Notes under the pieces: model-generated | The model's database searches: none | What the model saw: the letters and a program-made list of their open reading frames with translations, nothing else | Told to the model about the DNA's origin: nothing | Position numbers and translations under genes: made by a program | Source of the DNA: Amphiscolops sp. MND2022 | Lineage: Eukaryota | Reading direction: 5' to 3' | DNA length: 64,000 nucleotides | Assembly: GCA_964187785.1 (NCBI GenBank) | Contig: OZ076415.1 | Span: 60,698,001 to 60,762,000, forward strand | Part shown: positions 1 through 64,000 of the stretch, in pieces | How the letters are laid out: every line of letters starts with the position of its first letter | Numbering within the stretch: the stretch's first letter is position 1

Positions 1-3000
1 CAGTTTGGACCGATGAAAAGGGGAGAAATCTTTTATGATTGACGGCTTGCTCAATGGACAAGACTTGAGTAGATTTTTTGTATCATTCGGGAACGATTCG
101 GATTGTACCAAGAAGAACAATTTCTGCTCAGCACTTTCAAGCTCGACAGGATCAGTGATTGCTCCTGTTTTGGTTCTGTTACAAGAGAATTTCGGTAAAA
201 TACGCAGAACGTAGGCCACAATGCGCAAAAGTTTCTCGTACGAGCTGTACTTTTGCCACTCGAGAGTTAAGACATTAGAAGCTACACTTGCGGTATTTGC
301 TGTGATCTCTCGGTAGACTGGCTCGGTGTTGACTTCACTGGAATCGATGTTCTTCAATTTAGTTTTCAAGATTGCTTCTGACGGCTGGAAAGGCCAATCA
401 GAAGTCATCAAGAATTTGGGGCCTTTGAGCCAAGGACTGTTCAAAAGGGAGTTTGCCGGCAGGCCGCGAGTGCCCGCGTCGGCCGGGTTGTCGGCTGTTG
501 GCACGTGGTTCCATTCATCAACCGTCGTCAACTCAAGAATTTCGGCAACTCTGTTGGCGACGAATACGGGTTTCTTGTCGATGGAATGGAGCCATTGAAG
601 AACAGTCGTACTATCGGTCCACATGAATGTTCTTTCAACCGGTACTGTTAGCGCTTGTTGGATTTCGTCTTTAAGTCGGGCTGCTAAGAGGGCAGCTTGG
701 AGTTCCAATTTCGGGATTGTTAGCGCTTTCATGGGAGCGACACGAGCTTTCCCAAAGACAAAGGCTAACTGAGTTTCAGTCCCTTCGTTGCTGTCCACTC
801 TCGCACGGAGGAAAGCAACAGCGGAAAAGACATCTTGAGAACTGTCTCCAAATACGTGTAACTCAACACTTTTCATAGTTCCGCGAAAGTAGGATCTCGG
901 AATTGTTATCTCACTCAACTTGGGAAGTTCTGCGGCCCATTCAAGAAACTTTTCGCTAACGTCGTCAGGCAGATTGTTGTCCCATTGTTGCCCGCTCAGG
1001 CGCCAAATGTCTTTCAACAAAAGGCGGGCAGTTACAGTGTATGGCGCGACGAGACCAATGGGATCATACACTGCGGACACTAAGCTAAGAACAATACGCT
1101 GTGTAATTGGTCGGTTCAGGTCAGGCGTGGTGCCTCTGCTGACAACCAAAGTGTCACGACTGTGGTTCCATTTCAAGCCCAATACATGAGATGTCTCTTC
1201 GTCTGTTGCTAAGACTTTCTCGGTCGAGTCGGTAGGCGGTTGAGATTTCGGGTCAACGTTGTTAACCAAACTAGGAACATTGCTGACAAACTTAGTTAGT
1301 TTGAAACCACCTTTGGCTAACATTTCAACGAGATCTTGAGCTTTCTTGGTTGCTTCGTTGACGGTTGGGCTTGACTCGAGATAATCATCCATGTAAAAAT
1401 GGTTTTCCACACTGTTGGCGGCTTCACGGAACTGGTTTTGGTTGTCACGAGCGGTCTGTTGTAGAGCGTAGTTGGCACACGTTGGTGAATCCTTCGAACC
1501 GAAAATGTGACGTACGTATTGGTACACAGCGACGTCTGTTGCTGGGTCCTCCCGCCACAGAAAACGAAGAGACGGTCGGTCTTCAGGGATCACACCAACT
1601 TGTAAAAACATTCCCTCGATGTCAGCGGATACGGCATAGGGATGTTGTCGGAATCGCATGAGCACATGGATTAACGTTTGCAACAAGTCAGGACCAGTTA
1701 AAAGTTTGCTGTTAAGTGAAACACCATGAAATTTCGCAGCACCATTGAGTACACGGCGTACTTTTCCTGGCTTGTGAGGGTGAAACACTGGGTGGTGCGG
1801 TAGGTACCACTCACGCGGGTTGTCAACTCTAAAACAGTCTGACTTGTCTACTTGAACGATGTATCCCTTGTCGAAGTCGTCTTTAATGGTCTGAGCGTAA
1901 CTCGCTTTCAGTTCAGGAGTTTTTTCGAGTCGGCGTTCAAGGGATTTCAATTGCACTAAGGCTGAAAAATAGTTGTTCGGGAGACTACTCTCGTCATCAG
2001 CCCACAACATACCGACCTGATATCGGCATCCGTCATGGTATGTTGTTTCTTGTAGAATCTTCGACGCTCTAGCATCGGCAGCAGAGCGCGGGTCTACTTG
2101 TTTCATTGCAGCAAAAGACTCCATTTCATACCAACTCCGAAGTTGATCGGCCAACTTGGAGTCGCTCTCACTTTGCGTGACAGCTTTGAAGCATGTCGAG
2201 ACAAGTCCCGAAGTCGAAGGCAATGGCCCACTCAAAACCCAACCCAACGGTAATCGGACGGCGATTGGAGTATTTTTTCGGTCGGATTCAAAATACTCCA
2301 ATGGGCGGATTGAATGGAACACGTCTTGACCCAGTATCATTTCGACGTCTCCGTAGCTGTACTTGCTCAGAGCAACGGGCTCCAAGTGAGGGTACTGTTG
2401 TTTCAATTGGTCAACATCAATGACATCATTTCCAACATGCAAGTTTTTTCTAACGTATGGTTTGACATCAAAAGTAGAGCAAGAGCCACCCGAATGAACA
2501 GGCGTCAACTTAAGCTCAACTATTTGAGTGTCAACAACTTGTTGCGAATTGATGCCATGAACGGTTAGTTTGGTCGGTAAGCCCTTTACGTTCAACTTGG
2601 TTGCGAGATCTTCGGAGATCCAAGAGTGACTGCAGGCGGAGTCACACAGGGCCAAAACTTTGACGGAGGTGGTTGGTGTATGAACTTCAACTTCGGTTAT
2701 TTGAAGAAGTCCTTTCACATCGCTCACGGAACAAACTCCGGAGCTTTCTCCTGCTTTGTTCACTGTTATTTTGGGGCTACGTGATCCAGTTGCTTGATTA
2801 GTGGACGGTTTCGGTGTTGTTCTTGGTTGAAAAACTCTCTCCGCGCCATGTAGCAGGGTGTTGTGAGAGCTGTTACATCCATCTTTATTGCACTTGCGTG
2901 GTTGCGGACATTGTCGGAAAGAATGGTTTCCTTTCAGACAGGAGAAACAAAGTTTGTTTTCGGCAACAATCTTTGCTCTGTCGGTCGGCGTTTTATCAAG

Positions 3001-5262
3001 CAACACGCGACAGCGCCACAGTGGATGGTTGTCTTTGCACACAATACAGTTTAGTTGCACTCGGTTAGGCTTGGTTCCGGTTCCGTTTGAAGATGCGCTA
3101 GAAGCAGCAGAGGCAAAAACTTTCGCACCAGTTTTTGTTCGAGTAACGGATGGCGCACTTTCATCGTTCTTGGGTTTTGTGGCTGAGACTTTCATCCTCT
3201 CGTGTGCATCGGCCTTATCTTTCAACCATTCATTAAAATCTAAGAGAGTTGGTCGACTCCAATCTTTCTTGACAGTGTGCATAGACCAGGCTTCCTTCAT
3301 GTTCGGGGGGAGTTTCTGTACTGCTTGGCCCAAAAGTGCCGCACTCGACAAGTCGTGTTCGTACTTCAAGGAGCGAAAAACTCCTACCAACGCCGAAATC
3401 GTCGCAGAGAAGGCAATCACGTTCTCACTGTTATGCATTTTCAATGGTGGGAAGCCACTCAGTTTCTCTAGGTGAGCGCTTACCACTGCGTGCGGTTGAC
3501 CAAACTTACGTTCAAGAGTCTTCAATGCATCTTGGTACATTGTGCCACAGTAAGCAAACTCAGCTATCGCTGTCTTGGCCTTGCCAGTTACAAGCGTTTT
3601 CAAATACGTAAGTTTCACATCGTTCGAGAGTGGTGCGGAGTCGATAGCACTTTTAAATTGACCAATCCACTCGTGCCATTGCAGTGGGTCTCCGTTGTAT
3701 TGCTCTAGTTTCCACTCAGGAAGATGGTCTTTTTTGGCAGCAGTCAGTAGTTGTGCAAGATCTTGGATAGTAACTGCTGTTGGCGTTGGAGGGGGAACGG
3801 TTGACTGAACCGTAGTCGGAAATGTCGGAAAGGGAACATTTACTGTGGCTGTTGTAGACGGTGGAACCGGGAAAGTCATTGATGGGGTTGTTGTCGCAAG
3901 CGGATTACAATAGAAAGTTGTTCCTCCGCTTTGAATTGGTACAACTGGTGTAAAAATCCCCGTTGTTGTCACGATCGGTGTTGCAGTTGTGCTCGGTAGC
4001 ATAACTTGTCCTCTTACAGGCTGCGGAACTGGAGCATGTACTGTGGGGAAGCTACTCGGAGCCGGAAAAGTCCAAGCGGACAAGTTCGGTATGACATGGC
4101 TCGTTGGAATGTTGACTTGAGTCCTTGTCGTAGCCGGAGCGACAGAAGGTTGTACTTGAGGGAACATAGTCGGAGTTTGCTGATTAACCACTGGCACTGT
4201 CACGGAAGAAACAGTGTTCGATGTGGTGTTCACAGTTGGTAGTTGAAGCATGGGCAGTGGGTTAACCGTAGCAAGTAAAGGTGGAGTACTGTTTGGCCTT
4301 GGAATTGTAGAATTAGACGAAATGCCGATTTGGGGAATCTGGCTTTGTCTCGGCCCAATATTACCATCAGCTAATGATCTCATTTCTAGCGTTGCTTGTC
4401 GCATTCGAACAACATCGTTTGATTCAAGAATGACTGCGGTGTTCGACGATCCAGGTACATTGTTTAAATCAACTGTATTGGTCTGCGGTTGATTTGAAAC
4501 ACTATCAGGTTCATTGACTTCATTAACCCAGTCAGACACTCTCTGGGACGTGGTTTGCTTCGAGTGTTTACTAATCCGAGACAGAGTTTCATGAAATTCG
4601 TCGGTCACTTGAGACAAGTCGTCAGTTAATTCCAATTCTGTGAGCTTAGCTTCGGCAAGTTTTCGTCTGTTTTCTTCTTCTAGTTCTTCCAATTGGAGAG
4701 CTTGCTCTTCTTCCAACCGCTCTTTTTCGCGTTCCAATTGTTTTCGAGCGACCTCTTGCTTCTGTTTAGCCAAACGAATGGCGTTCGCATTTTGTCGTTC
4801 TAGTTCTTCTCGTCGCTGCGTTGCTAGAAGAAGGTCCTTTTGTCGTTGGCTCGATGTTTTCGTTCTACCAGAAGTCGATGATCTTTTGGATGCGCTTTTG
4901 TTAACTGTGCCGACGGATGAGTGGGACTTTACATCGGATTCAGTGCAACTGTCGATGTATTCACGAGCTTTTCTCAAAACTTCGTCATTTTGCTCAGTGA
5001 CTTCACTCAACCATTTCTCTAAATCGGCTTGAATTGCTCCCGAGTCAGACGTTTTTGATGCAAGGGTAATCAACTGTTCGTTTCTGTTGAAAGCTTTTGT
5101 CATTGCATCTTCAGTTTCTTTGACAAGACGTTCAACTCGAACTCTTCGATCTCCATTTGTAATGGAATCGAGTATCTTCTGTTGGAGTGTATTCAATTCA
5201 GTCTGCGCCTTCAACCGATTTTCGTGAAGTTTTTGAACTTTTTCGTGTTGGGAATCTGTCAT
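1..5262 (-). CDS. BEL/Pao LTR retrotransposon Gag-Pol polyprotein (ORF runs off window start)
   Basis: Manual minus-strand translation from ATG at 5262 (MTDSQHEKVQKLHENR...). Gag EWKLEQYNGDPLQWHEWIGQFKSAID; three Cys/His knuckles CIVCKDNHPLWRC..CFSCLKGNHSFRQC..CNKDGCNSSHNTLLH (~2830-3050); protease ALCDSACSHSW (~2630-2660); RT SLNSKLLTGPDLL..ADIEGMFLQV..HIFGSKDSP..FYMDD (~1385-1720); RNase H LHVFGDSS..ARVAPMKALTIPKLELQAA..WTDST..NPADAGTRG (~400-880). The ORF track lists no minus ORF here, consistent with no stop before the window edge (not checked codon by codon). Confidence 0.93.
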   Translation of the reverse strand, partial: MTDSQHEKVQKLHENRLKAQTELNTLQQKILDSITNGDRRVRVERLVKETEDAMTKAFNRNEQLITLASKTSDSGAIQADLEKWLSEVTEQNDEVLRKAREYIDSCTESDVKSHSSVGTVNKSASKRSSTSGRTKTSSQRQKDLLLATQRREELERQNANAIRLAKQKQEVARKQLEREKERLEEEQALQLEELEEENRRKLAEAKLTELELTDDLSQVTDEFHETLSRISKHSKQTTSQRVSDWVNEVNEPDSVSNQPQTNTVDLNNVPGSSNTAVILESNDVVRMRQATLEMRSLADGNIGPRQSQIPQIGISSNSTIPRPNSTPPLLATVNPLPMLQLPTVNTTSNTVSSVTVPVVNQQTPTMFPQVQPSVAPATTRTQVNIPTSHVIPNLSAWTFPAPSSFPTVHAPVPQPVRGQVMLPSTTATPIVTTTGIFTPVVPIQSGGTTFYCNPLATTTPSMTFPVPPSTTATVNVPFPTFPTTVQSTVPPPTPTAVTIQDLAQLLTAAKKDHLPEWKLEQYNGDPLQWHEWIGQFKSAIDSAPLSNDVKLTYLKTLVTGKAKTAIAEFAYCGTMYQDALKTLERKFGQPHAVVSAHLEKLSGFPPLKMHNSENVIAFSATISALVGVFRSLKYEHDLSSAALLGQAVQKLPPNMKEAWSMHTVKKDWSRPTLLDFNEWLKDKADAHERMKVSATKPKNDESAPSVTRTKTGAKVFASAASSASSNGTGTKPNRVQLNCIVCKDNHPLWRCRVLLDKTPTDRAKIVAENKLCFSCLKGNHSFRQCPQPRKCNKDGCNSSHNTLLHGAERVFQPRTTPKPSTNQATGSRSPKITVNKAGESSGVCSVSDVKGLLQITEVEVHTPTTSVKVLALCDSACSHSWISEDLATKLNVKGLPTKLTVHGINSQQVVDTQIVELKLTPVHSGGSCSTFDVKPYVRKNLHVGNDVIDVDQLKQQYPHLEPVALSKYSYGDVEMILGQDVFHSIRPLEYFESDRKNTPIAVRLPLGWVLSGPLPSTSGLVSTCFKAVTQSESDSKLADQLRSWYEMESFAAMKQVDPRSAADARASKILQETTYHDGCRYQVGMLWADDESSLPNNYFSALVQLKSLERRLEKTPELKASYAQTIKDDFDKGYIVQVDKSDCFRVDNPREWYLPHHPVFHPHKPGKVRRVLNGAAKFHGVSLNSKLLTGPDLLQTLIHVLMRFRQHPYAVSADIEGMFLQVGVIPEDRPSLRFLWREDPATDVAVYQYVRHIFGSKDSPTCANYALQQTARDNQNQFREAANSVENHFYMDDYLESSPTVNEATKKAQDLVEMLAKGGFKLTKFVSNVPSLVNNVDPKSQPPTDSTEKVLATDEETSHVLGLKWNHSRDTLVVSRGTTPDLNRPITQRIVLSLVSAVYDPIGLVAPYTVTARLLLKDIWRLSGQQWDNNLPDDVSEKFLEWAAELPKLSEITIPRSYFRGTMKSVELHVFGDSSQDVFSAVAFLRARVDSNEGTETQLAFVFGKARVAPMKALTIPKLELQAALLAARLKDEIQQALTVPVERTFMWTDSTTVLQWLHSIDKKPVFVANRVAEILELTTVDEWNHVPTADNPADAGTRGLPANSLLNSPWLKGPKFLMTSDWPFQPSEAILKTKLKNIDSSEVNTEPVYREITANTASVASNVLTLEWQKYSSYEKLLRIVAYVLRILPKFSCNRTKTGAITDPVELESAEQKLFFLVQSESFPNDTKNLLKSCPLSKPSIIKDFSPFHRSKL

Positions 5263-5377
5263 CTTGCCTGTTTTTTTTTGCTTAGGCTAAAAGAAGACAG
5301 TCACGATGCGTCGCACGGTGTACGACAGAATTAAAAAGAAACACGCTGCTGTTTAGGGTGGAAGTTCCTTCTGAACA

Positions 5378-5467
5378 TCAACCGAGCAGTTAAGCTCGGA
5401 CACAGCACAGAAAAGGAAGAAGGAAGCGGGTTGCAGCGTCAACCGGTCAGTTAAGTCCGGACACAGC
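5378..5467. repeat. Two 29-bp direct repeats with internal dyad (CCG-N12-CGG), 61 bp apart, in the BEL 5' leader
   Basis: TCAACCGAGCAGTTAAGCTCGGACACAGC (~5378-5406) and TCAACCGGTCAGTTAAGTCCGGACACAGC (~5439-5467). Confidence 0.8.
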
Positions 5468-6087
5468 TACAACTCGAGAGGCGGAGTAGTTTTCTCGTTG
5501 GCGGCAGACAACGTGTTTTTTATCGCCTTGCGGGCGCGTTTAGAGGGGCGTTTGGGGTGACTTCGGTCAGTAATTTGAGACAAATCATCTTCATATTTCA
5601 AAACTAGATTCAAATGTTTCAATTCTAGATCAGGACTCTGGTGCAACGCCTTCAAATTTTGCAAATAATCGTGATCTTTTTGCTTACGCAGCGAGATAAA
5701 GTCTTTTTCAATATTCAGTACAAGAATGTTTGTCTCTTTCAATTGCAAGAAAATGTCAGGCGTCCGTTGGCAGTACACAAGAGCCCTGATTCTATGTTGA
5801 TAGGATTTCAGAACATTTACTAAGTCAATTACTGACAAGGCACGATAAAAGTTGCTTTTATGTTTACAGATGCTGTTATTAATGACGTCGTGCCAAAATA
5901 TCAGTTCGTTTTCGTCTTTGAAATCCTTTTCAATCAGGTTTTGTACAATTTTTTGAGGATTTTTCGCGTTAATGTTCAAGCTCAGGCCCGGTATGGAATA
6001 AACTTTTTCGTTAATAGCCTTTTGCTGTTCGGAATCAACAGTTTCAATTGCGTGGTGCAAAGAGCTTGCGGCCAAAATTCGAACCAT
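5467..6087 (-). CDS. 206-aa ORF, possibly SGNH/GDSL-hydrolase-like
   Basis: Long ORF in AT-rich DNA. Spacing of ILAASSL..PGLSLN..WHDVINNS..LHQSP resembles SGNH blocks I/II/III/V. The fold call is an impression only. Confidence 0.45.
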   Translation of the reverse strand: MVRILAASSLHHAIETVDSEQQKAINEKVYSIPGLSLNINAKNPQKIVQNLIEKDFKDENELIFWHDVINNSICKHKSNFYRALSVIDLVNVLKSYQHRIRALVYCQRTPDIFLQLKETNILVLNIEKDFISLRKQKDHDYLQNLKALHQSPDLELKHLNLVLKYEDDLSQITDRSHPKRPSKRARKAIKNTLSAANEKTTPPLEL

Positions 6088-6394
6088 TTACTTTTATGGC
6101 AATTTTCTACTAATCTTTTTTACAATTATCGGGAATTTTTTATTTTTTGAGCGATAGATGTGTTTTTTTTTCAAATGTCTTCAATGAGGTTTCTTTTGTG
6201 TTTTTTTCTGTGGTAGTTTACAAAATTTTTCTACACAACAAAACGCATTTTTCCACTGTGAAGCACAGTATTTCCCAGAATATTGTTTGCTTTTAAGGTC
6301 TTGCTATCGCTGATTAGCACACATCAAGTATAATCAGTTAAAATTGTTCAAACTGTTTTTTTTCTCAAACACCTCTACTGATTGCTTCTGGAAT

Positions 6395-6629
6395 ACCTTC
6401 TGAGCTTAGCGGGGGGCACCTTCTGAGTTTGGCGGGGGTACCTTCTGAGTTTGGCGGGGGCACCTTCTGAGTTTGGCGGGGGGCACCTTCTGAGTTTAGC
6501 GGAGCACCTTCTAAGTTTGGCGGGGGGCACCTTCTGAGTTTAGCGGGGCACCTTCTGAGTTTGGCGGGGGCACCTTCTGAATTTGGCGGGGGGGGCAACT
6601 TCTGAGTTTGGCGGGGGGCACCTTCTGAG
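6395..6629. repeat. G-rich minisatellite, ~22-bp unit, ~11 copies
   Basis: Repeated CACCTTCTGAGTTTGGCGGGGG with variable G-run length; explains spurious ORFs 6365-6598 and 6511-6804. Confidence 0.95.
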
Positions 6630-7220
6630 GGTTTCTCACAGTAGTAGTCTTCGTGAGGCCTCTCTTCTCAAGGCAGGTGGTTAGATATTGAACAACCTTT
6701 AGAAAAATGCCGTTCTTGGGGACTAATTCTTTATTCCAGGTCACATAATTCGTTTTCCAGGGTAATAATTTCCAGAGACTCAGAGACTTTTTATTGTTCT
6801 CCAATAACAGAAACTCAACAAGTTGTTTAAAAGTCTTTCACTCCAGAAAAGGCTTGTTCAATGTTGAAATTCGCCATCACGAAATAATTCTTTTATCGTG
6901 CCTCTCTATGGCCACCATGTAAAACTTTAGAATTCGGTTTCTAGAGTTCGGTTAAAACCCAAAGCAATCAATACTTTATTTTTTGAATAGGATGTCAGTC
7001 AGATCCGTGTCAAAACGTGGCTCAACTGAATATAAATAACAGTAGAATTATTGCATTTCGCAGACAAATGAACAATAATTATTTAAATATTATCAAACAA
7101 CAATAAACACTAACAAACAAAAGCTAGCAAGACCTTTTTACGCAATTTCTCAAGGTTATTTGAAATAGATATACTTGCAAAAATCCAAATTTTTTGGATA
7201 TTTAGATATTACCCAAATAT

Positions 7221-7290
7221 TGGCCGATCCCGGGAATCGAACCTCCGATCTTATGATTGGAAAGCTACAACGCTACCGCTACTCTAAATT
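7221..7290 (-). pseudogene. tRNA-like relic or tRNA-derived SINE head
   Basis: Minus strand AGTAGCGGTAGCG (A-box-like), GGTTCGATTCCC (B-box/T-arm), ending GATCGGCCA; acceptor stem does not pair, so not a functional tRNA. Confidence 0.45.
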
Positions 7291-7431
7291 GTCTTATTAT
7301 TTGTTTTAACTCCGTCGTATTTGTATTTGTATTGCGCCGCAACATTCGAGAACCGAGGCAAAGTTGATGAAGTTATTTTGAAATGTTTGTTTTTCGCGAA
7401 TCTGTCGAATCTATAGATTTGGATCAAAAAA

Positions 7432-8079
7432 GGATTACCAGAAATTTCGTCGTCGGAAATTTCGTCGTCAGAAATTTCGTCGCAAGAAATTTCGTCGTCG
7501 GAAATTTCGTCGTCAGAAATTTCGTCGTCAGAATTTTCGTCGCCGGTGATCACGTTCTATTATTGAGTCTTAATAATTATCGATAATTGTACAATTATTA
7601 CTATCATTGACTACTTTTTGTTATGGTTTTGAGAGAAACAGTTTCGGACCTTATCCCCCCAGATACACGTTGTTTCTTATCCCCCCAACACGAAGTTGTT
7701 TCGACACTTGAAGCAAAAATTACCAAGTTTTTTAAATAATTTTCTGACAAAAAAGCAAAAATTTCCCCTGGAACAAACTTAAATTGTATTGTAAAGCCCG
7801 AGAAGTAGTTACACCGGTAGGACTGAAAATATACCATTGCTCAGTTGATTGAATGCAATTAACTTTTTGACTCAATTTTGGTGTGAAAATGAAACTTGTT
7901 CTTTAGGTCTCATTTTCATAATTAAATAATTGAATAATTCAAGTGATATTTTTTGGTGAACGCTGTTATTCTAATCAATACGACGAAATTTCTGACGACG
8001 AATTTTCTGACGACGAAATTTCTGGATTTGCTAATACGACGAAATTTCCTACGACGAAATTTCCGACGACGAAATTTCC
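7432..8079. mobile_element. Foldback-type MITE with terminal arrays of 15-bp subrepeats in inverted orientation
   Basis: Seven tandem GAAATTTCGTCGTCR units at 7441-7545 and six inverted CGACGAAATTTC units at 7981-8079 around an AT-rich core; no TSD resolved. Confidence 0.75.
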
Positions 8080-9106
8080 GCCTCCCAAAAAAAGTATAAA
8101 AACGTTTTGATGGAGTCATCGTCAGAAAGGAATATTCATTCATAGATCAAAAATGCTATCAACACATATGTATGAAATATAAAGACCAAAGGGCTCCCTA
8201 CAAAAGAGGAAACAAAAAGCATTGAGTTATTCGGGACCAATGGCGGTATTTTTCAGCCAAAACCTATCTTTCATATCTGACCAAAAATGTGGCCGCGAAA
8301 GCTAATACGGCATTCTTCTCCAATAGCGCTGTATATCAATTTGGTGCCCCTTCTCTTCGCAAACTACGTTGAAGAAACGTCCCAGAAGCGCTGAAAGATA
8401 CACGTCGGTAGAGATTGTATGCCTTCGCTCAGTGGTTTTTCGACGGGTAGTTAACAATTTGAGCCATATTTGAACTTCTAATCACCAAATTGATCACGAA
8501 ACAAAATGTGTAGTGACACTGTGATATTTTTCGTTAGCTGTCATAGCAGCAAATGTCAAATGAACCTCTCATGGTAACAGAAAAAATGTTTTCTCAAATG
8601 AAAAAATCACACAACCCCGAATTTTTGATAATTCCCCTTTCCCCATTACGTTTTGTTCGAAAAAGTAGCAAGGTGTCGAAGTTAGCCAAAAGTGTGACCC
8701 TTCAGACTCAAAAATGCGTTTTCTAAACTGAAAACATGGTTTTAAAACGGAGCAGCGAACCCCTAGTGAGAAAAAACGCAAAACGTCGGACAGAGCCGGA
8801 AAAAACTGTAAGTCTTGTCCCTAATTATTGAAAAAACTCTCATCAGTTTCGCAAGACCTAAGCATAACACGAGATCATCTTTAAGATTCGGAGATTCGGA
8901 ACACGGTTTTCTTCAAGAGAAAACCTCAGAATACCAAAAAATGTGTTAAAAATTACACCTAATTTTGTGTGAAAAATGTACATCGTCTAAAATCCTTGAG
9001 GGGGCAATCCATGTTCGCAAAACCTTTTTCACTGCTAAAACTCAAAAGGCCCTTCGGGTCTGCTCTCTACATTTCCAAGCATTAAAAAGGTTGGTACAGC
9101 GCGGGA

Positions 9107-9175
9107 CTCGAACCCAACTACACGGAGAGAATCTCACTGACGACAGTGTGAGAAATCAGTCTTTACCATCAGTCC
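9107..9175 (-). other. Second tRNA-like/SINE-head relic
   Basis: Minus strand TGGACTGATGGTAAAG (A-box-like)...GGGTTCGAGTCCCGCGCTGTACCA (B-box plus CCA). Confidence 0.35.
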
Positions 9176-11197
9176 AAATGGAAAGTACTTTCCACCGGCG
9201 CTTCTTGTATCTTTCGTCATAAACTGGGGAGGAAAAAATGAAAATGAAAAACTTCCAAGCTAAACGAAAAAATTTCGGTTTTTAGGAAAACAAAAAAAAA
9301 AACAAATCCCAAAATATTTGATCAAACAAGATCAAGTTTTCAGTAAACGCTTTTCACTAGTAAAACGTGCAATACTCTTCCAGTGGAACGTTTTTTTTCG
9401 TCAGTCTCTTCACGTTCAATTTCATAAATTTTCAGAAAATTTATATGGCATTTTGTCCCAGCGGTTAACTCATATTTCTGAGCAAGGTGATGAGACCTGA
9501 GAAGCAGGAATCTGTTCGAGTATCGCACTAAAACAAACTTTTTTGCTTTTATGCTTGCAAACTTTTAGATTGCAAAGGTAGAGAAAAAACCAGAGTATCC
9601 CCTTTGGGTTTGTTTCTGTACTATGCGACTTCTTTTCATCGACGACTTCTTCAACTTCTAGGAAATATAATTTCTTTTGGGAGCAGAAGAGGCCCCTGAA
9701 GATTTTTCAGGACCATGCGACTTTTTAATTTGAAAAAATTCCGAAAAACCTCTAAAAATTTTTTGAGCCCAATTTTTATATTTTTTCAAGATTTTCTGTT
9801 CAGGAAAACCGTTTTCCGAGTCTTAAGGGAGAACTCTTTGGTTATTGCCTTGTCCTTTGGAACTGATGAGAGTTTTCTTAATTTTTGTGGTAAAGACCTA
9901 AGTTTTTCGGCACTATGCCATTTTTTTCGTTTTTTTCTGTCAAAAGGTACCCCGTTCTCTTTTTGAATTTTCGAGTTGAAAAAAAACATCTGGCAATCTT
10001 GCCGGGTCTCATTTGGGCTTTTGGGATTTTTTCAGGAAGAATAAAAATCACTGATTTTTCTTCAAAAATGGGGTTTTTGATGTTTCGAGTTAAGGAAAAG
10101 TGGTTTTTGAATCTTATGCCCTTGTTGAAACTGCTTGAACTTTTTGCATGTACTTTAATGTTTTCAGCAACTTTTATTATGATTTTCTAAAACTCTTACA
10201 GATACTTCCATGCGAAAATATTTACCTGTTGTATTCGACTTTTATCAAGCTCCTCGAAAAGATTCATCAAAGTTTTGGCGGCAATTTTAAGCAAGTTTTG
10301 CAGGTTTCATTAAGAAGCAGTTTCAATTTTAAAAACAAATAAATCGCTCTAAGTTCAACAACCATTTTAATGCAAATTAACCTCAGTCACGTAATAAACT
10401 GCAAATTACCGTCATGTTCAGCGTGCTATTTGAGAAGCGGTGATAACATCAGATGAGTAGTTTAGAAAACAAAGGGTAAATACAATGTGTTCGTGTCGGT
10501 GGGTGATGAAGTGGTGAAGTGGTATTTATTTTCAAATTTATTTGCACTAGTGGAAAATACAGTGTAATTCTACAAAATTTACCCTCGGACTTACTACCGA
10601 ATTTTCTAGGTTTAATAAACAATTACCCTGCATGCAGGCCTGCAGCATGTCAAAAGTTCCTGCAGTCTCAACTAGGGTGGGTATCCCTTCAGGGAACTTT
10701 TTGGCTATGTAAATTGATAAAAAATTTCACAATATTGTCTTTTAGCACAGTTATAAAACTTTACTCTGTTTGAACTCTGAGCGGGCGCCGACATGGGCCG
10801 TTCCCGATTTGTTGAAATTTTGGTAATTTTTAAATACAACAGTGATTCAGGTTCGGGAATTCCACGTGACTGACGTTATCATGCATTAAAAATTTCTCCT
10901 CAGCATTTGAAAGCAGAGCTGTAAAATTTGACCACTCGGAATTTTCACCAGATCTGTTATGCACATTCCAGGTAGCTTCATAAAATTAAAGTAAAACTTG
11001 GTAAATTTAATGCATGGAAGTTTCAACTATAAAGCATGTAAACAACTATAAACAAGTTTCATTTATCGCTCAGCATATAAACAACTCATAAAATCATTTT
11101 ACTGTTAGACTTCAACTTGGTGCTCACAACATTTGGACTTCTTCTGTATACTTATAAGAAGCAATAGAGTGTTTTTTTAAAAAACTAGAATTTTCAG

Positions 11198-11483
11198 GAC
11201 TTGAACATTGAAGACATTGACGAAATTCTGAGCGAGTTGGATCCCACAAATTTCTCTTACATCTCCCCATCTTCGGGTTCATCCGTCTCCACCACCTCAC
11301 CCCCCTGTTCTGCCCACAGCAGCCCCAGCAGTCTCATTTACCCCCAGCACTCTTCTGACGTGTACTTCTCTGCGCAAGTACAAGACACTGCTAACTCTTC
11401 TCAACCTTTGATGACGTCACCAAACAGATCAGCTCATGCTCAGATAACAACTCAGACCAGTCCTCTTGAACTAACTATACCGG
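11198..11483 (+). CDS. Probable upstream coding exon (Ser/Pro-rich, acidic) of the KLF gene
   Basis: TTTTCAG acceptor at 11197, open frame DLNIEDIDEILSELDPTNFSYISPSSGSS..., donor G|GTTGGA at 11484. The phase-1 end is compatible with a weak acceptor at 13405. The link to KLF is inferred. Confidence 0.45.
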
Positions 11484-12089
11484 GTTGGAAATATTCACAT
11501 GTAGCGCAGTGATGCACTGCTGTTTTTTTCCAAAACGAGCGACAATCAAGATTGAAATTAATCTTTACAATACAATAGGAAATCTTATTTAAAAGGAAAG
11601 GCAACAAAAACGCTGCTTTAAAATTGAAGAAGAAATTTATAAGATATTATTGTAGTTTCTGTGAGCATTTAACTCAGGAGATTTTTAGTGAGCTTACCTA
11701 AGTTATAAATTGATAGAATTTGTAAATTTTCAAAAACCGAATCAAATTACTAAGTGCTTGAACTTTTCCCAATTACCGATGGAAACGTTGCCATAGCTGT
11801 TGGCAGGTGAATTAATCGTTTAAAGGTTCTTTTTTTGTGCCTCTCAAGAACAATAGGTTTGATTAAAAATCTCTGACTAAAAAATAAAATACAACTCACA
11901 AAAAAATTGACACCGAAGCTTTTCACCTTAATTGTCTACTTAAGACCATAGAAGAGTCCGATATTTCTGTATATTTCACCCTGTTTGTTTTTTTTTCTGA
12001 AATTGGAGATTCTTCCACTACTGAAACATGAAAGTTTTACATGAAACATTAAAACTCATGCTTGTTTGTTCAACCCGGGCAGTCACTTC

Positions 12090-12240
12090 CGCTGCAGGTC
12101 ACGTGCGCTCGTCACCCAATCACGTGGGTTGTCAGCTGAACAGATTAGACAACTCCAAACCAGACAATGCACACAGAAGTGCTGCAGCTAATCTCCTCTC
12201 CAAGCAACCCCCCTCACTCTCCACAACCAATGACGCCAGA
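12090..12240 (+). promoter_or_regulatory. Candidate promoter/enhancer: two CACGTG E-boxes and two CCAAT boxes
   Basis: GGTCACGTGC (~12098), CCCAATCACGTGG (~12115), ACCAATGACG (~12226) in a GC-richer island upstream of the KLF exons. Confidence 0.3.
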
Positions 12241-13422
12241 CCAGCAGGCATGTTGAACTGCTTCAAGTTGAAAGGAAATCAAACTAGAGTACTGTACTCT
12301 AACAAGACAACACTGGGACATTTTCCGCCATTGAACCATTGAAGTAACATATTTTTGAGAATTGTTCAAAGGGTGCACAAAAAGTTCCAAAGTTAAAATA
12401 GATGAATTTTCAGAGGATTTTAACAAACGGAGACCTATCTTAGTGTGTGCCCTGAGAATTGAAAAAAAGCGGCTAAAAATAGTTTTTTTTGATATCCCAG
12501 ATAAAAGGATATATAACCAAAACTACAGAATCAAAAAGGAGGCAAACTTCTTCAGAAAATGGAAACCACTGATTAAAATTAGGGATTCCCTAGATTACAC
12601 CTGGTGCTATTCATTCATTAGAATTTTTTCTAAATTTTTCCAGGGAAGTTGCTTTTTGTCGTGAAAAATTATTACTTCTTCAGAAAGATTTGTTCAAAGT
12701 TGACCGCGGATTTCAGCGAAAATTGGTTTTTGAATTACTGTTACTACAACACAGGCCATTTAGAAGCAATAAACTTTGAACTGTAAACCGTAAAAAACAT
12801 ATTGGTGGTCGTTAAATTTGCTTAGGAATCTTTATTTTTTATCGACTCCTTTATTTTTCGTTGATTTTTATAAACTGAATGTTATAGCATTTGTAATTCA
12901 TCATGCTTGCGTGACAGTGACGTCAAATTCGTCTTCTCCTCTTTCGAAATTGATCAACTTCTCTCAGCAAAGCAAAATGTGGTTTGAGTCTATGTCCAAT
13001 GAAAAAGACGCAACTTGTTTTGCTAAGTTTCAGATGGAAGCTCATCAACAGGCATTTCATTCGTTTACTTAAGAAAGTCGTTCATTTGCTGTCTTTTATT
13101 TTCGACCCAAACTCCCCAAAAAATTGAGACTCCCAATATTTGCAAACATTTTCAGAAAACCAATTAACATAAAACACATTTTGCCGTTTTTAGTTTTCAT
13201 TCTTTTATCTTTTTGCGTTTGAAAGATTCTCCATGAAAAACTGAAATAAAAATCTTGGGCGAATTTTGCCCTCAGAAAACATACTATGTAGCTCTGCTTT
13301 CCGTGATTTCAGCCTTTTTTCTCAAAAAATTGTTTCTCAAAACCTATGAAATGCCTTAACCTCGTCAGTCAAATGCGTTTACGCATCAAAAGAAACATGC
13401 CGCAGCATCTTCTAAATATAAC

Positions 13423-15310
<1,888 letters not shown>

Positions 15311-17550
15311 CAACTAGGTGGGCGGCAAAAACAACACGAAATGACGACGAAACATGACAAACCCCAAAAACTTGCTCCAAATGAAATCCACAGAACACTT
15401 CGTTGTACAAAATGTACAGAAAGGAGTATTTCAGTGGAGTCCAACTACCCCAGTTTGACGATTTTCCTTTCAGGAAATGAAAACTATGACGATGTATCAG
15501 TTCGATAGAATGGTACAAATACAAGCAGTTGAATGCAACAGTACTGATGTTCAAAAACCAAAAAAGTTAGTCTTCACGTGAAAAATATTCAATAAAGCTC
15601 ATAAGTGATCAAACGCTATACATAGTCGCGTCTGCTCGAATTTTCTACATGCAATATGCCTGATGCAGCGTAATGTTTCAGAAAAAATCTTAAAATGCAG
15701 TAAGCTTCCACCGGTGAATTCTGCATGATTCCATTTGTGAAATTATTATCGAAAACCCTTCCCAATTCTTTACCGACACGGCCGCGTTGTTATTACACAA
15801 TTTATAGTATCTTTGAGTACTTTGCACTGAAACGGAAGTTCTTTGGATTCGTGACACCTGGGTGTGCAAATAGTAGTTGAGCATCAAAAGTCCATCTAAA
15901 ACCTACAAAAGTCCACGACGTCCAAACGCGGCTGAATTTCTGAAAAGCCTTTGTTAAAGTTTGCTGTTCATCAGTGAAAATGTTGGGAGGCAGAGTAAGA
16001 CTTCCGGCCAAAGACAAAAATGCGCGGTGAGTGCTGTTTTTGGATTTCACCGGCTTGTCTGCAAGTCTGAGATTGACTAAGGAGTCGGTCATCGGAGTCT
16101 TTTGGGTGGAATTAATATCTTTTAGGGAAGCACTCGTTTTTTTAAAAGGGTCTTTTGTTTAGATTGGAGGGCTTGGTGTTGGGCATTATTAAAGTCTTCG
16201 TTGAATTTGACGCTTTCCGCTAGAGCGGTGTTTAAAATTATTCAATTGGTTGCATCGCATGCCGAGGGCATCAGTTGTTACAAAATATACTTTTGCTTTC
16301 GTATCTTGATTACCTTCTGAGGCAAAAAGTGGGCAAGTTGACACAAAAACAATAGTTCGTGGGCAAGTCAAAGTTAGTAGAGGGAGGCTGGACACAGAGT
16401 GGGTTCAAGAAGCGGCAAAACATGGGTCTGTTGTCCTTTAGCTTCCACAGGATATAAGTTCAACCATCGGCGAAAAACTTCCGAATGACGTATTCCGTAT
16501 ACATGGAAAGTATTTCCACAGGAGGACTGGTAGTAAAAATGTTGATGAATGAACGGACCTGTACTTCAAATGCATTTTCATTGTTTTACTAGACAGTAGT
16601 AGCAGAACAAAATATGAAGGTGCTTGGCTTCTTTGCGATGAGCGAGAAATACGTTACAAGAGAAATCATGAAAAAGTGAGAAACCTTGCCTGAAGAGAGA
16701 GTCTTTGCTTGTTGTTGAGTTCACATCACAGCACAATTTGACGCAGGTCTTTGAGCATCAGTTACATGTCAATACAACTATGTTTTGTTTCCCTTCCTGA
16801 CGATGCGGAAACAGAAAAGCGTCTTTGGCTGTACATGTTCCAATGAAATAGTCTGTTTTGAGAGTGGTAGAAATGTTTGACTATTGAGCTCAGCGCAATG
16901 AAGGGCAAGAAGTTTTGCTAATTGCAGCAGTTCGTCAAAGGTTTGCATTGCAAGGCAGCTTGTGCCAGCAACATATAAATAATGGAACACAAAAATATTG
17001 CCTGACACTAGCATAATTAACGAAAGCAGAGCGCAACAAACGTAGATGCAGCCCAAATAAATCCAGTTGTCATTATTTTTAGAAATCCATAGTCACGACG
17101 ATTTCACGAAAAAGTTTTACTTGCCAGTGCTCGAATAATTCTCCTATCTCGTGGACATTAAACCGGCCTGCGTGGGTGGTGGGTAAGCTAGATGAGCTCA
17201 AATTAGCACTAGCACGAGACAAGAAGAAAACAAAGTAAAAACTCTTATTAATTAAGTCACGTTACACTGTCAATTTTAGCCTGAGAATGATATAACAACC
17301 CACTTTTGTTGAAAGTTTGGGAATTGTGTTTATTATTCAACAACTGTGTTTATTGATGCTAAATTGATGCACAGAAGCTACATAAATTTCTCTTTCGAAT
17401 GTGTGGACGGTTGACTTGAAAATCAAACTTTATTAAAACTTTTTATTTGCTAGAGGCTGTTCTAGGTAGTATGAATTTTTCTTGTCTGGAGATCCTTTAG
17501 TTTAGAAGTGTGAAATATTTAACTTACATTCGTGAAAGTGGTGCTAGTTG

Positions 17551-18428
17551 TGTAACGTTTCCGGCCTCAACATGAAACTGCAACGTTTGCTCGTTCTCGG
17601 ATCAAGACGAGTCAGTAGGAACAGTTTGTTGGCATTAGACTGACCAATGGTTGGGGTTTAAAGGGGCCAGAAGTTGTAAAAATTGTACGAAACTGGAGAA
17701 CTTGACAGCTTGCTAACTTTACTGAGTAGAATTCCAGTTTGTTCAGTAAATAATAATATTTTAACAACCATGAATATTGTTGCAAGATTGGCGTACAGAA
17801 GCTAGCTGATTTTACTATTTCGGATGTATCGACGGTTGTCTTAAAAGTCTAAATTTACTAGGTTCAGTTATTTGCTAGAGATTGTTCTTGTTTGTAAAAA
17901 ATACTTTAAGTTTGAAATACTTTAAATTTAGGAGTAAGAAAAACCGACTAACATGGCTGGTGGTTGTAGCGATTGTGTTAGTAAACTGGGGCAAAGGATT
18001 AATTGCAACTTGACAACTGGCACGGGTCAGACGGGCGGCAACAGATTAGTAATATCTAATTAAACAGGTGCCGGAGGTGAAGGGTTTAAGTTTGGGTTGA
18101 GATTCGAGGGAAACATGAGGGAATTTTGGGGAAGAAACGTCGTGAAAATATGTTCTTTTTAAAAAACAAGAAGAAGCTTGAGGATACAAAACTGCTAGTT
18201 TATATTAAAAACGAATTAGCGTCTGTCAGAAAATGTACTGGTTAGTAGAAACAATGCTATTATTACGGGACACTTGGCTTGTTCAGATTAGGACACATTT
18301 TGTTTAAATAAGCAGTTTATTGTTTGTCAAGTGTTTTTATTTCTCCAGAAGAGTTCTATTTTGTTATCAGTTATCTTTAGCCAATAAGAATACTGGTTTG
18401 CTGTTACTGGTTTACTGCAGTTCGCTAT
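17551..18428 (-). repeat. Putative 3' LTR of Gypsy element 1
   Basis: Minus-strand purine tract AGGGGAGGGGG at ~18434-18444 just after the ORF stop at 18466; AATAAA inside; plus-strand TGTAACG at 17551 (element end ...CGTTACA). No second LTR to confirm boundaries. Confidence 0.45.
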
Positions 18429-18465
18429 AAATGCCCCCTCCCCTGTGGTTTGCGTCCTCGCAAGG

Positions 18466-19575
18466 TTAGGTGGATATATGAAAAAGGACCATTAACTGCG
18501 GGTAAACAGTTGGTCCTTGAGGAAGGCGAGTCGAATCTGGGTTTCGTGGAGTACAATCCCCACACGTATGGTCGCTGTCTAGTAGGAAGCGAAGGCCGTA
18601 GAGACCAGAATGGTCGTACACTTGACGCAATGTTGGATTACTGAGAACTCGTTTGATTGCCGTGATAAGGGGAACTAACAGCGCCGCATCTTGCACCTGG
18701 GGATCATCATAGGTGGTCAAAATTTTGTTGAGATGTAAGAATCGGAGCAGTGTTTTAGCATGCAAAGCAACTGTGTCATCGGAGGCGAAAGGTGTGCAGC
18801 ATAGAAAATCGTATAAAATAGTACAAGGCGTGGAAGTAGAATAAAAGTCTGTGGGCAACAAGAGCAAATGTCCTCTGATTAGGGACAAAAGGGCATGGGA
18901 ACAGCTATTATCTGTGCGGGCTAACCTACTGCGCAAATCGGAAATTTCCTCAATTTTTGTAAGGGAATCAGCCATGAGGCTGTTATGAGTGGAGTTAAGA
19001 TCTGTTAGGGCAGTGCGCAAGTCCTCATTACGTTTCTGCAGAATGTCGTTCTCTGTTTGAAGGGCTTTTAATTGTGAGTAGGCTTTCAGAAAGCCTTCGT
19101 GCAGCTTGGAGCACTCGGTGCGGGCATCATTGAAGGCCCTCTTCAATTGCTCGACGGAGCTAAAAACCGTCGTTAAAATGCACCACTCGTCCATGGCGTC
19201 TTTTTCAAAAAGGTCGACTTGTACTTCGGCGTCATCCTTAACTTTCGGGGGCACTGGGTCTGGGCATAGGCATTTGTTAGTGGGCAGGTCGACTTCGACG
19301 ACGGATTCAGCAGCAAGGGGAGGCGGGAGCCAGAGTTGGTTGAGGAAACGACGAAAGGCAAGGCAATTATCGTTCACCTTTTGTAAGAGACAAGTACGGC
19401 CATCCGGGAAGAGTTTCTTCATGACATATCGGGTATCCTCGACTAGGTGAACTACGTCACCGACACCAACGGGGGCAACGCGGCCAGAGCAGGTGACCAC
19501 TGGGGTCTTGGAAGCAGCCGGGGAAGAGTAGAACGGGAAAGAAGACCTGAAACATAAAAAAACGTGCATGATCAA
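18466..19575 (-). CDS. Intact accessory ORF (369 aa, central coiled coil) downstream of env
   Basis: Uninterrupted ORF with heptad-like segment VEQLKRAFNDARTECSKLHEGFLKAYSQLKALQTENDILQKRNEDLRTALTDLNSTHNSL; no family recognised; true start may be downstream. Confidence 0.7.
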   Translation of the reverse strand: MIMHVFLCFRSSFPFYSSPAASKTPVVTCSGRVAPVGVGDVVHLVEDTRYVMKKLFPDGRTCLLQKVNDNCLAFRRFLNQLWLPPPLAAESVVEVDLPTNKCLCPDPVPPKVKDDAEVQVDLFEKDAMDEWCILTTVFSSVEQLKRAFNDARTECSKLHEGFLKAYSQLKALQTENDILQKRNEDLRTALTDLNSTHNSLMADSLTKIEEISDLRSRLARTDNSCSHALLSLIRGHLLLLPTDFYSTSTPCTILYDFLCCTPFASDDTVALHAKTLLRFLHLNKILTTYDDPQVQDAALLVPLITAIKRVLSNPTLRQVYDHSGLYGLRFLLDSDHTCGDCTPRNPDSTRLPQGPTVYPQLMVLFHIST

Positions 19576-19704
19576 AACACAAAAGGGTATACCTAAGAGA
19601 CCAAAAAAGGGGGGTAGCGCAGACTAGGGGTATCTTACTGAAAAGCATGGAAACATGCGAAGAGCAGGACAGTCGTCCAGAGTTTTCAAATAGAGGGTGT
19701 ACAC

Positions 19705-19936
19705 TGAGCATCATCATCAGATGAAGAGTAATAGCGCAACGTAAAAATACGCGCGGTTGCATCACACGAGGTGATTACTATGTAAAGTTGAACATGGAAA
19801 CACGTTCCGGGGCATCACACAAGGTGAAGAATAAATGTCAGTGACCGAGGAGACACGTTCGAGAGCATCACATGTAGTGAAGCTTTGTTTGGAATGAACG
19901 CGGAAACGCATTCCAGAGGATCACTTGAAGTGAAGA
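19705..19936. repeat. 53-bp-period array of TCAC-N5-GTGA palindromes (4 clear, 1 degenerate)
   Basis: TCAC at 19762, 19815, 19868, 19921 (exact 53-bp spacing), each followed 5 nt later by GTGA; partly conserved ACRCRTTC..GCATCAC flank; spacers differ. Confidence 0.85.
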
Positions 19937-22338
19937 TTTGTTGAATTAATGATGTGAGTGTTATTGTGTGGTTGAAGTGTTATAAATAGCTGCGCTAATA
20001 GGAGGGACATACGGTTAGGAAGAGTGGGGGGATGTGTTGAATTCTCATGCGTTAGAGTAGAAGTAAGACTGTTACTGGTAGCATAATTAGAAGCGTTGAA
20101 ATTCGAAAGTTGAACAGGTCGTCGTAACGTTTCTTGTGCTAGTTCCTGCAAAGCATGGAACTCACTGACGGAAAGATAAAGGAAGGATGAATCATCATCT
20201 TGAGGCCGCTGAGAAGAGTCACCTATGATGTGCACAAAACGTCCATTGGTATCACGGAAGAACTGGTTAGGATGGGAGAACAGGCGTTGCCATTGTTGAT
20301 GAAAGAGGGTGAAACTGACACAAAAGGATAACAATGAGATGGTAATAGAGGTGAGAGAGAACAGAACTGCAGTTTTTGTATGCAGATAGGATGACAACGC
20401 AGCAGAAGTAGCAGGACAAATAGAGGAGTAGTATTGAGCGATCTGTCGTGTTAGTTCGTCCAATGTTTCCGGAGACGTACGCTGAACGTCAGGCAATCCC
20501 GCAAACTCCATACGGACACTATTAAGAACAGATTGACGAGCTTCGGCAATCGAATAAACGTGAAAACGACTGGATGCTTGAGGAACATGACGAAAGACTT
20601 GATCCAAAGAGAGAGTTAATTGAATAGATGCTATGAGGGGCTGGAGCTTACTTTCGCAAAAATCCATGTCAGGTGTTAGGACAAGATCTCCCTGAGTGAA
20701 GAGGAGAGGGTGCTTGTGCAGCTGGGGCGGATAATGCAAGCGTGGCAAGAAAGCGTTTGAACAGGGAGACCAGCAGTGCGACTATCATTTTTCATGTGAA
20801 GGGAAGAATAACGAGAGATGACATGATACATGCCATCTGCTAGATAAAAAGCTTGCTGAGCATCCGGTAAAAAGAACAGATTCCACTTTACAGTTACGAA
20901 TAGATGCGACATCATAGTTATAAAAAAGTGAGGATAAACAAAATAATGTATCATCAGAAGTAGTAGAAAAACCTTTTCGGCACAAATTAATACGGTTATT
21001 ATCAGAGCATTGTTGCATTGTTGACGCTCCAAGTTCTGCAAACTCTGTATTATCAATAGAGATGGTTAAAAAAGGCTGTGCAAGCTGATATAAAGAAGCA
21101 GTGGTGAGATCGTCGTTAGGTTGGTACAAAGGAGTGGCGTGATAAACGTTACAAGTAGAAGACTTAGAGTTCATGGGAACACCAAGGACAACTGAAATGC
21201 CAGTAGTTGAAAGTGAGACTTCCAAAACCATCTGTATTTCATAATAGATAGCTTTCTGTCCAACACGGATTGCGGGAGAAAGTTTTGTGCCAGTTCTCAG
21301 ACTATGGAGGCAAGTTGGTCCGGGATTAAAAACTGTGGTGTAACATATACAGCGGCAAAGGATAAAATTGTGGAAAACAAAGAAATTTTATAGGCGTAAA
21401 ATGCTGCTCGAAGACTTTTTACGTGCGTGTACAAGGTGTCTAATTGACCAATGTAATCACGAATTTGCTGCGCGATGACCACGTTCCGGGTTTCGTGTGA
21501 ATAGCATTCATGCAGAGTAGACAACGTGCCTTTTATTTTAGGAATGTCATTCTCGAAGGTTTTGATGTGAGTACCCACAACTTCTTTTATCTTTGCTACA
21601 CTTTCTTGAGTCCTTTTTATCTCATTTCCCAATAAAAAGAAATTTCTTTCATTTTTTGTTTGTACTCTCGTCCGAGTGTCTTGCAGTGCTTGCTGGTTTC
21701 TCATTATATTGCGAACACCAGCCTCAAGGGCTTTATTTTCAGTGCAATGGCTAAAATTTGAGAGTGCTGAACATGCAGCCTCTTTGACTGGGTCACCTAA
21801 CACCAGTCCCGTAGCACCTGCGGCTGCCGCTATTAGACCAAGGGCCTCTTTTTCTCCTATGGTCCACGTTTTGCGGTTCCTGTGGCAGTAACGATTTCGC
21901 CACCCGGAGTAACTCCGTTTTATCTTTGTGTGCGTCTCGTATTTCCTGCTCCAGTAGAGTCAGTTTCGCTTCAAGTTCGTTGAACAAGAGTTCAAAAGCA
22001 TCGTTTATCCTGGCCGTTTTGCATAATTTGACAGTAAACTTTCCGGTGAGCGTATCAAAGTGTCCTCTAGTCTGCAGTTTGGTGTGGGCATCAGTCAAGT
22101 TGATTGCCGGATTCTCCAGGAATGGCGAAAACACTCGAACTTTGCTTTCACTTTCCGGAGTGACAGCTTGGTATTTGAAGACATATGCGGCTCCCTTTTT
22201 GAAGACCGAGGTTTGGTCTGTGTTGACGTTGGTGTTGTACTGCGCATCATAGGAGCTCGAGACTAGACGGCAGAATACGAAAAGGGGGATGAAGAAAGAA
22301 TATTGAGTCAAAGTTGACATTCTTCGAAGTCTAATCAC
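19921..22338 (-). pseudogene. Envelope/fusion glycoprotein (class I, F-type architecture), frameshifted
   Basis: Signal-peptide-like YSFFIPLFVFCRLVSS; furin site RRKR followed (after a 1-nt shift near 21846) by hydrophobic ALGLIAAAAGATGLVLG; heptad region; Cys-rich ectodomain; TM AVLFSLTSITISLLSFCVSFTLF. Split over ORFs 21793-22338, 21297-21803, 20785-21231, 19921-20748. Confidence 0.8.
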
Positions 22339-23180
22339 GTCAAGCAGTAGTACAGTGGGTGTAGTGCAGAGAAGCGGATGTGCGGAGGTAGTTTTTTAGT
22401 GTTGTTAGCACTTCTTGCCAGAAGTTTTCGTGTCCTTCGTGGACTAACAAACTCAGTAAAAGATTTGGGGATTTTTGCTTTATAAAGCGGAGCAGCGTTT
22501 CTCTGATTTTGTGTACTCTGTCGAAAAGTCCGAGTCTGTAGTGGGAATTCAGTTGAAGTCTTCGTTGACTTAGACGTCGCTGGCCGGGCAGACGTTAAAT
22601 ACGCGTTGTTGGTAGTCGAATGATCCGAAAAGGAAGATTGAGTTTGATTGGGTACAAAGTGTGTACGCTTCAAATTGCGAGCAGCATTAGTAATAAAAGA
22701 GTCTGAAGTAGCAGTCGAAGTTGGATCATCACAAACTTCTGAACGAAGTGGTGAACAGAAAATTGGTTGAGGGAAGTCAGTCACGGAGGGTTGATGAAGA
22801 GAGTGGGTGTGCAGCTCAGGCTGCCAGGATGTGAAGGTTGAAGGGACAGCAGTGGGTGTCTGCTGTGTGGCACGGATGTGGCACAGGTGGGGACGGAGTT
22901 GGAGTTAGGGGAAACTTGCATTGTTGGTTGTTTCAAAAGTTCAGGATAGGCGTTGGGAAATGGAACAAAGTAGGACTCACAGTCCTCATAGTCATTAACG
23001 TTACATGTTCCCAGCAGTTCTTTGTGGGTTTCAGATGTGGTGACATTGCGTTCAGGGAAATTAGTCAAAGCTGCATGCGTTCCGTGATAACGCTTCAGTC
23101 GTTCATAATGGACTACTTGTTGCTTTTTAGTGCTGACTTCTTCAATCAAAGAACTCACATCACTCAATCATTTGATAATT

Positions 23181-24218
23181 TTATACGATCCTCACATTGG
23201 GCTGGCTAAATTTGGGCTTCGTCCTGCTTTGACAACAGGGTAATACAAGAGGACCATTTCGTGCTCTTGGTATGTGGGACCATGTACGCGTTTTGTTGTA
23301 CAAAGCGTTGCGTCGCCGCTGTTGAGCTGTACTGCTTTTGCGAACAAGTTCGTATGCTTTACGGAAAGCAACGGTTCGATTTTGGACAAAGTTGTGCACT
23401 GTAGGGGGGTCGTCACTGTTTTGTGGTGAGAACATCAGGTCGAATGGTAGTGACGTTTCTCTACCGAAAACTAAGAAGTGCGGGGTGTATCCTGTTGATT
23501 CGTGAACAGAGGAGCGATATGCCATAAGGACATATGGTAGCTGCTGTGAACAATTCTGTTGGTCTTCATCGACGCACTTAGCTAACATACTAAGTAGGGT
23601 GCGGTTGATCCTTTCACAGACTGCATTGGATTGTGGGTGAAACGCTGTTGTCCTCGTCTTGTCAAATTCTAATCGCTGCAACAATGTCGTGAACAGTTCA
23701 GATTCGAAGATAGGTCCTCGATCAGTATGGATGCTGTGCGGACATCCGAAGTGACAGATCCAATGTTGAAAGAGCGCATCGGCTGTTGTTTGTGCCGTCC
23801 AATTGGGCAAAGGTACGGCTTCGTACCATTTGGTGAAGTGATCACCGATCTAGAGGAAGTGGTGGTTACCATTGGATGGGGGTAAAGTTCCGATGAAATC
23901 GATACTGATGTGGTGAAAGGGATAGCTCACACGCCAATCAATGAGCGAATGTCGATGAGTTTTCGGTGGATTGGCTCGCTTTTGGCATTTGTCGCAATGT
24001 TCAATGTGCAGTTTGACATCATCTTTGAAGCCAGGCCAAAAAAAACGCTCACGGATTTTCTCCATAGTTTTGAAGACACCCAAATGACCAGAGGTGAGAG
24101 AATCATGCATGGAAGTAAAAACTTTCGAGACAAGCGAAGGAGGAATTATTTGTTGGAGATACGGTAGATGATTATCTCGGGGATAGAATTCGCCGTCTTC
24201 TTGGGGTACATTTGCCAT
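23181..24218 (-). pseudogene. Gypsy integrase (HHCC and DDE), disrupted
   Basis: HDSLTSGHLG..CDKC zinc motif; IDFIG, HTDRG, CERINRT catalytic residues; broken into several ORFs. Confidence 0.92.
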
Positions 24219-24387
24219 CCCAGTCGTGGAAGGCCCTGTAAATCTGTATTGGTAGGGATTTCATTGTTTTTGACCGAACGACGAACGTGTTTGAGTGTCT
24301 CGTCGGCTCTCTGAGCATTGGCCATAGGACTGACTTGAATGTAATCAAGGGGCGTAGAACTAGCGGATGATTTGTGTGGCTCCATGA

Positions 24388-24770
24388 AATAAACAATTAT
24401 TTGGATGCTGCAACCACGGAATGTCTCCTTGATCAACTGTCGGACCAAATCCCAATCAAGTCGTTCTAGGCCTCCTCGTATGCAGGGTAAGCTCCTTTGT
24501 GGCGTGGACTCGCATGAACTCGAGAAAAGCGCGTAATGTGCCATATGTGAGTGGTGTTTTGACGAGTGACTAAGTGAGAGATGTAACGCCTGTCTGAGGA
24601 ATCCATTGAGGCCAAAGAGGTTGGATTGTGTGGTCTAAGTTAGTAGGGTAATTGGTTGGATAAAGGCTGAGGAGACACTGGGCAAATGTGATGGTGATAG
24701 CAAAGTCAGCGGATACACAATGGGCAATCGACGTGTTTGCATCAAGTACATTGCCCGCTAGTTCTTTGTA
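24388..24770 (-). pseudogene. Macro domain (Poa1p/OARD1-TARG1-like) between RNase H and integrase in Pol
   Basis: YKELAGNVLDANTSIAHCVSADF...RYISHLVT...SLPCIRGGLERLDWDLVRQLIKETFRGCSIQIIVY matches the OARD1-type pattern LAHCISED..YYLITK..LSMPRIGCGLDRLQW..I.EVF...I.VY (from memory). Confidence 0.75.
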
Positions 24771-25800
24771 ATGCTCATTATCAATTTCAGTCCCAGGATT
24801 GATAGGACCAATGATCTCTGCAATTCTTGCGGCTCCTCGTTCAGCCCAGTCATCTGAGCATTCAGACTCGGTTTCTGAGGAGAAGTTTTCAGCTACACCA
24901 TTGACGGATGCTGGAGGGATCCGTGTTAGGCCATCGGCATGACCAATTTTCCCGGACGATGTCGGACGTCGTAGTCGAAAGCAGCTAATTTTCAATCCAA
25001 CGGGTGGTGATTACATCCGGATCTTTGAAGTCAATTGTCTGTTAGAATATTGACATTTTAAACGGAAAAGTGATTTTTTTTGAAGTTATATCAACGATAA
25101 AGAAAATTAGTTCGGTTTTCAAACCAAAACCACATAAATACAATTTATGCATTTTCTTCAAAATTGTATCTTGTCATTGGTTTTTGATGAAGAACTCTAG
25201 CACACTTTGTCAACACGTATTTGCTCTGCATAGCATTTTTTGGTAGATCCAACCATAGATCCCATATTGCGCGTTTTGATATCCATTAACGGCATCTCAT
25301 ACATAATACTGTAAGCAGGAGATTGTGCTCGGAGATTTGAATCGTTGTATGACAGAATTCATTTGCGTTTGATAACTTGTAGACGGACTGAAAATTAGTT
25401 TCAATCGTTACGGCAAAACGACGGTCCAAAAACAGAAATTGCATTTCTCAACCATTTCTTGAAAATGTTTCCGAAGAAATCCCGGCACCCACAGAAGAAA
25501 ATTTTGTGACACCTGAAACAGATGGTAATCAGTTTTCATGTTTTTTTTTGAATGGAACTAGGAACTAGAGAAATTCCCAATGTTTCATCCAGGTTGTATT
25601 TTTTATTGAATATGTTGTAAAATATCATCGTGTAAAAAACTCAAGCTGGCTCACCTCACTTCAGGGTCAACGGGTGTTGTTTTGATCTGATTTTTACTGC
25701 TCCAAGAGATGTTTGTTTCTCATTTATAAATTTATATGCTCCTTGCACAACCGTCAGTTGATCGTTTTATATAAAAAGATCAAACACTTTTGGTGTTGTG

Positions 25801-25948
25801 AGTAGTCATAAAAGCAGGAACCCTGGGTCACTTTTGCTCCGTTTTCGTGAATGTGAACTAATTTGTACGGGGGGGGATTACCGTGAAATTAAGACTGTTG
25901 GTGTGGGGATATAACCTTGAAATTCAGACTGGTTTAAATGGGTGGGGC
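25801..25948 (+). repeat. Left terminal inverted repeat (148 bp)
   Basis: AGTAGTCATAAAAGCAGGAACCCTGGG...TTTAAATGGGTGGGGC. Confidence 0.95.
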
Positions 25949-26088
25949 ATTCATTAGTTACGGCGCTTAATATGGAAAATCTAGACGCTGGTGGTTTTAT
26001 GGTTGATTAGTTTTATGTACTGCGAGCATATGGTGATTGTAAAGTTGCTCTCCGCGGAAATATTTCAAGTGGTTTTTGTTTACAAATC

Positions 26089-26627
26089 TCATGTGGTTAT
26101 TGTTTGCAATTCTCAAGTGATCTTGAATTGTGTGTCAGGCAACTGGGTGAGGTCTCATCTTTTGATAAACCAAGTCGACAGCTTCTTTCTTATTTAATTT
26201 GTTACAGCTTTCATGTCATTGCACAAAAGCCCAAGAGTTGTTTCGCCCATGTGCAGATAATTTTTCAGATACTTTCAAATAGCAATCACAGCGATCAAAA
26301 CTCCAGAAAATCCAGCAGCCATTTTACCTGGAGCAAAAACAACAATTGCTTGGTAAGTGTTTAACTTATTATTTAAAAAAAACTGGACATTCTGCGAATT
26401 GACCGATCTTCACAATTCAAGTGATTTTGAAACGAATTAAGTACACCAATTCTTTTCAATCCTGAATTTCCTGATTCTGAATATTTCAGAGATAGCCAAA
26501 CATCGAAGATTATTGTGATTTCTATTCCAATTCAAAATTCCAACAATCAGTACAATGAATGAGAAAACGAAACGGACAAGAAGCAGCAACCAAAAAACAG
26601 CAACAACTCAAGCAAAACTAATACAGG
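26089..26627 (+). pseudogene. Intron-containing cargo gene relic next to left TIR
   Basis: ATG TGG TTA TTG TTT GCA ATT (MWLLFAIL, signal-peptide-like); donors G|GTGAGG (~26147), TG|GTAAGT (~26353), AG|GTTGGT (~26627); acceptors TTGTTACAG (~26208) and ATTTCAG (~26489); frameshifts prevent a clean protein. Confidence 0.4.
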
Positions 26628-26947
26628 TTGGTTATTTGCTTTGTCTAAATTCATGATTTATTAACTAGAGTAACCAAAAAAAACCAATACGAAAAACCTT
26701 GCTCCCAGTGCTTTCAATGACTTTCATGTTTATAGATCATCGCCACTGTTCAACATCAAAGAATGGTCAAGGAATACAATGAACCTGACAACTATGAGAC
26801 GCTACTACTCTCCAGTTAAGTCAAAGAAAACTTTGAGCAAACACTGCATTTAGAGCTATATCTCCTGCATACATTTATCAGAATATATATTTCGTATCCA
26901 CACACACGCAAAACTGAAAGTCTAATTAATAATTACGTTGGTCTAAA

Positions 26948-29053
26948 AGTCTAAATTTCCATAATATTTATAGAGCTATAAAATTTCTTTAACTTGTCTT
27001 TGAGTAAAAATGGTAGCATTCCAGTGCAACATACCTTGGGTAACCTCTGTCCAATTGAAAATTTGGTCTAAATTTCCGTCATTTTAGAGCTATAATATTT
27101 CTTTAACTTGTCTTGAGTAAAAATGGTAGCATTCCAGTGCAACATACCTTGGGTAACCTCTGTCCAATTGACAATTTGGTCTAAATTTCCGTCATTTTAG
27201 AGCTATAACATTTCTTTAACTTGTCTTTGAGTAAAAATGGCAGCATTCCAGTGCAACATACCTTGGGTAACCTCTGTCCAATTGACAATTTGGTCTAAAT
27301 TTCCGTAATTTTAGAGCTATAATATTTCTTTAACTTGTCTTTGAGTAAAAATGGCAGCATTCCAGTGCAACATACCTTGGGTAACCTCTGTCCAATTGAA
27401 AATTTGGTCTAAATTTCCGTCATTTCAGAGCTTTAATATTTCTTTAACTTGTCTTTGAGTAAAAATGGTAGCATTCCAGTGCAACATACCTTGGGTAACC
27501 TCTGTCCAATTGAAAATTTGGTCTAAATTTCCGTCATTTTAGAGCTATAATATTTCTTTAACTTGTCTTTGAGTAAAAATGGTAGCATTCCAGTGCAACA
27601 TACCTTGGGTAACCTCTGTCCAATTGACAATTTGGTCTAAATTTCCGTCATTTTAGAGCTATAATATTTCTTTAACTTGTCTATGAGTAAAAATGGCAGC
27701 ATTCCAGTGCAACATACCTTGGGTAACCTCTGTCCAATTGAAAATTTGGTCTAAATTTCCGTCATTTCAGAGCTTTAATATTTCTTTAACTTGTCTTTGA
27801 GTAAAAATGGTAGCATTCCAGTGCAACATACCTTGGGTAACCTCTGTCCAATTGAAAATTTGGTCTAAATTTCCGTCATTTTAGAGCTATAAAATTTCTT
27901 TAACTTGTCTTTGAGTAAAAATGGTAGCATTCCAGTGCAACATACTTTGGATAACCTCTGTCCAATTGACAATTTGGTCTAAATTTCCGTCATTTTAGAG
28001 CTATAATATTTCTTTAACTTGTCTTTGAGTAAAAATGGCAGCATTCCAGTGCAACATACCTTGGGTAACCTCTGTCCAATTGACAATTTGGTCTAAATTT
28101 CCGTCATTTTAGAGCTATAATATTTCTTTAACTTGTCTTTGAGTAAAAATGGCACCATTCCAGTGCAACATACCTTGGGTAACCTCTGTCCACTTGAAAA
28201 TTTGGTCTAAATTTCCGTCATTTTAGAGCTATAATATTTCTTTATTTTGTCTTTGAGTAAAAATGGTAGCATTCCAGTGCAACATACCTTGGGTAACCTC
28301 TGTCCAATTGACAATTTGGTCTAAATTTCCGTCATTTTAGAGCTATAATATTTCTTTAACTTGTCTTTGAGTAAAAATGGTAGCATTCCAGTGCAACATA
28401 CCTTGGGTAACCTCTGTCCAATTGACAATTTGGTCTAAATTTCCGTCATTTTAGAGCTATAATATTTCTTTAACTTGTCTTTGAGTAAAAATGGCAGCAT
28501 TCCAGTGCAACATACCTTGGGTAACCTCTGTCCAATTGACAATTTGGTCTAAATTTCCGTCATTTTAGAGCTATAATATTTCTTTAACTTGTCTTTGAGT
28601 AAAAATGGCAGCATTCCAGTGCAACATACCTTGGGTAACCTCTGTCCATTTAAAAATTTGGTCTAAATTTCCGTCATTTTAGAGCAATAATATTTCTTTA
28701 ACTTGTCTTTGAGTAAAAATGGCAGCATTCCAGTGCAACATACCTTGGGTAACCTCTGTCTATGTGAAAATTTAGTCTAAATTTCCGTCATTTTAGAGCT
28801 TTAATATTTCTTTACCTTGTCTTTGAGTAAAAATGGTAGCATTCCAGTGCAACATACCTTGGGTAACCTCTGTCCAATTGAAAATTTGGTCTAAATTTCC
28901 GTCATTTTAGAGCTATAATATTTCTTTAACTTGTCTTTGAGTAAAAATGGCAGCATTCCAGTGCAACATACCTTGGGTAACCTCTGTCCAATTGACAATT
29001 TGGTCTAAATTTCCGTCATTTTAGAGCTATATTATTTCTTTAACTCGTCTTTG
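26948..29053. repeat. Tandem array of a 114-bp unit, ~18.5 highly similar copies
   Basis: GGTCTAAATTTCCGTCATTTTAGAGC...GTCCAATTGAMAATTT recurs at 27065, 27178, 27292, 27406 ... 29002; stops in all six unspliced frames. Confidence 0.97.
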
Positions 29054-29135
29054 CTTTCAGCTTAGTGAGCTAAAGTTTTGTTCTTTGTATTTCATTAATT
29101 TATCGAAATGTTCACCTTTTTTTTAAAAAAAAAAG

Positions 29136-29308
29136 CTCCCATGATGTAGACACAATGTACTGGGTAAGACGGGCCTAACCCAGCCTGCACAGTACGAGTG
29201 TCTACTGGGTCTTAGTATTGGTTAACCTCTCTTGGAGCAGGTAGACCGTTAGTGCTCTACTCTTCAAGAAACGGGTCGAGGTTAATCAAAGACTCCAGTA
29301 GACACTCG
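29136..29308. ncRNA. Candidate structured RNA/hairpin element, copy 1
   Basis: 114-nt imperfect hairpin 29195-29308 (14-bp perfect outer stem CGAGTGTCTACTGG/CCAGTAGACACTCG, 10-nt loop); the first 110 nt are duplicated at 29987-30097. Transcription not shown. Confidence 0.5.
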
Positions 29309-29513
29309 AAATCTCCTGCACAAGTACTGATTCGATTCGATTCGATTCAAATCTTTACTTTTCTTCCTCTTCAGTTTAAATACCTCTTTACAGACTATAT
29401 GGCGGTATCACATGTAAATTATGCAATTTCTCTACGTGGCATGGAATGTCTTTTTTTTGGTAGTGGAGAGCTTGAGATTTTGAAAATTGTTTCTTTGAAA
29501 TCATATGTCCTGT

Positions 29514-29780
29514 TGTACTTCCATAGGGGATAAGTTCTGTCGGTTTGAAAAATTGTTGATTATGTCCAGCATTTTAGTGTTTTCTTTGTCTTTAACTCTC
29601 AAAATGACTTACTTTAGTGTACTTTCATGGGGACAACTTCTGTCGGTTTGAAAAATTGTTGATTATATCCAGCATTTTTGCTTTTTAAATGTCTTTAACT
29701 CAAAATGGCTTACTTTAGTGTACTTCCATAGGGGATAAGTTCTGTCGGTTTGAAAAATTGTTGATTATATCCACCATTTT
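29514..29780. repeat. ~102-bp tandem repeat, ~2.7 copies
   Basis: TGTACTTCCATAGGGGATAAGTTCTGTCGGTTTGAAAAATTGTTGATTAT starts at 29514, 29618, 29719. Confidence 0.9.
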
Positions 29781-29986
29781 TGTTTTTAAATGTTTTGAGT
29801 AATATTTTAAGGGATCTTCTAAGTTCGATTGAAAAAAATATTGTTTATTTGTGACATTTTGGTGAATAGTTTGTCTTTGTCGCATAAAATGGTTTTGTTT
29901 AGTATACTTCCGTTTTTGTCGATTTTTCTTCCGATTCCTTGTGCAAATTTTGTCTTCCTCTCATTTGCTATTTGGTAATTTCACTA

Positions 29987-30159
29987 CTCCCATGATGTAG
30001 ACACAATGTACTGGGTAAGACGGGCCTAACCCAGCCTGCACAGTACGAGTGTCTACTGGGGTCTTAGTATTGGTTAACCTCTCTTGGAGCAGGTAGATTG
30101 AGCAAATTCTACTCTCCATTGTTGAGTTGAGATTAACCAAAGAGACTCCGGTAGACACT
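29987..30159. ncRNA. Candidate structured RNA/hairpin element, copy 2
   Basis: 5' 111 nt identical to copy 1 except one extra G; diverged 3' arm still pairs (CCGGTAGACACT, GAGATTAACCAA, TCTACTCTCC); 10-nt loop. Confidence 0.5.
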
Positions 30160-32820
30160 TTATAAACGAGAATACAGCCAAGGTCGTATTTTCAAAGTAA
30201 TACGACCTGTATACTTTAGCTCTTTTTTTGGAGCTTCTTACAGTCTTCTTGTTTCCGTTTCAAAATTTCTAGGACTTATTGTACAACTGTCGTTTCGAAA
30301 TTCGATGGACTATACAAAGAATTCAAGGACCCTTCGCTCTACAGGAACGAGTAGTCCTCTGTCTGGTTTCTGTTGAATTGTACTTCAACTAGAAAAATTC
30401 AGCCCTCCCTCTCCAGGATGTGATGCTAATATCTCGCTGTAATAATTGTTGTATTGCGTTGGAGTGAATTATGTCGAGTTTTCTATCTCAGGTATTGTTT
30501 CAATTTCGTATTTCAATTGAATCAATTTGATTGTTGGTGTTTTCAGCATCTGCAACTTGATTCCGGAAAACTTTTGAGATCAATTAGTGTACTTAGCTTT
30601 GTTTTTACTTTATCCTCAATTACCAACTTATGCAGATTGTTGCATTTTCGCGTTGGAATAGATACCACTGTGATTATTGATGTTTTTCAACCTCATCTTT
30701 GATTTTCTAGACGAAACTTCCTAAAAGTGAACAGATATCGAGTAAAACCAGACTTTTCAGCTGTACAGGTTGAACTTGTTCTGTTGAGTAGTAACAGACT
30801 ACTACTCAATATCTTTCAACTTTTTCCCACTTGAATTAGCTCCCAGCTCTTCACTATGTGACGTGGAACTCAAACTCTTCATTTGAAGACACTTCGCAAC
30901 ATTAGCAGGAGAGGTTATTAATTATTGAAATTTTGTAATAGACACCAGTTTGACTGATGATATTCATTTTTGGAACAGACGAACATAATCTCAGTTGCGA
31001 ACAATCAAGTACTGCATCCGATAAACGTCATCAATTTCATGCTTTGCTCCATCATGGGCGTTTTTGACAATGTCTATGCATTGTTTGTTGGTATTTTGTA
31101 TAGGAATAGACAGGATTGTTTTTTTATTGTCAACCTTGAAGTTGCGCGCGAGGCACTAGTTTATGAATTTTAACTGAATTTTGACTGTACTGTTGCAATG
31201 AAGAGAATATACCAATGTGAGTGTTGCTTCATCTTTCAGTTATTACTTTTGGAGGCAAATCGGAGATTACTTTTTTTTGTGGAAAACGGACCTTTCCGCA
31301 ATACTCAAAGCACCAAATAGTAGAATTATGTAACGTATTAAACAGCAGGCTGACTGTCGATGTTTTTTTATTGTTCGGTTGCTTTTGATATGGAATGGTT
31401 GAATGCAATCCTTATGCACTCTACTTCTCCACGGTTGAATCAAGGTAAATAAATTAGCTTTTACTTTATTTCCATGGTTTCAATTTGAAAATTTTTGAAA
31501 TTTCGTGGTGGAACAAGTATCACTGTGAATTCTTTTGTTTTGAAAAACGTTCTGAATTACATTTTCTAATCAATCTGATAACAGTCTTTTCTTCAACTGG
31601 TAATATTTACCTCGAACGAACTGAATATCTGATAATTACTGGTAGTTGTAAAAGGTATCAAAATAGTCATTAGGTTTTGACTTATTAATTGTTAGGTAAC
31701 GTTGAAACAGCACTTCAAGTAGTTGGCAGTTCACCTATAAGCCTTCTTGACTTTGATTTGCAACGTTTTATTTCAGAGAAGAAGTGAAAAAAACAGCATT
31801 GCTAGTTAGAGATTTTTTCGCCTGAAAGTGGTTTGGAAACATTGGACTCAATGGATACACATCTTTCCAACTGATGTTCATCTGAAATCCTTTCAAATGC
31901 CTGTCTAATGTAAACACTCGTTCAACTATTTATTTTGAAATTGCTCTATTTTGATGTTTATGTTTGAAGCATTGATTTTGATTTTCAAAAATTATCCATT
32001 ATGCAGTGTACTTGTGATTTCTTTCGGTACTGACTCTAAGACGTGAAGGAAGTATGTTATCTTTTTGGTAGTAATAATCCGTTAGCAACATTAGGTCTTT
32101 TTTTGTTGTTGTTTTCAACTGGATACATCAATCTCTGAGATTGACTCTTAACTGGCAAAACAATTTGTCAATAAGATCATGGGTTCACCTTGTTTCCCTC
32201 ATATGTCATTTCCAAAATAAATAAGTACGATTCGATGAAAAAAATTTCAAACGACAGTTTTCCTATTTTTTTTGTAAACCCACCACGGTCACAACCTTCT
32301 AAAGTTTTCCTGAACAAGTTCCACACCAATTTTGATTGACACCACTCTTGACTGTCGAAAATCTGAGAATTGGATGGAATTCTCGTATACATTTTGAATT
32401 GCAGCAACATTCAATTTTCACACTACAATACAATAAAATTTTAAAAACTATCAGTAGTTTTACAAGATGAAGGTTTCAAAAAGTTTTCAAATTGCGTTGA
32501 TAGAGATGCTCAAAAAATGTTCAAGATAATCCTGATTTCTAGAGTTTTCAACAATATTTTCGAGTGACAAGACCAACAACCTATGAACTGATTACAAAGA
32601 TTGTCTCGAAAAAGTATGCGTGTGTGTGGATTCCACTTAATATATTATGTTGCTTGTTTTAATAGTTTTTATTCATCAATTTTAGACAGTATTGAAGTTT
32701 AATGTAATTAGCATCGGAAGTTAAATTTACTTCTTGTAGTCTTTCGGTTTTGAAAAGTAATAAAGGAATACTAAATTGGCCAGACATTAAAGTTTAAGTT
32801 TCATAAAACAAATTAAAAAG

Positions 32821-35800
32821 TTAGGCTTCTTGAGCTTCAAACATGATGAATGGGTTTTTTCGCGCTCGTTTTGGCGGTGAGTACACTTGTTCGTCGTCGG
32901 GCGTGTCAGACGATAGGAAACCTGGGTCAGGTATATCTTCTTTCTCGCTCTCTGTGCTTCTTTTATATGACACAACAAAGTGCTTCTCGTCCATTGATAT
33001 CGTTGGATCAACTAAAATCTCTGGCAATATACTTTTTGGCGATGAGTGGGGTATTTCATAATGCCCAAAAGCTAGGGTTTCATTCACATCTTCTTCAATG
33101 TATCGCTTGTTATCAGCACTGTTCAAAACAATTTTGTTGCATTCCTCAACAAAAAGCTCCAAGTTGTGAGACTTGATTGTTCGCATTTTCTCTTTGATCG
33201 TTAGCTTTTCAGACAGGACTCTTTTGTATAGATCGTGATGGAGAGCTTTCTGTACTATCTTCGTAACACCTTTTGCACACTTTTTGGATTTTACTGATGA
33301 TTTGATGCTGTACATTTTTGCTCTCAGTCCGACATACTCGCTGATGATTCCACTATTCATCTCGTCTTTCATCTTCAGTACTACTTTCTTGTTTTTATCG
33401 CAGTGCAAAGGGTGATCGTTTGGATAATCTGAAAAGTCAAACTCGTCCTGGATTTTTTGAAAGTCTTCGTACAAATTTTCCGTCTCAATTGCTAACAAAA
33501 GCGAGTCTGTGTCTGAGTAGAGAAGTTTCGCCTTGTCCCCATAAGTTGGTTTTATTGTTTGGTAGAGAAATTTGTACATAACCAACTTGGACAAATCCAA
33601 AACTGTAGCTCCAATGTATGTAGGTTTGTTCCAGGTTACTATCGACTTACCCATAATCAAAGCACATAGATTCGGTTGAAAAATTTTAAAAGATTTGAAG
33701 TTGGGTTTGCTAATAAACTTTTCACAATGGGTGTCATCTGTGAAAAGCTTTATATTTTGACGATTCGTCAAATCTTCCATGGATTTCCCAAAAACTGAAT
33801 TGTTTAACAATTTTCCGAGATCTTTCAAACAATCAGTTTTTGCTTTACGCCGAATTTCTGTGTTGATGTCAATAATATCATTTCATCCATTTGCTCTGCC
33901 TAAATTTGATAACTTTATGAACTTTTACCACTTGTAACCCATGAGAAACGTAAAATTTCAAAATCCTGTAGTGGCACACGTAATATTCCTTTGTGTTAAA
34001 TGTTTGCAAAAGCTTGAATGTTTCCCCTGATTCACACTTTTCTCGTGCTTGTGAAGGTGAGAGCATTTCTTTTGTTATTTTTAAATGCTCTGGTGCCAAT
34101 GGATAATCATTGTGTTGATCATGTAATTCTTTTGAATATTCCAAATCAACAACAACGAAAAATCCAAATTCAGCATCGTCAGCAGTTGCTAATACAGTTG
34201 CAAGAGAATCCGTTGTTTCTGAAAAGTTGCCAATGGGTAAACTTTCACGCATTACTCCTCCATAGAGATTATTAGCGTCTAATAAAATCATGCAGGTTTT
34301 TGGCTCTGTTGCGTTATAATTTTCACATTGTGGATTATTCGCTTTGAAAAATCTACTGTGAAAAACACCACATATTCCACCCCTGATTCCTCTCTTCACA
34401 AAATCAAGATGGTCTTTTTCTGATAATAAATCCAATTCAACCTTTGTTGTTTTGAGCATTGCTTCCCATGCAAAATGAGGAGCTGTAAGAAAGTGTGCTG
34501 GGTCCAGACCAAAATTGCTGTAAGCCAGTTGTCGAAAGTTCTCAAATACGTCGGCTAGGGTGTAAACATCAACTTGAAGATAAATATCATGATATTCCCC
34601 CAGATTTTTTATACCTAGGCAATGCCACACCTTTTTAGCGTGCTGGTAGTCTTGATCCGATATCGGTTCATTGGATAAAGTGTCAATCCAGATGGGGGGA
34701 AGTTCGGTTTCTTGGAACTTGTCAAATGAGTCCATATAGCTATAAGGGTAAACTCCTTTCTGAAGAATTAGATTTTGCTGATCTTGTGAGAAATGACTGA
34801 AACCTTCTTTGAAGGTAGTAAAGGGAATATTATCAGTCTTCATTGTTTCAATAAGGCTGCTCAATGACTTTGCTTGGAATCGGAAACCATCAATAAACTT
34901 GAGCTTTTCAAATGTAATTACCTTTTGATTTTGGTCATTCTGGAAAGACCCTGTTGGTACACAAATTGAAAAGCAGATGAATTCTTCAGAGTTGTTTGCA
35001 ATGCACTCTAGTTTTTCGTTACCGTCTCCAGGTCGATAATACCTCAGAAGTTGCTTAAAATCATACTTTGAGACATTGTGAAAAATAACTGGAGTGAAAT
35101 TTGGTGTTCTGCATGATATGTTACATTTACTATGGGCTATGCCTCGCAGTTTACCGGTAACATGATTATGCTCAAAAACCCTGTCGTTTCCGAGTGTTTC
35201 GTCACAAATAGAACAATCAACAGCATCTCTCAACTTTGTAAAATCACTAGTTTTCTTTTGGTAAAAAGGAAATCTTCTCTTGTCTCGATATATTTCTTTA
35301 GCCCAATTTCGAACCGTGTCCAAAAAACCTGTGACACAGCCCTCACTCCGACTGGAATATTGCTTTATCAGTTTCCCTTTTTCATTTAAGCATATTGCAT
35401 GAATGCCACAAGGTATTTGTTTTTCAACTTTTCGTGCATGTAATTGGTTGGGTGTGTAGGTAATTTTTGGTGTGATGGCCTCTATGTCTGCATAAATAAC
35501 AAACGGGGCTCGCATTCTTGCTGCAAAACTTTTCCAAGCCATCTTACCATTTTGTTTCATCTTTATTCGGCAAGGTTGTTCAGAACACATGAGTTGATGA
35601 TTCTTGAAGCGACTCAAGCTTGAACTTCCAGTCAAACAACGTCGACAGTAAAATTGATTCTTTTTCTTTGTTTCTCTTCGCATAAACCAATTGAAATTTG
35701 TAATTAAACAGTAGTGATAACGACCATCGTCCTCAAGTAGCAATAAATCCACCGGAAATCCATTTTTGTTGGAAATACGAATAGGATAAATTTCCTTATC

Positions 35801-36622
35801 CAGAGCAAAAACATTAATTGATAAATCATTAGCTCCTTCAATCCTGCCAATGTCTTTAATTGTCACAGGATTCTCCGCGTCACATAAGTCAATTTTTTGA
35901 AACTTTTCATATGTGCTAGGACGACTCTTCTTGTTTTTTATATCGCGATAATGTCTTGCTGCGAGAATACAAAGCTCAAAACAGTTATTTGCCTTGATTG
36001 TTCGGATATTAAGCAAGAAGTTATTGTTTGAAAACTTGGTTGGTGTTGGTATAAAGCTTCCAGCTCTGATGGGCTTGTTTCGAGCGAAATTAATACTCAA
36101 TTTCAAAATCTTCTTAACACTCCATCCAGAGCCATGCTGACAGAAGTTTTCAAACTGTTTCAGAATGTGATTTTTAATTTGGTCGAATGTTTCTCTCGAG
36201 AGACCCTCTGAATAAACAGCTTGCATTTTTGAGTTGAAACAAGTCTCAAATTCCAATTCAGTAGTTGGTTTGAATAATAAAACACACAAGGATAATTGGA
36301 TTTTCAAACTAGTTGCCTCTTGTAAGTTTTTGATAATTAATGAATAGAGGTTCGGATAGAAGTTATTTAGGAAAACAATGGGATCGAGGATTGTATTTTT
36401 TGGTTTAAAAGAGATAACTTTCAAGTAATTTCGCGTGGTATTCTCTTCAAAATCATAATCATCGCTGTCAGTTGTGTTCTCTCTTGTTGTTTCTGAGTTG
36501 GTTTGAGAATTTGACTCACGGTCGTTCGAATGATCTCTGTGTTTTTGGCGTACGTGTCTGTTCAGATTTTGCTTGTGTTTGTAACATTTTAAGCAAGTTT
36601 CACAACAAAATTTTCTCTCCAT
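32821..36622 (-). CDS. polB: Protein-primed family B DNA polymerase (Polinton type), one frameshift at ~33875
   Basis: Exonuclease motifs YADIEA, FHNVSKYDF, YLQVDV; polymerase motifs LLDANNLYG, KLLNNSVFGK, YSDTDS, KMYS..KCAKGV. N-terminal C2H2 finger CETC..HVRQKH and EndoVII-like CSIC..EHNHVTGKLRGIAHSKCN. The two ORFs join with a 1-nt shift at AAATGATATTATTGAC (KWMK / IDINTEIRRK). Confidence 0.95.
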
Positions 36623-36799
36623 AATGGAGGAGCGACTGGAAGGGTAGAATATACAACTTGTATTTGCAACAAAAGTTTTCAGTCTGTTTTTCAGAAAAAT
36701 TCATTAGGTATTGGTCAAAATGTTGGAAAGTTGGGATAGCCACTTCCTATTGGTCGCAATATTAAATATGTTTCCCTGTTGCGATCTTAATCACATGGA

Positions 36800-38720
36800 G
36801 TTTACAATCATTCATGTTTCAAGTCATTCTGTGAATTTCTTGTAGTTTTTCCGAAAAATTCTGTTCTTGACCTCAGAGAAGTTGTTTCTACTGAAAATTA
36901 AATACTAGGGAAGTCATATATAAATTATTTGTTATTTGTTTAGGTATAGTTTTAGTTGTAGTTATAGTTAAGCTATTTTTGACCACAGAAAGTGACCTCT
37001 TGAAAAGGCCTAGATGACTAGCAAGTTTCAGTTAAGGTGAAGTTTTTCTTAAACTCAAGAAGTTGTTTTTCTCTGGACCTTAGAAAGATACAAAACACGT
37101 AGTGAATTTCGATTTAACTTTGAGTCTCAAGACATTACTCATGTTCATAGTTATTCTTATAATCTTTAACCTCAGGAAAGTAATCTTCTTTTGAAATAGA
37201 AAACGAAATAGAAGCGATATTCAATTCAAATATTGAGTCTTGATTGATTAGTTTCATGATTTGCTCGTGAAGGTTATAAACAAAGTCATTGACAACATAC
37301 CTTCGTTAGTTATAAATCATAAATTATTGAATTTCAACACTTTGTTTCACGATTGAATTGGAACGAAAGCTTTATTACACTAAAACCAATCAAAGGCATA
37401 GACTTTTGATTCATTTTTTCGAAGCATCTAACACATGCTTTAGGAAACGCTCAAGGAGTTCAAGTAATTAGGGCAAGCTTCATGGCATAGATGATTATTC
37501 CATATTCACTTTTTACACTCTCTACCAACTGGAAACATAGGCTCCAAAGAGCTTGTTCGTGTCCTTGTAAGTTGTCTCCATCCACATAATATTGGATTGG
37601 GGTTACTGTCGTTGATGAGTTCAATCTTGGGACAACAAAATCGAATTTTGCTTTAACAGGAGGGGCGGATGAGAAAAAACGTTTGAGTTGCTCTTGAATT
37701 GTCACTGTCCAAACGAAGGCTCCACTATTCGATTTTCTGGCAATTTCTTGAAAGTATCGGGAATAAAAACTGCAGGATCCATATAAAAAAATTATGTAGT
37801 ACCTGAAGCAACATATGTAAAAGACAAATTGCGACTTGGGTGAGATACTTGAAACAGTTTAAAAATCGAGTTTTTTACTTACTTGATATCTGAGTCAATA
37901 GTCGTTGCTTCTATAGTTTCTTTTACTTCCAAAAGTGTGGTCTTCCTTGTTAAACCACCATCGATATTTCCCTCCACCATTACCATCTCGTCTTGAACTA
38001 GGTATTGACCAAACAGTTTTGTGTTGTTGCTTGTAAACGTCATTTTGAAGCGTTTCGAAGATTTTGAAATAAAACCGGATTTTCCGAAGAAGAAGTAACA
38101 ATAAAGTGAATCTGATAGTTGGTTGGCTTTCTTGAAATGGTATAGGGGAAAAATTACAATGACTGGAATATTTGTTAGACAACACCTTTCTATTGGCCAT
38201 ATTTCAGTGTTAGTCTTTTCTTTCATTCAAGCACAACTTGTAATATTCTCTCAGATATCATCAATTTCTATAACCTTCAATAACAAACTGTGAATAATTT
38301 CTTTTGTTAGTATTCTTGGGTATTCATTTCAAATTTGAAACATTCCATCTTTGATTATTCATACAACAAAGTCCATAACTATTCTGACAGATTATTGCAA
38401 TTAGATCACTCAATTCTTTCAACTCGTCAGCAAAACCGTCATTATCGGAAACAAATACGCTGTATAAAGAGGGTTTATTGGTTGTCCTGTTGTTACATTT
38501 TCCACCATAGTCCATTTAAGTTTTGCACCTTAAACATGTTGAAATTTAATGAAATATTAGATTTTAAAAAAATCGTTCTTTCAAATTACCTGTTTTGTTT
38601 GGAAACAATTCAGAAACATCAATTAACCACCACTGGAATCCAAAAGTTACTCATAAATTGTTCGAGGCATTCTTTGAAATTGTCACTGTCTGTTCGTTGG
38701 TATATAATAAGATACCTGTA
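36800..38720 (-). pseudogene. Intron-containing cargo gene relic between right TIR and pPolB, product unidentified
   Basis: Exon-like open segments (38324-38515, 37879-38226, 37460-37740) with a clear donor ATCAA|GTAAGT at ~37881, ACAG|GTAATT at ~38590 and acceptors AAATTACAG and TTTTCAG; premature stops. Confidence 0.45.
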
Positions 38721-38970
38721 ATTTTGTTGTTAATGAAAAAGTATACATATCACTTCTTGTAATAACTAGATATAACAACCTGAAGTTTTCACTTGGCTTT
38801 TGAACATATATTGAAACAATCAACTCCTGGAGTGTAGCTTCCCGTATCATTTAATCACAACTCCATAAATCATAGTATTTGAAGTACGGAAATGTTTGCT
38901 AAAACTCATATTAAGGGAGTGCTAGGGTGGAAACAGTATTAATTGTTATACATTTTACAAAAGAATTCAG

Positions 38971-39261
38971 ATGCAATTCCATAACTTGAAGTGGTTTTCA
39001 CTATACTTGAAGAAAATCTTCACTATAATAGCTGTAGAGATTCATGAAAAGGATCTACTTTTATTAACTTTAACCGAAAGTGGTGGCGATGTCACGATTA
39101 CTCTCGAATTTATGTCCCCCGCGTGGATTGAGTTAACACTTTATTTTCACCATCACAAGAGTCTGAAGGCAGTCCCTCGAAGCGAAAAATTACGTTATCT
39201 TTTTATGCGGAAGCGACTTACAGATCTCTTTGAAACCCAGAAACCTCCTTTCATGGATTGA
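38971..39261 (+). CDS. Small hypothetical protein inside right end of the Maverick
   Basis: 96-aa ATG-started ORF; no motif recognised. Confidence 0.3.
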   Translation: MQFHNLKWFSLYLKKIFTIIAVEIHEKDLLLLTLTESGGDVTITLEFMSPAWIELTLYFHHHKSLKAVPRSEKLRYLFMRKRLTDLFETQKPPFMD

Positions 39262-39540
39262 GTGTTTCTCAAAATTATATTCCAAATTAACCTCAGAAAC
39301 GAATTTCTCGCCGTTAGTTAACATCTTGACTCAATTATTTAACCAAGCTCTTGAAGTCACTCGATAATAACTTCTTTGATATTGAAAATATTGAGAAGAC
39401 GCGGCGCACCCTCTTTATTGACACACAAGTCAAACCTTTACGATTTTTAAACAAGAACCACTTGAGAATTCGCCCCAGCGCAAGTGGTAAAAATAACAAA
39501 TGGCACTGTACACATAAAAGCCCACGACGCGAGTAATAAA

Positions 39541-39688
39541 GCCACACCCATTTAAACCAGTCTGAATTTCAAGGTTATATCCCCACACCAACAGTCCTAA
39601 TTTCACGGTAATCCCCCCCCGTATAAATTAGTTCACATTCACGAAAACGGAGCAAAAGTGACCCAGGGTTCCTACTTTTATGACTACT
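39541..39688 (-). repeat. Right terminal inverted repeat (148 bp)
   Basis: Reverse complement of 25801-25948 with 4 substitutions; followed by TSD GTTGTG. Confidence 0.95.
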
Positions 39689-42579
39689 GTTGTGGTCATT
39701 GAATTTGTTCGTTTTCTAATTTTTTGGTTCTAATTCGATAACTTAAGTGATATGAATAGGCAAATTTAAGAACCGAGTGAATTGTTTTCTTGCAGGGTTT
39801 CTTGTAACCTCTTCTTTCTCAAAAGTCTAACTGATTGACTATTAGAATGTTTCGCTCAAGTCCTGGTGAAGAGCTTACCCTTCAAACTCTGGATATATGG
39901 AATTAATTGTATATTGCCTTCAATGGTAGTACAGCCACCAAGTTTTACAGGATTAAAACGTACATACCTTATTCAGCTAGCCTTCCATAAATTGTAGTTA
40001 CCTGATTAATCCATTTAAATTTGTTCAACCAATGATAAACGATTGAATCATTTTGAGTTTTGTGCAGTAAATTTTCCCTTAAAGAAGGGAATTGCTATTC
40101 TCCTTTGAAAAACAAGAAAGTTTATTGAACCCATTTTCTCGAAGTTGAATTTTCCAAAATCGTCTCCCACATCCGCGCGCTAGTTTGAAAATCGATCCGA
40201 ACAGCCAATTTCGAGAAAACCGACACTTTTGTTGAATTTAGACTTTTTTGAAAATTGTAAATTGAGTTAATTATGTCTTCATTGGAGGTTGCCATAGTCC
40301 AACGGACATTACCAATCGATTCTGCATCTTCTGCATTACCAAAAGGTGATATTTTTATGGTTCCGTCTTTTTATGTCTTTAAAAAAGGCAAGAAGCGTAT
40401 GTTAGAAATGACCATTTTCTTGTACACTACGCGGTTTTTTGAAACTTACTCGTCTGGTCAAAACATGTAAGCCTTTTCAGATTTGTGTTTCATTTGGATC
40501 TTTTGAAAGCTGAATAGTTTGTTTGAAACTCTTGTCTAGAAGTTGTAACGTTCCAAATACGGTGTTAGGTGATTTTTTGTTAGTTATTTGAATGTCTCAA
40601 GTTCCGGTCTTTTGATGAGTTTCTTTTCTAATGAATGCACTTTCTCCACTATTGGTGTCAATGATGGTTGATACGTATCGTTGCGCGTGCCGTCTGGCGT
40701 TTTGGATTTCTTCTCACCCGAATCGGTACTTGCTTCATCTGGAGGTTGTGGTGATAGCAATTCTGGTTTTTCCCAGACTCCAAAAACCTTCCATTCAGTC
40801 CATCACTCTCCCGACTCATTTGAATAGGAGTGATGGGAATAATTGAGCATTAGCGTTCGCACATCATGTCTTCGATGATGATTGGTAGCATTGGAATATG
40901 AGAATGATGAACTTCTCCGACTTCCCAATCCTCATGTAAATCACTCCAATCAAAGACACAGTCCAGCTTCCGTTTCTTCTGCAGAACGTTACTTGCTCGT
41001 AACGATAGTTTGGCACTTTTGTTGATTACAACGTTGGGTAGCAAAATTTCTTTTTGGCTTCTCACTTCAACGCTGTATTTGTGTGTCAATTTTCATCTTG
41101 GTTTCTTCCCTCTGCTGCTCAATGGTGCAAAATTGCTGCTCATTTTTGAAATTGTGTCTCGTAAAACGTAAGTCTCTGAGACGTGAAAAGTGTCAAAACT
41201 GTAGCCATTGCTGCGAAGCTTGCTCAATTTCAGTGAAAGTTTCCATTAAACTGAATCAAGTTTTCTGTTTCTGTCGTTTGTTGAAGAATTGCTAGGTCAC
41301 AAAGCGGAACCGTCTTTGATGACACTTGTAAACCAAGTGCTCATTTATTAGGTAATATAAATTGTTTTTTTTTAATAGAAGAACTTTTACTACAAAGAAC
41401 CAACTCAGGTGCTGCTTTGTCAGTTTTTTACAGAATTGCATGATTTTCAATATAAAAAACATTTACCATAGAGACAATTCCGCAAACAGTGTGGTAAAAC
41501 AATCAGGTAGACTAATCAAACGATACTTCCCAAGAAGCACTAAATTTCACCCGGGCAATATCAAGTGCCTTCTCATTTCAAGATTTTGTTTTTCGCGTTC
41601 AAAATGTCCTTTTCTAGTGACTTCGCTGTGACAAAAAATGGGAAGTTTTGCGATTTTCATTACAACATTTTCCACTCTTCAACCATACTTGTTCAAGCTA
41701 GAAAAAAAACCTATGAAAGAGTGAACCTACACTTTTCTGAAGTTAGTCAGAAAAAAGCCTGACGACGAATTTATACTTGCACAGAAAATCAACTCGACGG
41801 AGAAGAGTTTGAAAAGTTGCTTTTGGGGGGAAACTCAATTTCACAACCACCAGGTAACTCGACAAAGGGAGCAAGCAAAGTTGAGAAGGTGAAGAAATCT
41901 TCAGCAATCTCTATCAAATCAGGAGAGGAATTTAACGACGAAAATAAGGAGATCATTGACACCATAAAACATGATGGAGGCCATGTTTGAGAGGTCTTCT
42001 GATTAATTCAAACTATTCAGAAAGAGTTTTTGATTTTTCATATTCAACAGAAAACATAAAACTGGAGTTGATTATTTTGTAAAATGTGATTTTTCGATTA
42101 GTTTACTTTCACCCGCGCATGAAGGATTATGTAACATTCAAGCAGACAATAACTATCACGTTCTTGCTCAAAGTTTTGAAGAGAACCAGACAAAGGTTCA
42201 ACCTAACAGTTGTTTGATACCGTGCATTCATACTACTTACCTTCTAATGAGAAGTGTATGGTGACGTTTTCGGGCAATTGGATCAAGCAATTCAACAGAA
42301 TGAAGATTTTTTTACTTCGAGCAGGAAACCCCAAACAGTTTTTGCCTTCTGTTTATTTGCCAGTGTAGAAATTTCACAAGACAGTACAAGTCAATTCAGG
42401 ACTGAGTCAAACAAGAATGCGTTTGGAAAGTAGTATGTTCGGTCCCAATGGTGGACATCTTCTCTTCATCGCAGGTTTTTCTCAAACTAGTCAAATAACG
42501 TTTCCTTCGAATGAAAATAATTGAAAACCTAAAATTGAATAATTACTAGTCCTTTTACAAAGAACAGGAAGTCAGTTTA

Positions 42580-42975
42580 AGTATTTGAGGAAGTTTTTGT
42601 ATGATGAATACTAAACAAAATGTCAGCAATATAAACACAAAATATACAACGAGTTTGACTTTCGACTTTGTAAGGGCTTGCGAGAATCATCTTTCAAAGC
42701 GCGTAGAAATGTCAATGTTGGCGGCAAAAGTCTCTTGGCAATATTTGAGTATAGAGACAACAAGTCCAAGCCGAGGGGGTCTACAAATTTGTATTCACCT
42801 TTCACATTGCTCCACGTGACCCAGTGTCTACCAATGCAAGTTGAACTTTGCGAGTTAACCACAATAGACGTATTGGAAAATCCTTTGCTGGATAAAAACC
42901 TTCAAATCTAATTTTGAGACGCAAAGAGTTTTGAATTTGCTGAAAGAGGTGAATTTCACCCAATTTTATGTCGTC
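42580..42975 (-). pseudogene. Adenain-like cysteine protease of a Polinton/adintovirus
   Basis: RFEGFYPAKDFP..VNSQSSTCIGRHWV..KFVDPLG..PLQSRKSNS..IFCVY (His, Asp, Gln conserved; frameshift at the catalytic Cys region). Confidence 0.85.
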
Positions 42976-42979
42976 AGAT

Positions 42980-43716
42980 TCAGAATAACGTTTTTGGATT
43001 TCTCTCGATTTTAACAATATACACAATTGAACCTCTTTCTCCCACGAGAAAAACCTCAGTGTTCTCAGTAAAGGCCACTAGAATTTTTGGTTCAAAAGAA
43101 ATGGCAACATTGGTGGTGAGTCTCTTCAACAACAATCAGAAAATGAACACTGTAATCACTGAAAGGAATTCCATGTCCATGATAACCAAAGTCAAGAGCA
43201 TCAATTGTTGATAAGTACACACGTTCCTCATCATCTGTCGGCAATGGTGTTCTTGCTATAGGACATCAACTCCGATACACAAATCTCGTTCAAATTATGT
43301 TTCTGATAATGGAAAAGATTTAAATGTTTCGATCCGATAAACGCTTGATTCCAAATTAAAGCAAATGCAAAGCGTCAGAAGGGTTCTTTGCTAAATACAT
43401 CTTCTTTGTTTCGATTTCGGATACTTGTGGAAATGAGAAAAGTTAGCTTCGAAACACCAAATTGCCAGTACAGTGCAGGTGTTTCTGTCAGAGGTTTTTC
43501 TACGATAGTACTTACTTGATCAGATACAGTCCTTTTGCGATTAAAAAATTTGGTTTGAGTTAATTCAGTTGTGTACTTTTTTGCAGCATCGTCGTAAGTC
43601 ACACAAACTCGGACTTGTATCTCGCAAAGGAAATGCGCAAAGTAACTCGACTGAGCAAACATTTGTCTCATGAGAGAACATCTGATGCAATTTTACCGAA
43701 ATAGGTCAACTCTTCT
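42980..43716 (-). pseudogene. Polinton major capsid protein, C-terminal two-thirds
   Basis: YFGKIASDVLS..LLSRVTLRI; DVFSKEP..FAFALIWNQAFIGSKHLNLFHYQKHNL; TPLPTDDEERVYLSTIDALDFGYHGHGIPFSDYSVHFL; ENTEVFLVGERGSIVYI, resembling the Polinton double-jelly-roll MCP; stops and frameshifts. Confidence 0.75.
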
Positions 43717-43882
43717 TTACTTGCGTTTTCTTTTGGTTTTTTCGACCGTTTTTTTGTGCAAGTTTTTTTGTGCAAGCTACGCTACCAATTCCTATTGCTA
43801 ATGCTCCAATGCTACAGCCTCGCTGTCTAATATAACTTTTAAAATGTGGTAACTACTCTTGTCTTACATATTACTCATCCAT
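43705..43882 (-). pseudogene. Small basic Polinton core-like protein (QRGxG motif family)
   Basis: MDE*YVRQE*LPHFKSYIRQRGCSIGALAIGIGSVA followed by a Lys/Arg-rich tail; lies between minor and major capsid genes. Confidence 0.55.
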
Positions 43883-43883
43883 C

Positions 43884-44653
43884 ATGCAACGTTTTTGGAA
43901 CTACTTTCCCTTCTCAACAAATGAAACAAGATTTCAGATTTTAGTTGAAAACAAATTGTTTCATTGCTTTGAACCAACAGTTTTCTGTACAACATATTTA
44001 AAAATGATCTTGTCTGAAGCGTTGCAAAGTCAAGACCTTTCCAAACTCTATGCGTTTCCCACTATCTACTAGTGGTAGTTCAGGAGTTTTCACATCTCCA
44101 GTATTCTGGTTATCAACCAGGTGTGTGTAAACAGAAACAACGTCATTCCGGAAAATATTCCATGAGGATGCCATTAGCCAGTAAATCATAACCAGTAAGT
44201 TTGGTATGTTTCTGGTCAGAAACGTCAAATCAGCAATTGCATCAACTTTGATTTCATCTTTGCCATCTCGTCTTTGTATTTTACTATCCTCAAGCGGCAT
44301 TGAAAGACGCTTAGGTATTCCAAAAAGTGACGTTTGAATACTGTCATACTCTATGTCTTTTAGAGGCTATTTTTGATAGTAAAGTACAATTTTTTTCCTG
44401 GTCTTTCTCAGTCTTACTTTCTTCTTCAGAGCTCTCACTGACGTCATTTTTGTTTGCTTTTCATGAACATAATAGAAAAATTTGAGTAAATATTTTTTGA
44501 GATGGGAAAATAAATTCCTTCCGATAGCGCCACACTCCAATCACTTACCAAGGAAATATTTCGAGGTAGCTAGTTTTTTAATGGTGCTTGTGTATTGTCC
44601 TCAAAAATACCCATCGAGTCAGTGGATAATAAATGTGTTTCAAATTCGTCCAG
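43884..44653 (-). pseudogene. Polinton minor capsid protein (penton)
   Basis: N-terminus EFETHLLSTDSMGIFEDNT..LPRNISLVSDWSVALSE; C-terminus VSVYTHLVDNQNTGDVKTP..DSGKRI; frameshifted. Confidence 0.75.
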
Positions 44654-44654
44654 T

Positions 44655-45480
44655 TTTCCGAACCAAAACCACTTTTTGTTGGTAATCTTTCCCCAGTAGT
44701 TTTTTCCGTGAGAGTCGTGTAGGTTGTACGAAGGAGAATAGAGGGTAGCAATTTGTAGCATTTATCGATTTGAAGAACTTCGTCTTTGTAATTTGGCTTG
44801 TAGCCTTTTGTTAAGAAAACTGGATGACAAGAGCAGTGTGCTTCTTTCCGAACTTTTTTGCTGCCAAACCAGTCACTGTTGACACGTGAAATATAAACAA
44901 ACCAAAATCATTAAGATTGTTGGTAGAATATTAGGTACACTTTTCTTCCAAGCGCTTGTGAAGGATGTTTTTTAGCAAACGAATGTTGCGCTCAGCAAAA
45001 GCAGACTTTGTTGCATGGTGAGTTTTGTAGTTTTCAACTCCTTTAGTTTCATAAAACTGCTTGAACTGCCCATTGAATTTTGTCGTTGTCGGACCAAATT
45101 TTTTCGGGTATATCTTTGGAAATCAATCGTTTAAATGCCCAAATTGTGTCGGAGGGCGTTTTCGTTTTCTATGGTTGAACTCGTAAAAATCAGGAGCGGA
45201 CATCTACTGTAACTGGTAATTATTTACTCCATTATTGATTTTGGCTATTTTATCCAGGCAGGCAATATCTTTTGACCAAACTTCTTTGATTCCGTGGGCT
45301 TGAATTTTGAGTCGAGAAAGTTCTTTTCTAGGCGTCTGGTATTTCGTATGGGCATCCATTTGGGTCAAAAAACTTTCCACCGTCGTTGATGACAATCTGC
45401 GTGCGGTACACAGCCATATGCAGCTGCACCTTGTGTGTAAAGGTTTTCCAATGTGTTTTTTTCATCTCTCGAGATTAGTG
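44655..45480 (-). pseudogene. Polinton retroviral-like (c-int) integrase
   Basis: LENLYTQGAAAYG..VESFL..AHTKY..EVWSKDIACLDKIAKINNGV..KSAFAERNIRLLKNIL..KGYKPNYKDE..SPSYNLHD; many frameshifts. Confidence 0.88.
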
Positions 45481-45488
45481 CACTCTTC

Positions 45489-46046
45489 CTAAGCTTTGCT
45501 TTTAGCACCTTCTTTAGATTCTGTGTTGTGGGATTCTGATTCAATTTCAGGGGGACTTCTTTTCTTTCTTGTCGTCACTGTACTAGGTTTCAAAAAACTT
45601 TTGGCTATTTTATTGGGTATCAAGTCAATGTTCAATTTCAAATTCTTCAGGGAAACTGAAAAAGAAAGATCAGTCAAGTTTTTATCAGTTGTTGTAGGTT
45701 GTTGAGAAATGTTGAGAGAGGACTTTTTGTGGGGTTTTTGGTTGACTATTGTTTCACCAAAGTCGTTAGAATCAACAGGATCGAAAGCTTCAATGGAGCT
45801 CCAAATCTTTCTACTTTTTTGTTTTTGGGCCGCTGTAAGCATATCTAATTTTTTCAAAACTGCTTCTTCGGAAATTGTCTCTCGCGGTTGTATCGTTACA
45901 GTGTCTGGAAAGGTTTTGTCTTTTTTGAATAAAGTCAGTGGTTTGGCTTTTTGCTCCACTTCTGGATCTCTCAAAACTTGTAAAGTTGAATAGGTGTTTT
46001 TGAGTGGAGAATTTTTTGGGTACAAAATGAACTCCTGGGTGTTCAA
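45489..46046 (-). CDS. Uncharacterised ORF (185 aa) between ATPase and integrase of the decayed Polinton
   Basis: Co-oriented ORF MNTQEFILYPK...; assigned by position only. Confidence 0.5.
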   Translation of the reverse strand: MNTQEFILYPKNSPLKNTYSTLQVLRDPEVEQKAKPLTLFKKDKTFPDTVTIQPRETISEEAVLKKLDMLTAAQKQKSRKIWSSIEAFDPVDSNDFGETIVNQKPHKKSSLNISQQPTTTDKNLTDLSFSVSLKNLKLNIDLIPNKIAKSFLKPSTVTTRKKRSPPEIESESHNTESKEGAKSKA

Positions 46047-46384
46047 TACAAAAACCTTTTGGTAGATACAAGAAACAAGGACGAGAACTCAAAATCAACA
46101 GGTTGAGACTTTTCTAGGACATCTGAATTTTTCTACGCGTCTAGTTGGATGTCAATTTTTTACAGACTTGTTTGAGTTGTGGCTTGCAAAACATAGGCTC
46201 ACCCAAATTGACTGGTACTGTACCGTTTACAATATTGATTGCGTATTCACAACAAAATTTTTGAAAATCTATGTCATAGTGCTCTTAAAAATATTGTTGC
46301 CTAATTGAAGTGAATTGATTCAAAAACATGAGTATGTGCAAACCTTTCGTTCTCTTTGTCAATCTCTGTAACTTAAGCTTATGA

Positions 46385-46975
46385 TTAAGGCACGTAAAAC
46401 ACGGTTAGTTCTGAGCCGACGATGTTCGAAGAAACTCTCAGACGACCACTTGTTTTTGGATCCAGAATAAATAGTAAAATATTATAAGGCTGTGCAATAG
46501 CTTTTGTACAACAATCTTTCAAGAAACAACTTTTTCTATGTGTCTTCCAAAGTATTCAATAAGTTGAACGTCTTAAGGATGCTTGAAAACAAAAAAGTGC
46601 GTGGTGTTTAGGTCAATTGTTCGTGACCCCTTGCTCTGATGAAAAAGATTGTGTTTGATAAAATGCAGTGAATACCTTCATGAAGAACAGAGACTGCAAT
46701 TTCGACAACAATTTCTTGTTCGTAAATTTCTCACAGGAACAATCAAAACTTCGCAAACAGCCCCGAAGGGACTTCATCAGCTCAAACTTGGGACATTTGA
46801 CAATTCCTTGAAAAAAACTGCAAGTCTCTGTAAACGTAATAGGTTTTGTTGAACCTTGGATAGAAAGTTTTGGATGTCAGCATTGAGAAAATTAATCGCA
46901 ATTTTCCCGAACCAGACGGACCAACTACAGACATGAAAACTCTGTCAGTTGTAAAAGTTATCTTGTTCTTGTCAT
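46385..46975 (-). pseudogene. A32/FtsK-like genome-packaging ATPase of a Polinton
   Basis: RVFMSVVGPSGSGK (Walker A); later FIKHNLFHQSKGSRTIDLNTTHFFVFK..LDPKTS..LRVSSNIVG; frameshifted. Confidence 0.88.
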
Positions 46976-48699
46976 GTACTTGTTGGACCAGGTATGAAAT
47001 ATCCAACTGCACCACCCACAAATTAAGTCCAGAATGGCACAACCTCGCAGGGTACTTCATAGAAAAATAGTTTTAACAAGCAAACTGATTTGAGAAGGAA
47101 TACTGAAGCGTGTGAAAAAAAGAGGTCTTTTAAAGAGGAAATTACACATCAATCAAACTAGCTTGCTAATTACAAAGGATAATAAAACCTTTCGTACTGC
47201 TCAGATGTACAACGAAAGTAGATGAAACTGGGTTTCTTGTACACAATTGGTTTTTTCCGTTTGACAATGTTGATGAATTTTGTTAAATTCAAGCAAGAAT
47301 TCCTGTCGTTTCGTTAAGAGGAGGACAATTAATTTACAAAAGGAAGCAAACAAGCACAAGTTAAGATCGTTTTTTATTACTGTTAGAAGCAATTTAATTC
47401 TTTGGAGGTGTGTAAAAGAGTGAAGGAGTTCCATTCCAAATCGTCACTCTGCATGCCGATTTGGAAGCATGTGCGTCCTTTACCAAATCCACAAAAGTAC
47501 CAAGTTCTAAGGACTTTGTTTATCCCCCAATTTTTTTCAAACATTATCTGGAATATTAGAATTTTCTGTAAGAAATTTCACTTGATCGAGGGGTGTTTGA
47601 ATTGGGTGTTTTTGAGATGTGAATACTTCCTGTTCATCTTTGAAAGTTTTGTCTCACGCGTCGCTGATTCAGCTGACATACTTTGTCCAAAATTCTTGCG
47701 TCCACAACACCAAGAGTTGATATCAGTAGGTATAATTCTAATAGAAATATTTGTATCACAACTCTTCTTGTAATCCTGTGATCACCAACTGCAATGTACT
47801 TGTCTTTGGTTAGAGTAATACAGTAACTGTTGTTTGAAGTGACAACCAGACCATGAATTGAGAAGTCAACTATAGGCACATTGGTTGGTCTCTGTATCAA
47901 CTTCACCGATTTTTCTATCAACAGTCCGAGTCCTGGAACCAATGTATCTGCTCGGAAAATTTCAACCTTAAAGTGTTTCTGAGAGGAGGAAGTGTAGCTT
48001 GGCAGTATTTTTCAAATTTGGTTCCCGTGTCCAAACAGTCACACTCGTCACAAAATATCAAGCACTGTTTGTGCGTCAGGAACACTTACAAGCAGTCTAT
48101 AAAGTTGACAATACTTGTATAAACACCCATAACTGATTTTCGGTTAATTTTTTACCTTTTAGTAATTGTTTTGAAGTAAGGTTCAAAACTGAATTTCTCT
48201 TGAACATAGCTGATCACATAGTTTCGATGAATTTCAAATTGTTAGTTTTCTCAAATGGTAATCTGTAGAATACTTGTTGTACTTTGATCCCATCTATCTC
48301 TTTTGACTTCATTCTTCCTTTCCAGTCTGAACCATTCGTCAAGAACAGCCAACAATTCAGTTTGGTGTAAAACGTTCAAATGAATGATGAATCGAACAAC
48401 TTGCACATTAAGTTTTTTGCCGCCAAATGCGAAGGACAGGTTTTCCTCGAGAGGTGATACATTTCGAAAGGTAGTTTTCTTCACTACTAACGATACAAAA
48501 GCCGAGAAAAAACTTATGCTGAAGGCAAAAAAACAGAATCTAAAAGGTGAACTGGAGAGGCAATTAACGCCTACTTCGAGTCTTTTTGCCAGTTGTTCAC
48601 TGAAGCGAAGAGAGTCTTAAATTTTGCACACCGCTCCCGCGCCAATCAGTCAAAAAACTGGCGCTCTCATAGCCTCTTCTGCAGCTCGTAGGTCAGGAA

Positions 48700-50260
48700 C
48701 ACTCGGGCACGTAGGCTCTCAGTCTGTCAACATGGTGTTTCCCACTTTTACCCAAATGGGACAGTATCAACTTCTCCCACTGCAGTCCTTTTAGTGCCTG
48801 CAGAAAAACCCAGAATGCTTCTCAGATGAGAAAACTCACACGAAAAACCTAAGGGAGCCCCATATGGAGCGAATGACATTCCGCTACACCTGTAAACGCT
48901 CAACCTCCCTCCATGTGTGGGAAATTTTCGGGTCCTGGGTGCACTTGGCCCGGATAGACCAGCCCCGAATAGGACGACCAGGGGGCGGAAGGAGAAGTGT
49001 CTACCAGGTCGACCGCTCAGCAGCAGCAGCAGCCTCTGAAGCAGAAGGCGGCGAGGACAATGTAGAAACAGCGCAAGGAGGAGGCGATGGAGAATAAATA
49101 GGGAGGAAGGAGTTCGAGGCTCAGAAGCTGCCCCTCTGACGGCGGAAGCCGGACGTGGGAAGGCCCATGTCCTCTTATTTATTCTAGCCTACAAATACCC
49201 TTACCCATCTTCCTACAAGCGAGGAAGAAAAGGCCCTCCACACGGACTCTTCCAACGGTTTTCATCAATTCAGTTTTTGACCCCCACCTCTCCAGTTCCT
49301 CCAAATTACATAACCTTTAACCAATCAAGTGGCTTAGCCTTCCTTCCTTTCTTCTATCTTCGACATGAAACCCTCTCTGTCTCTCCATTAGAAGCACCTC
49401 CAATATTAGAGCATCCTGCCCCAAAACAAACGAATCCAAAGACCAAGCACTCACAACTTCTAGATCAAAATCACCCCTGTTAGAAGAACCAGAGAACCAA
49501 TTACAGTGTCCATTGTCTTTTTTAGAACAGAAATGAATCTGTCCCTCCTTCTCTTTAACCCTCGCAAACAATCTGCAACCAATCAAGAGTTCCGCTCTCT
49601 TCTTTCCAATCGACAGCATAACAAGCGAAGCACGACAGCAAACGAACTCCCGATGAACAAACAACAACGTGTCACGAGTATTTTTGCACCAGGCAAGAGT
49701 GTCAAAAAGCTTCGATTCAACTACGACCTAAACTACAAACTGGAACATCTGTTTTCTTGTTTGCGAACGTCTTTTGTGATTCAAAACGACAAGAATTCAT
49801 CATCTGAAACCCTTCCCTTAAAGGACAAAGACTAACAGTTCTCCTTGAAGCTATCTCAGCCCTTGCAGAATGACATTAGATACCGTAGCGAAACCCTTTA
49901 TACCCATGACATAAAAACCCCACTCTATTAAAATAATTAGGGCGGACAATCCTCAAAGCATGGACAAACAAGCAGAAGGAAACGATAAAGGCATGTTCAA
50001 CATTCCAATATGGACCAGAAGCCTCGATGAAGAGACCCCCATACCCGAATAACAAGAACCAAACTTGTCAATCGGCAAAGATATAGGAAACACCAACATA
50101 CAAAAATGAGCCCAAAAAAACTCGAACGACTAGCAACATGAGTTAAAAAATTGCCTCAAAGAACGCAAAAGCGCCACTTCAACAAGACCAATCCTATGGC
50201 AATGAAAACATTCCCGATTGCAACAATTCTAACAACGTCAAACAACAGCACAATACAAAG
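48700..50260 (+). mobile_element. Highly degraded non-LTR retrotransposon (ORF1 / AP-endonuclease relic)
   Basis: GC- and purine-rich switch with poly-Ala/Gly linker; VTSIFAP..FVIQNDKNS loosely resembles APE motifs (NxYAP, GDFN). Confidence 0.3.
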
Positions 50261-53129
50261 CACGTGCCCTTCAAACTCTAATCAACCGAATACGAAGTGA
50301 AAATGTCTCTTTCAAGATAAAGAGTACCGGTACTCTTGAGTCTTTCTTCATTTTGAAAGAACAATTATCGCGATTGTGTTTTCTTAAGGCTTCACGTACC
50401 ACACAATCTGCTTTTGATATTTCTTTTACGTGAAAATTGTGCTCTAATGTGTTTCCCTCCATCTTGCTACACCTTCAATTACTTCGTTATGTAATCGTCT
50501 GACAAAAAAAAACATTTCTTGGATCTACAGCATTCGACGTCAGTTCTTCATTTGGGTCTTTTTCTGTAATTGTCTGCGTAGTTACCCGCTGAGGTAGCAA
50601 GTATAGTTTACAGTAAAGCAGTTAGGCTCTCGGCAGTCTTGGTTGAGAAGTCCAACTCGAGGGGACAATCAACCCAAATTCCTTCTCTGCATGAAAAGTG
50701 GTTCGTTCTTTGGCAAGAGTTCCAAGACTTGGGGTCAGTGGTTGAAAACGGGGCTGATAGTAGTAGTTAAATGTGGCCGGTTGATTTTGTTTCTCCGTTC
50801 ATGTTTGGTGGAAAATCGTGAAAACTGTGCCAGATGACTTTCAAATTGTAGTTATAATAATCAAAATTCTGTTTTTTGTTCCAAAGTTTTCCATGTGGCG
50901 ATACACTAGGGGAGGTTTTTGTCTTGATTAGACCGACGTAGACAACTTTTGTGAATTCTCGAAGAAAAAATCAAACTTCCCAGATTGGCGTTGTAATGTG
51001 ACATTGTTTCTAATTGGAGGATTTCTTTCGTCAGCTTTTCAAAAGGAAATACGCCCGACTACTTGGTGACTGTTTTTTGATTCAGACCAAAGCGCTCACA
51101 CTGGCTTTGCGCGTAAGATTTGAAGCATACGCAAAGAAGTTGGGGATCCTGCTTTAAGGTTTTTCACATTTAACATGATTCACAATACTATATGAGTACA
51201 AAATGTCTTTCTACTGAATTTTTTTCACATTTAGAAGCAATCACTTTTTGATCCTTAAGCGGCGCTTTAGACATTCTCCTCTCGTTTTTCCTACAGTCAA
51301 GATATGTACCAGAACTGGCTTCCTGAAATTGAAAATTGTCTTGAACATCAGTATTGATATGAATGATGCTGACTACTTCGACCAATTTTGAATTCAAGTT
51401 TCATGGGTCTTTGTTTTTCTTCATTGTGAGTGAGCGACATGGGACTATAACAACTGATTTGTCTAATATAACTTCTTTTTCAGAATTCAAATAATTCATT
51501 CCGCAGCAGATAGAACTGTTTCGGCAGGCAAACCAGTTTCTAAATTTGTTTCAGTCTCTTCCGACAACTCTGAAACAGTAATTTCAGGTACTCTTTGCAT
51601 ACATTCAAGTTATGCAAACGAAACTGGTAAATGAGCTTTCGAAAATAGATTTCCAGACAACATTCCAATCGATGTCATGAAAGTGTCTGTTGAAATTATG
51701 GGATGATATGAGTTTATTCGTCCAGTCTGCTTCGAGCTCACGTGAAGAAAACAATACAATCGACACATAATGGGAGGTGTGGGTGGAAAATCTGAAAAAG
51801 GAAAAAAGTTTCTTCATCGGTACGATTGGGCAGCATAACTTTACCAGAGCAATTTCACTCTATGGAAGGCGTTCGAGAATCTTTTTCCAGAAACAGTGCC
51901 ATTTTCGCGACTCCCAGACTGTGAGTTTAATACTGGTCTATCTAAAAAATCAGAGGTTTCAAAATTTTTACACCAACTTTTCTATATTAAAATAATAAAC
52001 ACGCTTAAAATCATTCGAGCAGAGCCAATTTCAGCATTTTACTTCTTTTTGTTGTGACGTTACTAAATCCCACCTACGTAGGTCCTGCTCTCCTATAAAC
52101 GAAGGACGAAAAACGGATGAAACTGAGATTCTCAGAAAAGAGAAACATGGCGGCATGTTTTCCGTTTTTGGAAACCAAGGAATTGTCTGATCCGAGGATA
52201 ATCAGATTGAATCAGAAGCTGTTTCATGTCGACACTTCGGTAACGAGATGAAAGCTGCCAACCAAGTCAGTCGCAATCGAGTCAAGAAAAGGGGGTACCA
52301 ATCGTTTCTTCTTGAGCTGAAATATTTTTCAAGTACAATATTGGTGTGATGCCAGATCAGTTTTTTGTTTATTCTATTCTCATTATTTGTATTTAAAACT
52401 CCCAATATTTTTCACCAATGCATTAGAACCATTTACTGTTGAGTTATGCCTCTAGTATCATCTAAGTTTTTGTTCAGTCAATGCCTTCAAGAATTCACCT
52501 TTTTTCGAAACTTGTCAACCTCTAGAGGGCAGGATTCTGAAACATTGATTATTTTTAATCTATGTAGTCCAATTTGCAGCAGATATCGATTTTGCAACAG
52601 TTCAGAAAAGTTTTTTCCAAAAGAAAACATATTTTGACTGGATTTGCTAACTCGTCAAAAAATACTTGAACTAGAAATTTTGTAAGCAAATTGCACAAAA
52701 AAGGGCCTTAAGTTAGATTTCAAGTTCTAATTTTCAACAAATTCAACTAAACTTTAAAAGCGACCGACATGGTCCAAAAGAAATCACATTAAGGCTTTTT
52801 TCTAAACTCAAAACGAGTTGAAAGTCCTTTAAAATTCGTTAAGAACCTGTACTAAAGAAAAATTTCACTTAGCCGAAAAAAAAACAATTTCGGCCCTATT
52901 CTCTCATACAGCTCTGATTCAAGTGAAAATTAGATAACAATTACGGTGACAGCTTTTAGCCGTTTTGAATGGGCTTCAGATCTCAGGCTAAGTTTTCAAA
53001 ACGACTTACCGAGATTTTGGAAATTAAAAGTGGTTAATAGTATGATTGCAAAATTGGATACAACTAAAGATACAACATTAAAGGGTCACCCAGGGGTGTC
53101 TTCAGGTTTAGCAGCATTCGTAGAGAATG

Positions 53130-53400
53130 CCGTTTACCTGAGGATTTGAGTATTTATATTTCGGATGACGACCTCAAATGGGTTAGCCATGTTGGAACTC
53201 ATATTTACACAGCAAGAAGAGCGTTTTATGCCTTTAAAAACAGAATCACTTTCGAAACACCTCGCGGATGAAGTTAAATTTATATAGATCAATGGTCCTC
53301 TCCATCCTTCTTTATGGTATCCCAGCTTGGTGTCGACTGGAACAAAAGAAAAACACTCTTCATTCAGCTGGCTGTTCAGTCATCAACATAGCTAAGCAAT
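53130..53400 (+). mobile_element. CR1/L2-type LINE RT C-terminal relic
   Basis: EDLSIYISDDDLKWVSHV...KLNLYRSMVLSILLYGIPAW resembles KDLGV..DLKW..H..LY.S.V.S.L.Y...W. Confidence 0.55.
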
Positions 53401-55848
53401 CAATCTGGTGGTTTCGAAAGAATTACGAAAAAAAACGAACGAAGAGAAAGAAATTAAAGATAGAAATTACACTTGTCACTGATTGTCGGGCACAATTCAT
53501 TACAAAATGCGCCAACTAAAACAACTAATACGTAAGAATGTTGTACTTTACAGGCGCAAACTTGTCTTTGAAAGTTCAACGAAAATGACCGCCTAATACA
53601 AGCAGTCATTGAAACTTCTTTTTGGAAATAGGGAGTATTTTGTGGTGATAGAACGATTTTCAATCAAAAATTTAGGTATGAGAACATTACATGAATTTTC
53701 CATACTATCTCTTATGAATGAATGAAGGTGGTGGGGCCACAGCATATTTTTTCTGTTTTCTAGAGAAACGTAAAACTTCTCCACTAATTCCGGGTTTCTT
53801 TAAGACAACCTACTCAAACTTGCAGCAGTGCTGTAACTGTTACATTGACGTTTACAATGTAAACTGTACAAAACATAAAACTTTGAGGACTTTGCGTAGA
53901 AACTTTTTATTCTGAATTAACGCAAATCTTTTCACTGCAATTCACATGAAAAATAGTTCATTTTTCTTCCATGACTTCATTGTGACACCAATATCGGCTC
54001 AAAGGGTTTTTGTAGGGTTTTGAAAAATTTCTGGTAAACACAGTAATCAATATAGAAAACTGCACTCTTTGAACTGTAGCCTCGCTCCATTTTCTGTTTG
54101 GTACCTCCTAACATTCCTCGGAAAACTCACTTTAATTGTTCTGCAAAACGTTTTACCTCATTAAAAGTAGTCAAATTAAATTGCAATCTTATGTAGTTCC
54201 TAAAACCTTGATAAATGTAGCACGATGAAACGTTTGATACCATTTTTCAAACTATTTATGAGAATTTTCAATGTTTTGAGTACCCACTCGTCAGTTCTTA
54301 AAACGCATTCGAAGACATCAAAATAGCACCTCAGTGATGGATTGTCAAATTCAGCTGCTCTTAGCTGGCATTAAATTAAGCACCACTGGTTGTTCAACAA
54401 AGGTTCAATTGGCCTGCAGAAAAAGACACCTGAAAAAAATATATGCGGCTAGACTGCGCTGTGTGTTTGTTCTATATCCAGAATGCATTCATGGCTTAAA
54501 TAGCTTTTAAAAACATTATGAAACATTAAACGCCATCACGCAAGCCAGCGTGCACATGTTTCGCATAACGACCATTTGTGAAAACACATTATTTTTCAAC
54601 AATCTCACTTGAAAGCAAAACTGACCATTTAACGAAGAAAAAATGAGCTCTATTGAGCGCTGAAAAAGGTGCCAATTTGATTAATTTAATTAGCAATTAT
54701 TGCTGTTTGTAACACTGGTAATTATAAGGATTGTAAAATATTGTTTACATAATGCCTCGTGGAAGACAACACACGCCGAGTGTGGAAAATGATGGAAGCT
54801 GGGTAAGTGATGCAAATTCATTTTGAGGTCAAAGTTCAATATCATGATGGTTCATGATCCCTGACAGGCTCCGCAGAAATTCACGCTGAAGAACCAGTTA
54901 TTTTCACGCTTCCGTGTCACGGTAGTTTTGGTTTCCTTGATCACAGTTTTTTTCAATTATTTTTTCGTTTGGAACTGACATACATACATAAACAAAAACT
55001 GCTTCAGAATTTTCAGAATCCAAGTTTTAACGCTTATTGGAAAGACTTTTCAGTTGGTTGCAAAAATTTGATCTACCGGTGCTGATTATAAAACAAAACA
55101 TGTTAAGCCAAAAATCGATAGTTTTTGTATTATTCTCAATTTCATACCATTTCACGTAATTGTGAACGAAATTGAGTCATTTCACGTTTTACTTTCGGTA
55201 ACACGCTGAAATTTGATTGGGCAATAATTCACGCCATTACATGGTTTCACACCGCGTGAATTTCCGCGGAGCCTAACCCATGGAAACATTCATTGAGAGT
55301 TTGAAATGTATAAGATGAGACAATATCTTCCTCAAATAAATGAATAAAGATGATACCTATTGGGTTTTTGGATAATACAATGTGTACAGTTTCGTAGAGG
55401 AAATCAAAACGAGCTAGCAACAATAGTTGATCTGAGTTATCCCGGGTTGACCCAACCTGTAGATCATGCAATGTTTCCATTTATGAAAACTAGTTGCCAC
55501 AAATTAAAACAAGCCGGGAACGGCCCACACAAGGTTTAAAAAAACAAGTTTTTTAATTATGCAAAGAGACACCATTGTGAAAAGGTCGTCAAATTTACAG
55601 TGCAGGAGAATCCCGAAGGGGCACCCATGAGATTTAAAAACGCTTTTTTTTCATAACTGGGAACATCAAAAAATGATTTTTTTTTTGAAATTCATCAGTT
55701 TTTTGGAAAACAAGAAGTCAGATAGTGTCATGCCCGAACAGCATGAAGGAAGGAGTGAGAAATCAAAAACTGTTTCAATTAAATAAATGCCTTGAATTCC
55801 AAGTTGTCATGTACTGTTAAAAGCCATAATTCATTTGCTAATCAGTGC

Positions 55849-56701
55849 TGTTAAACAAATGACGACTGGCTTAACCAGTCGTCAAATTCATATTTACTAG
55901 CGCAACGACCACCACTTTAGTTCATTACATGCAAACATGACTGAAATATTCAGTCGTCGAATTCACTCACCACTATTATGATGTCCCTAATTACGGTGCA
56001 TCTATATATTGATATAATATTGACTGGGATTGTCAGTCATCAATGAGTACCTGTACCATCATCAATGTCTAATATCCCGATTTGTCTAAATAAACATAGC
56101 CATGACTGAAGTTATCAGTCGTCAACAACATATTTCATCAGTTCAATGCATTAAATCTCATATTTGACCAAGTATCCACACATGTAGGACTGAAATACTC
56201 AGTCATCATACCCATTATTTTAAACGTGATTATGTACTTTATTAGATTTCAACATGTACACATTCATTTCATTAGTACAAGGTAACCATGACAACCATAC
56301 AATGCAGTTTTAATCTCTGGGCTAGATTGGTAACTACCATAACTGAGTGCTATGATGACTAAGAGGCGCGGTCATACACAAAATGTTGTTGCTATAATTG
56401 GATCAAACGAACCAAAACGGTTGCTATAACGACTGAAACGACCGGTCGTACATTATATTCATATTCGGCATTGATGCTAATTAACACCTGCTAGTGAGAG
56501 CAATACGATTGGTTAATACAAAAGGTGTCAAGACGCTGGGACCAGCAAAGCGTCGACACCAGAGAGGTCACAACAACGGTGATATCCATACTGCATAGTT
56601 GACTACCTTGACTTGTTGAATTGCACTTAGAATTATTAACCTTTTCGTGATTACAAACATTGTTACACAATAAACCTTCAAAACTCCATCATTTTGTTAC
56701 A
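55849..56701 (+). repeat. Putative 5' LTR (~853 bp)
   Basis: Starts TGTTAAACAAATGACG, ends CATCATTTTGTTACA (imperfect inverted termini, TG..CA), followed by TGG; AATAAA at ~56669. Second LTR not in window. Confidence 0.65.
55860..56449. repeat. Array of GACTG-N7-CAGTC palindromes at ~75-85 bp period with unique spacers
   Basis: Exact copies at 55864, 55939, 56022, 56104, 56188; variants GACTA-N7-CGGTC at 56357 and GACTG-N7-CGGTC at 56431. Confidence 0.9.
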
Positions 56702-59700
56702 TGGTAACTACCAGGTCACAGAGCAGTAGAAGGTTCCAAACGGAAAATATAAATATGGATCGAACAAGCGACAAAGAAAGCGAAGCGAGTTTCCCAGACG
56801 TCTTATCTAGAGAACAAATGACGGAATTAGATAGTGACAATCTCCTAAACGACCGAAATAACATTGAAAGGAACATGATCGATCAGAGATTCTACGAGAT
56901 GAATAGACAAATTGTAGAACTGACCGACTTAGTTCTCGCTTTGACACAGCAAATATCCTCTAATCATAGAGAAGGGAATGGACTTAACATGGCAAAGCCT
57001 AGTGCCAATGGTCATTCCGACATGGTGAAAGGAGTCCAGAACCCAAAACCGTCAGTCTCACGAACGACTCCACCAAACTCGACCCCCAGAAGCAATGTCA
57101 GCGCACCACAATTGATCAAACACAGGAAATGGATCCTCCCCACCATGGGTAACATCTTGATTGGCATGTCCTTCTTCAAGAAGTACTCAGTCACGCTTGA
57201 CCTTTCCAACAATGTAGTCAAATTCCCAGATATTACCCTGCAACTCAAGCCAGAACGTGGACGATACAAAATCCAAATGATAGAACTGCGCACAACACGG
57301 AAGACAGTGATACAACCTGACCACCAACTCAACGTCCCTGTCCTAGCGGAAAGGGACCTAGACACAATCCAGGGCACAATTGAAGCCTTTCCTTCATTTG
57401 AAAGGAAGACACAACTACTGGTGTCTCCAGCCCTGGCGCAAATTACAGAAATGAAAAGTCATGTCCAAATCACAAACTTAACGAGCCACACAATTACAGT
57501 CAGCCCGAAAACGACAGTGACTACCTTCATGATAATGACCCCGAACCAAGCAAAAAACCTTCAACCTATGTCAAATGAACAGTTAACATTGATAACCAAA
57601 TACCCAGACGAAGCCAACAACGTGCGCAACCAACTATTCCAGGAACCCGGCACAAACACCAACATTCAATGGTACCCAACTCCGGAAACCTGTGATGCTC
57701 CGTTGAAACTGAATCACATTGAAAAGCGAATATACGACGAGATCACCAAACTCCGCGAGGAAGAAAAATTAGACCCGACAGCAGATGACGAACAACGCAA
57801 GGCCTTCCTTGCCAACTTCCGATGGCAAAACTCAATCCTGACGGAACATGAACAGCAACGAATTGAGAACCTAGTGAAGTACAGCAATGTGTTCGCCAGA
57901 CACCGCCTTGATATAGGCATCAATACTGACTTCAAGATCAAACTCACGCACGATGAGCCAATCTACGCGCGGAACCTCCCAACACCCACTAACCTCAAAG
58001 ACGACTTACTCGTGGAACTGGCCTTGATGCAAGAGTACGGCATCATCACGACGTTGCCATACAGTAAGTACTCTTCGCCCATATTTGCCCAACGAAAACC
58101 GAATGGGAAACTCCGCATCTTGGTCGATCTGCGCAGAATCAACCACCTTCTGAAGAACAATTACAACCAGCATAACCACCCAGTCACTATCATCGCCGCC
58201 CAGCATATGGCTGGAAAGAAGTACTTCTGCAAGTTGGACTGCTCGCAGGCGTACCATTGCCTTCAGATGGCCGACGAACAATCGGTACAACTGCTAGCGT
58301 TCAACTTCGGGAGCCGTACCTTCGCCTACCTGCGGCTGGCACAGGGACTCAACCGATCCCTCTCGGCATTCAACAGCACAGTTCGAGAATACGTAGATGC
58401 ACTTGTGAAAGCCGACAAATGCGCGCAATACGTCGATGACATTGGAATTGCCGCGCATAACGTCGAAGAGCTACTGTCAAACATTGAAGCCGTCTTTCAG
58501 CAAACCCAGAAAGCAGGCTTAAAACTGTCAATGTCCAAGTGTGAATTCGGACACCCTCAAATCGATTTCCTCGGGAGAAGTATCACTTCCAAAGGGGTAG
58601 CACTACTTGAAGACAAGATTGACAAGTTGCTGAAAACAATAAAGCTGCCGACATCAGTCAAGTTATTACAGCGATACATCGGATTTGTTCAGTTCTACAG
58701 GCAGTACATACCACGCCTGGCAGAAAAACTCACACCGTTATACAAGCTGCTACAAAAAGACGTCAAGTTCCAACTGACCCAACAACACAAGGACTTGATC
58801 TTCAAAATCAACGAAAACCTCGCAAAAGCTGCAAAACTCTCACTACCACTGCCACTACCTGAGAAACAACTCGTTATAATGTGTGACGCCAGTGAACATG
58901 CAGCGGGCTACGTTCTTTTGATCGAAGACTACACCGAAACGAACGATGGCCCAATGAAGTCATACGCCCCAGTATCATTAAGGGTCCCAACGATTTACCG
59001 AAGGCCAAATGTCATTGACAATGTACGCAAAGGAGTTCCTGACAATGCATTTTGCATTCGACGAATTCGCACACATACTCTGGGGTGTCAAGAAGCCAAC
59101 CATAGTGATGACCGACAACAAAGCACTTACCAGGTTTTTTCAATCCAAACAGATTCCCCCGAAGCTGTGGAATTACTGTGATCAGATTCTTCAATTCGAA
59201 TTCGTTCTTGCCCATGTTCCTGGAACTGAAAATCCTGCTGCAGATTACTTGTCACGTCTCGACATCCGACCAGAAGAAGGGATCCATCTCAAATTACACG
59301 ACGAGATACCAGTTTTCCACGTCGAGATTGACCTGGCGTCTAAAACACCCAAACAAGACGAAGAAGAAGAAGACTGCATACCTGATGACGACACCACCAC
59401 CACCAAACAAAATGATGCCATCAATGCCATACTGGCCCAGGTCCCCAAGTGCAATGACGAATCGAGTGAACAGTTTCTCCAGAGGATAGAAACCATCCGT
59501 CACCAGATCACACCCATCATCACCGGGCAGCATGATGAGATGACGTTCACCAGATTCAGACGACGGCATCATGACAACGTGGTAAACCAGGTATGCCCCA
59601 ATGGGGATTTTCAAATAGTCCAGGACCAACTCCAAAACTCAGAAATCCAACGCATGATTAGAATTTTGAGCCAAAATGAAACGCCACCTAATCATGCTAA

Positions 59701-61355
59701 CTTTGAATGCCAGTTTTTTCAAAAACTAGTCAAAAACAAAAAACGACTCGAAGTAGTAAACAACGTTTTGTACAGGAGCTTTTTTGACGGTACAGGTAAA
59801 ATTAAGTGCGAACAAATTGTTGTCCCGCCTGAAACTATCCATCAAATCGTCCAGTCGCTACACAACGAACCCCTGCAAGGCCATCTAGGCAGTAGCAAAA
59901 TGTTACATCAACTCCGCAAAAGGTATTACTCACCTAATCTGTCTGAAATAGTTCTGCAATACGTTTCAAACTGCCAAGACTGCATCCGTTCGAAACCAAT
60001 CCGAAAAACCGAAACCACTCCCCCATTACAACAGATATACGACCCTTGTAACGGGCCAGAGGACGTACTAGAAATTTACTTAGTGGGCGATCTCCCACCG
60101 TCCAACGGATTCACACACGTATTGACAGCCTGTGACTATTTTTCTAGATATCTCTTTGCAGTACCTATTCGCAAGCCAGACACCAAATCGGTTGTAGAAG
60201 CACTCGTGCAAAATTTCACACAACACTCATACGTACCGAAAATCATTTCAACTGATAAAGGATCGACGTTTACCTCCCAACTGTTCAACTCACTCATGGA
60301 GTCTGCCGGTATAAAAATCGAACATGCCACTGTAAAACTTGCACAAACGATCGGGATGGTGAAACGTTCCCATCAAAAGTTAAAACAGATCCTGAAAATT
60401 AACGTCTCGGCCGACTCTCCGCAATGGCACAAGTACGTCAATATGGCCGTTATGGCCCACAACACTACTTATCACCAAGCGATCCGGTGTACCCCCACTG
60501 AGATTTTCCACGGCCGAGTTCCGTTTAACGCACTGGACATTAAGTTCGGGAACCCTCGTAGCGAATCGCGCAATACGACCGACGTAACTGGGATACTGTT
60601 CAACATGAACAAAAAATTCCAGCAAACCCATGACAATATCATTGAAGCCTTCCATAAATACAAAAACGACTATGACCGAAAAGCGCAAGCTTCGCCTCTA
60701 AAGTAAAAGACTTCACCTTCCTGCTAAACAAATACTGTCTAATCAATCTGAAAAAATTCCCTTCAAGGAATTTAAGTGGGAAGGACCTTACAAAGTTGTC
60801 AAAGTTCTATCCAACTCAAACTACATTATCCGAAATATCGGAACTCTACGCACTCAATGCGTGCACAGAATGAGGCTCCGCCCGTTCACGCCAAACGCTC
60901 CAATCACGGACATAGCTGACGATCCTTCTCAACACTTCGAGGATCCTGACGCCCTCGTTGAACAGGACATGTTCGACAGCCGGCTACCAACACCGATAAC
61001 TGAACAACCACAACAAGCAATTCCTGACCAATCAGAATCCGAAAAATTGCAAGCTGACCACGGTATCATCTACTATGAGATTCAGCATATCGAATCTGAC
61101 CGCCAGCGCATAATACCTGAAAGTCAAGTCGAAACACGGGAAGTACACCCGGACAGCATCAGCATCATTGACCCTGAACCAGTAAATGACGAGTACACGC
61201 CAACTGAACGACCATCAGTACCATCTAGAAATACCAAACCACGTTACGGACTGAGGCACAACCCACAACCAACCACGTACCCTGATTTTTTAGTGCATGA
61301 ATTACACGGTACGCCTGCCCTCCAACAACTTCTACTGAAAAACAAAAACCTTTAA
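56701..61355 (+). pseudogene. Gypsy Gag(deleted)-Pol: protease C-half, RT, RNase H, integrase
   Basis: ILPTMGNILIGMSFF; YSSPIFAQRKPNGKLRILVDLRRIN; KLDCSQAYH; QYVDD; MCDASEHAAG; frameshift ~58980; HNEPLQGHLG..CQDC; integrase first Asp to Tyr (EIYLVG) and Glu to Lys (GMVKRS); frameshifts near 60706; WEGPYKVV. Confidence 0.93.
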
Positions 61356-62717
61356 AAATTACAATTTTCTTTCATCATTAAATGTAGTCACTAACAAGTA
61401 AAACTTAGCAGTACAAACAATTAAAACTCAAACCATTTTTGTTTTATCCTCAACTCTTCCCCTTAAAAGTGTGACCTGACACCAACGACTGCTCATGACA
61501 GTCACAGTCAAAAGGTATACGAAAGTAACTGCTCTAGAGTTACGCCACACCCATCAACAAAAAACCTAACTCAAATGAACGAACTGCCAAACACGACGAC
61601 CATAGTCTGCAGTCATCCATACCTACGCGAGCAAATCCCCTAATAGCTCATACCACTTCCGAATAGCAAACATGGCCGCATCGCCATGCGACGACTTCAA
61701 ACACCAGTCATCACAACGAATCCGCAGTGAAAATACGTGCAACGCGAACGCAAGCGAAGCATAATTTATTCAATTCACACCATATTCTACATAGCGACAA
61801 CTGAAGAAAACTACATCGATTACGTAACTATCGTAACAACCGTAAACAAACGTGAACGATAATGCCGTTCCCAAACAACCTGTCGAACTAACAGAAATGA
61901 TCAGCTGCCTGTCAAACGTCATACTTGCATAAGTAAACCCTCACCCATTTACTCAAACTGGAGTCATGTGGGTGCGTCGTCAAACGCGTGTCTGTGTGGC
62001 TGGTTGTATTCAGATGAAGTTTGCTTTTTAGCAAGTGGATTCAGTGTCAGTTTTGCATGGGTTTTTGTGACGACAAAAACCATTTCCCAATAACAAACAA
62101 AAATATTACTTCAACCAAATCGGTAATGCAATAAAACCAAAATGCAATAAAACGGTAATCCAGTAATATTTACCGAACCAGAACCACGTTACGCCCGACC
62201 CCTTAGGTCCTCCTGACAATTCGTTGGCTTCGCCTTGTCTTAGAAAAGAACTTAGGAGTTAGCGGCAAAATTTTGAACCACATTTCTAGACTACGTTACC
62301 CTAACAAAAGGAACTCAACCTAACGATAGTTACTTGCAGTCACCAGTAGTAAAATGACACATTCAGTACATGCAAAAAGACAGTAAGAACCGCCTAACAC
62401 ATGCAATTTGTGTGATCACAACATGAACCCGAGCCTACATCTGTTGCGTAATGAGCCTCCTTAAAACAACGATTCAGCTAACGCAAATTTCAATTCAAGA
62501 AGCGTCCAAACAAGAATCTCAATTCCAAAAACATCTGCGTATTTACCAAAGTCAACGGGTATAAGTATTAGCCATACATCATCAAAATCAAACAGCAATC
62601 AACAAGATAAAAAATAATACTGCCAGAAAACAAAGTGAAAACTAAAATCAATCAACTTCAAAAATCTAAAGCTAAAAAGCGAAAAGTTCACTTTGAAAAG
62701 TCCAACAACAGGTGAAA

Positions 62718-64000
62718 CTACACTATAAGTTTTCGGGGACAATACTCTTCGGATGACTTGGATTGAGCCGTTTGCGCAAATAACGCACTATCAGCTGAGT
62801 CATTATCCATGATAGCGAAAGCCGGACGCCCTCCTTCTCCACTTGGCCCCACAGCAGACCCGGTATCTGCACTCGAACTCGCAACTTTTTTCGGCTTCGT
62901 TGGTACACCACCAGATCTCTGCCCTCTGTTCCTTCCCAATTGAGCAGTCCGAGTAGGTTGTTTCCGCTTAGGAGTGATTTTTGCTGGAATATCACTACTT
63001 ATTCCCACCGATGCTTGAGTCCGAGGGCCCCGTCCATCAACCGCCTTAACACTCGTTCCTTGACCAGATATCTTCTTCGTCGGACTTTTGACTGCAACAG
63101 CATTCGCCTCCAGCGTCCTTAATTGCTCGCACACAGTCGATCGATACTCGTCCACAACTGGAACATCCGGGAGCCCACTAGATGATCCAAGCGCAACAGA
63201 ACAACGATCATACAAATCATCGATTTCCACCTTCAGCAGTTGTTCCCAGGGAACACAGTGAGATTCATCTTGCAACCGTGACGTTTGCATGTCCGTTGTC
63301 TGACAGTGACGCGTAAAACCAGTCATAGAGCATCGAGACTGCCCTACGAATCCACTGGACATCCAACTCCAAACAGGATGCAAACTGGAAAACATTACTC
63401 CGTCATCGATGACTGTTACTCCCAGGTCTCTGAAATCGGTCTTATAGCATCCGTGTATCATTCCACCAAACACAACTTGAATAACTACCAGCAAAGCTTG
63501 ACATCGCGACCAGTTAGGATATGACATCCACATCGCCACAATATCATCAATCACATGCATCCCAGTTGCCCACCGTCGCTTGAAATACTCCATCACTTCA
63601 CGGTATTGCCGGAGAATGATCCCTCCGTTGTCTGACTCGCACAGATCACTGAACCTCAACACTGAGACAGTTGCTACCAGTCGGTCCACTAAGCGGTCCA
63701 TCGATCCGTTAAACAGCAAAGTTGGGTCAAATGGCATTAGACTCAAATGCCGTATCCAGCCCTGCTCAAACTCGTCCACAAACTGACCACAGATGCTCTT
63801 CAAGAACTTCTGGACATCCCGGTAGAAATAGGGACGCTGCTGACTCACGTCGAACCGGAAATATTGTCCGAACAAAGCCTGATATCGTGCTTCGTCGATC
63901 GTTCCACACTCTCTTCCGCGGTAGCTCAGCAGTCCTTGCACATCGAACTCCACAGGTAGATCGTCCGACCCATACACTAGAGTCCACAGAGCCCACAAGA
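62718..64000 (-). CDS. Antisense accessory ORF (>426 aa, 5' end probably outside window) in the Gypsy-2 3' region
   Basis: Uninterrupted reading frame with a hydrophobic/helical N-terminal part and a low-complexity basic C-terminal tail; no family recognised. Confidence 0.8.
   Translation of the reverse strand, partial: LWALWTLVYGSDDLPVEFDVQGLLSYRGRECGTIDEARYQALFGQYFRFDVSQQRPYFYRDVQKFLKSICGQFVDEFEQGWIRHLSLMPFDPTLLFNGSMDRLVDRLVATVSVLRFSDLCESDNGGIILRQYREVMEYFKRRWATGMHVIDDIVAMWMSYPNWSRCQALLVVIQVVFGGMIHGCYKTDFRDLGVTVIDDGVMFSSLHPVWSWMSSGFVGQSRCSMTGFTRHCQTTDMQTSRLQDESHCVPWEQLLKVEIDDLYDRCSVALGSSSGLPDVPVVDEYRSTVCEQLRTLEANAVAVKSPTKKISGQGTSVKAVDGRGPRTQASVGISSDIPAKITPKRKQPTRTAQLGRNRGQRSGGVPTKPKKVASSSADTGSAVGPSGEGGRPAFAIMDNDSADSALFAQTAQSKSSEEYCPRKLIV

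What the first reader, a model, noticed from the sequence alone, without database searches (positions are those of the whole stretch)
25801..39688. Complete TIR/TSD-bounded Maverick that keeps pPolB but lacks integrase, ATPase, protease and capsids, and is filled with cargo
Seen: AGTAGT termini, 148-bp TIRs with only 4 mismatches and a perfect 6-bp TSD show a real integrase-type insertion. The only recognisable core gene inside is a near-intact pPolB. The rest is tandem arrays, structured hairpins and intron-bearing gene relics. Established: autonomous Polintons encode pPolB, INT, ATPase, PRO and capsids. Inference: a self-replicating but integration- and packaging-dependent satellite (linear-plasmid-like cargo vector) mobilised in trans.
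Basis: partly seen in the sequence, partly recalled or inferred. Interest (0 to 1): 0.75.

Follow-up and report, generated by a model that had tools for sequence, protein, structure and literature searches.

The report
Polymerase-only Maverick inside older Maverick
A recently inserted virus-like transposon kept its DNA polymerase gene but carries none of the genes for integrating or packaging itself, so it either borrowed those functions from a helper copy or lost them after it landed.

Summary
The anatomy is confirmed. The 13.9-kb element has 148-bp TIRs (4 mismatches), a perfect GTTGTG TSD and a Maverick pPolB. No INT, ATPase, protease or capsid gene was found inside it.

(1) This copy's pPolB is frameshifted between polymerase motifs A and B and has 7 private substitutions, so it probably cannot replicate now. 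A 98%-identical relative (56-member cluster) reads through.
(2) The element landed inside an exon of a decayed paralogue of its own intron-bearing 'cargo' gene (gene X).
(3) That paralogue adjoins an older Maverick fossil with integrase (tool-supported) and probable ATPase, capsid and protease relics. At least part of the cargo therefore looks like inherited accessory DNA, and one block deletion would explain the layout.

Best reading (0.55): a deletion-derived non-autonomous Maverick, self-copied by its pPolB and integrated by a helper INT in trans. Main rival (0.32): a one-off deletion after insertion. Other copies could not be fetched, so the deciding test is open. There is no evidence for a plasmid-like phase or for packaging dependence.

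The parts
25795..25800 (.). left 6-bp TSD GTTGTG
25801..25948 (+). left TIR, AGTAGT end
26065..26162 (+). sub-terminal sequence with weak inverted similarity to 39395-39471 (possible older, longer TIR)
   Evidence: blastn E 0.001; nhmmer E 0.012
26489..26589 (+). decayed coding-like segment sharing a short repeated peptide motif with the middle region (weak)
   Evidence: nhmmer E 0.015 to 30694-30628; tblastx
26949..29053 (.). 114-bp tandem array, 18.4 copies; 16 copies differ from their majority unit by 2.1%
29136..29306 (+). structured unit 1: small stem plus about 115-nt hairpin
   Evidence: z -5.6; no Rfam match
29514..29793 (.). 103-bp tandem array, related to the 114-bp unit
   Evidence: 0 of 1000 shuffles reach the score (43 vs max 42)
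29987..30159 (+). structured unit 2: first about 111 nt near-identical to unit 1, 3' arm diverged but still paired
   Evidence: 1 of 55 pairs changed on both sides
30200..32800 (-). non-coding or decayed middle region with weak internal repeats; no ORF over about 90 aa
32821..33882 (-). pPolB C-terminal ORF (motifs B, C)
   Evidence: 350 of 350 aa identical to P0004
33878..36622 (-). pPolB N-terminal ORF: C2H2-like start (by eye), exonuclease motifs, endonuclease VII insert, motif A; frame changes at its 3' end
37460..38530 (-). intron-bearing gene X relic: last exon 37769-37460, GT-AG intron 37882-37770, exon 38112-37883, broken upstream exons; family unidentified
39541..39688 (-). right TIR
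39689..39694 (.). right 6-bp TSD GTTGTG
25180..25794 (-). insertion target, 3' part: decayed paralogue of gene X; homology starts at the TSD
   Evidence: nhmmer E 2.3e-7; both exons 0 of 1000 random segments, intron 539 of 1000
39695..40250 (-). insertion target, probable 5' part of the gene X paralogue (moderate support)
   Evidence: 2 of 300 for one length; 16-31 of 300 for four other lengths
42600..47000 (-). older Maverick fossil outside the element: ATPase-like (about 47000-46480), unknown ORF (46060-45480), integrase (45480-44620), minor capsid-like (44600-43980), major capsid-like (43850-43050), protease-like (42980-42600)
   Evidence: integrase: tblastn E 3e-11 with P0126, itself Pfam rve E 0.016; ATPase, minor capsid and protease by recalled motifs; major capsid by eye only

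Best explanation
A deletion-derived, non-autonomous Maverick. A full-length ancestor lost the contiguous ATPase-INT-capsid-protease block in one step and kept the TIRs, pPolB and accessory DNA. The shortened unit was then copied from its TIRs by protein-primed strand displacement. Its own pPolB is the likely copier, since polinton pPolBs carry the terminal-protein primer at the N-terminus (PMC11161782). A helper Maverick's integrase, acting on the AGTAGT ends, inserted it with a 6-bp TSD into the gene X paralogue of an older Maverick fossil. After insertion this copy began to decay. Shown: ends, TSD, gene content, target identity, decay. Inferred: the single-block deletion, its timing before insertion, self-copying and the helper. 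Capsids are not needed for movement within a genome, so packaging dependence is not part of the claim.
For: Clean TIR/TSD with no INT inside. The insertion is young: 7 window-private substitutions in 554 compared aa of the first ORF and none in 350 aa of the second, plus one frameshift, which leaves little time for a multi-kb deletion in place. The internal DNA looks older than the insertion: array copies differ by 2.1%, the hairpin 3' arms have diverged, and gene X is more broken than pPolB. pPolB belongs to a 56-member cluster, while two single-locus flank ORFs have 2 members each. The fossil's core genes form one same-strand block upstream of the gene X paralogue, so one deletion suffices. 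No half-gene remnants were found.
Against: No second copy was seen. The 56 members may all sit in canonical elements, and they may include fragments. One deletion after insertion gives the same map, and 96% of vertebrate Maverick loci are defective (PMC8097293, passages). This copy's pPolB is broken. No helper sharing the TIR is in the window. The age contrast is soft: TIR mismatch is 2.7%, close to the array's 2.1%, and the upstream exon model of gene X is uncertain.
Confidence: 0.55

Rival explanations
1. A one-off dead copy. A canonical, accessory-rich Maverick of roughly 18-21 kb inserted with its own integrase, then lost the core block by one deletion in the chromosome.
For: Only one deletion is needed, given the block layout in the fossil and in vertebrates (PMC8097293 passages). 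The restored length would fall inside the reported 12.7-24.6 kb range. 4 of the 7 private pPolB changes hit positions invariant in the outgroups that cover them, i.e. neutral decay. pPolB-plus-TIR loci without INT occur in C. elegans as remnants (10.1101/2024.01.15.575659 passages).
Against: The copy is very young, no truncated core gene is left, and about 70% of the length is non-coding or decayed, unlike the intact, intron-free Mavericks described for vertebrates.
Confidence: 0.32
2. The arrays, hairpins and middle region (about 26.9-32.8 kb) are a later nested insertion, for example a Helitron-like unit, that replaced or accompanied loss of core genes. The hairpins would then be unrelated to Maverick biology.
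For: Arrays, hairpins and gene fragments are typical Helitron content (recalled). A weak inverted similarity links 26879-26910 to 32649-32617 (E 0.05). A gene X homologue has a weak SSB/OB hit (P0130, E 0.022).
Against: No Rep/helicase or transposase signal and no nested ends identified. Gene X is tied to the Maverick fossil. This account does not explain the missing core block by itself.
Confidence: 0.08
3. The replicase segment of a split (bipartite) Maverick: pPolB-only and INT/capsid-only elements complement each other.
For: The adjacent fossil shows the other core genes and no detectable pPolB. Mobile polB-less polintons are reported in insects (10.1101/2025.02.07.637071 passages).
Against: The fossil is far older, shows no shared TIR, and is cut by a Gypsy relic about 150 bp past gene X, where pPolB would follow by analogy with the young element.
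Confidence: 0.05

Closest known systems
Canonical Polinton/Maverick (adintovirus)
   Same: AGT-repeat ends, TIR length in range, 6-bp TSD, pPolB, accessory DNA beside the core (PMC8097293 passages).
   Different: No INT, ATPase, capsid or protease gene; about 70% non-coding or decayed; has an intron-bearing gene.
C. elegans pPolB1-plus-TIR loci without INT (10.1101/2024.01.15.575659)
   Same: pPolB next to a TIR with no INT, at 10 loci (passages).
   Different: Described as remnants; the passages read do not report both TIRs plus a TSD. The figure itself was not seen.
Cargo-bearing nematode Mavericks (10.1101/2022.07.12.499685)
   Same: A 2-5 kb TIR-proximal region with intron-containing genes (passages).
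   Different: Those elements are largely complete and their cargo includes intact proteases and kinases; gene X is broken and unidentified.
polB-less polintons that stay mobile in insects (10.1101/2025.02.07.637071)
   Same: Loss of a core gene with intact TIRs and inferred mobility (passages).
   Different: Mirror image: they lose polB and keep the other hallmark genes.
Transpovirons and linear plasmids
   Same: A protein-primed-type replicase without a structural module (PMC11161782 passages).
   Different: Transpovirons use a pPolB-helicase fusion and parasitise giant viruses. This element is chromosomal with a TSD, and no free form is shown.
Short non-autonomous Polintons of Repbase (recalled; not found)
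   Same: TIR-bounded and dependent on a helper.
   Different: As recalled, they lack coding capacity; this one keeps a near-whole pPolB.

Membership tests
Polinton/Maverick (autonomous) | TIRs with AGT-repeat ends | tested here: met
Polinton/Maverick (autonomous) | 6-bp TSD | tested here: met
Polinton/Maverick (autonomous) | protein-primed DNA polymerase B gene | tested here: met
   5529 hits among 8000 candidates, motifs present; broken by one frameshift in this copy
Polinton/Maverick (autonomous) | retroviral-like integrase (required by definition, PMC5499653) | tested here: not met
   P0126 finds the flank fossil (E 3e-11) but nothing inside (best E 3.1 by tblastn, 0.07 by phmmer); no ORF over 136 aa
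Polinton/Maverick (autonomous) | packaging ATPase, protease, major and minor capsid genes | tested here: not met
   No ORF long enough and no motif or fossil-derived match. Very old relics cannot be excluded, since no curated capsid profile was available.
Non-autonomous Maverick family mobilised in trans | intact ends and TSD without own integrase | tested here: met
Non-autonomous Maverick family mobilised in trans | several insertions with the same deleted structure | not testable with these tools
   No eukaryotic contigs could be fetched and the cluster look-up could not be made; only indirect member counts
Non-autonomous Maverick family mobilised in trans | a helper sharing the TIR | tested here: inconclusive
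   None in the 64-kb window; rest of the genome not available
Linear plasmid / transpoviron | extrachromosomal linear DNA with terminal protein | not testable with these tools
   needs reads or bench work
PIWI/Argonaute (identity of gene X) | detectable PIWI domain | tested here: inconclusive
   Only Pfam Piwi E 0.073 on one upstream ORF. No support; only prokaryotic references were available.
OB-fold/SSB (identity of gene X) | OB-fold profile or structure match | tested here: inconclusive
   P0130 Pfam SSB E 0.022; model pLDDT 52, best Z 4.2, no OB hit at the top

The most novel reading that the evidence does not exclude
pPolB-only elements are a stable, amplifying class in this host: self-copying satellites, or one segment of a split Maverick whose partner carries INT and capsids. 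The freed space holds arrays, hairpin RNAs and an old intron-bearing accessory gene family, and insertion may favour related Maverick DNA.
Probability: 0.15. Interest if true: 0.8.

Novelty: new variant of a known kind. Interest (0 to 1): 0.45.

Why it matters
If the layout recurs, it would be a described-in-full animal Maverick satellite that keeps its replicase and outsources integration, the mirror of the mobile polB-less polintons. It would make two open points testable: whether the Maverick integrase works in trans, and whether the terminal-protein-bearing pPolB gives an advantage in cis. It would also model the step from polinton to capsid-less replicon. If it is a single copy, it is an ordinary defective Maverick, though it still shows an intron-bearing gene family shared by two Maverick insertions of very different age.

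Tried and rejected
Rfam: 0 matches at E up to 1 over 14,101 nt. ARAGORN: 0 genes.

PIWI identity for gene X was suggested by recalled motif resemblance and one weak Pfam hit. It was not supported by PDB sequence searches, PADLOC (0 of 7), Pfam, hhalign against five prokaryotic Argonautes (probability 0.1) or a local profile (419 of 1000 shuffles as good). The two 'Piwi domain' PDB rows align to the wrong end of those proteins and partly to intron. The flank paralogue does not keep the resembling residues. The idea was dropped to a weak lead.

ESM Atlas: no usable hit for the last exon; low recognition and scores of 0.80 or less for the middle ORF. Two AlphaFold models were low-confidence (pLDDT 50 and 52) and their fold searches uninformative. 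The search for longer relatives of the last exon found 0 of 36 candidates; plasmid tblastn gave 1 chance hit.

A second pPolB in the flanks was not found by a 40-sequence profile or by 120 homologues. Homology of gene X's 3' non-coding DNA to the flank was not significant (84 of 1000). Pfam, PHROGs and PDB did not name the fossil ATPase, capsid or protease; one search used the wrong frame. The pPolB tree is the quick tree only.

Not checked: other copies, empty-site alleles, cluster membership and host identity.

Full report
Observation. The element runs 25801-39688. Both ends begin AGTAGT, the arms differ at 4 of 148 positions, and GTTGTG flanks both sides. A 6-mer match by chance is of the order of 1 in several thousand (my estimate from base composition). 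No other TIR copy lies in the window. The host is an animal-type genome: a three-finger KLF-like gene with introns ends near 15.3 kb (name by recall) and LTR-retrotransposon pol regions lie at 18.5-25.0 and 56.7-61.4 kb. The host was not identified.

The polymerase. It runs 36622 to 32821 on the minus strand in two ORFs with one frame change near 33880. It has an endonuclease VII insert and all six recalled motif patterns, with motif A before the break and B and C after it. As assembled this copy cannot make a whole enzyme; an assembly error cannot be excluded. P0004 is 98.4% identical over 554 aa and 100% over 350 aa, reads through the break, and stands for 56 member sequences. The next relatives are 62-70% identical in the first ORF. 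Of 9 differences from P0004, 7 are private to the window and 4 of these hit positions invariant in the outgroups that cover them, which is neutral decay after a recent insertion. Two ORFs from the single-locus flank have 2 members each, so 56 suggests dozens of young copies. Their gene context is unknown.

Missing core genes. Pfam found no core-gene family in 18 read-through frames covering the non-polymerase DNA outside the 114-bp array. That negative is weak alone, because Pfam also missed the fossil next door. The right flank served as a positive control. On its minus strand a strict Walker A (46922), an integrase motif (44996), a minor-capsid motif (44539) and a protease motif (42832) occur in order, and none occurs inside the element; the protease pattern also occurred twice by chance in the left flank (motifs recalled). 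The integrase is tool-supported: P0126 matches at E 3e-11 and has a weak rve hit. The major capsid is by eye only. Using six fossil regions and four fossil homologues as queries, nothing credible lies inside; the best score (E 0.003) falls in the pPolB frame. A young element would also show co-resident genes as long ORFs, and the longest non-polymerase ORF is 136 aa. I conclude that INT, ATPase, protease and capsid genes are absent.

The filler. There is an 18.4-copy 114-bp array and a related 103-bp array. Two hairpin units were the two strongest of 170 windows scanned, of which 4 passed z -3; they have no Rfam match. Their first 111 nt are near-identical and their 3' arms diverged while still pairing, with only 1 of 55 pairs changed on both sides, so function is not shown. 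Weak repeats link 26.5 kb to 30.6-31.5 kb (E 0.005-0.03). The clearest relic, gene X, has a GT-AG intron at 37882-37770. Four of the five search hits are homologues of its middle exon at 97, 81, 65 and 59% identity; the fifth is a repeat artefact. Three of the four ORFs end at the same residue pair as the window's exon, as expected from a shared splice donor. The window copy is out of frame with P0127 near 38100. Its family is unidentified: PIWI and OB-fold leads were tested without support.

New finding: the target. The left flank is a decayed paralogue of gene X. The last exon matches 25251-25520 (nhmmer E 2.3e-7). The 3' part of the middle exon matches from the TSD outward. Both exons beat 1000 of 1000 random segments while the intron does not (539 of 1000). 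Identity by codon position is 20, 32 and 17 of 43, a coding signature. The upstream part probably continues in the right flank, but support is only moderate: 2 of 300 at one length, 16-31 of 300 at four others, and the 85 bp next to the TSD were not significant. The element therefore inserted into an exon of a relative of the gene it carries, and that relative lies about 2.3 kb downstream of the fossil's protease-like gene on the same strand. The simplest inference is that gene X is an old accessory gene of this host's Mavericks and the target is the fossil's accessory region. A host multigene family with a lucky insertion is the alternative. By analogy the order would be core block, gene X, pPolB, so one deletion between the right TIR and gene X would give the present map. 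The fossil is cut by an LTR-retrotransposon relic at about 25030, where its pPolB would follow; none was found.

Mechanism. Most likely (0.55) the deletion came first. The shortened unit was copied from its TIRs by pPolB, whose N-terminus carries the primer domain in polintons (PMC11161782, passages; not tested on this protein), and was integrated by a helper integrase. For: youth of the copy, older-looking internal DNA, no half-genes, and a large pPolB family. Against: no second copy, no helper, and soft age estimates. A one-off deletion after insertion (0.32) fits the map equally well. A nested Helitron-like insert (0.08) and a split genome (0.05) are less likely. Packaging dependence and a plasmid phase have no evidence.

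Comparison with print. I read passages only (term-find output) of PMC8097293, PMC11161782, PMC8502044, PMC6431247, PMC5499653, PMC13215967, 10.1101/2024.01.15.575659, 10.1101/2022.07.12.499685, 10.1101/2025.02.07.637071, 10.1101/2023.08.22.554363 and 10.64898/2026.10.13.758929. Known there: INT-less pPolB-plus-TIR loci in C. elegans, intron-bearing Maverick cargo, and mobile polB-less polintons. Searches did not surface a TIR/TSD-complete pPolB-only family. The library lacks most subscription papers and Repbase reports, and I saw no figures or supplements; the C. elegans Extended Data Fig. 6 may bear on this. Short non-autonomous Polintons are recalled only.

Verdict. The element is real and well bounded. 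It is not an autonomous Polinton by the integrase criterion and is best filed as a new variant of defective or non-autonomous Mavericks. Interest is 0.45, rising to about 0.8 if the layout recurs at other loci.

Noticed in passing
window 42600-47000 (-): Heavily decayed second Maverick core block (ATPase-like, unknown ORF, integrase, minor and major capsid-like, protease-like) with no pPolB or matching TIR found.
   Followed up: partly
window 25180-25794 and 39695-40250 (-): The insertion target is a decayed paralogue of the element's own intron-bearing gene X.
   Followed up: yes
window 40250-40850 (-): Long, once-coding-looking stretch leading into the gene X paralogue; no Pfam hit.
   Followed up: partly
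window 11200-15300 (+): Intron-containing host gene ending in three C2H2 fingers, KLF-like (name recalled).
   Followed up: partly
window 18466-25030 (-): Frameshifted LTR-retrotransposon pol relic (integrase domains) with long downstream ORFs; it stops abruptly near 25030 against the gene X paralogue.
   Followed up: partly
window 56674-61355 (+): LTR retrotransposon with long RT, RNase H and integrase ORFs.
   Followed up: no
window 7425-8093: 15-bp repeat arrays in inverted orientation about 500 bp apart, MITE-like.
   Followed up: no
window 8771-9935: Degenerate inverted repeat pair (70% over 159 nt), probably an old DNA transposon.
   Followed up: no
window 6395-6629: G-rich 22-23 bp tandem array, about 10 copies.
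   Followed up: no
window 48700-50300: GC-richer segment of unknown origin just upstream of the Maverick fossil; no useful Pfam hit.
   Followed up: partly
window 52900-53500 (+): By eye a decayed non-LTR reverse transcriptase fragment (recalled resemblance, translations).
   Followed up: no
window 29152-29159, 29201-29208, 29299-29306: In hairpin unit 1 the 8-mer GTGTCTAC has a complementary partner on each side, so two alternative folds are possible; unit 2 has the same arrangement.
   Followed up: partly
window 33881-36619 vs P0004: All 9 amino-acid differences from P0004 fall before the frameshift and none in the 350 aa after it; possible recombination or conversion.
   Followed up: no

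What the first reader, a model, noticed from the sequence alone, without database searches (positions are those of the whole stretch)
29136..30159. Two paralogous long hairpins with structure-preserving divergence inside the Maverick (VA-RNA or pre-miRNA-like)
Seen: each unit has GTAGACAC, GTGTCTAC, GTAGACAC in that order, so the central site can pair with either flank (two mutually exclusive hairpins). The long hairpins (29195-29308; 30048-30159) share an almost identical 5' arm, but their 3' arms differ in sequence while keeping pairing: CCAGTAGACACTC vs CCGGTAGACACT, GAGGTTAATCAA vs GAGATTAACCAA, TCTACTCTTC vs TCTACTCTCC. Both have 10-nt loops of unrelated sequence. Established: adenoviruses, relatives of Polintons, encode paired structured VA RNAs that antagonise PKR and RNAi. 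Inference: a Polinton-encoded structured ncRNA pair or RNA switch. I saw no convincing Pol III B-box.
Basis: partly seen in the sequence, partly recalled or inferred. Interest (0 to 1): 0.7.

Follow-up and report, generated by a model that had tools for sequence, protein, structure and literature searches.

The report
Paired RNA-like hairpins in a Maverick
A virus-like transposon carries two related, unusually stable hairpin sequences whose pattern of change suggests a pair of small non-coding RNA genes, but no transcript or relative elsewhere has been seen, so this remains a good lead and not a finding.

Summary
Two ~175-nt units (29136-29308, 29987-30161) lie inside a Maverick with AGTAGT ends, 156-bp TIRs and a 6-bp TSD. 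Each folds into a 44-45-bp bulged hairpin (z -8.8, -7.3). The first 110 nt are identical except one G. The 3' arm is conserved where it pairs (35/44, 37/43) and not where it does not (5/19, 3/21). This is not covariation: stem changes are one-sided Watson-Crick/G.U swaps, one change breaks a pair, and the covariation score does not beat shuffles. New: each unit follows a homologous tandem-repeat array (68% identical), so the duplication is old and the 110-nt identity needs homogenisation or strong constraint. The alternative 5' hairpin is real in silico, but it is a folding intermediate that loses by 6.5-9 kcal/mol. VA RNA membership fails (no box A or B, no three-domain fold). Pre-miRNA geometry is atypical. 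No Rfam match; no homologue in 53 related pPolB loci. Best reading (0.4): a duplicated element-borne hairpin RNA, antisense to pPolB, whose invariant 5' arm is the product and whose 3' arm only needs to pair. DNA-level and neutral template-switch explanations remain open. Sister copies of the element, which I could not fetch, would decide it.

The parts
25801..39688 (.). Maverick/Polinton-type element, 13.9 kb; the only recognisable hallmark gene is pPolB
   Evidence: AGTAGT/ACTACT termini and 6-bp TSD GTTGTG at 25795-25800 and 39689-39694; TIRs; no integrase, ATPase, capsid or protease found
25801..25956 (+). Left terminal inverted repeat
   Evidence: 156 bp, 96% identical to 39534-39688 inverted
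39534..39688 (-). Right terminal inverted repeat
26949..29053 (.). 114-bp tandem array, 18.4 copies, upstream of unit 1
   Evidence: 96% matches; homologous to the 103-bp array
29136..29308 (+). Hairpin unit 1 (173 nt, 49% GC against 35% for the element)
29136..29245 (+). Invariant 5' part of unit 1: octamer site 1 (29146-29153), inner hairpin (29157-29195), 5' arm with site 2 (29198-29205); ends at the loop
   Evidence: identical to 29987-30097 except one G; alternative hairpin A spans 29138-29209
29195..29308 (+). Long hairpin B of unit 1: 45 pairs in stacked runs of 14, 5, 11, 8, 6, 1; 5-nt bulge in the 5' arm, 10-nt loop 29246-29255, 8-nt bulge 29270-29277, site 3 at 29298-29305
29514..29793 (.). 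103-bp tandem array, 2.7 copies, upstream of unit 2; diverged sister of the 114-bp array
   Evidence: 117 of 173 aligned bases identical; 0 of 300 shuffles reach the score
29987..30161 (+). Hairpin unit 2 (175 nt, 46% GC); octamer sites at 29997, 30049 and 30151
30046..30161 (+). Long hairpin B of unit 2: 44 pairs in runs of 19, 8, 3, 2, 5, 6, 1; loop 30098-30107; one C.A mismatch (30078/30132); 6-nt and 2-nt 3' bulges
30181..30208 (.). Separate perfect 10-bp hairpin just after unit 2, absent after unit 1
32821..36622 (-). [quoted passage not shown]
   Evidence: 35 homologues; the C-terminal frame matches P0001 at 77% and P0005 at 350/350
37879..38226 (-). Small ORF of unknown function with relatives
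   Evidence: 6 hits at E<=0.001, five of them short proteins at 60-97% identity; no Pfam match

Best explanation
The two units are an old duplicate pair of an element-borne hairpin RNA gene. SHOWN: the fold; the sequence pattern (invariant 5' part, 3' arm conserved only where paired, unrelated loops and flanks); the old age of the duplication; the lack of coding frame conservation (net +2 indels between units). INFERRED: the unit is transcribed from the + strand, antisense to pPolB, from a promoter outside the unit (possibly in or near the upstream repeat array). The transcript first folds into hairpin A, then rearranges into the 44-45-bp bulged rod B when the last ~10 nt are made. Rod B is handled by the host's dsRNA/small-RNA machinery (Drosha/Dicer/Argonaute type). 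The invariant 5' arm is the functional product or guide; the 3' arm is a passenger that only has to pair, so it tolerates G.U swaps. The complete identity of the 110 nt is probably helped by recombination between the two direct repeats, which stops at the unrelated loop and flank. The target would be outside the window.
For: Fold far beyond shuffles. With pairing defined from one unit alone and scored in the other, paired 3' positions are identical in 35 of 44 and 37 of 43 cases, unpaired ones in 5 of 19 and 3 of 21 (Fisher p 1.2e-4, 3e-8). Five consensus pairs vary on one side only, all as Watson-Crick/G.U swaps, and one lone apical pair changes on both sides (C-G vs U-A). Confident G.U pairs: 3 and 5 on the + strand, 0 and 1 on the - strand. 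Bulges sit at the same places in both units. The flanking arrays have drifted to 68% identity and spacers are unalignable, so the conservation is not due to recent duplication. An invariant arm with a wobble-tolerant partner is the usual pattern of miRNA paralogues (my knowledge). [quoted passage not shown]
Against: No transcript or small-RNA data. Only two copies; covariation does not beat shuffles (236 of 500). The strand lean is modest: binomial p 0.009 to 0.19 for 4 of 5 interior sites, depending on the assumed transition share, with classes counted by hand after seeing the data. z-scores on the two strands are close (-8.8 vs -7.8; -7.3 vs -6.5), and C/T differences outnumber A/G 19 to 6 in the neighbouring array, so mutation bias may explain part of it. 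The hairpins are also stable as DNA (z -8.1, -6.0). A 4-5-nt bulge falls inside the duplex that a basal cut would release, and the 5' flank is another hairpin, not single-stranded. One change breaks a pair. No promoter element found. No Rfam match. No complementary target in the window (best 13-mer, E 0.13). Long hairpins are common near related pPolB genes: 17 of 189 candidates were more stable per base than unit 1.
Confidence: 0.4

Rival explanations
1. No function of their own. A template switch made the inverted arms, the module was duplicated, and arm-to-arm template switching plus copy-to-copy gene conversion have kept the arms paired and the 5' parts identical.
For: Template switching is reported to create and maintain hairpins and to homogenise inverted-repeat arms (PMC8794818, PMC8604942; search listing and abstract starts only). 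The element clearly homogenises direct repeats: 114-bp copies are 96% alike but 68% like their sister array. Identity ends exactly at the unrelated loop. No true covariation.
Against: Repair at the DNA level should not favour G.U over A.C (8 vs 1 confident pairs, weak). It should also remove bulges, yet the same bulges persist in both units. The units are GC-rich islands with sharp borders.
Confidence: 0.2
2. A DNA-level cis element: single-strand hairpins that form on the displaced strand during protein-primed replication, or protein-binding sites (the octamer), acting with the upstream repeat arrays as a replication, recombination or packaging signal.
For: Stable as ssDNA, with little strand preference in unit 1 (-29.8 vs -27.8). 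Each unit follows a repeat array. An unrelated ~130-nt conserved hairpin with two-sided changes lies upstream of pPolB in 3 of 53 related loci, so such elements do carry conserved hairpins of unknown level of action.
Against: Polintons are thought to start replication at the termini (my knowledge), so an internal origin is not needed. Large bulges and G.T pairs disfavour cruciforms. Unit 2 prefers the + strand also as DNA (-24.3 vs -20.5).
Confidence: 0.2
3. An unprocessed structured RNA that works like adenovirus VA RNA: a decoy that ties up host dsRNA sensors or Dicer, with the A-to-B refolding as part of its maturation.
For: Two head-to-tail units of ~175 nt, close to the VA RNA size of about 160 nt. 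Helices are short (longest runs 14 and 19 pairs). GGGU and ACCC occur in the invariant part. T-runs follow both units.
Against: No box A or box B. No three-domain fold; 5' and 3' ends do not form a terminal stem. The tetranucleotides lie 16 nt apart, and 4-mers are expected by chance. T-runs are common here (20 on the + strand in 1350 nt). A decoy would not need every unpaired base of the 5' part to be invariant. The element shows no capsid genes.
Confidence: 0.12
4. Each unit is a terminally redundant template for a 152-nt or 154-nt rod-like circular RNA: joining site 1 to site 3 merges hairpins A and B into one closed rod.
For: Site 1 to site 3 spans 152 and 154 nt. Folded as circles these stretches give unbranched rods, 73-74% paired, z -6.6 and -6.7.
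Against: The closed rod follows logically from the octamer layout and is not independent evidence; the gain over the linear fold is about 1 kcal/mol and other end pairs gain as much. Redundancy beyond the octamer is not significant (266 and 396 of 2000 shuffles). No ribozyme: no Rfam hit, no exact hammerhead core on either strand.
Confidence: 0.04
5. The units are passengers: a host small-RNA gene, SINE or MITE captured by or inserted into this Maverick copy.
For: Sharp borders and high GC; a short microsatellite follows unit 1. Many strong hairpins near other pPolB genes look like near-perfect MITE-type palindromes (my reading).
Against: No further copy in the 64-kb window. No target-site duplication seen in the alignment of the flanks; shared sequence is asymmetric about the hairpin. 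No tRNA or Pol III box. Both units sit behind homologous arrays.
Confidence: 0.04

Closest known systems
Long (non-canonical) invertebrate miRNA hairpins and hairpin-RNA/endo-siRNA precursors (PMC12553114)
   Same: Unbranched imperfect stem longer than the usual 30-35 bp; internal bulge about 30 pairs above the base; one arm invariant between paralogues, the other varying through G.U; unrelated loops.
   Different: A 4-5-nt bulge inside the expected product duplex; a hairpin instead of a single-stranded 5' flank; 110 nt invariant, not 22; an alternative 5' fold; no sequence match to any Rfam family; no reads.
Adenovirus VA RNA I/II (PMC7589676)
   Same: Two head-to-tail non-coding structured units of similar size in a protein-primed DNA element; GGGU and ACCC present.
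   Different: No box A/B; no terminal stem, central domain or apical stem layout; units 851 bp apart (98-nt spacer in HAdV-2); no evidence of transcription or of a PKR-type target; host lineage not established.
Retrozymes and viroid-like circular RNAs (PMC7761336)
   Same: Short direct redundancy flanking a rod-like fold, in a mobile element.
   Different: No hammerhead or other known ribozyme; not a tandem multimer; redundancy only 8 nt.
ncRNAs catalogued in Polinton-like viruses and virophages (PMC12220804)
   Same: Non-coding RNA genes in this class of elements have precedent (tRNAs, group I introns, 10 miRNA hits, snRNA/snoRNA hits).
   Different: Those are Rfam matches to known families; the units here match none.
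Maverick/Polinton (adintovirus) elements (PMC8502044)
   Same: AGTAGT termini, TIRs, 6-bp TSD, pPolB.
   Different: No integrase, ATPase, protease or capsid gene recognised in this copy; the paper's main text has no occurrence of 'noncoding RNA', 'VA RNA', 'hairpin' or 'miRNA'.

Membership tests
Adenovirus VA RNA | Internal Pol III box A | tested here: not met
   No exact match to a recalled box A pattern in 29000-30400 (46 matches elsewhere in the window, chance level)
Adenovirus VA RNA | Internal Pol III box B | tested here: not met
   No match inside either unit; only 2-mismatch hits in the microsatellite after unit 1 (29329-29349)
Adenovirus VA RNA | Terminal stem, central domain, apical stem | tested here: not met
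   Predicted fold is a small hairpin stacked on an unbranched rod
Adenovirus VA RNA | GGGU-ACCC tetranucleotide stem in the central domain | tested here: inconclusive
   Both 4-mers occur (29162, 29178) but 16 nt apart near the 5' end, not paired in the + strand MFE; expected by chance
Adenovirus VA RNA | U4 terminator at the 3' end | tested here: inconclusive
   T4 at 29359 and 30189, about 50 and 28 nt past the hairpins; T-runs are frequent here
Adenovirus VA RNA | Abundant Pol III transcript that inhibits PKR/Dicer | not testable with these tools
   Needs RNA data and assays
Animal microRNA (MirGeneDB criteria, PMC12539619) | Imperfect hairpin with at least 16 paired nucleotides | tested here: met
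   44-45 pairs
Animal microRNA (MirGeneDB criteria, PMC12539619) | Reads from both arms, 5' homogeneity, 2-nt offsets | not testable with these tools
Animal microRNA (canonical geometry, PMC12553114) | 30-35-bp stem with single-stranded basal flanks | tested here: not met
   44-45 pairs, bulges of 4-8 nt, hairpin directly 5' of the base
Long invertebrate miRNA precursor (PMC12553114) | [quoted passage not shown] | tested here: inconclusive
   3' bulge starts about 30 pairs above the base in both units; cut sites are unknown
Any Rfam family (miRNA, snoRNA, ribozyme, viral RNA) | Match to a covariance model | tested here: not met
   0 hits at gathering score in the window; best E 1.4-1.6 in 29000-30400
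Retrozyme / viroid-like circle | Self-cleaving ribozyme | tested here: not met
   No Rfam ribozyme hit; no exact hammerhead core, one 1-mismatch hit in unit 1 only
Retrozyme / viroid-like circle | Rod-like fold of a circular monomer | tested here: inconclusive
   Rod, 73-74% paired, but implied by the octamer layout
Box C/D snoRNA | Box C near the 5' end and box D near the 3' end | tested here: not met
   1-mismatch box C at 29141 and 29992; CTGA only after unit 1, none in unit 2
Maverick/Polinton (host element) | AGT-repeat termini, TIRs, 6-bp TSD | tested here: met
Maverick/Polinton (host element) | Protein-primed PolB | tested here: met
   present in two frames
Maverick/Polinton (host element) | Retroviral-like integrase, ATPase, capsid genes | tested here: not met
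   No such Pfam hit among 69 short frames; no tblastn hit at E<0.05 to 53 loci, several of which encode integrase, A32 ATPase or jelly-roll capsid. Very diverged remnants could be missed; this copy reads as a deleted or non-autonomous derivative.

The most novel reading that the evidence does not exclude
The units are RNA genes of a new class, encoded by an animal-type Maverick: a transcript that folds co-transcriptionally into hairpin A and is switched into rod B only on completion, so that the invariant 5' arm is released as a guide or decoy against host silencing only from full-length RNA. In the boldest form (about 0.04) the repeated octamer marks the ends of a ribozyme-free 152-154-nt circular rod.
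Probability: 0.15. Interest if true: 0.85.

Novelty: new variant of a known kind. Interest (0 to 1): 0.5.

Why it matters
Mavericks are described almost wholly by their proteins. How they persist and spread in animal genomes under small-RNA silencing is open. A dedicated pair of hairpin RNAs would give them a counterpart to the small RNAs of adenoviruses and other DNA viruses, and a concrete thing to test. My searches of the held library found 0 papers with both 'polinton' and 'VA RNA', and none among the 8 and 7 papers listed for related terms described such a pair by title or abstract start; subscription papers are largely not covered. The family looks young and multi-copy (a pPolB cluster of 56 member sequences whose representative is 98% identical, with relatives at 61-72%), so the test by covariation should be cheap for anyone with the assemblies. 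If the neutral reading wins, the locus is still a clean example of conversion and template switching producing a pattern that mimics RNA selection.

Tried and rejected
Rfam at gathering score (window) and by E-value (29000-30400): nothing. tRNA scan: 0. Exact pattern scan of GTDB genomes: 0. blastn of unit 1 against phages and plasmids: no match at E<=1. Covariance model of the two units over the window and all 53 pPolB loci: only the units and their own reverse strands; with filters off over 24000-42000 no third copy, next best E 0.05. blastn of the units against the 53 loci: best E 0.3. A 12-of-13 match between the 5' arm and the 114-bp repeat looked like a target array but is chance (161 of 1000 shuffles). 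Extended terminal redundancy around sites 1 and 3: not significant. Coding explanation for the 110-nt identity: rejected, indels between units do not keep frame and overlapping frames have no Pfam match. Box C/D snoRNA, hammerhead: not met. A recalled likeness of a short motif in the inner hairpin to twister ribozymes, and of the unit to Helentron-type non-autonomous elements, did not survive inspection by eye (wrong order or orientation of the paired segments; no Rfam hit); these are recalled comparisons, not tool tests. TIRs and repeat units do not fold better than shuffles. One tblastx hit outside pPolB (38700-38774 to L030) falls in a bacterial carbamoyl-phosphate-synthase-like ORF and was judged spurious (the name is my reading of the sequence). 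ESM Atlas on ORF 37460-37858: no usable hit. Host lineage: the 120 listed of 171 relatives of a neighbouring retrotransposon protein carried no names, so it stays unknown. The hairpin census reported unit 2 under an overlapping, weaker window, so it ranks only unit 1 properly. The z-score scan of the element (244 windows, 12 shuffles each) put unit 1 first but gave 13 windows below -3, several inside pPolB; it is rough.

Full report
OBSERVATION. The octamer and its complement occur at 29146, 29198 and 29298, and at 29997, 30049 and 30151: 6 of 8 matches in the window, 1.2 expected. As + strand RNA, 29195-29308 folds at -58.0 kcal/mol (z -8.8) and 30046-30161 at -53.0 (z -7.3), with 0 of 200 shuffles as good; on the - strand the values are -51.4 (z -7.8) and -43.9 (z -6.5). 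In a 120-nt sliding scan of the whole window (3194 windows) the window on unit 2 ranked first and the best one on unit 1, not centred, sixth. The units are 49% and 46% GC in an element of 35%.

CONTEXT. The element runs from 25801 to 39688, with AGTAGT/ACTACT ends and a perfect 6-bp TSD and 156-bp TIRs at 96% identity. It encodes a protein-primed PolB on the - strand in two frames. The closest database protein is 98% identical to the first frame and 350/350 to the second and stands for 56 member sequences; other relatives are 61-72% identical. I read this as a young, multi-copy family. No integrase, ATPase, protease or capsid was found by Pfam (28 and 69 frames) or by translated search against 53 related loci, although several of those loci encode such genes (45 of 105 listed ORFs scanned). 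One small ORF (37879-38226) has relatives. The host is a eukaryote with Ty3/gypsy-type elements; its lineage could not be named, so whether PKR-type sensors are relevant is unknown.

ANATOMY. The first 110 nt of the units are identical except one G, and identity stops at the loop. This part holds site 1, a small inner hairpin and the whole 5' arm. The long hairpin has 45 and 44 pairs with bulges at matching places. Because the 5' arms are the same, two-sided compensation in the stem is impossible. On the consensus structure (55 pairs) five pairs vary on one side, all Watson-Crick/G.U, and one lone pair closing the loop varies on both sides; the covariation score is reached by 236 of 500 shuffles. 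That structure leaves out positions where pairing fails: G29281 versus A30132 breaks a C-G pair, the terminal pair is lost in unit 2, and the middle of unit 2's arm pairs differently. To avoid circularity I defined pairing from one unit and scored identity in the other: paired 35 of 44 and 37 of 43, unpaired 5 of 19 and 3 of 21 (p 1.2e-4 and 3e-8). So uniform random decay of a duplicated hairpin is rejected.

AGE OF THE DUPLICATION (new). Unit 1 follows the 114-bp array and unit 2 the 103-bp array. The two arrays are homologous (0 of 300 shuffles) at 117 of 173 bases, while spacers and downstream flanks do not align (285 and 249 of 300 shuffles as good). The module [array, spacer, unit] was therefore duplicated long ago. 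Zero substitutions in 110 nt at that divergence has probability 1e-11 or less. It needs constraint on every base, homogenisation by recombination, or both; the element homogenises its tandem array (96%), so conversion is plausible.

STRAND. Confident G.U pairs number 3 and 5 on the + strand, 0 and 1 on the - strand. Counting by hand only interior sites, 4 of 5 non-Watson-Crick appositions are G.U on the + strand; p is 0.009, 0.087 or 0.19 for transition shares of 0.43, 0.8 or 1. Against this, z-scores are similar on both strands, C/T differences exceed A/G 19 to 6 in the array, and the hairpins are also stable as DNA. The lean to + strand RNA, antisense to pPolB, is suggestive only.

TWO FOLDS. 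Site 2 can pair with site 1 (state A) or site 3 (state B). An exact complement within the upstream 59 nt has chance about 0.001. For + strand RNA, B wins by 9.0 and 6.5 kcal/mol (probability >0.999). In growing prefixes A dominates until the last ~10 nt are present. This is a predicted folding path, not a balanced switch. Closing site 1 onto site 3 gives a 152/154-nt rod, but that follows from the layout, and no ribozyme or longer redundancy supports a circle.

RELATIVES. None found: Rfam, GTDB pattern scan, phages and plasmids, and 53 loci with related pPolB genes, 491,779 nt, at 25-55% protein identity. These loci are too distant to be a strong test. They show that long hairpins are common near such genes (17 of 189 candidates more stable per base than unit 1), many of them near-perfect palindromes (30 inspected). 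Three loci share an unrelated ~130-nt hairpin that begins with AGTAGT, lies upstream of pPolB, folds better on the antisense strand and has 6 of 41 pairs changed on both sides; its model finds nothing in the window.

COMPARISON. VA RNA is defined by boxes A and B, a GGGU-ACCC stem, a U4 terminator and a three-domain fold (PMC7589676, passages); boxes and fold are not met. miRNA criteria need reads from both arms (PMC12539619, passages); only the pairing criterion can be tested and it is met. Canonical stems are 30-35 bp, but longer invertebrate precursors exist and need a bulge near the dicing site (PMC12553114, abstract and section 14); the 3' bulge here is roughly so placed, while a 4-5-nt bulge inside the product duplex and the structured 5' flank do not fit. 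Retrozymes need a hammerhead (PMC7761336, passages); none is present. ncRNAs of known Rfam families have been catalogued in Polinton-like viruses (PMC12220804, passages). The adintovirus paper's main text has no occurrence of four ncRNA-related terms (PMC8502044). Template switching can build and maintain hairpins (PMC8794818, PMC8604942; listing and abstract start only). I opened no supplementary files; the tables of PMC12220804 might list relevant cases.

VERDICT. A real, non-random, undescribed feature. Some form of selected RNA structure has my combined probability of about 0.55 (small-RNA precursor-like 0.4, decoy 0.12, circle 0.04); a DNA-level signal 0.2; neutral maintenance by template switching and conversion 0.2; a passenger 0.04. 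It works most like a long small-RNA precursor with an invariant product arm, and it is not shown to be a member of any family. Interest 0.5: surprising for a Maverick and directly testable with sister copies and RNA data, but resting on two copies in one element.

Noticed in passing
L022:5613-5743, L029:1-125, L036:1-130: A ~130-nt imperfect hairpin starting with AGTAGT, 0.7-1.3 kb upstream of pPolB, shared by three Polinton-like contigs; 6 of 41 pairs change on both sides and all fold better antisense to pPolB. In L022 it is bounded by AGTAGT and ACTACT. Possibly a conserved structured element or mini-Polinton; worth its own look.
   Followed up: partly
window 26949-29053 and 29514-29793: The 114-bp and 103-bp arrays are diverged homologues (68%); neither folds better than shuffles. 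Function unknown.
   Followed up: partly
window 25801-39688: A Maverick with intact ends and near-intact pPolB but no recognisable integrase or virion genes, from a multi-copy young family; how it integrates is unexplained.
   Followed up: partly
window 7233-7243 (-) and 9104-9114 (-): Two perfect Pol III box B 11-mers outside the Maverick with no tRNA called; possibly tRNA-derived SINE heads.
   Followed up: no
window 30181-30208: Perfect 10-bp hairpin 20 nt after unit 2; no counterpart after unit 1.
   Followed up: no
window 29117-29134 and 29329-29349: A T8-A10 run directly before unit 1 and a short pentanucleotide microsatellite after it; neither occurs at unit 2.
   Followed up: no
window 37879-38226 (-): Small ORF with five short relatives at 60-97% identity and no Pfam match.
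   Followed up: partly
window 7438-8080 and 8771-9935: Inverted arrays of 15-bp repeats and a 159-bp inverted pair at 70% identity, typical of MITE-like or foldback elements.
   Followed up: no
window 18466-25010 (-) and 56674-61355 (+): Fragmented LTR retrotransposons with integrase and RT domains; the first is followed by several further ORFs with no Pfam match that may be an env-like region (my guess).
   Followed up: no
L013:9774-10541: A cluster of related short palindromes downstream of pPolB in another Polinton-like contig.
   Followed up: no
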